Assembly: GCA_036630325.1 (NCBI GenBank)
Contig: CP142734.1
Location: 744,001-808,000 of the forward strand
Length of the DNA: 64,000 nt
DNA from: Vairimorpha necatrix
Lineage: Eukaryota
Reading direction: 5' to 3'
The position numbers and the translations under genes are program-made. How positions within the stretch are numbered: position 1 is the first letter of the stretch; the number at the start of each line of letters is the position of its first letter. A model generated the notes under the pieces. That model was not told the DNA's origin. It worked only from the letters and a program-made list of their open reading frames with translations, and ran no database searches. Below are positions 1 through 64,000 of this stretch, piece after piece.

Positions 1-813
1 TGTCTGTGTAGACTTCTATGTAAGATCCCTGTGTAATTTTTCTAAAGTGAATCATTGATAGCAATATTGAGAGATACTCTTTTTCTACTATTGTATAGTT
101 AAGTTCCGGTCCTCCAAATTTTTTGCTATAATAGCCTATGATTCTATCTTCTTGGTACAATACACTTCCCATTCCCAACTCACTAGCATCGCAGTTGAGT
201 TTAAATTTCTTTTTAAAATTGGGAAAACATAATTTATGATTTTGGCGGATATGTAGTTTCATCCTTTCAATCTCTAATTTCATTTCTTGGGTGAGTGCTT
301 TGTTTTTGTTTTCTTTCTTTAGTAGATCACTAATTGCATGTAGTTTCATTGACAAATCAGGTAGAAATTTCCTGTACCAGTTCATGACTCCTAATAGTTT
401 TTGTACATCTTTTAGTGTTTTGATTTCCTTGTAGAAGATTTTGTTTTCTAGATAAGACTGTTTTGGGTAAATTCCATCACTTTTTACGACGTATCCTAAT
501 ACTTCTACTTCTGATTGAAAGAATTTTGATTTTTCAAAATTAATTTTAATGTGGTGTTCAAATAGTCGTTGAAGTACTTGTAATAGGGTCGCAGTATGTT
601 CTTCTTTGGTCTTGTTGAAAATAATTATGTCGTCAATGTACACAAAGATGTTACTTATTTCTTCTAGCATGTTTGAGATTTTTCTTTGGAAGATTTTCGG
701 GCCCGGTTTTATCCCAAAAGATATTCTTTTATATTGGTATTGTTTTCCTAACAAGAAAAATGACGTGTACTTTTTGCTATTTTCTTCTAAAAGAATTTGG
801 TTAAACCCATTTT

Positions 814-2553
814 TTAAATCAATTTGACTAAAATATAAATTTCTCCCATGAGTGTAATTGAGTCTTCAATATTTGGAATGTTCCATATGTCGTCTCCAAT
901 GTATTTGTTTATCTCTCGATAATCTACGACCAGTCGTAGTTCATTAGTCTTCTTTTTTTCCTTGAAAAAGGCCGGACTCGTGATATGTGATTCGCTTTTC
1001 TCTATTATGTTTTCTTTAAGTAGTCTATTTACTTCGTCTTTGGCCCTTTCCAGAAATTTAAACGGAACGCTGTAATTTTTTGGCTTCATATTTTTCGGTT
1101 CCTTTATTATTTTAAACTCTACTTTTAAGTTGTTAATGTGACTAAAATTGTTGTTGTTCTGTTGGTAAAACTTTAAATATTTAATTATTTCATCTTCTTG
1201 AACGACACTACATATATTGTCCATTAACCTATCCTCTAGTATTTCGTCGATGTTTTTTCTCGCATTTTTTAGAACTACGATGTCGTTATCCAGCACGATT
1301 GTACGATCCTTATAATTTAAAATAGCATTGTATGAAGTAAGAAATTCGTTTCCTAACAAAAATTCTATCGGTGCATTGTCTAATATCTTAAAGTTAATAT
1401 GGTAATTTTTTCTGTTTGGTAGAGTGACGTTGATTAAAGCTTGTTTGCTTATGATCCTGTGAGTACCATCTCCAAATGTAGTTCTTAGTGGCTTGCAGTC
1501 CTCTACTGATAGATCAAGGCTTTTTATTACATCACTTCGTACATAGTTGCGGTGTGATTCAGAATCGATTAATAGATTTATGTTGTTTCCTTGGGTAGTA
1601 CCTTCTAATATCAGTTCTAAGGGTTCATGTTCGTTCTCTTCACGTAATATCATTGTTTTGTTTTCTTTTTCCTTAATGCCTTTATTGTTGTTAAGGAAAT
1701 AGCAATCTTTACTATTGTGGGTATTATTTCTATGGTGAGTGCACCATTTAGTACTTGAAAGTGGAGCTTTAGTTTGGGGTGTTTTTTGAGGTAGCATCAT
1801 TTTCTTACTTCTCTCACTATGCACTAAGAGTCCCGATTCTATTCTTTCTAGGTGAAGAATAATCTCTCGTAGTGTTTTATTGTGTATCCCGGCTTTATAT
1901 AGTTCCATGTCGGTGTATGGCTCTAACCCTCGTAAGAAGATTTCTTCTGTTCTTCTATCAGTTTCGACTTTGCTCATGTGTCCCAGAAAGCTATACACCT
2001 CGAGATCTTTGGTTATCTTATTGAAGTATTCTTTCACAGTTCTGAAGTTACTCTGCTTGATGTTCTCCAGTTTATTTAGGTATAGTCTTTTGTTTTTAAG
2101 GGGATACTTGATAGCAAGTAATTCCTTTTTCAGTTGCAAGTATGAAGTACTGTCTAGTTCCTCCTTGTAGTATTCATCTAGTATGAGGCTATAAGCAATT
2201 AGTCCCATCTGTGAGTCATTCCAGCTATTACATTTAGATAAGTGTTCAAATCTTTTAAACCATGAAAGCTCTAATTCTTGTCGTACGTCAAAGATTTTCT
2301 TAATTCTTTCTTGAATTTTTTCTTCAGTTCCAAGAACCTGCATGGTGAACTGGGCGTATTCATCACTTCTGTGTTTATCTGAGTTGTTTGCACTTGTTGT
2401 CGTTGAATTCAACTTGAGGTCGTGCACAGGGATGTGTCCCGTCCTGAGGTAGTTCTCTAGGATGCTGTGGCACTTGGATACATCGATCCCTGTAATATAA
2501 TCCTTAGTTGGAAAAGATTTATTTATTTTCTCTTGATTGCTCTTGAAAGGCAT
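814..2553 (-). CDS. Gag-protease-RT N-terminal polyprotein, frameshifted within RT
   Basis: 579-aa ORF with CCCC immediately before the ATG; motifs as in the element entry. Confidence 0.85.
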   Translation of the reverse strand: MPFKSNQEKINKSFPTKDYITGIDVSKCHSILENYLRTGHIPVHDLKLNSTTTSANNSDKHRSDEYAQFTMQVLGTEEKIQERIKKIFDVRQELELSWFKRFEHLSKCNSWNDSQMGLIAYSLILDEYYKEELDSTSYLQLKKELLAIKYPLKNKRLYLNKLENIKQSNFRTVKEYFNKITKDLEVYSFLGHMSKVETDRRTEEIFLRGLEPYTDMELYKAGIHNKTLREIILHLERIESGLLVHSERSKKMMLPQKTPQTKAPLSSTKWCTHHRNNTHNSKDCYFLNNNKGIKEKENKTMILREENEHEPLELILEGTTQGNNINLLIDSESHRNYVRSDVIKSLDLSVEDCKPLRTTFGDGTHRIISKQALINVTLPNRKNYHINFKILDNAPIEFLLGNEFLTSYNAILNYKDRTIVLDNDIVVLKNARKNIDEILEDRLMDNICSVVQEDEIIKYLKFYQQNNNNFSHINNLKVEFKIIKEPKNMKPKNYSVPFKFLERAKDEVNRLLKENIIEKSESHITSPAFFKEKKKTNELRLVVDYREINKYIGDDIWNIPNIEDSITLMGEIYILVKLI

Positions 2554-2617
2554 GGGGTTAAAAAATTATTTCTTTTTATATTTTTGAGGAACAAAATATT
2601 TGAAAGATGATTTTACG

Positions 2618-2820
2618 TGTGGTAATACCACAGCAACAAAAGTATAGTTGACCAAACATGACAGTTTAGGCCCTAATTACATAACTAGGCCTTTGCCCGC
2701 TTCCCTGTCAAATCTCAATTATTGTGTTGGTCTCGCCAAATGCCTGTCAAAACACACTTCATTCCTTGGGCAGGGCAAGTCTCAGTATGCACCTAGGCTT
2801 GTCCCCTGACAAATACCACA
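2618..2820 (-). repeat. 5' LTR (203 bp) with TGTGGTA...TACCACA termini
   Basis: Inverted terminal 7-mers, located 65 bp upstream of the gag ATG. The partner LTR is outside the window. Confidence 0.7.
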
Positions 2821-2871
2821 GACCATAAGATCTTTACCCGTGATATATATGATAATAACAGTAAGAAAATT

Positions 2872-3872
2872 ATCTAAAGTGCACTATAGGAATATTTTTT
2901 AAATTGGGGTTTTTTATTTTTTTTGCCCCTTTTTTTGAAAAATGGAGGAAGGAATCAAAACAAGAGAAGAATTAGAAACTATATATAATGAACTGATAAG
3001 AGAAAAAACAATAAATATTTGTGATCAATGTGGAGGTAAAATACGTAAAGTAAGTAAAAAGTAGTATTTATTAACTTGTACTTGGAAGGGATGTCGAAAG
3101 ACAATTTCTATTTGGAATGACTCTTTCTTTAGTAATTCTAAACTTTGTCATTTACTAACATTACAAATACTTAATCTGTGGATTCTTGGGTATCCCAGTA
3201 AGTATATTTGTCAAATTTTACATTGTTCGAAAAAAACTATATCTACTGTATTAAAAAAAACTAAAAGAAATGAACATTTACGATAAGTATTTGTCATCGA
3301 TGACCATTATTGGCGGAGAGGACATAATAGTAGAAATTGATGAGACGAAGATAGGAAAAAATAAAAACCACCGAGGCAAGCTAGTGAAAGGATTTTGGTG
3401 TTTTGGAATGATCGAACGTACAATGTGGAACGTAAAATATTACTAGTACACATCAAAAAAAAAGATAAAGCAACTCTAACAGAACTTTTATTAAAATATG
3501 TAAATACAAAAAGTATCATACTTAGTGATATGTGGAGAGCCTATAATTCTTTAGGTACTTTATTTAGCCACCATATTGTTAATCATACATTACACTTTTG
3601 AGACCCAATCACGGGAGTTTATACCAATACCATAGAAGGTAATTGGCGTTCCCTAAAAAATTCTATACCTAATAGAAACAGATCAGCCAATAGTGCAAAA
3701 CTATATCTGTTTAGGTAAATGCTTCAAAGAAATTCTTCTACTATAGTCTTTGCTGCTTTATTAAAACTTTTATTCTACTTGTTAATTTTCTTTCTTCCTC
3801 CATTTTTCAAAAAAGGGACAAAAAAAAATAAAAAACCTAGTTCAAAAAATATTCCTATAGTGCACTTTAGCC
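2872..3872 (+). mobile_element. Merlin (IS1595/ISXO2-like) DNA transposon, frameshifted transposase
   Basis: ~80-bp TIRs starting ctaaagtgcactataggaatattttt; 8-bp TSD agaaaatt (2864-2871 and 3873-3880); VEIDE, SDMWRAY, VNH and TNTIEGNW motifs. Confidence 0.92.
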
Positions 3873-3956
3873 AGAAAATTCATAATGTCTTGTTTGGAAA
3901 TTCACCATCATTTTAGACATATCCAAGTCAGGGTATTTGATAATAAAAATATAAAA

Positions 3957-6900
3957 TGTTAGGGTTGAATCCCATATTAAATAAATGTATAACATGGCGA
4001 ACACAAAAGACGAAAGGGTAATAAGTGAGACCCGTGTTCAAGAGAACAGAAAATTATTAAAAGAAGCTAAGAGAGTAGAAGCAATCATCAGAATGCAGGA
4101 AGATGTAAAAGATGTGACAACGAAGCAGGCGATAAAACAAGTAAGTACTGAACTTCAGAAATTATTGATAAAAATTTAATCAGTATGATAAATTGGAATG
4201 ATATTATTGATGAAATTGATAAATTAGTTGTTGAAGAGGAAGAGAATGAGAACAAGGAAAAAATAAAGAGGAGAGAACTAGAAGATACGGTAGAGGTTAT
4301 GAAAGAAAATTTAAGAAGAGAGAGATCAAAGGAGAACTGACTAGGAAAGTAGCAGTGCCAGGAAGACACTTTCAATATAAAAGACGAGAAGAAAAACATT
4401 GTTTTATATGTGGAAGAATTGGACATATAGCTAGAAGTTGCATGGAGCGTAAAGGAAGACAGGAAGAGGATAATGAAAATAAAAGTGTTAAATTTTTTGG
4501 CATTTTTGATAATAGAAAATGAAATTATTAAAAGGAAATGATTTTAAATTAAGACTACTAGTGGAGGTAGAAAGAGAGAACTCAAGAAACAGTTTTTATG
4601 TGGAAAATACAAACCAAGATAAAAGGAGAAAAAATATTAATAAATTAGAAGAATTGGAAGGAAAATTTCCAGAGGTATTAGGAAAAGACGAAGGGAGAAT
4701 AAAATACTTAAAAGGGGGAAATGTTTTATCAAAACAAAACAAGGCGTGAAAGTAGCTAAAAAGGGACAAAATATTCCTTATAATCTCCGAGAAAAGTCAG
4801 AAAGTATATTAATTCATTAGAAAGTAGAGGTATTATTAGAAGGACAAAGAGCGAATGGAGAAGCCCAATAAGGGCCATAGAAAACCCAAATGGTGAAGTA
4901 CAATTGAGAAGCAATTTGAAGGCTTTAAGCGAACTGGTTGAAAAGGATCCATATGAATGCCACCGACTAGAGACATTATTAGGGCCACGAAAGTTTTTAA
5001 AGTATTTACGATTATAGACCCAAAGGAAGGATTCTATCATATAGAAATTGAGGAAGCTCACAAACATAAGATAGCTTTTGAGATAAATGGTAGAGTATAC
5101 GAATGGAATAGCATGGTAATGGGATTTAAAAATGCTCTCCATTTTATGCAAAGAGTGATGAACGAAGTTTTAGATAAGTTTAGAGGCAAGGGTGTTGAGG
5201 TGTACATGGATGATATTATTATTCATGCAAGAGATAGTAATATACACGATAATTTATTAGAACAAGTAATTCGAAAATTTAATGAATGTGGATTAAAAGT
5301 AAACTTAAAAAAGATACAATATAAATTAGGAGAGGTAAAACTACTTGGAGTAACAATTAACGGAGAAGACATTAAACCAAACGAAATTAAATAGCAAGAG
5401 ACATTAGAACACAGAAGGCTTAACAACATAAAAGAGCTTAGAAGATTTTTGGTGTTGGCAGGCTGATTTAGAGATTTTATCCCCATTATGCTTATCGGAC
5501 AGCACGTCTTACAGAAGCACTAAAAAAAGATGTTAAATGGGAATGGTCCGTGATATGGAAAGAGCTTTTATGGATATCAAAGAGGGTTTAAAGGATATGA
5601 AAAAATTAAAAATAGTAGATAGTTAAAAAATATTTAGAGTAAGAACGGATGCATGCGAATCGGGAATTGGAGCCATACTATTGCAAGAAAACAAGGAAGG
5701 TGGATTCCGATACAATGGGCATCAAAAATGTTGACACCAACAGAAAAAAAGGCATACGATTAATGGAAAAGAGATGTTGGCAGTGTTATTTAGAATAAAG
5801 AAATTCGAGTCAGATTTGCGAGGAAGAAAATTTCATTTAATGACAGATCATAAAGCACTGGCCGAGATTAGAAACAAACCGTTTTTCAATAATAACAGAA
5901 TCAATAGATTTGTAGAATATATACAAGAGTTCGTTTTACTAGTGAATATGTAAAAGAAGAATTAATGACGGAATGTGGATGCTCTTAGTAGACAATTTGA
6001 AAATAACGAAGTGAAAGAAGAAAGCGAAAGAGAGAAACGAACAAAAAAAACAGATGAAAGGGAAAGAAATAAAGCGCATGGTTAAAAGAGAAGGTAAAAA
6101 CTTTTGGAAGTTTTCAACAGGGGAAATTAAAGAAATACTACACAAAGAACTAAAAGAGACAGAAATTCGTAGAGTTCATGAAGAATTAAATCATCAAGGA
6201 GTTAAGGGAACACATAATAAGATTAAACAAAGATGGTACTGGCCAGGTATGAAGGACCAGATAACCACAAAGCTAAAACATTGTAGAGTATGTAGTATGG
6301 ATAGCAGAAAAACGACCGGAGGTTGCAATTTTGTAGCAACATTCAAGAAATTAGAAAAAGTAGCAATAGACGTAATGGATATTGGGGGAAAAGAAAGATA
6401 CGTGCTATTAGTGATTGACTACTTTACGAGAAGAATATGGGGCGCAAAAATGGAAAATAAGGAAAGTGATGTTATTACGAAAATTTTAGAAAAATAGATA
6501 AAGGAAGATGGATGCCCAGATGAATATATTACGGATAACAGTAAGAAATTTGTCACTGTAAAGTTTGTAACTTAATGTAAAGAAAATGGAATTATGCAAC
6601 AAAAGTAGGTTTAGAAGCTCATAGGAGCAATGGAAGAATAGAACGATGTATTAGAACAATAAGGGAATCAATGATCAAACAAAAAGAAGGAAACCCAGAG
6701 GGAAAACTAGAACAAGCTGTAAGAACCTATAATAACACTCTACACACAGCGATAAAATGTACACCAATGGAAGCATTGAAGGACCAAGGATAAAAGGTCA
6801 TTATGGAAAATGATGAAAAGGGTGTGTATGCAAGTAAGTTTAAACAAAGGCATAGAGAAAAATTTGAAGTAGATCAGGTTGTGAGAATCCCAAGGAGAGA

Positions 6901-7135
6901 AAATTTGGGTTAAGAGATGAAAAGTATGAAAGGAAGACTTACAAGTGTTGGTAATATAATGGGAAAGTGTGAGAATAATTCTTATATTGTAAGGACTGAT
7001 GGCAAAAGATACATTAAGAAATGACATTATGACCTAAAAGATTATAAAAATGGAAAATTAGAAGCTTGTAACGTGAGACTACCGGCCTGGAGGAGGAGGT
7101 TGGGGTCGAACCCCCTATTAAATAAATGTATAACA
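3957..7135 (+). mobile_element. Degenerate mini-LTR Ty3/gypsy element (38-bp LTRs, no protease)
   Basis: LTRs 3957..3994 and 7098..7135 (5 mismatches); TSD taaaa on both sides; PBS tggcgaacac at 3995; purine tract before the 3' LTR; CFICGRIGHIARSC knuckle, YMDD, RNase H and integrase fragments with many stops and frameshifts. Confidence 0.9.
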
Positions 7136-7396
7136 TAAAATAAACAATGACATGAAAATGTCACAACAATTATTATATAAATATTTATAGAAAATAATGG
7201 ACGCAATCAATAATTCTTTAGTGAAACGAGAAAAGATGATTCAAATACATCTGTAACATTACATGCTTATTTAAAATTATTTGTTTATTTCTTTGCCTCT
7301 ATAATGGATTAAAAAGTAATGATACTTCTTATCGTCGATTTTAAAAATAACATTTAGTATCCCCCTCAATTTAACGAAAATGTTCATCATTATTCA

Positions 7397-7660
7397 TGTT
7401 GTTGGCTATATCAGATTTACTTGTCATTGAAGGCTTAAGTACCTTCCATGAAATTGTAGTTTGATTATTGTCATCGCTCGAGATGTAATGTACAAACATA
7501 GAAAAGTCTTTCATGATGAATTCCATTAATTATGCCCAAAACAATTCTTCATTTAAAACCAAATCTTTCGAATTGCTCTCTCATTGATAACATAGGCGAA
7601 AACGGGGCAAAGACCAACGTACTTGAATTAATGATGATAAAATTGGGAAGTACAACAAAA
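7397..7660 (+). mobile_element. Diverged LTR, PBS-like site and gag start; remnant related to the element at 7869
   Basis: Shares ggcttaagt..cttccatga and ...ataaca followed by taggcgaaaacggg, and encodes KTNVLELMMIKLG versus KTNTLEAKMEKLG. Confidence 0.65.
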
Positions 7661-8618
7661 AATACAAATGAAGGGCAAAGCAAGAGCGAGCTCAGTAGAG
7701 CAAAAAGTGATCAGTTTAAAGGTCTAAACAACGATTTATATTCAGAAATATATTAAAAACAACAAATTAAGCATTTTTTTTGATAATGAAAGTTTCCTCA
7801 AGTGTTACTTTCAAAAATTATTGAGAAATGAAATATTTTCCCAAGAAAATCAAAATGCTCTCAGAGTGTGTTACCGGATATGAGAGATCCGCTTATCATA
7901 TGGCTTAAGTTTCTTCCATGACACTATTGTTTATTGTTTGTTTGTTTCCTAATATCTGTTGACGTGTGAACAAGCAAACATACAAAAGTATTTAAGAAAG
8001 ACCCCTGAAAAGGGTATGCCAAATAAAATTGTTTCCATTAAAACTAAACCTTCTCCTGCTACCTGCGCTCATGCTAATAACATTGGCGACAACGGGATCA
8101 AAACTAACACACTAGAAGCGAAGATGGAAAAACTGGGAGTTACAACTAGCGAAATGTTATATTTTCAAGGAGAAATTGTGAAGGATGCCTGGATATGGCT
8201 AACCCGATTCGCTTACCTTGAAGGAGAGTGGAAAGATCAGAAGCTGATGAAGTACTTATGAGATTAGGCACTATTATGATACGAAGCCATGATTGAAGAT
8301 ATAAGAAACCTACGCAGACTTAAAACAGAAATTCCTTAACAAGAATTAGAATGAAGAGCTGAGATAAGGTAGCAACTCTGTAAAAACGTTTTATAAGAAA
8401 CTGTATACTGGACCGAAGTCGCAGAACTCCAAAGACTTTGTTTATGGATTGATCAAGCTAAATAAAAAGGCTAAAATTACCGTTACTGAGATTATAGAGT
8501 AATAATCTAAATACTTCCCATTATCGTTAAAGAAACAAGTGGAGGAAGCTACATCGTGGAATGAACTATTAAAGATCTACAGCAACAATATTTATTGTGG
8601 CGCGCGAGCGTTGACCCC

Positions 8619-8862
8619 GTGCAAGCGTTGACCCCCTAGGATTTCCAGCTTGTGCAAGCATTGACCCCTAGTAAATGCAACCCCGTGCAGGAGTTGACCC
8701 TTAGGATTTGCATCCCGTGCAAGCATTGACCCCTAGTAAATGCAACACCGTGCAGGAGTTGACCCCTAGGATTTGCATCCCGTGCAAGCATTGACCCCTA
8801 GTAAATGCAACACCGTGCAGGCGTTGACCCCTAGGATTTGCATCCCGTGCAGGCGTTACCCC
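8619..8862. repeat. Subterminal array of 8 cores (gtgcaRgMRttgacccctag, 32-33 bp period) with two alternating linkers
   Basis: Read directly from the sequence; the core is the inner part of the TIR. Confidence 0.9.
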
Positions 8863-8921
8863 ACCTTTCAGAAAGCCCTGTCTAATTTACTTCTTTTTTA
8901 AATATATAAACGCACTTGTTT

Positions 8922-8981
8922 GGATTCGAACCCGCGGCCCATGTGAAAGAAACAAACAGCATACCACTCGACCATGGCATA
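8922..8981 (-). promoter_or_regulatory. tRNA-type Pol III A box and B box inside the Ginger-like element
   Basis: Minus strand reads TGGTCGAGTGG (8974-8964) and GGTTCGAATCC (8932-8922), 31 nt apart; conserved in the copy at 55988-56039. Confidence 0.7.
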
Positions 8982-9028
8982 CTATATAAAACGAAATAAA
9001 AAATAAGAAAATACTTACATAATAACAA

Positions 9029-10053
9029 TCATATATATAAAAGAATTTTATTTAATTTTTTGCCCCTCTTTTTTGTGACTTAGAAATTTCTAAACTATTA
9101 CTTTTGGTCTTATGAAAATATTATAATATAAAATAAGAACTTAATGAATGATTTTGACTATCGTAAGTGTGTATGTTATAAGTTGATACTTTTTTGTTTT
9201 AATTATAATTTTTGTAAAACTCAGTTCCAAAATATCGTCAGAATCGTTTTTTAGAATTTATTTAACCCTTCCAGGAAAAATTGCAAAAATAATTGACAAA
9301 AGAAGAAATTGAATGTAAGTGTCGAAAAATGAGCTTAGAAGTTCCCAAAATTATCTCATCATAATTATTAAATGTTTTTAGCTAAACTTTACTCCTTATA
9401 TATTACTAAAAAGTATTTTTCAAAACGTACAATTTCTTTTTCTTATTCAAACCAAAAATGGAAGATCAAAAAAACAAAGGAGAAAGTAAATGCCATAAAC
9501 AAAATAAATAAATCCCGTTTTCAAAACGGGAAAGCATACGCTAGTCATATATATAAAAGAATTTTATTTAATTTTTTACCCCTATTTTTTGTGATTTTGT
9601 AAACTTTAAACTTCTTATTATAGCTTATTGTGTCATTGTAATATCAAATATAAACTCATTGAATGATTTTGACTATCATAGGTGTGTGTACTGTATTTTA
9701 ATACATTTCCATTATAATTCTTTGTTTTGTAAAACTCAGTTCCAAAATATCGTCAGAATCGTTTTTTAGAATTTATTTAACCCTTCTACGAAAAATTTTA
9801 AAAACAATTGACAAAAGAAGAAATTGAATGTAAGTGTCAAAAATTGAGCTTAGAAGTTCCCAAAATTATTTTAATGAGACTCATAAGTGTTTTAAACTCA
9901 ACTTAATCATTTTATGTCACTAAAAAGTATTTTTTATGATACATGTCGTTCCTCTGTCAAATTCAATCATCTTTATCAAAATTTACCGAGGCGGGACATA
10001 ACATAAAACTAAACATTTAGATCCCGTTTTCAAAACGGGAAAGCATACGCTAG
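9029..10053 (+). mobile_element. Two head-to-tail non-autonomous Helitrons (9029..9544, 9545..10053)
   Basis: 5' TC, 3' hairpin tcccgttttcaaaacggga followed by CTAG, inserted at A|T with no TSD; ends shared with the RepHel element at 34420. Confidence 0.92.
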
Positions 10054-10088
10054 TTGATAAATAAAAAGATTTTTTTATCCAATTAAAA

Positions 10089-11386
10089 ATGATTCTTCCT
10101 TCCAGAAATGCTAGTGAATACAGTAATTTAAAATTAGTTTTACTAGGCAGGGACAATGAAGTTGTTTTAGAAAAGCAACAAAAAAAACGGTTGAAACAAA
10201 AAGCTAGTAATTATCTTCTTATAGATGGGGCACTATATTTAAGGGACCAGGCTAATGGTAACCACCTCGAGGTTTTTCATAGTGAACAGCTTGGGGTCAT
10301 GGAAGTGGAATGTAGAGCTTTCCACCAGCTTCATCACAGGGGCGTTAACCGATTCGAAGCATCATGCAATAAGGTTTTTTTTAAAATTCCTAGGGACATT
10401 ATAAGAAAAATCGTTTCCGAATGCATCACATGTGGACAATCACAACCGTTAAAAAATAAAGAGCGCCAATTACATATTACGGCCTCTAAACCGATGGAAT
10501 TAATTATGATCGATTTAATCGATATGACACGCTATAGAGGTTTAACGATGGGTATTGTTGGATTTTAACAATAATAGATGTGTATTCTAAGTTTGCCTGG
10601 GCCTTTCCATTGAAAAGTAAAACAGGTGATGAGGTTTTAAAAAACCTTAAATTTTTATTTTACAATATGACTGGTCCGCCCAAGATCCTTCAAAGCGATA
10701 ATGGAAAGGAATTTTGTAATTCTTATATAAATAATCTTTGTTTTGACCTTTTTATTGTTCAAAAACATAGTAGGCCCCGTCACCCACAATCAAACGGGCA
10801 AATAGAAAGGTTTAACCAAACTTTAACGCGAACAATACAAAAACATGTATTTTAAGAAAGTCTGTTTGCCGTTGACAATTCTAAAACTGAAGAAGAAAAG
10901 GAATGGCTGAAACATCTAGATAAAGTAGTTTACAACTACAATTTGGCCAAACATAGTGCGACAAAGCAGGTCCCGTTTAATTTATTCTTAAAAATACCAG
11001 GATTTAATTCTGTTTATACGCAAGATGAGAACGAGTCTATAGATGATAGCTTAAAAGAAATTGAAATGATACTCGAGACAGAAAATAAAAGAGATTTGTC
11101 GAATGGTGTTTTTAATGAGCAAACTGAAACTGGTTCAGTTGATCCAAATTACCTTGCAAGAATGGATCGTCATTCATTGGTTCATATCTCAAAATATACT
11201 TTTGAAATTGGTGACAAAGTCATTGTAGCTAAAGACTTTAATAATAATATCAAAACAAAAAAACTAAAATTATCTTCTTTTTTTAAAGAAGTTAAGATTA
11301 TAAAAATTCTCTCAAACAACAGAGTGAAATGTGAAACTGAAGAAGGAACTCAAATTTTCCCCATGTCAAGACTTAAAAAACTATAA
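10089..11386 (+). pseudogene. Retroviral-type (rve) integrase/transposase of the Ginger-like element, disrupted
   Basis: HHCC zinc motif (HQLHH...CITC), MIDLIDM, LQSDNGKEF and SNGQIERFN, split over three ORFs. Confidence 0.88.
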
Positions 11387-11630
11387 TTAAAATTCAATTT
11401 TAAAATTTTTTTGTGTTCTTTTTATTTCTTATTTTTTTACGTCTTTTTTTTTGGGGGGGGGTCAACGCTTGCACGGGGTCAACGCTCGCGCGCCACATTT
11501 ATTAATCGAGACAGTAAAAATTCGAAACGAAAACTCAAAGCAAAAAGCGAGGAGTTCACTTTCTGATATGAAAAATAAAACCAATAACACTAAGAGAAGG
11601 TTAGTATGTTACAAGTTGGGGGAGAACACC

Positions 11631-12678
11631 GGTTAAGTTCACGACTTACCCCCCCCCTGAAAAAAAAATTATTCCACAATTGTAAAATCTATTTCAGAAA
11701 TAATATCATATGCTAAAATACTAAAATTACCCATTTCAAAAAATTCTAAGATTTTATCTAATAGATTTTCACGATATATTAATTTGAATCTATTAATATA
11801 AATCTTTCATACAAGATTCATAATAGTACCATGACTAGTTCCGCTTTTTCTTAGTTCTCTTTTAAGAACCGACCACATTCCCTCTATAGTCTGAGTATGC
11901 GCACCAGTTATATTATCAACAAAATTTTCGCTGTGATTCACAGTCAAATGTAGATACTCATATTCTACACAGATTGTTTGAATATCACTATAGCCGCGCC
12001 AACAATCTGTCACAATTGTGGTCCCCGGAGCAATTTTTCTTGTGATTAATTCAACAAGAGTAGCTCTTGTTCTATTTTCTACGATTTCAAAGAAAAAAGA
12101 ATTCGCATCCCCACTCACGGCGCCTCCAACTGCTCATACCTGATATTGAAGAACCCTTCCCGCATGGTTTTTACTTTTTACAAGTAAAGTTTCATCAATT
12201 TCAACAATACAACCGACGCCGCAAATCGTTTGATTGTTTATATATGTTGAATAGCAGACGTACACGGCGTTATTAAAACGCGTAAACCATCTTGATACCG
12301 TACATTTACCTATATCAAGTTCTAACGTGGCGGCCAAATTACTTGAACCCTTTACCCATTCGCAAAGCAATATTAAAAGATCCTCAAAAAGCAATTTTGA
12401 GTTCTTAAAAACGCTTTGTTTCATTATGGTTCCTTTGTAAGAACATTTGTACCACCACGTCTTAAATAACAACGATAGTTTTCAGTGTTGGACCGATTTT
12501 GAGTCATAGGTATATTGCATTTATTGCACATAGGGACCCTCAAATTTTTTTTTTGCAATTAAAAATTGCATTAACTCATTTTTTTTATAGATGAGTTTTC
12601 TGAATTCTTTAATTCTCATTATGGGTTAAATAATTTATTTTTTTATTTTTAGAGGGGAGGTAAGTCGAGAACTTAACC
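11631..12678 (-). mobile_element. Merlin/ISXO2-like transposon, degenerate, inserted in the gag knuckle region of the gypsy element
   Basis: TIRs ggttaagttc.cgacttacc; 9-bp TSD gagaacacc (11622-11630 and 12679-12687); VEIDET, TDCWRGY and HTQTIEGMW. Confidence 0.92.
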
Positions 12679-15600
12679 GAGAACACCTATTTATAGACTG
12701 CAAACATAGAAGGAACGAAAGTGTTATTTATGAATGCAGTTCCGTTTTCCGAGGACAAAAACTTTATACAGTAGAAGGCTTATTCCGAGGGGAGAGAGTA
12801 AAGACACCATTTGATTTAGAAGCATCGAATTCATTCATAAGTCATGATCTTGTCGAAAGAGAAAAGCCCATACCCGTTTAATTAGTGAACCTAAGAGTTG
12901 CCTTTACTAGAACTGAGATCAAAAACTCGGCGGAGTCTAAAATAAAAATTATGATGATGACTACAGAACAGCGTTATTTGTAGTGGAAGACCTTGAGGAG
13001 GAAATAATATTAGATAGGGACTTTAAGAGGAAACAAAATATTCAGATAAGGCATAGTAGTCAGTCATTTAAAATCGATAATAAGACTACTACGTGCTGAA
13101 AACTTTTAAATTTAGAAAAGACACCGTCAAAGTTATCAACCCCTGATCTTTCTTCGATTTATAATGTCCATAAATTGATTAATTTGCATAAAATGAAGCT
13201 GGAAAACGCAAAAGAAAAAAAAGATAGTAGAACATAAAATCGAACTGAGTGAACGTAAGGCGATATGCAAACAAAGTTACCGACCGAGCATCGATGAAAG
13301 AAAGTTTTTAAGAGGAGGTGGAGAGGTTACTAAAGTCAAATGTGATAGAAGAAAGCACAAGCGTTTGGAATGCCCCAACGGTAGTCGCCCCGAAAAGAAA
13401 TGGTGGAAATGGGCCATATATAGACTTTAGAGAACTTAATGACATTACAGAGAAAGAGGTATGTCAGACACCGCTGATTGATGAATGCTTAACATATCTA
13501 AGCGGTGCAAGAATATTATCTCAACTAGACTTAGAGAAGGGATACTACCGGATACCAATGGAAGAGACATCTAAGAAGTACACATCGTTCATGGCCCCGT
13601 CAGGCAAATTCCAATTAAAGAGACAGCCGTTGGTCTTACTAATGCACCGGCTACTTTTCAGAGCCCAATGTACTAGATATTTAGGAAACAGCTTAATAGG
13701 ACCACGGTCGTTTATTTAGACGATATATTCGTATGCTCAAAGACTATCGAGGAGCATTATGGGCACTTAAAGAAGTAATAGAAATCCTAGCAAAACGGGC
13801 TTAAGGTGAACTTTAAAAAAGCAACTTTATGACAAAGGATATCAATATCTTTGGATACAGTATAAAATCCGAGAAAGCTCACTCCAAATAAATATCGTAT
13901 AGGACCTTTAGAAAAAGAATTTGAAATCAAGAATGTAAAACAATTACACTCTATAATCAGACTTCTGGGATTCTACGGATGTTTATAAACAATCTTAGTA
14001 AAAAAGCGCTAGAAATACATCTAACAATAAATGAAAAACTTCAAATTAAAGATAAAGTACGGAATGACGTGGCGTCTCTCGGGAAGGAACTCATTTCCAC
14101 GTCATGGCTGGCACTCCCTGATCTCAAGCTGACGTCTATAATTGAAGCGGACGCATCAGATGAATGATAGGAGGTGCCCTGAAACAAGTACAAGACGAAG
14201 AATTAACTATCCGTTGTTGTAGTCGGATGCTTAATAAACATGAAAGTAGTTACACGACCTTGGGGAAAGAAGCGTTAGCTATTATATTTTCAGTAAAAAC
14301 TTTTAAAATTTATCTACATGACGAAGTCTTAATAAGAAGCGATCACGAACCTTTTCAGTGGTTATATAAAGTGAAGACCCCCAGGGACGTACTGCACGAT
14401 GGCTTATGTTTTAAAGCGACTTGAGATTCAAAATAGAATATAAGAAAGGAAAATCCCATACTCTTCCAGGCTGCTTAACTAGAGTTTATGCATCTAGTAT
14501 GGATATTGTGATCAACGAAACGAAGAGAGCAAAAGATGATAAAATTAGAGAAAACCATCACTTATAGGCCTTGATGCTTTTCTTAAAATCACAAAACCTG
14601 GCCAAAGATATTACTCTTCGCAATCAGGCGAGTAATAATACGTTGTCAGACTTGTATAGAACATAAGAACCTAAATAAAAGTTTATAACATTTTCAGCTA
14701 AACTAGAGTCGGCTTTTGAAATGATTGGAATAGACTGCATAGGCCCCCTACCCAAATTTTCATCTGGAAAAGGTTTATCATAGTAGCAACAGACTACATG
14801 ACTAAATGGGTAGAGGCTAAGGCAGTAAAACATAAGTCCGCGTTTGAAATAGCAAAGTTTATTATAGAGGATATCTTTGGCCGCCAAGGAACGGTAGACA
14901 TAATAAGAATCGACTAAGGACTTGATTTCACAAATCTGATTTTAGGAAGATCACGGAATTGTCCAGCTCTCGTTTTAGATACTCCAGCCCAAATCACCCT
15001 CAATCTAATGTCTTGTAGAGAGAACAAACCAAAGCTATATTGTAAAAATAGCAAAAGCGGTAGCAGATTATCAGAATCAGTGGGATAGAATACTGATACT
15101 AATGCAGTACAGATTGTCCCCATTGGTAAACTAACAATTTCACCATTTTGAATGCTTTATGGTAGAAAAGGCGCCCTACCTAAGTAGTCAAAGAACTTCC
15201 GAGTGACTTTGAAATGATATTTATTGATCCAGCAAAATACCTGAACGAGCGTACTACGGTGATTAATGAAATTTGGAAACTTATATGTGACAGTAATAAT
15301 AGGGAAATAATGAAACATGAAGAAAAGTTAAAAGAAAAACTCTCGCTGATGACGTGAAAGAGGGTTCTCTAGTACTTATTAAGAACCGAAACATGTCCAG
15401 TAAACTTGACAAGAAGTATATCGGGCCATATATAGTTACCAAAAACAAAACCAAAGGAGATTATGAAGCAAAAAGCTTAGAGAATGGAATAGAACATCAC
15501 ATAACCCGATGTGACTTTATAATTTATGGAAGGAGGAAAGAATTAAAGATAAAACCTCTTCCCCGGAAGTGAAGCCTTATTTGAAGGAGGGGAGAGTGTT

Positions 15601-16410
15601 GTCGGATATTTAAGATCCACCTTTCATAAGGCTTAAGTGCCTTCTCTGACACTATTGTTCATTGTTTGAATGTTTCCTAACATCTTTGACGAGTAAACAA
15701 ATAAATAAAAGTATTTAAGGAAGACCTTTGAAAAGGGTATCCAAATAAAACTGTTTCTATTAAAACTAAACCTTCTCCTGCTACCTGCGCTCTCGCTAGT
15801 AAAAATAAATAACATTTATATAAGAAAAATTAAATAATGTTCTACTATCTATACAGATTGCTAAATCAAAAATTAAATATCAAATATGCAAAGTTTTTTT
15901 AGAATTATATAGTTTTATGGTTATATTCGTTTTTTGGCTAATGTTAGCTTTAGCTAACAAAAATGCATATTGGGTTTTTTTTCTTTTTTTGCCACTTTTT
16001 TTTAAAAATGGAGGAAGGAAAATGTTAAGGAAGGAACAAAAACAAAAATTAGAACAATAAATTTAATAATGCATCAAAAACAGAATTAGATGCATTTCTT
16101 CGAAGCATATACCTAAACAAATAAAGTTTGGCACATTTGCAGACCTATTTCGATTAGGTATAGAATTTTTGAGTGATCTCCAATTACCTTCTATGGTATT
16201 GGTATGAACCCCAGTATTAGGATTTCGAAAGTGTAATGAATGGTTGACCATGTGATGTTGTTTGAAATCATTACCCAAGGAACGGTAAGCCTTTCACATA
16301 TCGCTGTATATAGTACTTTCCGTGCTCACATATTTTAATAAAAGGTCAGTAAGTGTTTTTGTATCTCTTTTTTTTTTTAATATAAGTAATTATTATAGTT
16401 CGTTTTAAAG

Positions 16411-18020
16411 GGTGACCGGAATTTTCGTCCCGGTGGTAGGGGTTAAAAAAATAAAAAAATAAAAAATCTCGGTTTTTTTATTTTTTTAACCCCTACCACC
16501 GGGACGAAAATTCCGAAAAAAAAATAAAAATAAAACTTTAATATTTCAATAATTTCAAAGACAAAATCTAAACCAAACCCTTCATCCACAGTTTTATTCA
16601 AAAAATCAGCTAGCCGAATCTCTTTTTCAATGTATTTTTGTTTACGTTCAAAAACATGATTTAAAATTGTTTGTTGGATTATCTTGATTCGCACTATATC
16701 TTCTTTATCCTTTAACTTGCTCACTAATAGATAAAAACTGTATCGACTTGTACCAAATGTGTTTTTAAAGGTATTATGCCAACCTTCAATCGCATTATTA
16801 GTTCTTGGAAAATCTATATCCATATTATTTCTCGTATGCCACAAATTCGGCGGAAATCGACATCCTAAATCAATATAATTTGTAAAGAAATAGGCATATA
16901 ACTCAGTCAAGCATTCAGGGAAATTTCTGTCTTGTTTTAATTCCAAAAAAGTAGACAATATTTCGTCATATTCAACATATGCAAGTGCCGTAAGAGACAA
17001 AACAAATTTTTTCACCATAGGTGAACATGTGTAAACAGAAGAAAGTCCTGAACTTTTAACACGTCTATCAATAGCCTGGGCTAAGTGAAAAAGACAACCC
17101 GAAATTTGACAATCCGGGAAAATTATTGAAAATGCTCTTATCGCAGCATACTCAAAATCGGGGGTTATCAACCTTGGGTTGAGCTCTGGAAACCTTCTCT
17201 TTAACATTTGAAACAAAAAACAATAGGTTTCAAAACTTTTATCTTTTAAAATTGCAAATATAATCGGAAATACATGCGCTTCACGGATAAAACTAATTGT
17301 GTAAAGTTGATAATATGGAATTGGAACCACCGTAAAGGTCCCATCCATCGCCCACATGTCATATAGAGCCAGTTTTTCCATGGCCGAATCTGTATAAAAA
17401 ACTATTATACTGTCATTGGGCTTATCACTCCCGTAATTTTCAGGCCCATATCGATACCATTGTTCGCCTGTATGACTGATTAATAAATCAGCACATAAAC
17501 CAAATGTTTGGTTGGCGTATGTTTTTGGATTTAAGAAATTTAGCCTAGCTTTCCTTAATATCCTCGTAATAGGCTCAATAGGGCCTATTGCGGCGATTGT
17601 TTCTTCACCAGCTCCTCTTAAGGAAGAAAAAAAAATGTTTCTAGGAGAATCTTTGCCAGAGATAATTTCCCGTTTCATTTTATCTATTTTATTCTTCCTA
17701 CAGACCTGTTCAGGATTTGGTTCATGATTATGAGACGAAGAAATAATAAAGGATTCGAGATTATTGACGTAAACAATACTACTAATGGCCTTGGCATTAC
17801 AGCTTCGTACAATGCAGCGCCACTTTATAGTAGTATTGTTGATTCTTTTTTTCTCGTAAATATATAGATTTTCATCTATTATTTGGTCCATATTTCTTTT
17901 GCTTTTAATGATCCTTTTTGTCCCGGTCATAGGGGTAAAAAATAAAAAAAGAAAAAAGTTCGTTTTTTTTATTTTTTAATTTTTTTAACCCCTATGACCG
18001 GGACAAAAAGACCGGGTACC
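16411..18020 (-). mobile_element. Mutator (MULE) transposon with fold-back ends
   Basis: 9-bp TSD gttttaaag (16402-16410 and 18021-18029); imperfect TIRs; MULE transposase ORF. Confidence 0.92.
16443..17930 (-). CDS. MULE transposase with FLYWCH-like N-terminus
   Basis: KWRC..C..HNH, WAMDGTF, PDFE, GCLFH and TNNAIEGWH. The C-terminus reads into the TIR, so the original stop may have been lost. Confidence 0.88.
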   Translation of the reverse strand: MTGTKRIIKSKRNMDQIIDENLYIYEKKRINNTTIKWRCIVRSCNAKAISSIVYVNNLESFIISSSHNHEPNPEQVCRKNKIDKMKREIISGKDSPRNIFFSSLRGAGEETIAAIGPIEPITRILRKARLNFLNPKTYANQTFGLCADLLISHTGEQWYRYGPENYGSDKPNDSIIVFYTDSAMEKLALYDMWAMDGTFTVVPIPYYQLYTISFIREAHVFPIIFAILKDKSFETYCFLFQMLKRRFPELNPRLITPDFEYAAIRAFSIIFPDCQISGCLFHLAQAIDRRVKSSGLSSVYTCSPMVKKFVLSLTALAYVEYDEILSTFLELKQDRNFPECLTELYAYFFTNYIDLGCRFPPNLWHTRNNMDIDFPRTNNAIEGWHNTFKNTFGTSRYSFYLLVSKLKDKEDIVRIKIIQQTILNHVFERKQKYIEKEIRLADFLNKTVDEGFGLDFVFEIIEILKFYFYFFFGIFVPVVGVKKIKKPRFFIFLFF

Positions 18021-20049
18021 GTTTTAAAGAACGCTCTATCATTCCAAAACACCAAACCCCTTTCACTAGTTTACCTCTATTATACTTATTTTTTCCTATT
18101 TTTGCTTCATCTATTTCTACTATAATATCTTCCCCGCCTATCTTTCCAAAAGATGATAAATATTTATCAAAAATGTCTATTTCCTTTAATTTTCTAACAA
18201 TAAACGATATTGAAGGTTTTAAACAACATAAAATTTGGCTAATTACTTACGAGGATAGCCTAGAATCCACAAATTAAGTACCTGCAAAATTTTGATATGA
18301 TCGAGTCTAAAGTTTTCAAAGAATGTACCTTTCCACATAGAAACTGTCTTCTTACAGTCCTTCCAAGTACACTTTAACATGGGGCCCTGTTTATTAAGCA
18401 ACCTCATTCTACCATTACACACTTTGCATAACTGATTCTTTTTTTTTGTGAAATAAAATATTATAAACTGTTTCGATTTGTCTCTGGTCATAATTGTCTC
18501 CTGCATGTTTAAAAAAAAGGGGGAAAAAAGAAAAAAAAACCCAATATGCATTTTTGTTAGCTAAAGCCAACTTTAGCCCTTTTTTAAATAAATTTTGTAT
18601 ACAATACATGTTTTTTGGTATTTTTACTGTTTAAAGATGTAAATATTTTGAGTGTAATGATTGCTTCTCCTTTATTTTGCACTTCTTTATTAGGGTTCAA
18701 ATAAATAAAGTGAACACCCTCAGAGGGTGGCGTTTTGGTCCCCAATTCTATAAAATCAGAAGGGAAAAAATGCTTATTCATTTATATAATTGTAAAAACT
18801 TGTATTGCAATATAATTGTATACATAAATATATATTTATTTATTGTTTTTAATGTCATAAATGCTTAGTGATTTTTGTCTCCTTCCTGCTCCTCCTTTAT
18901 TTTGCACTTCGTTTTTAGGGTTCAAAAAATAAAATGAACACCCTAAAAAGTGGATGGTCTGTGGTACCCCGCCTCCAAAATATGGATTGCAAAATTATTT
19001 TTTTGAAATTATGTTTATAGATAGCATAGGAGTTGCGATCTAACAAATTTTTTAAAGTTATTGTTCGTTGTTATAAATCTCATGATTTTATTTGCTTTTT
19101 TATCTTAGACTGCAAACTCTTTATTTTTTTTGTGTCGTGTAATACCATGGTCCCTTTCATTGTCAATTCGGAGTAAAAATAAATCCTTTTATAGTTGTAT
19201 TCCCCCGCCCGGTCAACTTTCTGAGAATTTGCGGGATATTTATGAAGTTTTAGATACTTACGTATTTTGAGTGTTGGAGCTTTTCTAAATACTTTTTATT
19301 CTGAGCAATGTTTGTTTACGATGAGTCATTATAAACAAATTGAAATCTCTGTCATTTAACAGTTCTAAATAGAAGATTAGTATTTAAAACTCCTATACTA
19401 TCCCTAGAGAGTCTATGAGGATGTCCTGCGACAGAAACGGTTTCAACTCCTCTATTTACTACAGACCTAAAGTATAATTGCCACAATTATATTTGGCATG
19501 AGAAAATCGACTTTTGTTAGTCTTCACTACTTTAGAGATGCAAAATCATCATGGCCGCCTAAACTCTGACTATTAATAGTCACTCCTCGATTACGCGTTT
19601 CCTGCAAAGCAAGCCTAAAGTACTTTGGGGGGTTCCAATAAAGATCATTCGATATGTCGAAAAGGAACACACTTTAATATAATTTATGTCATTCTTATAA
19701 TTTTACCAAAACTTAACTTAATGTTTTAAAATTGAATCTGCATCTAATCGACTTTGATGCTGTAAATAAGGTTTCACATTTACAAACCCCTTAATCAACC
19801 AGTTTGTTTTTCAACCAGCTTCGTTGAATTTTTAGAGTCGCAAATACGACAAAAAGAAAGTACTAAATGGGCTGGGTACAGAAAAATTAAGCTGTTTTAG
19901 AAATTAAAATCATATTTAATTTATTTTCATTATCAAAAACCATAATGTTTAAAAAAATCGTTTTTACCAATATTATTGCTTTTTATAACGCTCATTATAA
20001 ATTTTCAATGCGGTTCATTTTTCCAAAGCGGGTTAAAAAAAGTCATGTA

Positions 20050-22590
20050 TTATTTCATTTGATATTGGTGCGAAATATAATTCTATTAGTTACTCAGTGA
20101 TACAAAGACTTTTTCTTATGCTTTAAGATTTAAAAGCTGAAATAAATAAAGGACATGTTTAGAAGAACAAATTATTACAAACAATACGTTTTACTATAAT
20201 TTAATCTAAAATAAAACATATAATGTACGGCTGATTTTATGTCCTTCTAAAGATAAAATCTGAGAAAATTTTAATAGGAGCAAACACGATAAATAAGGTA
20301 TTAAACAAAGATAAATTAAAATATATTTGTGAAAAAACAAAAGAAGGATATAAAGTTGTGGAAAAGGTATATCCATTACCAAAAAAGCTAGAAATTGAAG
20401 CCGATAAATTTAAAAAAAGAACTTGTGGAGAAAGGATATATTCGTAAGTCGAACTATACCTGGTTAAACAATCTTCGAGCAGCAAAAAAGCCCGATGGAA
20501 AGGTTAAAATAACAACCAATTTAGTGTCATTATATAACCTTTTAGGACTGGATCGTTATTCGCTACCAACTTTCTACGAAATATTATGCAATTAAGGATA
20601 TATGAGGTTTTCCCCACGATCTACCTATAAGACGGATTTTAATAGATACAATTAAGCTTTAGTGATAGACCCAAAACAGCATTTCGATACAAGCATGTGT
20701 TATATGTGTGGGCGTAATGCCACAATTTTAAAATTGTCATCTATTTGTCAACGATGCATGGATCATCTTTTGAATAGTGAACTCAATGATTCGTGTATTG
20801 CTATGTGGACGACATTTAAATTTTTGGTAAAATGAGAATATGCATTACGAGGCATAAAAAAGACTTACAGATATACTTAACAATACAAGATGAATATCAA
20901 TATATAGACAAATTAATGGTCAAAAAAGAGGAAGTGAAATCTTTGGGCCATAAAATCATATAAAATAGTAATGTCTTGTTTGAAACGAACACAGGCGCTC
21001 ATGAATCTTAGCCCTCGACCGATAGGAAGAGTGTTTAGGAATTCCTTTAGAAAATTTATTCCAAACCGTTCACTATTTACCGAAACCCTATGGATTTGTT
21101 AAAAGGCGATAGGACAGTTTATTGGAGAGAATCAGAAAAACTTTCATTTTTAGCATCGTAAATTCTTTTAAACCTACACGGAATTGACAATTGGCACAAC
21201 CAGGTTTTTATAAACGATTTAAAACAGAGACCGATGCGTCAACGAATGGGCTAGGCAATATTATCCCATGAGTTCGTGTAAAGTTAAAGCCGTAACATTT
21301 GCATCCAGAAGACTGCTTGGGACAAAAAATTCTGTACCAGTGAAGAATAATGCTTAGCAATACTACGGGGCATGGAACATTTTAAGCTCTTTCTGTATGA
21401 TACTAATTTTAAGGTCATAACGGGCAACAAAGCCCTAGAGTCTTTTATAAGGATAGATAAAATCGTTAAGGATACAAAGATGGTTTAATTGCAGTACATA
21501 TTTTAGTTCGTAAATAAATTTAAAAAATGAAAGGGATACTTTACATGGACTTTCTGAGCCGAAACCTAAACAATTATACGGCAAAAATTAACCCTCTCCC
21601 AGAATTAGATTCGCAGTCTGCGAAAAAAAGAAGTTGAAAAGGCAAAGTAGATGTAAGAACAGATAAAGCAACAACATAAATAGACCTTTCATAGACGAAA
21701 ACAATCTATGAGATCGAGAAAGAGAATTTAAGGTAAAAAACGTAAAAATGGTAATAAGAAAGGTAATAAAAAAATGCACAATCTGAGCAAATATAATACA
21801 AAAAAAGGCTAAATAATTCTATTTGTGATAGGATATGAGAAGGGTCCGAAGGTTGGCAATGAAAAAATCGAGCCTATTGATACCAATACATAATCCCTGG
21901 AATTGATTATTTTACAAGATAGGGTTTTGATAAGATAATAAAATCGCGTGAAGCCTCAAAACTCACACAATTTATATAAAAAATCAATTAAAAGTTAAAT
22001 ATAAAATATTTATCTAGACCAATTAAAGGAAAATTTGTGAAATAGTTATAACATTCTGTACAACAAGAATATTACGCTTCATTATACCTCTATATTCTAG
22101 TATTAATCAAACGGAAGGGTAGAGCGATTGGACAGGATTTTACAGAATCTCATATATGATGATATTGCCGGAAATTACTGACACAAGATTAATACTTGCC
22201 TTGCTCGTATTTAACACCAAATTTCCAACGGAAATTATTTTGCCCCAGCATAACATGTGCTAGAGATAAAGCTAAGAAATTGAAACAAAATCAACCACGA
22301 CAAATATTAAAATATAGAAGAAAGCATAAAAGAAAACCGACGGAATACAATTTTGAAAGGGGCAGGTTGCGATGTTTTGGAAAGAAGGCATAATTAAAAA
22401 AGGTGCTACAAGTACTCAAACAGAGTAGGTAGTTAGCTCGTTTGAAAAAAGCATTACTTAATCGATGTTAGTTAAATAAGATTTAAGTGAATGCTGCACA
22501 GCTGTAATTTGCAGTCGGCGATATGTTTTAAAGGGGGATGTTGATGTTTATTTCCAAATTTTGAATCCCCAATTTTCATATAGGACAACA
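20050..22590 (+). mobile_element. Highly decayed Ty3/gypsy element that retains protease traces
   Basis: FDIGAKYNSI (~20058) and KILIGA protease-like motifs; RT KKPDGKVKITTNL; YVDD; ETDAS; PPT aaggggga followed by TGTTG...CAACA (22539..22590). The 5' boundary is approximate. Confidence 0.75.
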
Positions 22591-23519
22591 ATAAATGTAT
22601 TTACAAATATAAACATGGGAATTTAAAGAGTTTATTTCTGTGGTATCAATTGCCACATTATTATTTCGGTTTCATTTACCAACCAAGTGAATTTTTTAGA
22701 AAAAAATTTGCTTTTTTATTTTCTTCTTATTTTGCCACACAAAAAAGGATGAACAGAAAAGAGAATCACCTGAACAATTATGGGAGATCCCCAAGAGACC
22801 TACCCCTTACAGGAGGACAGCCAACTACCCATATATGAATAGCAACTGGCGTGTTTACCGGGAAGCTTGCCTGTGGCAAAGAAGCATTCAATGATGCTAC
22901 GGGTCGGGGAGCCATGAAAACCGGAGTTAAAAGAGTTAGAGGGAAAGGATTGTTTATTGTTATTATGATATCCTAAATATCATAAAAATAGTTTTTAAAT
23001 ATTTCCCACCAAATTCTTCCAGTTTTCCCTCCAACATCTATTTAAATATTTTATCCGGAGAGGGGTACGGAGTTATGGAAAGAAGGAGTAATATTAACAA
23101 TAAAAATATTTTACATACTTTCCTCAGTGGTGGATACCACAAGTTAAATTTAACAAAGACGTATTCTAAACTAACCAAAAGGATAGAGATTAAAGAACAA
23201 AAGAACATGTTCAGCTTCGAGATCAATGTTAAAGGCCTAAAGCAGCCTATTATTAAACAATTAGTGATTGTAAGCAATATCGAGAAAACTAATATGTCAG
23301 ATTGGGTTCGAAAGTTTGAAGAGCTACGGAATAAACTAGAATGGGACGAGGAAAAGACTCTCCTAGTATTACAAAATTTAATTGAAAGTAAAGAATGGAA
23401 AGGAAAAGACAGTTCAAAAATTATTTAAAAAGTAAAGAGGAAATATTAAGTGTCGCATATCCACATCACTTATTTTCAAGCTCGGGAATTAAATTGTTAG
23501 AGATTAAACAAGAGAATTA

Positions 23520-25066
23520 TCATATATATAAAAGAATTTTATTTAATTTTTTACCCCTCTTTTTTGTGACTTTGAAATTTCTAAACGATACATTTTGAGC
23601 CTTTTACGTCAATATAATATCATATATAGATTTAATGTTTTAATTTGATAATTGTAAGTGCGTAAACTATATGTTAATACTTTTTTGTTTTAAAAATTAT
23701 TTTTGTAAAACTCAGTTCTAAAATATCGTCAGAATCGTTTTTTAGAATTTATTTAATCCTTCCACGAAAAATTGCAAATTAATTCATTAATAAAGATTTT
23801 GAATGTAAGTGTCAAAAAGCGAGCTGTTAGAGTTTTAAACATATCTCATTGAGATTCATAAGTGTTTTCAACTTCACAGTACTGTTTAAATGTTCAATAA
23901 AGTGTTTTTAAACATAACATCTCCTTTTCAAATTCCATCTTCCTAAAATGGAAATTGAAAAAAGATAAAGGAGGTACAAAAGCAAAATTTACATATCCCG
24001 TTTTCAAAACGGGAAAGCATACGCTAGTCATCATATATATAAAAGAATTTTATTTAATTTTTTACCCCTCTTTTTTATGATTTTGAAAAATCCAAACTTC
24101 TTATTAAAGCTTATTGTATCATTGTAATATCAAATATAGATTTACTGCCTTAATATGAATATTCTAAGTGTGTATGTTATTAGTTAATACTTTTTTTGAT
24201 TTAATTATTATTTTTGTAAAACTCAGTTCCAAAATATCGTCAGAATCGTTTTTTAGAATTTATTTAACCCTTCTAGAAAAAATTCAAAAAAACATTAACC
24301 AAAAAAAATTGAATAAAAATGTCAAAAATTGAGCTTAAAAGTTCTCAAAATTATCTCATTATAATGATTAAATCTTTTTAGCCCAACTCTACTCCTTATA
24401 TGTTACTAAAAAGTATTTTCCAAAATCATGTTTCCTCCTTTTCAAATTCATCCCAAAATGGAAACTTAACAACATTAAAAGGAAAAATACATATTAAAAA
24501 ACTAAACATTCAAATCCCGTTTTCAAAACGGGAAAACATACGCTAGTCATATATATAAAAGAATTTTATTTAATTTTTTACCCCTCTTTTTGTGGGTTTG
24601 AAATTTCTAAACTATATATATTAGGCTTTCTATGTTATTTAAATATCATATATAGATTTATAGGGATAATTTGACACTTCTAAGTGTGTATGTTATTAGT
24701 TAATACTTTTTAATTTTGATTATTATTTTTGTTAAACTCAGTTCCAAAATATCGTCAGAATCGTTTTTTAGAATTTATTTAACCCTTCTAGAAAAATTGT
24801 AAAAACATTTGACCAATTATGATTTTGAATAAAAGTGTTAAAAATTGAGCTATAGGAGTGTTCAAAATTATCTCATTGAGATTATTAAATGTTTTAAAAC
24901 AACATAACTTCTTATATGTGTCTAAAAAGTATTTTTAAAAATCATGTTTTCTCCTTTTTAAAATTCATTATCCTTAAATGGAAACTTGACAAAATTAATA
25001 GGGGCTATACATATTAAAAAACAAAACATTCAAATCCCGTTTTCAAAGCGGGAAAGCATACGCTAG
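23520..25066 (+). mobile_element. Three head-to-tail non-autonomous Helitrons (23520..24027, 24031..24546, 24547..25066)
   Basis: TC...hairpin-CTAG units. Removing the array restores the gag reading IKQENY-DLIKNMF at an A|T site. Confidence 0.93.
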
Positions 25067-25926
25067 TGATTTGATAAAAAATATGTTTGTCGATATCCAT
25101 GCCAAGCTTGAAGTGGTAGCCTTTTTAGAAAAATATACCAAAAGTGAATATGAGCGAAGATTTAATGAAATTTGTTTGAATGCCTTATCTGACGCTACCA
25201 AAGACTATGTGATGAAATCAAGTATCAAGAATGTCAAGGATATTATAAATCTGTAGGTAAACTTGGAGAAAGAATTGGTAGTCAGAATTCAGAATGACGT
25301 GGAGTTATCAAGAAATGCCCACTTCGAGAAAATGAACCAAGACAGAGAAATGAGATGAATCGATGGTGTAGCTTGCATAGATCGAGAACTCATAGCACCA
25401 GTGAGTGTTTCAGTAAAAATTAACGAATCGAGAATAAGAATAATAAGATTAAAACAGATGAATTAAAAACAAATAAAGATCTTAAGTTTTCTCATTGTAA
25501 GGTAGTTTTTAAAAAAAAGTCCGAATATTTAACAGTAAAACTTCCAATATCAATTAAGGGCCACGCCGTAATCGCTATTTTAGATACAGGATGCACCAAA
25601 AATTTAATAAGTTTAGAAAAGGTTAAGAAATTAGGTACCATAGCAAGAAAAGACAGAGAGATTGGATTTATATTTGGAAACGGTTATCAGGAAAAATCAG
25701 ATGAGATAATAGAAGAGAAGATTAGTATTAATAATTTAAATATAAACAATGAAGTAAGATTGCACGTGATAAAAGAATTATCAATAGACATAATCTTAGG
25801 AGTAGAGTTTTTAAGTGAGAATCAAATTATTCTAAACTTTATAACCCTAACAATATATCATAATAAGAATATTATTAACATGGTTAACGGATTACCTCAA
25901 CCATTCGAAGAAAACAAAGATTTATT

Positions 25927-27222
25927 GGCTCTACTTAAAATTCGCACCCCCTAAAAAAAATTACATTGACCAATTAAATTTATATAAAAAAAAATATTTT
26001 TAACCCTTAAAATTATATTTAAAACATAATTTTTATGAAAATATGAATTTACAAAAGTTAAAATATTTAAAAAACAGTTATAACATATTATTTAGTTCAA
26101 AAATTTAATTACTTTAACATAGAAAAAATATCGGTTATTTTTACGAAGGCTAATTTGATTGTAAATGGTTTTGAATATTCTATATTTTCTTTTTTCCATT
26201 TAAACTCATCTAACCAACATTTAATTCTTATTTTATTAATTCCTCCACGCTTTCTATAATCAAGCTTAAGATGCGACCACATATTTTCTACATAATTTGT
26301 ATTTTGTCCTTCTTCATTACAAAATCCCATAGAGTGATTTACCACACTATGGTGAGAACCAAATTTACTTATAGCACGTGGATAGGATGGATAACCATCA
26401 GTTACTATATCCGTGCCTACTTTTACATATTTTTTTTAATATTACTAAAATCGTTTCCCATTTTCTATTGGGTATTAGTTACACAAAAAATTCTCTACAA
26501 TTTTCTTCCAATACACCTCCTATTATCCACTGAATTCCAGGTTCAGAATCCAATCGACTAGACGGATTCGATACCATAATTCCATTACAAATAGCTGTTT
26601 CGTCTATTTGTATCCTCTGACCAACTCCATCTATCGTTGTAACAACAGTAGAACACTTGGAAATTGTTTCCATTATTATTTCTTTTACAGAAATATATGT
26701 TGGTTCAGAAGTTTCACACATGTTGATGGCCTGAAAATTAGTATATGACAAACACCAACAATAAATGCAACGAAGAATTTTCTTAAATTCTATATAGAAA
26801 GATTCAAATTTAGAACCTTTATTTAATGAACATCTTAGTTTACAAATTTTTTTGCTACATTTGTACCCCTTTCCTTGAGAAAACAAAGATATGTTTTGAA
26901 TAAACATAATTCCTTTGCACTGATCATTAGTACAGGGAATACAAGGATATAACAAGTTGTTCTTCAATCCGTAGTCGATTGCCCTGTCATTATCAGTGAA
27001 AATAGTATTGTATGGATTGAATTGAAGCATTTCGTCCATCATCCTGTTCATTATAAGGGATAGATAAAATAAAAAAATTTCACGTTCAAAATACCATTAC
27101 TTAAAAATTCGCCCCCCCCGGAAAAAAAAATCCTTTAAAATTTGATTTTATCTCATTTTATACCAAAATTTTTTTTTTCAGTGAACGTATTTTTTAGGGG
27201 GGGCGAATTTTTAAGTAGCGCC
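25927..27222 (-). mobile_element. Merlin/ISXO2-like transposon, one premature stop
   Basis: TIRs ggc.ctacttaaaa(a)ttcgc.cccc; 8-bp TSD gatttatt; ORFs 26479..27051 and 26109..26345 with IQIDET, VNHS and NTNYVENMW. Confidence 0.92.
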
Positions 27223-30200
27223 GATTTATTAATGCAAAAATGCTTTTCAATAAATGAGGAAAATGTCAGCATGAAAAATACTTCAAAAATAATACAATAC
27301 ATAAAAAATAATGATTTGTATAAAGAGATGAAAATTAAAAAAGTTTCATTTGATATCAACACAAAAGAGGATTTGAAGTTGATAAATAAGATATACACTA
27401 TTCCACATAAATTCCTTATAGCGACTAAACAAGAGATACAAAGATTGCTAAAAGAGAAAATTATCAAGTATAGTGAAAGTAAGTATAGCAGTCCAGCGTT
27501 TGTTATTGCTAAGAAAAAAGACGAAAAAAGACTAGTAGTAGACTACAGAGAATTAAACAAAAATATAATAGATGAATTAGATGTATTGCCCAAAATTAAA
27601 GATTTGGTTAACGAGGTCAAGGGGGCAAAATTTTTTTTACTAAAATTGATTATAAAATGGATTTAATCAAGTACCCATAGAAGAAAATTCTATGAATTTA
27701 ACAAGTTTCAAAATTTTAGGAAACGTTTACAAATATACCAGAATCCCATTTGGTATTAAATCTGGTCCTAAATTATTCCAAAGGACCATCAACAAAATAA
27801 TAGCTGAAATACCTTATGTGGTAGTGTACATTGATGATATTTTAATATACACCACAACCAAAGAAGAGCATAATAAGATTTATGCCAAGTATTAGATAGG
27901 TTGGCTAGTTAAGAAGTAAAAATTAACTTTGAAAAAAGCATATTCGGAGTTAAAGAAGTTGAAATGTTGGGGCTGATAATAAACGAAAAAGAAATTAGAC
28001 CAAATGTAGCTAGTATTGATAAATTGCTAGTAAAATTAAATATATCAAAACGCCAAAAATTACAGAAAATTTTAGGGGCATTGAATTGGTACCGAGAATT
28101 TGTACCAAATTTTAGTGCTAAAGTATTGAACTTAACGGATAAATTAAAAGGAGTAGAACAAAAGATAGAACTAACAGATAAAGACAAGCAAGATATAAAA
28201 GATTTGATCACATAAAAGAAATCGAAAAATTAGTGTCCCTAAATACGACGAAGAATTCTGGTTACAGACTGACGCATCTGATAAAGCCATGGGAGCAGTA
28301 TTATTCCAAAAACATGGATGCATAGGATATTATAGTAAAAGGTTTATAGAAACTGAGATAAACTACACGATTGTTGAAAAAGAGATGTTAGCAATCTTAC
28401 AGAGTTTAATGTTTTTTAAAGGAATCATTCTGGGATATCAAGTAAAAATTATGTGTGATAACAGAAATTGCTTATTCGAAACAAAAAATAATAATAGTAG
28501 AATGATAAGATGGAAATTAATGCTTAATGAATATAATTTTACATTAGAAAGCATCGAAGGAAAGAAAAACGTAATCGCAGACAAGTTAGCGCGAATGCCA
28601 TCAGATGAAGTACTGCAAGTAAAGAGTAATAATGGAAGGGAAGATAATATATTACTAAAAGAGACGCCGCCAATTAAAAAAATTAAGATGAACGGTAAAC
28701 TTTATATTAAGCCCAATGAAAGTGAAAATTTAGTCAAAAATATGCACCTAAAAAGCAAGCATGCAGGGATGTTTGTACTATATAACAGTTTGAAAGATTA
28801 TTATTGTATAAATAACAAGAAAGAAGTCATAAGAAAAGTAGTTAACAGTTGTCAGAACTGTAAATTTAATAAAAAGTTCAGCTATCGCAGATTTGAAAAT
28901 AAACTAAAAATTAAAGCAAGAGCGCCGTTTGATAAAATTTGTTCAGACATATATGGTTCAACAAAAATAAATAATAAAAAATGGTATATTATGACTATAA
29001 TTGATGTTTACACACGATACACAAAGGTATATAAATTAAGAGAAATTACAGAATAAAGAGTGGTAGAGTGTTTTGGAAAATGGTTTAATGAATTTCACCA
29101 TCCAAAAACAATAATTACTGATAACGGAATACAGTATACTAGTAATTTAGTAAAAGAATTTACTGATTAGAATGATATAAATCTTATACATGTTCCGAAA
29201 TACCATTTACAGAGCAATGGTATCTGTGAGAGAACAAATAGCACTATCTCTGAAATAATCAGATTATATAGAAAGGAATCTTTGGAAAACATAATAGAAA
29301 ATATAGAGATTAGGCTTAATAAGAACTATAGAAGATCAATAGGATGTGCAGCCGAAGAATTAGTTACAGGTATCAATCAATACGATCCTGAAGACAGAAT
29401 CCAGCTGAAGAAAATATCAAGCAGTAAGAAACCGTATACAGTTAAGAAAAGTTTCGTCGAATCAAAAATCGGAGATAAAGTATACGTGAAAAACTTTCAA
29501 GGCAAGAAATGGGAAAAGGCATTTAAAGGGCCATACATAGTAGAATTAGTTAGCAAAAATAACAGATGGATCAAAGCCAAGGGAATATATGAATGGGTTC
29601 ACATTGCAGATACTAAACAATAAAATCTAAGGAGGGGCAGGGTTTAAATCCTAAATATCATAAAAATAATTTATAAATATTTCCCTCCAAATTCTTCCAG
29701 TTTTCCCTCCAACATCTATTTAAATATTTTATCCGGAGAGGGGTACGGAGTTATGGAAAGAAGGAGTATTATTAACAATAAAAATATTTTACATACTTTC
29801 CTCAGTGGTGGATACCACAGTTATAAAAAGAGTTTGGTTTATCTGATTTGTAGAAGGAAGAGTGTTGGTTTGCGTTATGATGTTGTACCATGTTGTTCAT
29901 GGAATTTCTCTATTTATATTACATAGTAACCAATAGAAAGAAATAAGATTTGACTGACCAATAATAGTTGACCATAACTGACCGTTCCGAAGAAACATCA
30001 GCGTTTTAGTATTTATTGGTTTTTATAAATCATGTGGTATGATCCATTATACCACATCTATGCTTATAAAATACCGAAAAATATACCAAAAAATATCTTT
30101 TTTTATTTTTCAAAGTAAATCGTTATGTCACTTTTTTATATTTTTTTTAAATTTTCGATGCGGGTTCCAAATGGCCATGTACCAATTAAAATAATACTAA

Positions 30201-30269
30201 AGACGGAAAATATAGGAGAAGTGTCAATTGGTTTCAAGAAAAAAAACTTAAACTGGTTCTGCCGATATA

Positions 30270-30592
30270 AATTACCTTGCGATAATAGAATGGATTGTCA
30301 TTCATTGGTCCATGTATCGAAAGATACTTTTGACATTAGTGACTTGATCATTGTAGCTAAAGAATTTGATGATAATACAAAAAGAGAAACTAAATTTATC
30401 TTATTTTTCTAAAGAAGTTAGGATTACAAAAATTCTCTCAAATAACTCAGTGAAAATTGCAACCAAAATAATGCACATAGTTTTTGTTACCATGTCTAGA
30501 CTAAAAAACTCTTATATCAAACAAATTATCCTAAAAAAAATCTCAGTGTCCGTTTTATTTTTTTTTTAAGGGGCCAACGCCGGCGCGGCACA
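30270..30592 (+). mobile_element. 3' remnant of the Ginger-like element
   Basis: Homologous to 11147..11390 (RMD.HSLVH.SK.TF) and ends in a decayed TIR ggggccaacgccggcgcggcaca. Confidence 0.75.
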
Positions 30593-30797
30593 GTTAATAA
30601 AAGAAATATAAAAAGGGATACGTCAAAAACAGAATAAGAGCGGTCTTAGGACATCAAAATTAGCTAATAATTTTGGACAAATGTGCGTATTTTATTTGAT
30701 TAGCTACTAAACTATAAAAATTATTTTTAAAAAGAGAAGGAAAATACTGTGCAAACATTTGACATATAATATACTTCAATGATACTAAAAGTATTTT

Positions 30798-33278
30798 TTA
30801 TTTTCGCCTTTTAATTATTTTATCATGATTTTCCAATAACTTTTTTAGCTCATCATGCAATGGTATTTCTTTATTCTTATAAAATTTCATGAGGTCTTTT
30901 TTACCCATCCATGCCCGCATTTTTTCATAATTTTTTTTACATTTTTCCTTAAAATGCTCATCATCTACTAGTTTACTTTCAAAAAATGACGTCAGCGCTT
31001 GTACGAAATAAACATCTCGATTATTTCTCACATTTTCCATTATTTTAACATTTATTTCTGGATGTAAATTTTCTAAAACCTCATTTTTATATTCATTTAT
31101 AAAAGTTTCGTCTACCCCATCAAATATTTTAATAATATCGTCCATTCTCAAAGTATTATAGATGATATTTTCAATCTCCTTTATTGTTCTTGTTCTTGTA
31201 TCATTTTCAAATTTTTCAAAAACTTCTTCATCATATAAATGATCAACTAATTTAGTTAAAGCTTCGTTTTTTAATTTATAAATTATTTTTTTTAACTTTG
31301 ATCCAATTACGTTTTGCAATATTTTTTTTGCCTCATTTTGAAAATTTCTCTTATCTTGATCACCCAATATATTATTTGTTTGGAACTTTATAATTTTGTC
31401 TTTTAAACATTTTATTTCGGCTCTTATTATTTCTTCATAAGAAAGTTCTGATAATTTTTCTTTTATAAGTTTATTATTACTATTTACTTCATCGTCAGTT
31501 AAATTTATAGATCTAATAAAATCAGCCTTTTTAGTTGATAAAAAACAACGAATAGGTATATAAATTTCATTTGCAGATAGAACAAATATAAATGTGAGAT
31601 TATAGAAATAGTCTCTAATAGATTTTTTAGACTCTTCAAGATCTTTAAGATAATTATGTGCTAACTCTTTATATATTTTTATCAAATCTATTAATAAATA
31701 GTCATATGATAAGTGCGAACCACCTTCACTTACATTGTCATTATGTATTTCTTCATTATCGCCTGGTCTTTCTACACTGCCATTAGAAGAATCAGCACTA
31801 TCTTCTCTCTCTAGTTCACTACCATAATTAGTATCTTCACTAACATAATAATTATCGTCGCTATTTTCACTTTCCTCATGATTTTCTTCTGTAAATCTTT
31901 CTTTTGATTCAATTAGCTTGGCAATGTTTTTCAAAGTACCGAATATTGATTCATCATTTATGTTATTTTCATTCATATATTTCTCTGCTTCTATTAATAA
32001 AACTATGTTCATTATAAATGTGGTTTCATTACATCTATTATTATATGAATTATCAAATAATATATCTCGGAGTTTATTCTTTTTCGACTCCTCTATTTCG
32101 TTATTTTCTATTATTTTTAACATTTCATCCTTTTCTATTGCTTCCTGATCCAACAACAGATGTGCAAATATTATATTTAAAACTAAACCCGGATTACTAA
32201 AAATTCTATCTAAAAGAAAATCGACTTTGTTGTCACTTGCTAACAATCTAAAAAACATTTCAACACCAACAAGACAATCTCTATCATTTTTAATCATATT
32301 AATTCTATTAAAAAACTCAATAAATTCTAAAAATATGTCTTCTTGAATATTAAATTCATTTTTATCGAGACTTCTATTTGGATTTAACAAATAAAAAAAT
32401 TCGCCAGATTTTTGTTCAAACCACAATTTATCACTTTCAAAATCAATATTGATGATTATATCATACACTTTTATTTTATTTAATGATAAATCGAGGCAAG
32501 TTTGGTCATATAAATCGAATTCATCAATACAATCTGATTTGTATAGATCATAAAGTTGTTTACGTATTTCATTATCGGTTTCATTATCCAAATTCCTTTT
32601 GTTTTTCATTATTACAAATTGTTCTTCTATTCCAAGTTCCTTGGTATTTACTTCAAATATATAATAGATTTCATCAAAAAATATGGAAAATGTTATGTAA
32701 AGTTCATTATTTCTTTTGATAAAACCAGGTACGTGAAACGAACTAGATCTATTCCTTAAATCATCAGAGCTATGCGGCAGGTAATCAAATATAATATTCC
32801 AGTTTTCCTCTCTTTCTAATATGTAAGTATAAGGAAATTTATGATTAGAATTATTTTCAGTTCTCTCCAAATTAATTTTTTTTATATGAGCAACTATTTT
32901 TTTGTAAGTGGAATTTGGTTCGCAATATTCTGCATCATAAGTTAATACTATATAATCTGGTGAATTAATATTACAGAACTTCATTATTTCATTTTCCAGC
33001 AATCTAACAATAACTTCTATTGACTTATGATCACAACCTATCATTTTGGGCTTTGAAAGCTCCTTTTCCTTTGTATTATTTATTTTTTGAATCATTTTTA
33101 TGTAAAGAATATTATCACTCCAGGATTCTAATTGAATTCTTAAATATTTTCGTTCTGTGTTGATCTCCTTATAATCTCTACTATCTATCTTCTGATTTAT
33201 TAATGAATGCAAATTATCATAGTCATTTCTACTTCCTTGTGCAATACATAAAAAAGCTATGATTGTGTAAATATCCAT
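30798..33278 (-). CDS. Hypothetical secreted protein, 826 aa
   Basis: Intact long ORF, N-terminal hydrophobic signal peptide (MDIYTIIAFLCIAQG), acidic central segment, no recognisable domain. Confidence 0.85.
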   Translation of the reverse strand: MDIYTIIAFLCIAQGSRNDYDNLHSLINQKIDSRDYKEINTERKYLRIQLESWSDNILYIKMIQKINNTKEKELSKPKMIGCDHKSIEVIVRLLENEIMKFCNINSPDYIVLTYDAEYCEPNSTYKKIVAHIKKINLERTENNSNHKFPYTYILEREENWNIIFDYLPHSSDDLRNRSSSFHVPGFIKRNNELYITFSIFFDEIYYIFEVNTKELGIEEQFVIMKNKRNLDNETDNEIRKQLYDLYKSDCIDEFDLYDQTCLDLSLNKIKVYDIIINIDFESDKLWFEQKSGEFFYLLNPNRSLDKNEFNIQEDIFLEFIEFFNRINMIKNDRDCLVGVEMFFRLLASDNKVDFLLDRIFSNPGLVLNIIFAHLLLDQEAIEKDEMLKIIENNEIEESKKNKLRDILFDNSYNNRCNETTFIMNIVLLIEAEKYMNENNINDESIFGTLKNIAKLIESKERFTEENHEESENSDDNYYVSEDTNYGSELEREDSADSSNGSVERPGDNEEIHNDNVSEGGSHLSYDYLLIDLIKIYKELAHNYLKDLEESKKSIRDYFYNLTFIFVLSANEIYIPIRCFLSTKKADFIRSINLTDDEVNSNNKLIKEKLSELSYEEIIRAEIKCLKDKIIKFQTNNILGDQDKRNFQNEAKKILQNVIGSKLKKIIYKLKNEALTKLVDHLYDEEVFEKFENDTRTRTIKEIENIIYNTLRMDDIIKIFDGVDETFINEYKNEVLENLHPEINVKIMENVRNNRDVYFVQALTSFFESKLVDDEHFKEKCKKNYEKMRAWMGKKDLMKFYKNKEIPLHDELKKLLENHDKIIKRRK

Positions 33279-34419
33279 AAGGACAAAAAAAATTACAATT
33301 TATATTAAAAAAAGTACGAATAAATGTCAAAATCCGAAAAAAAAAATTTAATGATATAAACATACACACATAACACTTTCAAACGAAATTTTTACATTTT
33401 ATCATGATGTCAAAATACTCATTGATAAATCATCATTCTCGAATGTGTATATACAAAAAAATTATTCTACAAATTACTGCATGTATTTGACAATTATAAA
33501 GTAAAATTTAAATGAATTAAGATAAAACTTGGTAGATATAAATGCTGCCAATATTATATAACTAAATTTAATTATGTTTTTTGGAAATTTTGATAAAATT
33601 ATAAGTGATATTTGGCACGTGTCAAACAATTAAAACAAATTGTAAATTTATTGCGTTTTTTAATTTAAAAAAGGAGGAAAAGTGACATGAACCGGAGTAA
33701 TATCTGTGTTTTTTAAATACTTTTCTAAAATTGTGATGTACATTGCTACATCACATGAGCAGATGTCAAATATGTCATCTGTCATTGATGTCCAAAGACA
33801 TGTCAAGCATTCAAGTTGCATGTCAAGATGGGTCACACAAACAAACAAACGAAAGTTGCATGGTCGTTACTACATTCGTAAGTACGCCAATGTTTGTAGT
33901 TTAGTGTTGACAACAATCTTTAAATTAAAAATAAACTATAAAAGAAATATTGCTGAGAAGGGGACGCGGAAATGATTAGAGAAGATTTATTAAACAATCA
34001 GAACAAATATCATAATAAACATAATAAAACTATTAACATTAACAATTATTTAGAACAATATTACAAAAATGGCCATGTACCCCGGATACATGACAAAAAT
34101 ATTTGTATTATATTTATTTTTATTTGATTTGTTTTTATAGTTATTCTTCATGCTCGGTGTCTACTAACTTTTTCGTCTATTTATATTTATTTATGAAACA
34201 TAACGTTTCATGTCCGATCGCTAGACATCACCCCCTTAGACTATTCATTCGGGGCAGTGTTTTACTGAATAAAGTTTATACAGTAAAACACAGATGTCAT
34301 GGTTTTGAGGACATGACAATTAGAAATATTACAATATAGAATAAAAATAGAATTTAGTTCTAGAATATTTGTTTTTTTTTACAGAGTAGGAATAGTGTGG
34401 ATCATGATGCTTTTAAAAA

Positions 34420-37400
34420 TCATATATATAAAAGAATTTTATTTAATTTTTTACCCCTAAAATATAAAAAATGGTAAAAAAATAAAATTGCTAATTTTGA
34501 CTTAAAAATGATTTTGAATACTTGAATTGTATTTTATAGACAATTTTAACCCACTTCTATTCTTTAAAACTTGAAATATAAATCATTTTCGAAATGCTTA
34601 GAAATATGATTTTCTCCTTTTTAATTTCTTCCTTTTAGAAAAAGAAAACAAAAACAATATGAAACAAAATGTAGAAAAAATTGGTTGCTAATGTGTGAAA
34701 TTAACTTAATTGAATTTATATTTGTTTCTGAATTAACTCTAAAACTGCAATGTCGGTTCAATAATATACTTAACTTCTAAAAATCACATTTGCTCCTTTT
34801 TAATTCTTACCAGAAATGGAAAATCAAAAATCAAAACAAGAAACAAGAAACAAACATTGGAAAGATGATTTACAAACAGTAGAAATTTATCAACTGACTA
34901 ACAAACTCAATTAAATAAGATTCACACTAATATCAATTCTATTTATAAAAATTATATTCTCATTTTTGTTTTCTTCTTCCCAAAATGGAATTTCAAAAAC
35001 TATAAATACTTTTTTTTTTCTTTACCCCCATTATGTTTACGAAAAATCAAACAAAAAATGATTGTAGTAAGCAACCCAAAGCAAACGTCACTATCTCTCA
35101 GGAGATAAGTAGTAATACTGAAAACAACAATGTTGTTTTCTATGAAGCCAAGACATCTGTAAATAGCACTAAAAATAAAAAAACAAATGCTGGAGAAACA
35201 AAAAAAAGGAATTCTATATTCAGTTTCTCTAGCGAAAACAAAACGGCCCAAGAAACAGAAGAAACAATCATGAGAATTAATAACACTAAGATGGATGCTT
35301 TGACGGAGATTCTAGATGTAGCTTGCAGAATCAGTACTAGAAACCATGCCGAACATTATTGTGGAGATCTCAAAGAAGAATGTGGCTTTTGTGGTGCATT
35401 ACATTTTGCTGGAGAAGCAAGCAGTAATGGATTATACAAAAGCTGCTGTCATTTTGGGAAAGTTAAATTACAAAGAACAAGAGACTTCCCAGACGAGATT
35501 AAGAATTTATATATAGGAAAAAATAAAGATGCAAAAAACTTCAGAGACAATATTAGATCCTACAATGCTGCTCTTTCTTTTGCTTCTCTTGGTGCTCAAA
35601 TAGAAACTGTATCCAATGGACCATATGTATTTAAAATACATGGTCAAGTGTATCATAACACTTATAATGTAAATAATATGGACTCTAATACACCAAAGAA
35701 GTATGCTCAATTATATGTAGTAGATAGTGATATGGCAAATGCCCAAAGAATGACGAATCCATCTAATAGAAATTGTGATATATATATCATGAGCAAATTA
35801 GATGGATTTATAAGATCTGCCAATCCATATTCCAATGCATACAAGAATATGTCTGAAGTAATAAAGGAGCAAAAGGAGATGGGAAAAGAAGTTAAAGACA
35901 TTTCTATGGTCTTTAATAAGAATTTAGAAAGGGATCAGAGAAGGTATAATGCTCCCTCAACAAATGAAATCGCAATGATTTTTACTGATCCAAATGGAGA
36001 ACCACCATTTGAAAGGGACATTAAAGTATATAGCAAGGGTCTTAGTTCTGATAATTTACATTTGGATATTTTAAGTCCACATTTAGATCCAATGACATAT
36101 ACTTTGTTCTATCCACATGGCGAAGCTGGATGGAACGCAAATTTGAGGATTGAGTCTTATCATGGGGAATCACAGAAGATATCTTTACTACAATATAAAG
36201 TAGCACAAATATCTATAAGAAAAGATAAGTTCAATCCTTTACTCTATGGAGGGAAGTTGTTTCAACAATGGATTGTAGATTCATATCTACAAGTAGAAGC
36301 AAACAACTTGAACTTCATAAAGTTAAATCAGAAGAAGTTGAGGGTAGATCTTTACAAAGGCTTAGTAGATTATATAAATAATGGAATAGAAAGTAATGCT
36401 AAGCCTGTAATTTTACCATCAAGCTTCCAGGGATCTCCAAGAAATATGAAGGAAAGATACCACGATGCAATGTCTATCGTAAGAAATTTCGGCAAGCCCG
36501 ATCTTTTTATTACTATGACTTGCAATCCAAATTGGAAGGAGATAAAGGAGAATCTATTTGGGGGACAAACTGCAGTTGATAGGCCTGATTTGGTAGCAAA
36601 GGTCTTTAACTTGAAATTAAAAAGCATGATGGAGGAGATTTTGTCAGGAAGAGTATTTGGGGAAGTTGTGGCTCATGTCTATTCCATTGAGTTCCAAAAA
36701 CGTGGACTTCCTCATGCTCACATATTGATAATGTTAAAGGATAAGATTCGGGATGAAGAAAGAATAGATAAGTATGTGAGTGCAGAAATACCATCACCCA
36801 TGGACAATGAGATGTTACACAACTGTGTAACAAAACATATGATTCATGGACCATGTGGATTAAGTTACTTGACAAGTCCATGCATGGAAAATGGTGTCTG
36901 CACGAAAGAATATCCCAAAGAATATAACTTTGAAACAAAGATAAATAATGACGGATATCCTGAATACCGAAGAATAAGAGGGACCGAGTACAATGTAAGG
37001 GGAAACATTGTTACTAATGCTAACGTGGTCCCCTATAATGCTTATTTGCTTGAAAAATACAACTGTCATATCAATGTAGAAGTTTGTACTTCTATCAAGT
37101 CAGTTAAGTATATTTTCAAGTATATTTACAAGGGATTTGATTGTGCAGAAATGAGAATAACTGACAACAACGAAATTGATCATTTTGTGAATTCCAGATA
37201 TGTTTCAGCACCAGAGGCTACCTGGAGATTAATGGAATACAAGATGCATGGGAGATCTCATAAGATCCATAGACTTCCTGTGCATCTTCCACAAGAACAC
37301 TTGATCACTTTCGAAGAAGGGAAAGAAGAGGAAGCTGTTAGATTATCTGATCTTAGACAGACTCCTCTTTTAGCTTACTTCAAATTAAATGAAGTCGATG

Positions 37401-39532
37401 AAGGGACACATCAATTTTCGTATAGTGAGATACCCTATCACTATACATATAAAAAAGGGGAATGGATAAGGAGAAAGAATAAGTATAGTAAGATAATTAC
37501 TAGATTATATTCTGTATCACCAACAGAAAAGGAAAGATTTAGCCTCAGAGTCCTATTGATCAATGTAAAGGGGGCTAAATCATATGAGGATTTGAGAACT
37601 GTAAATGGTGTAGTTTACAGTTCTTTTGCAGAAGCAGTGGAAGAGAGAGGACTTCTTCAAGATGATAAAGAATGGGAAAGGGCTTTGGATGAGGCAGTGG
37701 CAACCGAGTCCCCATCAATAATAAGAGCATTGTTTGGATATATTTGTGCTTTTAATAAGCCAAAAAATACCAAAGAGCTCTTTGAGAAGTATCTTGAAGA
37801 TATGTCCGAAGATCTAGATCAGAATAGTAGAGACGAAATATTAAGTAGATTAAAAGATATTGTCAATGCTCATGGATGGAGTCTAAATGCTCTGGGTTTA
37901 GATGAGCCGATTAACTATATCGTGAAGGCAAAAACTATCTCTGATAATGGAAAAGATCTAGATCAGATGATCTCCTCTCTAAATGCAAAACAGAGGGATG
38001 CTTTTGATAAAATAACAGATAATATTGATAAAAAGGGCAATTTATTCTTTTTAGATGGACCAGCTGGATCGGGGAAGACGTATTTATACAATGTCCTGAT
38101 TGAGTATCTAAGTAAGAATGGGAAATCTTCAATTCAAATGGCAACCACAGGTATTGCTGCAATCTGCTAAAGGATGGAAGAACAATGCATAGCTGTATGA
38201 AACTTCCTGTTCCTTTGACAGAGACCAGCGTATCTAGATTAAAAAGAAATACTCCTGAAGCAGAGAAAATAATAAAGGCCTCTTTATTGCTAATAGATGA
38301 AGTTTCAATGATGTCAAAACATGCATTGAACGCAATAGATGAGGTGCTTAAAAGACTCTGTAATAATAATGATATCTTTGGAGGGAAGACTTTATTATTG
38401 GGTGGTGACTTTAGACAGACAACAACCATTGTAATGAAGGGTACTCCAAATGATATCATCGAGAACTCATTAATTAGTTCAAGACTTTGGGTACATGTCT
38501 GTGTACTAAAGCTTGAAACGAATATGAGATCTTATAATCAATTGGAGTTTAATAAGTGGTTGTTAGATATAGGTGAGGGGCGTACTAGAGATAGTAAAGG
38601 ATGTGTGGAGATACCCAAAGAATATCTTGAAGAAGGGGACATAGTCGATAGCATTTTTGGAACAATCAAAATTGAAGCAGGTGATGATTCTTTGTTTGAT
38701 AAGATTATCTTAACGAGCAAAAATGAACATGCAAATGAATTGAATGCCAAAGTGTTAAACCTACTTAATGGATCTTCGAGGGTATATGTGAGTTCTGATG
38801 CTATAGAATCAGAGGATATCGAAGAACAACTGAGATTTCCTCTTGAGTTCTTGAACATGCAACAGCCATCAGGACTACCTCCACATAAGTTAGTATTGAA
38901 GATAGGGGCAATAGTGATGTTGTTACGCAATATTGATCCTAAGAATGGATTATTAAATGGGACCAGATTGAAGATAAAAGGTCTTAAAGATAATTACATC
39001 TTAGGTGAAATAATAACAGGAAGGGGAAGGGGCACCCTTGCTGTTATACCAAAAATAGACATGATGCCAAGTGACACTCTTCTTCCGTTTGTACTTAAAA
39101 GAAGACAGTTTCCTGTGGTATTGTCATATGCGATGACAATACATAAAGCACAGGGACAGTCTTTTGATAAAGTAGGAGTATACTTGCCCGAGGATGTATT
39201 TTCTCATGGTCAATTATACGTAGCTTTATCTAGAGTGAAGAAGAGTGAAAACTTGAGAGTCAAGTTGGGGGGAAACAGGGGCAATGTCAAAAATGTAGTT
39301 CTACATGAACTAATTGGCTCATAAGAGCAATAGATGGAGAAATGCGCCGTGAGCGTACAAGAACTATGCCATTTTTTTTTCAACAAAAACAAGATAAAAG
39401 ATGGTAAAATGCGCCGTGAGCGTACAGAAACTATGCCATTTTTTTACAGAATAAACATAATGTGATAAAATTAAAACATGTACCCATGCAAACACAAACA
39501 ACCCGTTCTCAGAACGGGTGTGCATACGCTAG
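34420..39532 (+). mobile_element. Autonomous-type Helitron
   Basis: A|TC start, RepHel ORF, 3' hairpin acccgttctcagaacgggt and CTAG at 39529-39532. Confidence 0.95.
35033..39324 (+). CDS. Helitron RepHel (HUH Rep plus PIF1 helicase), single -1 frameshift near 38162
   Basis: PDLFITMTCNP, EFQKRGLPHAH, KYIFKYIYK, GPAGSGKT, IDEVSM, GGDFRQ, QFPV..YAMTIHKAQGQS and HGQLYVALSR. Confidence 0.93.
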
Positions 39533-40049
39533 TCATATATATAAAAGAATTTTATTTAATTTTTTACCCCTCTTTTTTTGATTTTGTAAAATCTATACTT
39601 CTTATTACAGCTTATTATGTTATTAAAATATCAAATTTAAACTCAATGCTTAAATTTGATAATTATTAGTGCGTATACTATATATTAATGCATTTTTATT
39701 CTATTTATTATTTTTAGAAAACTCAGTTCCAAAATATCGTCAGAATCGTTTTTTAGAATTTATTTAACCCTTCTAGAAAAAATTCACAATAATACTAATC
39801 AAAGAAAAAGTTGAATATAAGTAAAAAAATTGAGCTTAGAAGTATTCAAAATTATCTAATTATGATTTTTAAGTGTTTTACAACAACATTACTCCTTATA
39901 TGTCACTAAAAAGTATTTTTAAAAATCATGTCTAAACTCTGTCAAATTTAATCAGCCAAAAATGGAAACTTTACAAAATTTACCGAGACAAGACATATTA
40001 TAAAACAAACACATTTATCCCGTTTTCAAAACGGGAAGGCATACGCTAG
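39533..40049 (+). mobile_element. Non-autonomous Helitron fused directly to the 3' end of the RepHel element
   Basis: CTAG|TC junction; same ~515-bp family as the copies at 9029 and 23520. Confidence 0.92.
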
Positions 40050-40126
40050 TAAGTTATAAAAAACAAAATTTCATAAAAATTTGACTATATTTTTTGACGT
40101 CAAAACTAAAAAAAAGCATAAAAAAT

Positions 40127-40416
40127 GGCTAAAGTATGCATTAGCTACAAAAAATCGATATAGGGGGGGGGGTGTTTGCCCAATTTTTATTAAAAATGGA
40201 GGAGCAAAAATATAAACTAGAAAAAAATTTTAATAAACCTTCAAACACTGGAGTTCGTGGAGTTTCTTTGGATAATATATTTAAATATAAAAGGTTTGGC
40301 GCTATTCGATGATCTGTTTCTATTTGGTATAGAATGTTTTAGGGATCTCCAATTACCTTCTATGGTATTGGTATGTACTCCTGTATCAGGATCTCTAAAA
40401 TGTAATGTATGATTAA
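40127..40416 (-). mobile_element. Merlin 3' fragment truncated at the piggyBac TTAA
   Basis: TIR-like ggctaaagt; VNHTLHFRDPDTGVHTNTIEGNW. Confidence 0.8.
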
Positions 40417-40849
40417 CCCTTTTTTGCATGGTGATGGAAATTTCCATCATAATATTTAGTCAACAAAAAAAGGTACTCAACCCCCTTGTACTGTAAATTT
40501 GTTGTTTCTGGCAACATTTTAGGCGACTATTGCGTACAACAAAACGCATTTGTCAAAAAAAAACAAACGTCACTGTCAATTACCAGGCCTAGAACTTGTC
40601 ATTCCGCTGTTTGTTGTGACTGGAAAAAAAGGTCGAGATTTTAGTTTGTTTTATGGAAATAAACGGATATATAAAATACAGTAAAAGCGGAAATAAGGTT
40701 TGTTTTCATGTTTTTGTTGTTTTATGTACAATTTATATCAAAACACTGTAATTAATTTCTCAAAACTATGTGATGGAAATTTACATCTCTTTTTGCAGGA
40801 ATTTCACTTGTAATGTATGGCAAAGACTTTTTTGTAAATGTTTATTTTA

Positions 40850-43800
40850 TGTTAACCATTTATTTATTAAGGGTTCTAAACCCTACATCCCCCCTCCAGA
40901 CGGGTAGTCTCTCCATCTTCTAAACAACTCTTCCTTATCTCTTTCAAATCATAATGCCTCTTTTTAACAATTTTACCATCCAGTAGTCTCACAATATATG
41001 AATCATTTTCACTTATAGCTACGATCCTTCCGCGACCCGTGAATCTTCCCTTGTCTGTTTTCGCACGTGTACTTAAATTTTCTCTCCTAGCGATTCTTAC
41101 CTCTTGGCCTACTGTAAATGTCTCTCTGTGTCTTCTCTTGAACCGACCAGCATATTTTCCATTTTCATCATTTTCAATTATAACTTCAGCAGTTTGATCT
41201 CTCCACGCTTCCATCGGCGTACATTTTATTGCTGTATGTAGTGTATTATTATATCCTTTGATTGCTCTTTCTATCTTTTCAGAAATATTCCCATCATTTT
41301 GCTTTATCAATGTCTCTCTTATAGTTCTGATGCATCTCTCGATTCTACCATTACTCCTATGAGCTTCTAAGCCCACTTTCCTTTGTTTAATATCATTAAT
41401 ACTACACCATTCTTTAAATCTATTACTTACAAACTCTTTTCCGTTGTCTGTCACATATTCCTCTGGAAATCCATCTTCCCTTATCCACTTTTGTAATACC
41501 TCTATAACTTCACTACTCTCTTTACATCTCAAATTCGAACCCCACAACCTTCTAGTAAAGTAATCAATACCCAGTAACACATACCTATTCTCTCCACCTA
41601 TGTCCATTAAATCCAACGCCACTTTCTCCAATTTCTTTCTAGTTACTACGAAATCACATCCTCCTGTGTTTTTCCTATTGTTAATCCCACATATTTCACA
41701 ATTCTTAATTACCTTATTAATATGATCTTTCATACCAGGCCAATACCATCTTTGTTTAATGTTATAATAAGTGCCTTTGACACCTCTATGGTTTAACTCC
41801 TCATGTACTCTTGTTATTTCATGTTCTCTACTATCTAGGCTCAATATCTCTTTCACCTCACCTGTGGAAAATTCCCAATACTGTTTACCGTCCTTTTCTT
41901 TAATATGTTTCTGCTTTTTTCCCAAAATTTGTTTTTCGATCACTTCTTTTCTCTTGTTGTCCTTTTCTTTTTGTTCATCCGAAACTTCTACCTGATCATA
42001 CTGCCTGCTTAACGCATCTGCATCTGTCATCAACTCCCCTTTCACATACTCTATTGTAAAGTCAAACTCTTGTATCTGTTCTACCCATCTGTTTATTCTG
42101 TTATTATTGAAGTATGGCTTATTTCTGATCTCTGCTAATGCTTTATGATCCGTCATCAAATGAAATTTCCTTCCTCTCAAATCACTTTCAAACTTCTTTA
42201 TTCCAAAAAACACCGCCAACATCTCCTTCTCACTTATCGTATATCTTCGCTCGGTAGGAGTCAACATTTTCGATGCCCATTGTATCGGAATCCACTCACC
42301 CTCTTTATTTTCTTGTAATAGAATTGCTCCGATTCCCGTATCACACGCATCAGTTCTTACTCTAAATAGCTTTTTTCCGTCCGGAATCTTCAACTTTTTC
42401 ATATCTCTCAAGCCTTGCTTCATATCCTCAAAAGCTCTTTCCATATCCTCCGTCCAATTCCACTTAACATCTTTCTTTAAAGCCTCAGTAAGCCTTACTG
42501 TTCTATACGCATAGTTGGAAATAAGTCTCTAAACCAACCAGTTAGTCCTAAAAATCTTCTTAACTCTCTAACATTCTCAGGTTTTCTATATTCCAATGTC
42601 TCCTGCTTTTTAATCTCATTCGGTCCCATGACCTCCCCATTAATTGTTACTCCCAGCAACATCACCTCATCTTTTTTGTATTGTATCTTTGTTTGGTTTA
42701 TTCTCAACCCACACTCTTTAAACTTTTTAATTACCCTCTCTAGTAACTCGTCATGCACTCTTACGTCTTTACCATGAATAACTATATCATCCATATATAC
42801 TTCCACGCCTTTACCTCTGAATTCATCTAAAACTCTGTTCATTACTCTCTGCATTATATGAGGCGAATTCTTAAACCCCATAACCATACTATTCCATTCG
42901 TATACTCGACCATTCACTTCAAATGCTGTTTTGTGCTTATGGTGCTCCTCAATCTCAATATGATAAAACCCTTCTTTTAAGTCGATAACCGTAAATACTT
43001 TTGACCCCTGTGTGGCTCTCATAATATCCTTAATTAACGGTAGTGAGTACGGGTCCTTGTCAACCAAATCGTTTAACGCCATCAAATTGCTTACCAATCT
43101 TACGTCCCCATTTGGTTTTTCAAGTGCTCTTATTGGACTCCTCCACTCACTTTTGGAACGTCTTATAACCCCTCTATTTTCCAACTTATTCAAGTACTCC
43201 TCAAATTTCACCCTAAGGTAGTATGGCACATTCTGCCCTCTTTTCACAACCTTTTCACCTTGCTTAGTATTTATTGGACACTTCTCTCCTGTGAGATATT
43301 TTATCTTTTCTTCTGATTCTTTAAAAACTTCCGGATACTTTTCAATTAAATTTTCTAACTTATTTACTGTTTTACATCTTTTCCCTTCATTGTTGATAAT
43401 TGGTTCTTTCTGTAAAACTTGTTCCTTTTTAATTTTATATTTTTCCCTACCAGCTACACTTTCATGACATTCTCTAGCGTAATGCCCTTCTTTCTTACAT
43501 ATAAAACATTTTGTAGTTTCTCTGATTTCTCTTCTTTTCCTATACATCCTAAGATTTTCTTTTCTTTCTTCCCTAAACTCTTTCAACACTTTATCCATAA
43601 TCTCTTTAATCATTTCTTGTCTTTCTTCTGACTCTCTCTCAAATTCTGCTCCTTTTTGTAAGCCTTTATAAATTTCCTCCCAACTGCTCCTTCCGTCACA
43701 AAAATTTTCAAAAATATAATCCTGCAAGTTCGCAGATGCCAAATCCATAACATCTTTCCACTCAACTTTCAATATTAACTTTAGTCTCTTATCTATCCTA

Positions 43801-43914
43801 ATTGCCTCTTTCTCTAATGTTCTAGCCTCTTGACTACGGGACTCTCTTGTTTCCCTGTTCATCCTTGTGTTCGCCATGTTAACCATTTATTTATTAAGGG
43901 TTCTAAACCCTACA
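40850..43914 (-). mobile_element. Young mini-LTR Ty3/gypsy element, 3065 bp
   Basis: Identical 38-bp LTRs 40850..40887 and 43877..43914 (TG...CA); 5-bp TSD tttta; PBS TGGCGAACAC; PPT GGAGGGGGGA. Confidence 0.95.
40876..43886 (-). CDS. Short Gag(CCHC)-RT and RNase H-integrase polyprotein, one -1 break near 42520
   Basis: CFICKKEGHYAREC, YMDD, RTDACD, HEELNH..CEIC, ALDLMD, TDNGKEF and SNGRIER; no D(T/S)G protease motif. Confidence 0.9.
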
Positions 43915-43932
43915 TTTTATGTTGTTTTTTAG

Positions 43933-45790
43933 GGAAACTTGAATGAAAGAGATATTGAAGATTATCTTAATAAGTTACAAGGCGGTTGGCTCTCAGAAGA
44001 TGACCTCGATGACCAAGATTCCGATGATGAAAACCGCGATACTGTTGAAGTTATAAGAGTGTTGCAGGAGGAGAACGACGATGATGATGATGGGGATGAT
44101 GTGGATGAAACTTGTGACATTGATCCTCCTCTTGTAGAAACAGAAGATCAAGAACCTTCTCACCCATCAACTTCATCCAATTTGCAGTCTTCATCCAGTT
44201 TTCTATTTGACAAAAGAAGCTTGATTTAAAAAAAAGGAATCTGGTGTATGACGAAGATAAAATTACTTTCTTAGGGAGTTCTACTGCTTCAGGCGGTCTA
44301 TCACACCTAGAAACTCCATATCAATGTTTTAACTATTTTATCACTGAAGATTTTATCAAAACATTAGTAGCGGAGACAAATTTATACATAATACAGAGTA
44401 ATCCCAGTTCATCTATAACAGTTACAGAATGTGATTTGTATAAGTTCTTAGGTATATTATTGTACATGTCAGTAATCAAATTTCCTAGCACAAGATCATA
44501 CTGGGCGCCAAAGTTTGGATATGAGCCGATTTCTTCAACAATGCCACTGAACAAGTTTGAGAAAATAAATTTATCGTTACATTTTAATAACAACGATCTT
44601 CACAAACCTATAGGTCATCCAGAACATGACAGGCTTTATAAAATCCGCCCTGTTATCAAGCATTTCAATGAGAGGTTTGCCACAGTGCCAATGGATCAAA
44701 GACTTTCTGTGGATGAACAGATGTGTTCTACGAAAATAGGGCATTTTTTAAAACAATATCTGCCTAATAAGCGACATAAATAAGGCTTCAAATTATATGT
44801 TCTCTGTGATTTGAAGGGATATGCCCACAAGTTTGAGGTATATTCTGGACAAGAGAATACAGAAAAGCTCACAGATGAACCAGATCTTGGTGCAACAGGA
44901 AATTTTGTAGTTCGTTTACTTCGAGGAGTGCCAAGAAAGCAAAACCATATCATATACTTTGATACTTTTTATACATCTTTGCCATTGGTAGTTTTTTAGC
45001 TAAATCAGGCATTTACACAGTGGGAACTGTGCAACAAAACAGGATCCCAAATAATAAACTTCCCGAGAAGAAAAACTTAATGAAAAAATCTGTGCCCAGA
45101 GGTGGTTTTGAGGAAAGAGTGTCTGTGCATGATGGTATAGCTTTGAGTTGTGTGGCCTGGAAAGATAATAAAATAGTAACTTTGCTATCTTCTTATGCTG
45201 GGGCATTGCCTGTAACTAAAGTCAATAGATATGACAGGTCAATAAAAGGAAAAATTGATATTACTTGCCCGTTTATTGTCCAAGAGTACAATAAACATAT
45301 GGGAGGAGTAGATCTTATGGATAGCTTTTTGGGCAGAAATCATATAACAATAAGGTCTAAAAGGTGGTACTTACGTATATTTTATCATTTATTTGATCTA
45401 GCTATTATAAACTCTTGGATTATATATAAAAAAAATGCTCAAGAAAGAGGTGAACCCAAAAAGAGTCTACTTACAATGGGCCAATTCAGAAATGAATTGG
45501 CTTTTGTGCTATGCAACAGAGGACCCACCAAAGACGCTAAAAGAGGTCGTCCCAGTACCATTTTACTAGAAGAGAAATTACTAACAAAAAAAAGAAAAGG
45601 TTCTCCAGCACCACCACCTCCAAAAGACATAAGAAAAGATGATGCTGAACATTGGCCAACAGTAGGGGGGTCACTCCGGTGCAAATTTCCCAACTGTAAA
45701 GGCTATTCCACAATTTCGTGTAGTAAATGTGGCGTCAATTTGTGCCTAAATAAAAATAATAATTGTTTTTTAAATTATCATAAAGAATAA
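43933..45790 (+). pseudogene. piggyBac transposase, disrupted
   Basis: LSVDEQM, YFDTFYTS, GGVDLMD and a C-terminal Cys-rich domain; stop at 44781 and frame breaks near 44230 and 45000. Confidence 0.92.
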
Positions 45791-46196
45791 AGAAGATTGA
45801 GTAAACAATATTTTTTTATTTATTTAGTACTGAGCTAAATATGTGACAATGCATGATAATGTAAATTTCCATCATATTGTTTTTTACATATTACATATTT
45901 TTATTTACATAAGGATTTTTTTTAATATTTTTCCTTTAATCTAGAGCATTAATTACATAGGTCTGATTTATTTTAAAAAAAATAGCAAAAATCATGCAAA
46001 GAAGGGTTAAGTATTTATTTTTTTCCCTTGAACTTTTAGTTTTGGGGTGATTTTTTTAAAAATTCCTTTTAAGGGATTTTTGGCCACCAGACTGCCCTTT
46101 AACCGTTGCCCCCCCCCCCCCAAAAAAAAAAAAAAATATAACTGAAGCAACAAAACAGAGAAAAGCAAAAATTTATAATTTTTATTTTCTTAAAAA

Positions 46197-47300
46197 ATGC
46201 CCCCCCCCCAAATTACAACCGGAAAATTTTATAATTTTAGACATCCTTTGTTTTCCAGCCTTGCCTCGTGTAAAGACTACATGATAGAGACTGATATCAT
46301 TGATTTGACTAGGCCATGTAGTTCTTGTGATCATGTCGTAGCAAAGCACGTAATATTTTTGGGAAAAGGAAAGGAAAGATTAGTTCATAGGTCTTCGAGA
46401 CGAGAATGCAGGGCAAAGAACAGCTTTTTACATGGCCTTAAGTTATCATTTGAAGTTTATCTTTTTGTTGTAATCTTAGTCCTTTGTAACAACAATTATA
46501 GTTAATTATAAATTTAACGGGTGTATCAAATGACACTATTTTAAAAGTAAAGCTAAAATTGAGGGAATATATTAGAAAGAAATTGGATACCTTTGCAAAA
46601 TCAAAGGATCGGGAGTTCAAGTATATATTGATTAAACTTATCTGTGTAGAAGAGGAACTATTAGATTTTTATTTAAAGCTGATGATGGAACAAAAGATAC
46701 TGTATGGATTTGGGGGTTGATAGAAGATGTAAATAAAAAAAATTGTATAGTACAAGTTCCTAGATCGAAAGATAAATACTTTTGTCGTACCTCGTGCGGA
46801 AGTACAACTCCAATAAAGATAAGTTAAACCTATAATGTTTATTTCTTATATCTTCCATACCCCTAAGTATGGAATTTTCTTTTATAATTTTTTATTGTTT
46901 GTTTACAGGGTAAACAAATCAAAAAATGTCAAAAATGACATGTTTGACATGTGGGATACCACAACTTTAACAAGGATAGGAGGAAATAGAGTTTTACCAG
47001 GATCAGTTCTTATTTCTGATGGCCATTATAGTTATCCCAGGGCAGCAGCAAATCTAAAACTTGAACACATAATTTTAAACATTCAATAAAATTAACAAAT
47101 GAAGAAGGATTCCATACTAATAATATTGAAAATTTTTGGTCTGGTATGAAATCAGAGATGACTAAACAGCACGAAGTAAAACGTGTGAATATCGAATCTT
47201 GGCTCGGGGAATTTACTTTTAGAAAAAAAATTTGAAATTATGTAAAGAAGTATGATATACCAAATATCATAAAATATATTTCTAAAATCTTTATCTTAAT
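46197..47300 (+). mobile_element. Decayed Merlin/ISXO2-like transposase
   Basis: SDGHYSYP and HTNNIENFWS motifs; element ends not resolved. Confidence 0.72.
46783..46963. repeat. Solo LTR (181 bp)
   Basis: tgtcgtacc...ggataccaca flanked by 5-bp TSD acttt, interrupting the Merlin reading frame. Confidence 0.75.
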
Positions 47301-47338
47301 ATCCGCCCAGTTTCCCTCCAACATTTATTTAAGTATTA

Positions 47339-48947
47339 GGTGCCCTTGGCTCAGTGGTAGAAGGCAATGATTCAATTGAGCAGTGGCTGGGTTCGATTCC
47401 CCAGGTGCCCTTGGCCGAGTGGTCGAAGGGATGTTCTCATTGACCAATGGGCTGGGTTCGAGTCCCAGGGGCACCAAATTGTTTCTACTTTCTATGATGC
47501 AGTTGGAACAACTCAGATGATGAAAATGTCCACGGTAATCATTAAGTTGATTCAATGAAACTTGTGTGTGTCCAGCCACAAGGGGATTAGCATCTAGTGT
47601 AGAAACGCACCTCAAGGCCAAAAAGCAGTATCGCCCTTTGGTGACTTAATGATACATAAAAGTATCTAATGGGTACGGCCTAGTTGGAGCCCATGGCTGG
47701 TGCACTCTAGAGTGGGATCCTAGAGCTAACTAAGAGACTAGACGAAGTAGGGCAATAGAAGGTCTCGTGGACCCTATCCTACATGACTCTGTAACACGGT
47801 GGCCGAAACTAGTGGGAGACTGGTGGTCAACGCAGTCCAATAAAAATGCCGGGCTGGGGATGTGGTCGTGTAAGGAGCCGTGTGTGCGATACAGATGATT
47901 GTAGGGACCTTTGAGTCAGTACGATGATGTCTCTCCTCGGGTTATAGATAACCATGCCCGTTAAGTATATCCGCTGTGAGGTCACTCTGGACGCGATTTG
48001 AGGTAAAAATGGAAAGTGTTCTCCTGGAGCCAAAGTCCAATGGATACGGCTGAGCTTGCTGCACCGGCAAGTTATACGGAGGGAGTTTTAGTGAGTAAGA
48101 ATCTCACAGTACCAGTTGGAAAAGGATCACACCCAAATCCCTCTGGTCCCTATGTAAGGTTTCTCCCTACCTCTTACTTGCAAAGAAAAAAAAAAAAAAA
48201 AAAAAAAAAGGTTCGATTCCCAGGGGCACCAAAATTGTTTCTACTTTCTATGATGCAGTTGGAACAACTCAGATGATGAAAATGTCCACAATAATCATTA
48301 AGTTGATTCAATGAAACTTGTGTGTGTCCAGCCACAAGGGGATTAGCATCTAGTGTAGAAACGCACTTCAAGGTCAAAAAACAGTATCGCCCTTTGGTGA
48401 CTTAATGATACATAAAAGTATCTAATGGGTACGGCCTAGTTGAAGCCCATGGCTGGTGCACTCTAGAGTGGGATCCTAGAGCTAACTAAGAGACTAGACG
48501 AAGTAGGGCAATAGAAGGTCTCGTGGACCCTATCCTACATGATTCTGTAACACGGTGGCCGAAACTAGTGGGAGACTGGTGGTCAACGGCCCAATAAAAA
48601 TGTTGGGCTGTGAAGTGGTCGTGTAAGGAGTTGTGTGTGTGCAATACAGATGATTGAAGGGACCTTTGGGTCAGTACAATGATGTCTCTCCTCGGATTAT
48701 AGATAACCATGCTCTTTAAGTATATCCGCTGTGAGGTCACTCTGGACGCGATTTGAGGTAAAAATGGAAAGTGTTCTCCCGGAGCCAAAGTCCAATGGAT
48801 ACGGCGGAGCTTGCTGCTCCGGCAAGTTATATGGAGGGAGTTTTAGTGAGTAAGAATCTCACAGTACCAGTTGGATGAGGATCACACCCAAATCCCTCTG
48901 GTCTCTATGTAAGGTTTCTCCCTTTCTCTTACTTGCAAGAAAAAAAA
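47339..48947 (+). mobile_element. tRNA-headed SINE, outer copy (47339..47401 plus 48210..48947)
   Basis: A box tggctcagtgg, B box ggttcgattcc, A-rich tail, ~15-bp TSD atttatttaa(g/t)tatt (47323-47337 and 48947-48961). Confidence 0.82.
47402..48209 (+). mobile_element. tRNA-headed SINE, inner full-length copy
   Basis: Head ggtgccc...gggcacca with A and B boxes and a T-arm, ~700-nt body, 24-nt poly(A), 12-bp TSD ggttcgattccc. Confidence 0.85.
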
Positions 48948-49569
48948 TTTATTTAATTATTTTACCCGGAGAGGCGTACGGAGGAATGGAAAGAAGAGAT
49001 AAAATTAATAATAAAAACATTTTACATTTTTTCCTCAGTAGTGGATACCACAATAAGAAGAGAGTAAATGGATGTTTTAATTGATTTTATTAAATTTATT
49101 TTTAATTTTATTTTTATTTTTGCTGCTCCATTTTTCTGGGCCTGCAAAACGGAGAAGCGCCTAAAAAAATGTTCCTAAGGATAAATCTTGTTCAATATAA
49201 TTTTTTATTTGAGTTTTTAAATGTATTATAAATAAGAATTTATACGAAAAAATCTTGCCCACTTACATTATGAACATATAAAACATGAAATTAGATTTTT
49301 AAATTAAAAATAGGTTTTTGCAAAATTAAGTCATGTTCATTGTGTTTTTAATAACCGCATTAAGACTATAACAAATAGCTGCTGTCTGATAATTTCTTAA
49401 GCTACTAAGTTATATAAGCATATATAAATATTATTTTTACAAATTTATGAGTATATTGAGTACGATTATTTCTTCAAAAATCCGACACTTAGCCCTCTTT
49501 CTCGTTTAATTTTTTAGATATGCTCTAGAAATTCTTAGATTTTAATTAAACATCAATTTGTAAGAATTT

Positions 49570-52275
49570 GGCGTAACGGTCCGAGCCCGGACTTCACCTT
49601 TTTTTTACGTACCGAATCCGGGCACAGACCGTAAAGCGAGGAAATTTTTTTTAAGAACTATATCCCAAGACTCGAATATTTACAAATTTGTTTAAATTTC
49701 ATTTTGATTAACATTTATTGAGCTATAAACCTTTTTGTCTTTTAGATGATTTTTTTCAAAATTATTTACCCTTATGGTATGTTTGGAATTGCTTGATAGT
49801 AGTATAAAAATCTTCCAAGGTTCACATGCGGCAATATGTTGGCTGTATGAAAATCATCTAAAAAAAGCAATAGAATATACGAAATTTCCTGGGATGTTGG
49901 TATTAACTCCGGATGATTCGTACATAGACTGCCACCGATTTAAGTGTAGAGGAAATAAAGAATGTGGAACGCAATAGAAGTTTTTGATTAAACTTCATTT
50001 TTAGTCTCCGAATACCTATACATAATTATTTGTACATTCTGTATTCATTCACTGAAAAGCAGTCTACACTAAACTTAAACAAAAGTTCCCGTGTGTCAGC
50101 TTCCACTGTCTTCAGGATCAAAAAAAAATATACGAAGCACTGAAAAGGAAAACATCAAGCACTAAAAAAAATAAAAACGTTGAAGAAGTGACACAAAACG
50201 ATGAAAAGGTTTTAGTAAATGAGCCATTTGTCAATCCACCATCGGAAAGATATGGCACAGTCAAAAACAGCACACGGTTGATTGGTACAATTGTTGAGCG
50301 AGCGTTAGAATAGAAAATCGAGATAATGTCTTGCCCTAATATTCAGATGATGATTTAAGGTTTTAAATTTTACACAAAAAACGAAACTATTTGTATAACT
50401 AACGGGCACAAATTCTACACCGCAGCAGTAGAATCAATCAACTCTAATCACCGCGTTTTGTCCACGATGTCCGCTTTAAAAACGAAGCAGTTGAGACCAT
50501 AAAACCAACATAGGGAGTCTGATCGCATCATAAATGTGATATAATAGCTAGAAAATGGATCAAAGAAAGAGCGATCCCAATTTTTTCGGAGAAATTTAAA
50601 TGGAAAGAAAATGTGCAATAAATAAAAATATTAAGAGTTGCGGAGATTTTTTCATTAAAATTATCAAAGTTTTCTTAGAATTAAATGCTTTTATTATAAT
50701 TACCGGGGTTCACAGTTTAAGAGATCCACCATAAAAGTCGAATTTTGCGAATTTTTAAAAAGAAATTATTATACTAGTATAAGAGATCCACCCCTCAGCC
50801 ATATGGTAAAAACTTAATTATAAAATATAAACCCTTTATTATAATAACCCTTATAATTTATATAAAATCTTCAGATAAATTTTCGCTCTAGGCCTTCGTC
50901 TTCAATTTCAGATAATTAGGAACATCTTATAGATTATTGTTTAAATTTAAAGTATTGTTTTTAAGAAAAAGTGAATCTGTTCCACACAATCTAAAAGCCT
51001 TAGAAGCCATTTTAGGGATTATTTTTTTAATGCATCCGCTATTGAATTCAAAATATATTCCCAGCTCAGTCCAAGCCTATAACCTTAATTTGTATATTCC
51101 TTTGGCCCGTTTGCAAACCATTCCTACCATTTTCTTTTAATTTAGCCTAAAAGAATTTATCAAAACATCTAATGGTTGTAAATAAGACGTAGTTTTAAAG
51201 GAATTAAAACAGTTTCAATGTAATTATTAGCAAAATTTTCCATAACTTTTTCAGTATAATGAGATTTATAGGTGTCAAGAATAAGAAGTTTTTTTTCTAT
51301 TTTCAAATGGCCCGTATTTGTTTAAACATGCTGAATCCATAAACACATCAGATTATGATCCATGTCTTCTGATTCAGATTTAGCTACAAAAAGATTATTT
51401 TGCGGTTTTTAAGCCCTTTTAAAATGACCATTCCCCTTAAAACATTACCTTCTGAGGAAAAAGTAATAACGACGGAAGTTTTAGTCTTCAAATTTCCAGT
51501 TGTATATGCCTCAGAGTTTTTTCGCCGGTAAATGATAATGTCCGCGATTGCATCATATCAATGTAAATAGGAGTTTCATCCTTATTATACACCACTGTTT
51601 GGCCGCCCATACAAGAAATTTATGATTAAAGGCTTTAAAATAATTCAACACGGTTTCTTTAACCTCCTGAGGCCTTCTGTTGTCTTCCTGAACAAAAGAT
51701 GTCATTTTTCTAAATTAAAAATGATTTCTTCTTTTGAACCTCATCAACCAACTCATACTTGCCTTAAAATCAGTAATGAACAACTTCTCTGCTATTTAAA
51801 AAGCCTTATCTCCAATATTATAAGTTTAGATAATTCACTTATTCTCACCTCGTCCTCCCTTCACCCAATCCACCAACATTTTTAAGAGTAAGCCATTTAG
51901 CAGAAGTACCGGCACGCATTCTTTTAGTCTTTTTAATGTTGCTTTGGCATAACAAATTAAACTTCGGCCCTTTTCCAATCAACGAAGCATTTTCCTAGTA
52001 ATCTGCAACTCTAATGGAGTTATACTACTATCTCCATTGTTTTAATACGCAATCTTTGTAACCTTCTAATTTTTCTTTTGGAGTGTACGCTTTTTTTTCA
52101 TGGGGGTAAATTTTCAAATATTTTATATCAATAGAAGAGATTCACCCATATATGAGATCCATGGTCTCTTCTATGGGTGGATCTCTAAACCCGGAACCCC
52201 GGTATTTTTTTTTTTCGTTTCTCTATTAGGGTCTCCCTTAGAGAGAAAAAATGTCCGGGCTCAGACCGTTGCGCC
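49570..52275 (+). mobile_element. Decayed Merlin-like transposon containing a pogo element
   Basis: TIRs ggcg.aacggtc.gagcccggac; agaattt repeated on both flanks; transposase remnants from 49774. Confidence 0.78.
50703..52202 (-). mobile_element. pogo-family (Tc1/mariner superfamily, DDE_1) transposon, decayed
   Basis: TA flanks; TIRs ccggggttc....ttta.gagatccacc; minus strand encodes DETP, LILDTYKSH and TSYLQPLDV; CCCCC-ATG at 52101. Confidence 0.88.
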
Positions 52276-52869
52276 AGAATTTTATATAAACACTAAAAAA
52301 AGGATTATAAAAGATACCAACACCTGTTTCTCATTCAATAGCTAACATCGAGCATTGATTATCTTAAGAAATAAATTAAAAAAATTAAAAATTGAAAATA
52401 TGATGTTGTATTCATAAACAAAATTTAAAAGAGTAATCGCATAAAATTGTGTTCACAAAATTTCGTTTTAATTTAAGTAGGTGACCATATTTGTATTAAG
52501 ATTCAATTTTCGTGGCACGTTCAACAAGAATATAAGCGGTGTCAATCGAGATATTATATATTGCTAGCACGTAAGTATACAACATTTTTACATTTTATTC
52601 TAAAAGAATCGCACAAATAAATATAGTTTATTAAAATATATTACTATAATAAACCGCATTTGTCTTATCGGTTTTTAGTAGATAATATATCTTGTTCAAA
52701 ACAAACAATTACTTATAAGTAAAAATATCAAATGCAGTTTTCAATGTATAAAGTATATCAATAAAGATTATAAAAAACTCAAATTTATAGTATAACAAAA
52801 GTAAAACAAAATATAGGGTCTATTTTTACAATTTTTAATTTAAATTCATTGAATACACTTCTTCATTGC

Positions 52870-54100
52870 CGTGGTATATTAACCCCAATCGGGGGTTTGA
52901 TAAAATTTCTTTCCATTTATCTTGGCAAACTATAAAAATAACTTAATTTAAAATTTTTTAGTTTTAATATTAGTGTCGAAGTCATTTTTTACGACCACAT
53001 AATCTCCAATAGAGAAATCATTGATAGAATTATGAACACATTTACTGGCCATTCTAGACAGATATTTTATAAAACTCAATCCATTTCTTGCCGATATCGT
53101 GTTTGAAATTGTTTAATCCTTATCAGTAGAATCATCATTATCATTATCTTTCAGACATGTATCGTAATCGATGCTTCCATACCTAAAATTAGGTAGACTT
53201 CTTTGTAGTGGAGTAATCGTTGGTGCTATAATCATAAACAACTTTAATGATAAACCTAGCCAGTTCTTACTGTTATAATGTTTTTGTAAAGATGTTTTTG
53301 TATGTATTGAGTAAGTGTTTGATTAAACAACTTGACTTGTCCTTGACTCTAAAGATGACGAGACTGCCAAGAATAATTAAAATTTTCTTTTTTTTTTAAA
53401 AAAATTCAAGGAATGTTTAATTTCTAAACCTTTTGTAGTTGTCACATTGAAGTATGCCTGAAAACCCACGTTTGAAATTTGTATACTAACTGTAAAACGA
53501 CTTCGGCGGCAGTTTTAATTTTAAAGCAGAGGTAAATCATATTTTACATTACGTCTATTGTTTGACAGTTTCAAACTAAAAGCTTCATTTTCGCAGATAT
53601 AAGCCCTCATATCAACAAGATCACTGATAAATCTTTCAAAAGGTTTTTAGCGACAATGTGCTTAAACTTTTCATTTGTTTTAAGAGGTTGTGCTTGCATG
53701 CGCATATTGCATATACTGCAAACCTCTATTACAATACACATGAGTATTCTAAAGTATTGTTCTCTGTACATATCATAGAGGCGAATCGCGCCAAAATGAT
53801 GCTGTCGATTAAGTCCTTGAACCTTTATTTTCATGGCTTAACCATGGTACTTACAAATAATCGTTTGTGGCTACCTCCCACATCTTCTATAAAAGAATTT
53901 TTCTACAAGAATAAAACTTTGGGACATCTTTTTTGTCGGTATTTTAAATATTTGACACATCTAAGGCTACCCTCTTCTTCTTTGAGCATTGGGACAAGCA
54001 GATCATACTCAACTTGGTCTTTTACTTCTTTCGTTGAGGCAAAAAAGTAAATCAAACTTTAAATGATAGTTCATACTATAAATAAATGAGAGCATTATTG
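52870..54100 (-). pseudogene. Decayed integrase related to the Ginger-like family
   Basis: QAQPLKTNEKFKHIVAK resembles QSQPLKNKERQLHITAS; further decayed integrase-like segments. Ends are uncertain. Confidence 0.6.
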
Positions 54101-54532
54101 TCAACCAGCTTGGCACAGAGGTTGTTATGGCGGCCAATACTTTAAAGTTCTTAGGTTTGAATCCCAACGGTTTTAAAATTTATTTAGGGGTCAGTAAGTA
54201 AAAAAAATTAGTTGAATAAATCAGTAACAGTTAACATACATATATATAGCTTGTAAAATTACAAATGTTAAATATTGTAATTAGGATCAAAACTTAAAAA
54301 TCTCCGACCGAGCGACAATTATTACAAAAAATTGGCTATTTATTTCTTCCCAAACTTTTATTTTGACCATGCACAAAATACTCTTAGCAATTAAGACTAA
54401 GGAAGGGGTTTACAGTCAAAAATAATGCTCCGAACAAGATGTCCAACTTGCCTACAAATAAAATGTAACAAGTCTACTAAATACATATTTATACAGAGAT
54501 GCTCCTCTGATTTAAGTCCTCCCAATATTTAT

Positions 54533-56198
54533 TGTGGCGCGCGAGCGTTATTCCCACCCAACAGAAAGTAAAAAAATAAGAAATGAAAAGAAAACAAATA
54601 AATTGTAAGATCGATTGTTTAATATTAAAGTTTTTTTTTTGGCCTAGAAATAGATAGAATTTGTTTACCTTCTTCATTTTTACATATTACTCTGTTGTTT
54701 AAGAGAATTTCTGTAATCGTAACGTCTTTAGAAAAAAGGAAAATAATTTAATTTTTTGTTTTGGTATTATTATCAAAGTCTCTAGCTACAATTACCTTGT
54801 CCAAAATTTTAAAAGTATATTATGAGATATGGTAAATGCAAACGATCCATTCTTGCAAGGTAATTTGGATTAACAGAACCAGTTTCTGCTTTTTCTTCAA
54901 GAACACCAATCTAACATCATTTTTATTTTCTGCATCACCCATCAATTCAACCTTTCCGTGCTATCATTAAAGACTCGTTACCATTCTGGACAAAAACAGA
55001 ATTAAATCCGGTATTTTTAAGAATAGGTTAAATGGAACCTGCTTTGTCGCATTATGTTTGGCTAAATTATAGTTATATACGACTTTATTAAGATGTTTAA
55101 GCCATTCATACTCTTCTTCGGCTCTAGAATTCCTAACAGCAACCAAACCTTATTCAAAAACGTGTTTTTAAATAGTGCGAGTTAAAGTTTGATTGAACCT
55201 TTCTAATTGCCCGTTTGATTGTAGGTGACGCGGCCTACTATGTTTTTATACAATAATAAAGTCTGCACAAAGTATATTTAATGGGAATTGCATAAATCCT
55301 TTCCATTTTCGCTTTGAAGGATCTTGAAAGGACCAGTAATATTGTAAAATATAAATTTTATGTTTTTTTGTAACCTCTACCCCTCGTTTTACTCTTTGAT
55401 GGAAAGGCCCAAACAAATTTAGAATACACATCAATTATTGTTAAAATCCAAAAATACCCATCGTTAAACTTTTTATTGCGCGTCATATGATTAAATCGAT
55501 CATAATTTGTTTTATTGGTTTAGAGGCTGTAATATGAATTTGGCGCTCTTTATTTTTTACCGGCTGCTATTATCCACATACGATGCATTCGAAGACGACT
55601 TTTCTATTAATGTCCCCAGGGATTTAGAAAAACCTATTGCATGATGCTTCAAATCTGTTAACGCCCCTGTGATGAAGCTGGTGAAAAGCTCTACATTCAG
55701 TTTCCATGACTTCAAGCTGTTCACAATGGATTCCTTTAGATGGTTCCATTAACCTCATCCCTTAAATATAGTACCCCATCTATAAGAAGGCCCCTGACAA
55801 CTTTTTGTTGCTTCTCTAAAACAACTTCATTATCCCTGCCTTGTAAGATTAATGTCAAATTATCAAAATCAACAGCATTTCTGAGAGTTAGAATCATTTT
55901 GGGGGGATAAAAAGATTATTTTATTTATCAAATTGAATAATGCAAGTGTTGCTTTATAGTAAAACTTTATGTTTTTTGAGTATGCCATAGTCTAGTGGCA
56001 TGCTTTGATTTCCCGTGTATAGGCCGTGGGTTCGAATCCAATTTAAAACATTTATTTATCTAATTAAGATATAATTTAGATTTAGACGTGGCTTTCTTTA
56101 AGGGAAACTCGAAGTCAATGCTTGCACATGTTGGAACATCATGGGATCGACGCATGCACAGGTTGGAAATCCTAGGAGGCCAATGCTCGCGCGCCACA
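54533..56198 (-). mobile_element. Second Ginger-like element, decayed, opposite orientation
   Basis: tgtggcgcgcgagc...gctcgcgcgccaca termini; TSD tttat; homologous to 10089..11386 along its length. Confidence 0.88.
55981..56039 (+). promoter_or_regulatory. Pol III A box and B box in the second Ginger-like copy
   Basis: TAGTCTAGTGG (55988-55998) and GGTTCGAATCC (56029-56039). Confidence 0.65.
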
Positions 56199-56721
56199 TT
56201 TATTATTTTCTTTTTAAAATCGAAACAAAATTCGGGCTGTCATTAAATACTATTTTTTTATTTTCTTGGCCCACCTTTTAGTTCATTTTTTTGAATTCTT
56301 GTTCTCAAATTCGCTATATAATTTTTGATCATTCAAATATAAACCCAAATATATACATTTAAAAAATCCAATAAAACTCTAAGTCTTTTTATTTAATTCT
56401 ATTAAATATAAATAAGGGGTAGGGAACTTAAAATTACAATATTTTATATCGATTTAAAATATATAAAAGTTGCTATTAATTTTGTAAATCTATTACAGAA
56501 TACTACTCAATAATTTTTATATTGCGTTTTATGATAAATAAAGACATTATCTTTTCTTTACATTATTTTATCTTTATTGATCCAAATTCGTAAATATCAA
56601 AAATTTTAATTTATTTACTAAATTAATATCGCTCAACTGACAAATCTTAAAAAATTAATTCAATTTTTTTTATAAAATTTTTTGATCAAAAATCTGCTTT
56701 TTTTTTTATTCCCCTTTATAA

Positions 56722-57957
56722 ATGAACAATCAAATAAAAACTAATAAGAATTCTAAGAATTTAGATATTATCCATGAAATCATTACAATTTATAGAAAAA
56801 TGAAAAGAGGAAAAAACAATCAAAATTTATATAGAATGCAATTAAATGTTGATCATTATAAACCAGATTTCCCCGATTTAGATATAGAAGGCAGTTTACA
56901 AGAAGGTATTATTGGTTCAAGTTGTAAAATAATAGATTTTTGTAAATATAGATATCTTGATAATATGAAATATATGTTTTATTCTAAAGAGACTACCTTG
57001 ATAGAATCAGAAGATATTTTTGCTAATATGGAGATATTAAATAATAAATATTACTGGTTAAACATATTCAATCCAAGTGAAAAAGATTTAGAAATATTGG
57101 GGAATTATCTTGGAGTACATGACGTCACTCTGATAGATATTAGAGAAAAGAATACGGAAGAAAAGATTGAACATTTTAAAAATTATCTTTTTATAAGTCT
57201 TAAGCTTTTAAGTACTTGTAATCTTGATACAGAAGATATAGATTTTAATATTTTAATTTTTAAAGATTTTATTATTACGACACATGATAAACAATGGAGT
57301 GGTATAAGAGATATACTGAATTTTCTTAGTACTATTTCTACACATACTACTTTATACCCAGATTGGGTTTTTTATTCAATTATTATTGAGTTTTTACAAG
57401 ATGTTAAATATGTTTTAGAAAATGTTAGACCAGAAAGCACAGCCAAAAAAGCCTGTTCTAAATCTATAAATTATGAGACAGGAGACAATCTTAAGAAGAA
57501 TTTCGAGATGGTTTACCAGTTATACAATTTCCGACAATTTATTAGACCTAAGATTATTATCTTAGAAAAGATAAGGAAAATCAAGTCTAAGACTCATCAT
57601 ACAGTTTTACATTTATTAAATGATTGTTATAAAGATTTCAAGAGACAGCAGAAGTTAGCTATGGAATATAATGAAATATTAGAAAGATCACAAGATTTAT
57701 TTTTAGCTTTAGTTGATATGGAACAAAGTAGAGAAGCCAATGAAATGAATAAAACTATGAATAGGTTTACAGAGATAGCTTTTGTATTTTTACCATGTCA
57801 GACTATAGCAGGACTTTGGGGAATGAATGTTAAAGTACCATGGCAGAATGAAGAGACAGTGTTTTATTTTTGGTTTTTATGTGCAGTAGGACCATTGTTT
57901 AGTTTAATTGTTTATTATTTCTACAGATTTATGAAGAAAAAAGAGATTTCAAATTAA
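56722..57957 (+). CDS. CorA/Alr1-family magnesium transporter
   Basis: GLWGMNVKVPW signature between two C-terminal hydrophobic helices; CCCC upstream of the ATG. Confidence 0.92.
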   Translation: MNNQIKTNKNSKNLDIIHEIITIYRKMKRGKNNQNLYRMQLNVDHYKPDFPDLDIEGSLQEGIIGSSCKIIDFCKYRYLDNMKYMFYSKETTLIESEDIFANMEILNNKYYWLNIFNPSEKDLEILGNYLGVHDVTLIDIREKNTEEKIEHFKNYLFISLKLLSTCNLDTEDIDFNILIFKDFIITTHDKQWSGIRDILNFLSTISTHTTLYPDWVFYSIIIEFLQDVKYVLENVRPESTAKKACSKSINYETGDNLKKNFEMVYQLYNFRQFIRPKIIILEKIRKIKSKTHHTVLHLLNDCYKDFKRQQKLAMEYNEILERSQDLFLALVDMEQSREANEMNKTMNRFTEIAFVFLPCQTIAGLWGMNVKVPWQNEETVFYFWFLCAVGPLFSLIVYYFYRFMKKKEISN

Positions 57958-58072
57958 ACAAACAAATTTGAAACAAATTGAAAATTTTTAAAATTTATTT
58001 ACTTGAGTAAATAAAGTCTACTACATCTAAATATAATTTTAGTTTACTTATTTTATACTTTTTATTATTATC

Positions 58073-58462
58073 TTATAATTTTAGTTTATTTATTTTATTA
58101 TTCAATTCTTCTTTTTTGTTATTAATTTTATACTTCTTTATATTTCCACACTGACATTCACTATTCAATTCTTCTTTTTTAATTTTATACTTCTTTATAT
58201 CTCCACACTGACACTCACTAATAAACCAGTACTCCTTTTTTATTTTTATTATCTTCGTCTTTCTATTGTTTATTATGACTCTATGACATTTATAACATAT
58301 AGATCTCTTAATACTTATAGGGATTTTTATAAGAAACTTTTTTGATATTAGTAATATCCTCTTGATGATATTGCAATGTAGATCAGTATTGTGTAAGAGT
58401 AAAGCCATTTTAAACATGTGATTTAATTTTGATATTGTTGAAGCAGATTTAAATTTGACCAT
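58073..58462 (-). CDS. RPR2: RNase P subunit Rpr2/Rpp21-like
   Basis: Small basic protein with IKRSICYKC and ECQCG zinc-ribbon motifs. Confidence 0.75.
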   Translation of the reverse strand: MVKFKSASTISKLNHMFKMALLLHNTDLHCNIIKRILLISKKFLIKIPISIKRSICYKCHRVIINNRKTKIIKIKKEYWFISECQCGDIKKYKIKKEELNSECQCGNIKKYKINNKKEELNNKINKLKL

Positions 58463-59326
58463 GGGTGTTATTAATAAAAAAAATGATTAGTACAGAGATT
58501 ATGTCTTAGATATTAGTATTTTATAGGACAAGAAGTTTTTAAAATATTGTGTCGCATTAAGAATGAATCAAGAAATCACATAAATATGTTTTTAATAAAT
58601 TATTTTATGTATTTTGTAGTTTATGCAAAAAAGCTTAAATAAAAAAGAATTTAGCATGAAAAAAACAAAATTGACAGATCTTAATTGGCACAAATTTTCA
58701 CTCTTGATCTTAATTAGCACAAATTATCACTCCTGATATTATTAGCACACATATTCTATGAGATTTATAAAATCCAATTGATTGATTCAAAAGTGCCTTT
58801 ATATAAAAAAATAGTCCTTTAAAATGAATTTTGAAGCGAACAAACAGAATCAGGAAGAAACACCATAAACCCTAAATAGATATTATTTTAATCTTATAAA
58901 TACAATATTATAAATACAATATTATAAATACAATAATACAAATATGTTTACTCTTCATTTACAGTTTAATGACATTAAAAGACTGTATGGATTTTTGAAT
59001 TTTCTTTAAAAAAGCAATGAAAGAAGATTACAAGATCAGAAAGACATATTAATTACAAAGTAGAGCTATACAAAGGGTTAAATTATTATAAAAATACACC
59101 AGGACTAAAAAACATTGATCTAGTTATTCTTAGAAGTGTAAACATTAATATTTTATCAAATGAAATATTCAAACATTAAGGACATTTATAATATTATATA
59201 TGAAGAGTTAAATACCTTATATACATATACATCTTATATTGTATTTTACTTCACTCATTACATACACTTACTCACATTTCACTTCACTTCCCATTTCACT
59301 TTTCTGCTTTTTCTTTACCCCTCATT

Positions 59327-61798
59327 ATGAAATGCACTTACTGCGAGTTACCTTCAAATTTAGTAGAATGCTCCACATGTAACAAATTCTTCTGTAATTC
59401 CAGATCCTCATCTTCTATCTCTCACATTATCTTCCACTTAGTAAAAACAAAGCACAAATCTATTATTATTAATAATGAAGATATTCTCTGTACTAAATGT
59501 AATGAAGATAATATTTTCAAATTAGTAAAATATGATAATATAATATATTGTAAAGAGTGTTCTACTACTCATACTACTAGTACTAATCATACTAATCTTT
59601 CTTCTTCTACTAGTAGTAATCATACTAATCTTTCTTCTTCTTCTAGTACTAATCATTCTTCAACTAATCTTTCTACTAGTAATCTTTCTTTACTAGTAGA
59701 AGAAAGATGTCTTACTATTTTACCATCAAATACTACAAATATACAATTATCTAAATCTCAAATGATAGAAATAGAAGAAAAGTCTTCTTATTTATTACCA
59801 TCTGTTAAATCTAGACTTGATCCTTTAGAATATGTTAATATATTTACTACTTTAATAGATGCAGAATGTCAAAAAGAAAGAGAAATTAAAGAACAAATGA
59901 GACAAGAGAATGTAGTGATAAGATGGGAGACTATGAAATATGGATATTTTTATTTTTATAGATCTAATACAGATTTAAAGATTAATATAGGAGATGAGAT
60001 AAAATTGACACATAAAAGTGGATTATGTTTAACAGGGTATATAAATAATGATAATTTTAGTGAAGAATTAAGATTTGAAGTAGATCAAAGTGGAGATTAT
60101 CCGCGAAGTGGGTATATAATAGAATATATATGGAGAGGAGTATGTTATGAAAGGATGAAATGGGCACTGAATAAATTATACAATCAATATCTACGTCAAC
60201 AAAATTACAAAGTATTTAAAGATGAGAATGTATTTAAAGATGATAATGATAAAGTATGTAAGAATGAGAATGATAAAGTATGTAAGAATGATAATGTAGT
60301 AGTTAATGATAATATAAATAATACTAGTAATACTAATACTACTAATACTAGTAATACTAATACATATAATCAATTAAGTAGTAATAGTAATAGTGAAGAC
60401 ATAAATTTATTTGAATATTTAGTAAGAGGGGGTAAAGAAAATATTAAATTAAATTTAGAAATAGATAATCCTCCCAATCTCCCCATTCTGAATAAATATC
60501 AAGAATTAGCAGTCAAGGCTGCTCTAAGTAGAAAAGTGACACTAATACAAGGCCCCCCTGGTACGGGGAAGACACTAGTCTCTGCTGCTATAGTATATAA
60601 TTATATTAAGAAGAATAAAGGCCCAGTCTTAGTAGTAGCCCCTTCTAATACAGCAGTAGATCAATTAACTCTTAAGATTCATAAGACAGGACTTAAGATA
60701 ATCCGAGTGATGAGTAGAAGAAGGGAGTACACACAATCAGATGTGAATTTCTTAAGTCTCCATGAGAATGTACGGGAGTACCTATCTAATTTAGATGACA
60801 TTCTTCTTGATAAATATAGTGTAGACAAATCTAATTTAGATAAATCAAATACGACTAAGACAAACTTAGTAGATAAATCAAATACAACTAATTTGGTAGA
60901 TAATGCAAAGAGGAAATTATTAATGAAGGCTGATGTCATTTCTTGTACTTGTGTTACTGCTGGTCAGAAAATGTTTAATAAAATGAAATTTACTTGTGTT
61001 TTAGTAGATGAAGCAGTCCAGAGTACTGAGCCTCTAAATCTTATTCCTTTAGTCTACGGGTGTAAGAAACTTATTCTTGTAGGAGATCATAAACAATTAG
61101 GCCCTACTATCTTAAGTAAGAAAGTAGCCCAGGCTGGATTTAAACAGAGTATGTTTGAGAGATTAATTTCTATAGGTGTCTCTCCTTATATCTTAAATTT
61201 ACAATATAGAATGCACCCTGACTTATGTGAGTGGCCTTCTGAGACATTTTATAATGGGGAATTATTAAGTGGTAATAGACTTACTTATAAATATAATATA
61301 AATATTCCTCATAACTTCTTCTATGCTTGTTTTGGTAAAGAAGAAGTCAGTGCAAGTGGTACTAGTTTCATAAATCCTATGGAGGCTTTATATTGTGAGA
61401 GTATTATAAGACATCTCTTTAAATCTGGTATAACTGAGAATCAAATAGGAGTAATTACTCCTTATGAGGGACAGAGATCTCATATTCTAAATAGAGTCTT
61501 CGGGTCTGAACCAGGGAATCTAGAGATAAGTAATGTAGACGGGTTTCAAGGGAGAGAGAAGGATTTTATAATAGTAAGTCTAGTGAGATCTAATCAGTAC
61601 CAAGGGATAGGATTTGTAGGAGATAAAAGGAGGATGAATGTGACACTTACAAGGGCGAAGCATGGGCTTATTATAATAGGGAATCCTAATACAATGATGA
61701 AACATGAAATATGGAAGAATTTATTAGAATATTATGATAAGAAAGGACTTATACTTGAGGGGCCCCTTGGGGATTTAAGGAGATATGCAATATTATAA
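59327..61798 (+). CDS. UPF1: Nonsense-mediated decay SF1 helicase UPF1/NAM7
   Basis: N-terminal CH domain (CTYC..CSTCNKFFCN..SHIIFHLVKTKH), QGPPGTGKT, APSNTAVD, DEAVQ, VGDHKQLGP, QYRMHP and VDGFQGREKD. Confidence 0.95.
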   Translation: MKCTYCELPSNLVECSTCNKFFCNSRSSSSISHIIFHLVKTKHKSIIINNEDILCTKCNEDNIFKLVKYDNIIYCKECSTTHTTSTNHTNLSSSTSSNHTNLSSSSSTNHSSTNLSTSNLSLLVEERCLTILPSNTTNIQLSKSQMIEIEEKSSYLLPSVKSRLDPLEYVNIFTTLIDAECQKEREIKEQMRQENVVIRWETMKYGYFYFYRSNTDLKINIGDEIKLTHKSGLCLTGYINNDNFSEELRFEVDQSGDYPRSGYIIEYIWRGVCYERMKWALNKLYNQYLRQQNYKVFKDENVFKDDNDKVCKNENDKVCKNDNVVVNDNINNTSNTNTTNTSNTNTYNQLSSNSNSEDINLFEYLVRGGKENIKLNLEIDNPPNLPILNKYQELAVKAALSRKVTLIQGPPGTGKTLVSAAIVYNYIKKNKGPVLVVAPSNTAVDQLTLKIHKTGLKIIRVMSRRREYTQSDVNFLSLHENVREYLSNLDDILLDKYSVDKSNLDKSNTTKTNLVDKSNTTNLVDNAKRKLLMKADVISCTCVTAGQKMFNKMKFTCVLVDEAVQSTEPLNLIPLVYGCKKLILVGDHKQLGPTILSKKVAQAGFKQSMFERLISIGVSPYILNLQYRMHPDLCEWPSETFYNGELLSGNRLTYKYNINIPHNFFYACFGKEEVSASGTSFINPMEALYCESIIRHLFKSGITENQIGVITPYEGQRSHILNRVFGSEPGNLEISNVDGFQGREKDFIIVSLVRSNQYQGIGFVGDKRRMNVTLTRAKHGLIIIGNPNTMMKHEIWKNLLEYYDKKGLILEGPLGDLRRYAIL

Positions 61799-61799
61799 T

Positions 61800-61975
61800 A
61801 GATTTAAAATATATAAAATATATAAAATATATAAAATATATTATATTGGATTTATATTATATTGGATTTATTTATATTATATAAAATATTGGATTTATTT
61901 ATATTGGATTTATATTATATTGGATTTATTAAGTATGTATTATATTATATTATAATATATTTTATATTATAATAT
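61800..61975. repeat. AT-rich low-complexity intergenic repeats (aaaatatat, atattggattt)
   Basis: Read directly, between two convergent stop codons. Confidence 0.8.
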
Positions 61976-61987
61976 TAGAGAGCTTGC

Positions 61988-63763
61988 TTATAAATTGTTC
62001 TCATTTATAAATATTATCTTCTCTTCTATATTCTTGATCTTATTCTTTACATTATTCTTTAAGTTCTTAAAGATGTCTTCTTTGGAAGAGACCAGAGGTC
62101 TCTTCTCCAATATATCTTCTTTATTATTATTATCAATTGTATAATCTTCTTTATTATTATCTTTATTATTATCTTCTTTATTATCTTCTTTATTATACAT
62201 TGTATCTTCTTCTTTTATACTGTCTTCTTTATTATTATCTTCTAATTTTACTATGTCTTCTTTTATACTGTCTTCTTTTATTATGTCTTCTTTATCTATA
62301 ACTTCTTTAGTATCTATTGTATAATCTTTATTAACTTCTTTAGTATCTATTGTATAATCTTTAACTATATCTTCTTTATCCTTCATTCCTTCTATTAATA
62401 TTACATCTTTATCACATAGTTTTTGTTGGTAGAACTCCCTTATGGCGTACACTTTGTCATCTTTGAATATCTCGAGATACTTCTCTCCTACCTTATTCTT
62501 CATACACTCCTCCATTAGTGTCCTCCTGTATCTCCAGTCTAAATCAAACTCAGTAAACAAATTCTTAATAAACTCTTCTCTTTCTACTTCCTTAAAATAC
62601 TTTATTATTCCCATCTTCTTTACTAATATCTTTTTATACACTTTATATTTACTACAATCTAGTACTAAATGTCGTATTGTATCATCATCTATAATATATC
62701 TCTCTATATTCTTTAATATATTAATTCTTATCTTCTCTTTTATACTCTGTATATTTAAATCTAATAATCTCTTAATTATTATATTCATTTCTCTTTTATC
62801 TTCTTCATAATAATCTACTAATAAGTCACTTATATCTATAAAATCATTAATCTTTAATATACTCAGTGTAGTGAATGATGTATTACACCACTTTAAGAAA
62901 TATTTATAATCATATATTCCCTTCTTGAGTATCTCTTCATTCATTTCTAGATGATCTTTAAGTTTAATGTATAAAGAAGGGGATATGTTCTTTATAATGA
63001 GATGTTTGTAGCCACTCTTGGAATATTTGATCAATTTTGTGAGGAGTGTGGAGTCGTCTTTGTAAGTGAGGAAAATGCAAGCATTTTCTATAAAGAAATT
63101 GAGATTTAAATTTTCATAATCCAGGAGTGATCTAATTAATAAAGAAGAAGAAGATTTATCTTCTTCATTATTAATATCTTTAATATCTTTGATATCTTTA
63201 TTCTTATCTTCTTTAATATGCATATTTTCTATTAATTCATTAATACCACTTAAAGTACTACCACTTGTAAGATTAAATTTATTTAAAATACTATCACTTG
63301 CAGTATTAGTAACATATTTGTGGTTGAGCCTTATTTTTAATATGTTGAGTTCTATAAATATGTCCTTTCTTTCTTGATATTTCTCTATTAATTTGTCTAT
63401 ATTTGTAAAATCCTTAATCTTCTTATAAATATATGTAAAAACATCCACTACTTGTTTAAGGCAGACATCCATGATGGGAGTACAAAAATCAAAGAAGTAA
63501 TCACTAATACACTTACTTAATATATTATCTTCGTAGTGCTTTAGTACTAAATTAGATATATCCTCGTAGATTAATATTCCATATGTGTAATCTTTTATAA
63601 CTACTTCTTTTAATCTACTAATAACTTCTACTAAATCATATTGTGCTTCTATCTCTGGTATATTCTTGTATATCCACAATATGTGGAGAGTATTTGAATA
63701 ATCAAGACTTGAGAATTTCTCCTTGAAATTTCTGCCATTTATGCAGTTCATGCGGGAGATCAT
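61988..63763 (-). CDS. Probable divergent PP2A scaffold (A/PR65) subunit, HEAT-like, with an acidic low-complexity tail
   Basis: DLDWRYR and DDKVYAIRE resemble recalled PR65 motifs DAKWRVR and DHVYAIRE. The first ATG at 63763 follows a CCCC motif. Confidence 0.6.
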   Translation of the reverse strand: MISRMNCINGRNFKEKFSSLDYSNTLHILWIYKNIPEIEAQYDLVEVISRLKEVVIKDYTYGILIYEDISNLVLKHYEDNILSKCISDYFFDFCTPIMDVCLKQVVDVFTYIYKKIKDFTNIDKLIEKYQERKDIFIELNILKIRLNHKYVTNTASDSILNKFNLTSGSTLSGINELIENMHIKEDKNKDIKDIKDINNEEDKSSSSLLIRSLLDYENLNLNFFIENACIFLTYKDDSTLLTKLIKYSKSGYKHLIIKNISPSLYIKLKDHLEMNEEILKKGIYDYKYFLKWCNTSFTTLSILKINDFIDISDLLVDYYEEDKREMNIIIKRLLDLNIQSIKEKIRINILKNIERYIIDDDTIRHLVLDCSKYKVYKKILVKKMGIIKYFKEVEREEFIKNLFTEFDLDWRYRRTLMEECMKNKVGEKYLEIFKDDKVYAIREFYQQKLCDKDVILIEGMKDKEDIVKDYTIDTKEVNKDYTIDTKEVIDKEDIIKEDSIKEDIVKLEDNNKEDSIKEEDTMYNKEDNKEDNNKDNNKEDYTIDNNNKEDILEKRPLVSSKEDIFKNLKNNVKNKIKNIEEKIIFINENNL

Positions 63764-63906
63764 TTTTATATTTGAGATGGGGAAAAAATAAACAAAAATA
63801 AACAAGAGAAAAATAAAAAAATTATATAAATAATGATATAAAGTTATATAATCTAATATTAATAATATAGTACTATAATATAAAGTTATATAATATTATA
63901 GTATTA

Positions 63907-64000
63907 TAATATTCTACTGTACTAATACAGTCCAATATTATATCTAATATTCTACTGTACTAATACAGTCCAATATTATATCTAATATTCTACTGTACTA
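63907..64000. repeat. 38-bp tandem repeat ttctactgtactaatacagtccaatattatatctaata, more than 2 copies, runs off the window
   Basis: Read directly from the sequence. Confidence 0.85.

Follow-up and report, generated by a model that had tools for sequence, protein, structure and literature searches.

A micro-LTR, protease-less Ty3/gypsy retrotransposon of Vairimorpha necatrix and its lineage in microsporidia

Element A, a Ty3/gypsy retrotransposon of 3065 bp (~3.07 kb; positions 40850-43914, minus strand) in the window, the 64,000-nucleotide stretch of a Vairimorpha necatrix contig analysed here, is likely to be a recent copy of an old, self-mobile lineage of ~3.1-kb elements with micro-LTRs, which would rely on tRNA and polypurine tract (PPT) priming, a strong-stop DNA of ~10-17 nt and a probably unprocessed polyprotein. 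The family is built on one polyprotein of ~1000 aa that consists of a short Gag, a zinc knuckle, reverse transcriptase (RT), RNase H and integrase. Maturation by a protease, a capsid shell and LTRs of at least 100 bp count as invariable components of LTR retroelements. This lineage is strange mainly because it has lost, in combination, the protease, apparently half of the capsid and almost the whole LTR. If a lineage present in at least three microsporidian genera still inserts without such parts, it would define the minimum of an LTR retrotransposon and would make RT and integrase inside an uncleaved Gag-Pol, as well as the shortest first strand transfer, testable. Two points temper this: a member has been public in a supplement since 2014, and the autonomy of the lineage is what we infer.

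Element A is bounded by identical 38-bp LTRs that abut its priming signals

The terminal repeats of element A, at 43877-43914 (5' LTR) and 40850-40887 (3' LTR) on the minus strand, are identical at 38 of 38 nt and have TG...CA ends (TGTAGG...TTAACA on the element strand). The 5' LTR carries CCC at position 15, AATAAA at positions 20 and 24 and an ATG at position 29; the 3' LTR has the same sequence and contains the stop codon. With zero spacer, TGGCGAAC directly follows the 5' LTR and GGAGGGGGGA directly precedes the 3' LTR. The putative primer binding site (PBS) TGGCGAACAC (43867-43876, minus strand) abuts the 5' LTR, and GGAGGGGGGA is the PPT (40888-40897, minus strand); both are coding. The PBS starts with TGG in five of five DNA examples of the lineage, and a PPT beside the 3' LTR is conserved in four relatives. 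The sole tRNA in the window, a tRNA-Met, showed no match to the PBS. A Hamming scan of both window strands with up to 13 mismatches retrieved just four 38-mers, the two LTRs of element A and the two of its relative element B, and no solo LTR.

TAAAA is present at both flanks of element A as a 5-bp duplication. On the 5' side (43915-43920, minus strand) the duplication proper spans 43915-43919 and is accompanied by the preceding A of the target motif A|TnnnA|T described below; on the 3' side (40839-40849, minus strand) it spans 40845-40849 and is followed by TAAACA, these 11 nt being identical at element B. The preliminary description of this locus had proposed identical 38-bp TG..CA repeats with a PBS and a PPT as well as a 5-bp target site duplication, and both proposals were borne out: the repeats match completely, both signals abut them, and TAAAA flanks the element on both sides and is single in contigs carrying the uninterrupted target. 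Its further claim, that the element transposed recently, is likewise supported.

The open reading frame extends into both LTRs and is broken in the window copy

The first ATG of element A is located at LTR position 29 (43886), a second in-frame ATG at 43877 is composed of the last A of the LTR and the TG of the PBS and is conserved in the clade, and the stop codon ends at 40876 inside the 3' LTR. ATG to stop covers 98% of the element. The proposed layout, with an ATG in the 5' LTR, a coding PBS and a stop in the 3' LTR, therefore stands as to these positions, but the window copy is frame-broken and consists of two ORFs (43886-42495, 463 aa; 42444-40876, 522 aa). Nor is the overlap of ORF and LTR peculiar to this element, since in the survey of 50 complete Anncaliia elements in PMC4202319 the ORF starts in the 5' LTR in 43 and overlaps both LTRs in 26.

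Pfam detected a zinc knuckle, RT, RNase H and integrase in element A and no protease or Gag family. The RT (42495-43280, minus strand) carries YMDD at aa 364 and ends with ORF1 at the frame break near 42,520; RNase H, an HHCC zinc finger, the D-D-E integrase core and a C-terminal domain follow in the ORF2 frame (40876-42494, minus strand) with their catalytic motifs present. This domain order of RT, RNase H and integrase with catalytic residues, together with the position of its RT, which a quick tree with no copia, BEL or DIRS outgroup places among protease-bearing rows of Ty3/gypsy type, supports the original assignment as a Ty3/gypsy element of a microsporidian.

Contigs from the public sequencing runs X1, X2 and X3 have one extra base at the frame-break site, and the closest relatives, in a search limited to proteins of at least 812 aa, are single ORFs across it. 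For both reasons the break is either an error of the assembly or a lesion private to the window copy. Because elements A and B change frame within the same few codons, one might suspect a programmed -1 frameshift where RT ends, which would split the polyprotein and so replace the protease. It is hardly credible: the additional base in the three runs refutes it for the family consensus, the close relatives found in the same search read through the site in a single frame, and element B has many further shifts.

Elements A and B occupy matching target sites in unrelated flanks

Element B (3957-7135, plus strand) is a degenerate relative with 38-bp LTRs, the PBS of element A, the same TAAAA duplication and the same target. 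Its repeats are identical to each other at 33 of 38 positions and to those of element A at 27-28 of 38, and nucleotide identity between the two elements is ~70%. Numerous stops and frame shifts mark element B as a pseudogene; it changes frame at the same point in RT as element A. The two share the target ATAAAATAAACA and nothing beyond, and TAAAATAAAC occurs in the window at these two sites only. Beyond the shared 12-mer the scores of their flanks, 16 and 21, lie on either side of the null median of 19, which argues against the concern that element A is part of a segmental duplication.

Element A lies within a piggyBac-like transposon (40413-46010, plus strand) with the ends TTAACCC (at 40413) and GGGTTAA (at 46004) and fragments of DDE_Tnp_1_7; the insertion is in its 5' region, just upstream of the transposase start. 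Contigs from four public runs, one of which may be the source of the window itself, were compared with window positions 40400-44400. In X1 and X2, contigs run from 40853 on to 43925 across 2-3 intervening letters. The junction letters correspond to a target that holds TAAAA once and has a longer run of T (a difference in T-run length), and this one-TAAAA target indicates that the 38-bp ends and the 5-bp duplication of element A are exact. As these empty-site contigs show several percent difference from the window, and as element A is nested in a piggyBac-like transposon, they may represent further copies of the piggyBac and not an allele. In X1, X2 and X3, each long contig of the element departs from the window at just a few letters, and those of X1 break off within the two LTRs, which is what a multicopy family would give. 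Depth in X1 was ~60-65 on element A and mostly 5-35 on its flanks, values that are not taken as copy number. The neighbouring CorA gene is 85% identical to its Vairimorpha ceranae homologue, which points to a microsporidian host of the Vairimorpha/Nosema type.

Among the flanks listed, ATnnnA fits six of seven on the 5' side (A, B, two from X2, one from X3 and the relative L001, but not L016), and TnnnAT fits four of five on the 3' side (A, B, L001 and L014, but not L004), against a chance background of 0.039. One of the X2 flanks is the consensus of two contigs, and a loose end of X4 at 40841 (TAAAATAAA) was left out of the count because the X4 match may start only at LTR position 8. A|TnnnA|T is a preferred target of the lineage. 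Palindromic AT-rich target motifs are described as the rule for Drosophila LTR families (PMC3276498), so that this preference is ordinary in kind.

LTRs of 38-50 bp are a family trait

LTR length in six DNA relatives is 38, 38, 39, 47, 49 and 49-50 bp. In L001 (3163 bp, TTATA duplication) both 39-bp LTRs are seen and differ by one mismatch. L014 and L016 each show one side, a 38-bp LTR at the 3' end and a 47-bp LTR at the 5' end, respectively, and the 49-bp LTR of L004, also a 3' LTR only, has an end judged by eye. The tiny LTR had been proposed to be a family trait rather than a one-off deletion, and the 38-50 bp found across six DNA relatives support this.

The idea that element A arose by a single deletion event or was segmentally duplicated, with its short LTR and missing protease reflecting decay, gains something from the damage in both window copies, each with a frame shift at the same point in RT. 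Against it stand intact relatives of ~1000 aa with the same build, the six relatives with short LTRs, the absence of the frame break from three runs, the different flanks of the element in other runs and the unrelated flanks of A and B beyond 12 nt. We regard it as refuted by the intact relatives, the contigs of the other runs and the clade-wide lack of a protease.

AATAAA and CCC recur in the LTRs of the relatives, L016 having only GCC. A GGG/CCC hairpin in the LTR is limited to A, B and L014 and was absent from L001 (by folding) and from L004, L016 and the Anncaliia algerae element retro L (by eye). Of the initial picture of an LTR shrunk to hairpin, CCC, AATAAA and ATG, the two short motifs are therefore recurrent and the hairpin is not family-wide. 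At the protein level, M[AG] occurs within the first 35 aa in 25 of 33 clade proteins, six of which begin there. Where a residue precedes it, this is H, Y, N or D in 17 of 19 proteins, as the LTR-PBS junction ...CA|TGG requires.

A further conserved signal is the DNA motif (GA)GACTACCCGTCT ahead of the PPT (40898-40911, minus strand in element A), whose conservation extends to B, L001, L004, L014 and retro L. In the form GACT(AC)CCGTCT it precedes the PPT in all five aligned DNAs and in retro L, even where the copy is non-coding. A hairpin between this motif and the PPT was rejected as a structure, as zero of six pairs showed a compensatory change, and the motif was kept as a sequence motif; its pairing with the 5' end was not significant either. 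Two other candidate devices were also rejected. For RNA circularisation of the Ty1 CYC type between the 5' and 3' ends, duplex energies in A, B and L001 were no better than those of internal windows (fractions 0.45-0.74), and for self-priming of the Tf1/sushi type the longest complement between PBS and LTR of element A is 4 nt.

The protease is missing from an old clade

A search for relatives yielded 97 proteins of at least 812 aa, the length to which it was limited. The top 33 are 830-1190 aa long, and 15 of these lie on contigs of 3.0-3.3 kb. Named members of the protease-less clade come from Vairimorpha necatrix and Enteropsectra breve, to which Anncaliia retro L is added by eye; members are just ~40-57% identical. 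For 29 members, 43 Pfam families matched at E<=0.1, and none of the 25 that were listed is an aspartic-protease or Gag family. Peptidase_A17, labelled in three of the 29, was rejected as a protease, since in the case that was located (P0126, 506-615) it coincides with part of RNase H. Pfam detects the protease in four of four sister proteins tested.

The protease-bearing sister P0032, whose protease carried no label, showed that precomputed Pfam labels were insufficient, and a local protease HMM was therefore built from 82 motif-bearing proteins among 244. It was seeded from the same protein set; only five positives were non-seeds, which gives the profile some reach. The HMM gave at most 0.9 bits in 35 of 35 proteins with an RT score >400, 32 of which span the whole interval from knuckle to RT (56-195 aa). 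In element A this interval (43281-43466, minus strand) has 62 residues, is partly disordered (aa 146-174) and contains no aspartic protease.

The tree, which was quick and midpoint-rooted, comprised 61 rows of at most 1400 aa with one RT domain, at least 180 aa upstream of it and an RT score of at least 200, except for a few named outgroups. In it, 33 of the 35 protease-less rows group as a single branch (SH-aLRT 97), to which element A belongs and which lies within a set of protease-bearing rows. The basal proteins P0031 and P0103 apparently keep a second capsid lobe, as judged by eye, and are without protease; their sequences suggest that capsid lobe and protease were lost stepwise. A scan of IMG/VR returned 21 pattern matches, none of which is a relative.

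LTR elements and retroviruses generally require proteolytic maturation, and this counts in favour of a semi-autonomous element that encodes its own RT, RNase H and integrase and borrows the protease, perhaps also the capsid, from a full-size Ty3/gypsy element or takes a host aspartic protease. Possible donors exist: a Ty3/gypsy element encoding Gag and protease is located at 814-2553 in the window, and Anncaliia has dozens of 3.6-4.3-kb families beside retro L. The window neighbour is itself broken, however, and the lineage has retained its Gag region and knuckle. Moreover, as the loss of the protease is old and clade-wide among members of such low identity, the cleavage sites would need to have kept pace with unrelated proteases across several genera of hosts. 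On balance, we consider borrowing rather unlikely.

Gag is reduced to one probable capsid lobe, a long helix and a zinc knuckle

The reduced Gag of element A (43515-43886, minus strand) is predicted to contain helices at residues 14-35, 43-49 and 52-62, followed by a charged helix of 56 residues (69-124), and is succeeded by a single CCHC zinc knuckle (43467-43508, minus strand; aa 127-140). Two AlphaFold2 models (pLDDT 83 and 91) show the same succession of three short helices, a long helix, knuckle, disorder at 146-174 and RT. A profile of the first 100 Gag residues from 23 members aligned over 84 columns with the first lobe of the capsid in 11 sister Gags that have a protease (HHalign probability 26%, E 7e-4), while the reversed control gave E 0.6; residues 1-80 of the Gag of element A align weakly with this lobe. 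The sister P0032 has a weak Retrotrans_gag match at 44-128. In fold searches, Foldseek gave no match at E<=0.001 for Gag and only weak nucleocapsid-knuckle rows, and the best VIA Z was 6.8, to generic helical bundles. The Gag of ~140 aa probably consists of one capsid lobe, a long helix replacing the second, and one zinc knuckle.

A proposed replication cycle with minimal strong-stop DNA

In short-R retroviruses the poly(A) signal is effectively placed in U3, and by analogy the same may hold for element A. In Encephalitozoon cuniculi, 5' UTRs shorter than 7 nt, a CCC motif before the ATG and leaky use of AAUAAA are reported, and ~20 nt from signal to cleavage is given as the general eukaryotic distance (PMC2803860). 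On this model, Pol II would start inside the 5' LTR, few bases before the ATG, from a short AT-rich/CCC microsporidian promoter, with a cap site at LTR position ~22-29, and the transcript would be cleaved at position 38 or further on. At the 5' end, AATAAA (LTR positions 20-29) would then lie at or before the cap site and go unused. At the 3' end the same AATAAA would direct cleavage at or beyond the LTR end, and the RNA would repeat essentially all of its 5' LTR portion.

Conserved signals, catalytic motifs and Ty3/gypsy biology together point to tRNA priming, PPT priming and integrase joining for the subsequent steps. A host tRNA would prime at TGG..., and the strong-stop DNA of ~10-17 nt would jump to the 3' end of the RNA; PPT priming and a second jump would rebuild both LTRs, and integrase would join the CA ends into the symmetric AT-rich site with a 5-bp stagger. 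For comparison, HIV-1 strong-stop DNA measures 181 nt and its R 97 nt (PMC6088434). A strong-stop DNA as short as that proposed here would be shorter than the RT footprint, and the transfer would possibly be helped by the pre-PPT motif.

It is also conceivable that the LTR is no self-contained promoter and that transcription reads in from AT-rich host or transposon DNA, with the target motif supplying part of the start and poly(A) signals and the LTR serving mainly as integrase attachment site and as transfer homology of at most 38 nt. The shared target ATAAAATAAACA does include AATAAA, element A is inserted just ahead of the piggyBac transposase start, and read-through transcription is described as common in E. 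cuniculi (PMC2803860). However, the flanks of L001 and L014 are without AATAAA, the LTRs of L004 and retro L contain the complete AT-run/CCC/ATG promoter pattern, and an upstream start would add flank DNA to the strong-stop, yet the ends are precise. We therefore judge read-in to be improbable.

With initiation inside the LTR as the preferred reading, the remaining question concerns the protein. As there is neither a protease nor an excess or overproduction of Gag, we favour a polyprotein that would act as a small RNP on its own RNA, uncleaved or clipped by a host enzyme, instead of as a classical matured particle. That the polyprotein acts uncleaved is nearly as likely as not, and we hold it tentatively. 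Possibly, and with more reserve, a lineage that encodes an integrase needs neither a protease nor a closed capsid: the uncleaved ~1000-aa polyprotein would form oligomers through the single lobe and the long helix, one knuckle would hold the RNA, and ~10-17 nt of strong-stop DNA would suffice.

Relation to known elements

LTR finders usually have a default minimum of 100 bp, so elements with micro-LTRs would be missed. The yeast Ty3 and fission-yeast Tf1 elements resemble element A in their TG..CA LTRs, 5-bp duplication and PPT, Tf1 having in addition a single ORF. They differ in their LTRs of ~350 bp and in their dependence on a protease and a two-lobed capsid, both of which they encode; Tf1 self-primes.

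The closest known counterpart is 'Aalg retro L' of Anncaliia algerae (Parisot et al. 2014, PMC4202319, Suppl. Table S1 and File S1), which is given as 3127 bp with a 50-bp LTR and an ORF at 32-3049. By eye, its supplementary sequence shows a single ORF starting within the LTR, AATAAAT-CCC-ATG in this LTR, the junction ...AACA|TGG, a short Gag with one knuckle, no protease, and GAGACTAACCGTCT before the PPT. Element A has the same build (~3.1 kb, LTR of at most 50 bp, junction ATG, short one-knuckle Gag, no protease, pre-PPT motif), and this comparison by eye places retro L in the same lineage. Retro L differs in an LTR longer by 11-12 bp, the PBS TGGCGTC, the lack of an LTR hairpin and an ORF that stops before the 3' LTR.

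Among the 50 complete Anncaliia LTR elements of that study the median LTR is 191 bp, four LTRs are shorter than 100 bp, and most elements measure 3.6-4.3 kb. Its main text describes microsporidian elements as encoding one polyprotein and has zero occurrences of 'protease' or 'target site', and the passages on LTRs covered here (12 of 13) contain no discussion of LTR length. The proviso that the family might already have been described thus holds in part: retro L was tabulated in 2014 with these dimensions but, in those passages of PMC4202319, not discussed. Within the titles and abstract openings of the open literature, which leaves Xu et al. 2006, Repbase and subscription papers outside the scope, we found no description of the micro-LTR, protease-less build.

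The other microsporidian Ty3/gypsy elements, namely the three groups of Parisot et al. 2014 and Nbr of Nosema bombycis (Xu et al. 2006), share with element A the single polyprotein and the order RT-RNase H-integrase and are set apart by the LTR and element lengths given above. 'Nearly all' Nbr elements are stated to encode Gag, protease, RT, RNase H and integrase (PMC2474625). Short LTRs are also known from SMART/TRIM elements, for example FRetro129, which has 85-bp LTRs and a 5-bp duplication and is non-coding and non-autonomous (PMC3281118); its LTRs are more than twice as long as those of element A, which is almost entirely coding.

Gag variation and relatives of element A

Compared to the window copy of element A, the protease-less Ty3/gypsy retrotransposon, contigs from three public sequencing runs (X1, X2 and X4) carry an in-frame 9-bp Gag length variant at position 43760. 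The CCHC zinc knuckle that follows the short Gag of element A is absent from the basal protease-less branches (P0031, P0103, P0033 and P0126), and two of these proteins seem to have retained the second capsid lobe, hinting at a stepwise reduction of Gag. One clade member (P0016, contigs L002/L003) is fused in frame downstream of the RNase H of another element, which is probably the result of a nested insertion. The microsporidian retrotransposon contigs L014-L017 were assigned to bacterial MAGs labelled Clostridium and Turicibacter, a placement most likely due to contamination.

Sequence context of element A

The insertion point of element A lies directly upstream of the coding region of a piggyBac-like element (40413-46010), which is bounded by TTAA and whose DDE_Tnp_1_7 transposase is broken. 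A second Ty3/gypsy element (1-2860, minus strand), which encodes protease and Gag (Peptidase_A2B, Retrotrans_gag), is also broken and only distantly related to element A. Degenerate Ty3/gypsy fragments of RT, RNase H and integrase were found at 27617-29365, 13285-13979, 20416-20711 and 10559-10975; the sequence at 10086-11455 recurs in inverted orientation at 54553-55900.

MULE-type terminal inverted repeats are present at 2874-3870, 15936-18578 and 40175-40418, these loci including shorter MITE-like derivatives, and a FLYWCH-MULE transposase is encoded at 16443-17930. Tandem repeats of ~515 bp (9023-10070, 23514-25087 and 39436-40070), starting with TCATATATATAAAAG and ending in ...CATACGCTAG after a GC hairpin, look like non-autonomous Helitrons, and are adjoined by a Helitron Rep/Pif1 gene divided between two ORFs (35033-39324).

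A single tRNA-Met(CAT) (47404-47476) is directly followed by two direct repeats of ~755 bp with 95-98% identity (47476-48934). The intact host genes CorA (56722-57957) and UPF1 (59327-61798) mark the gene-bearing end of the window, while transposons fill the remainder.
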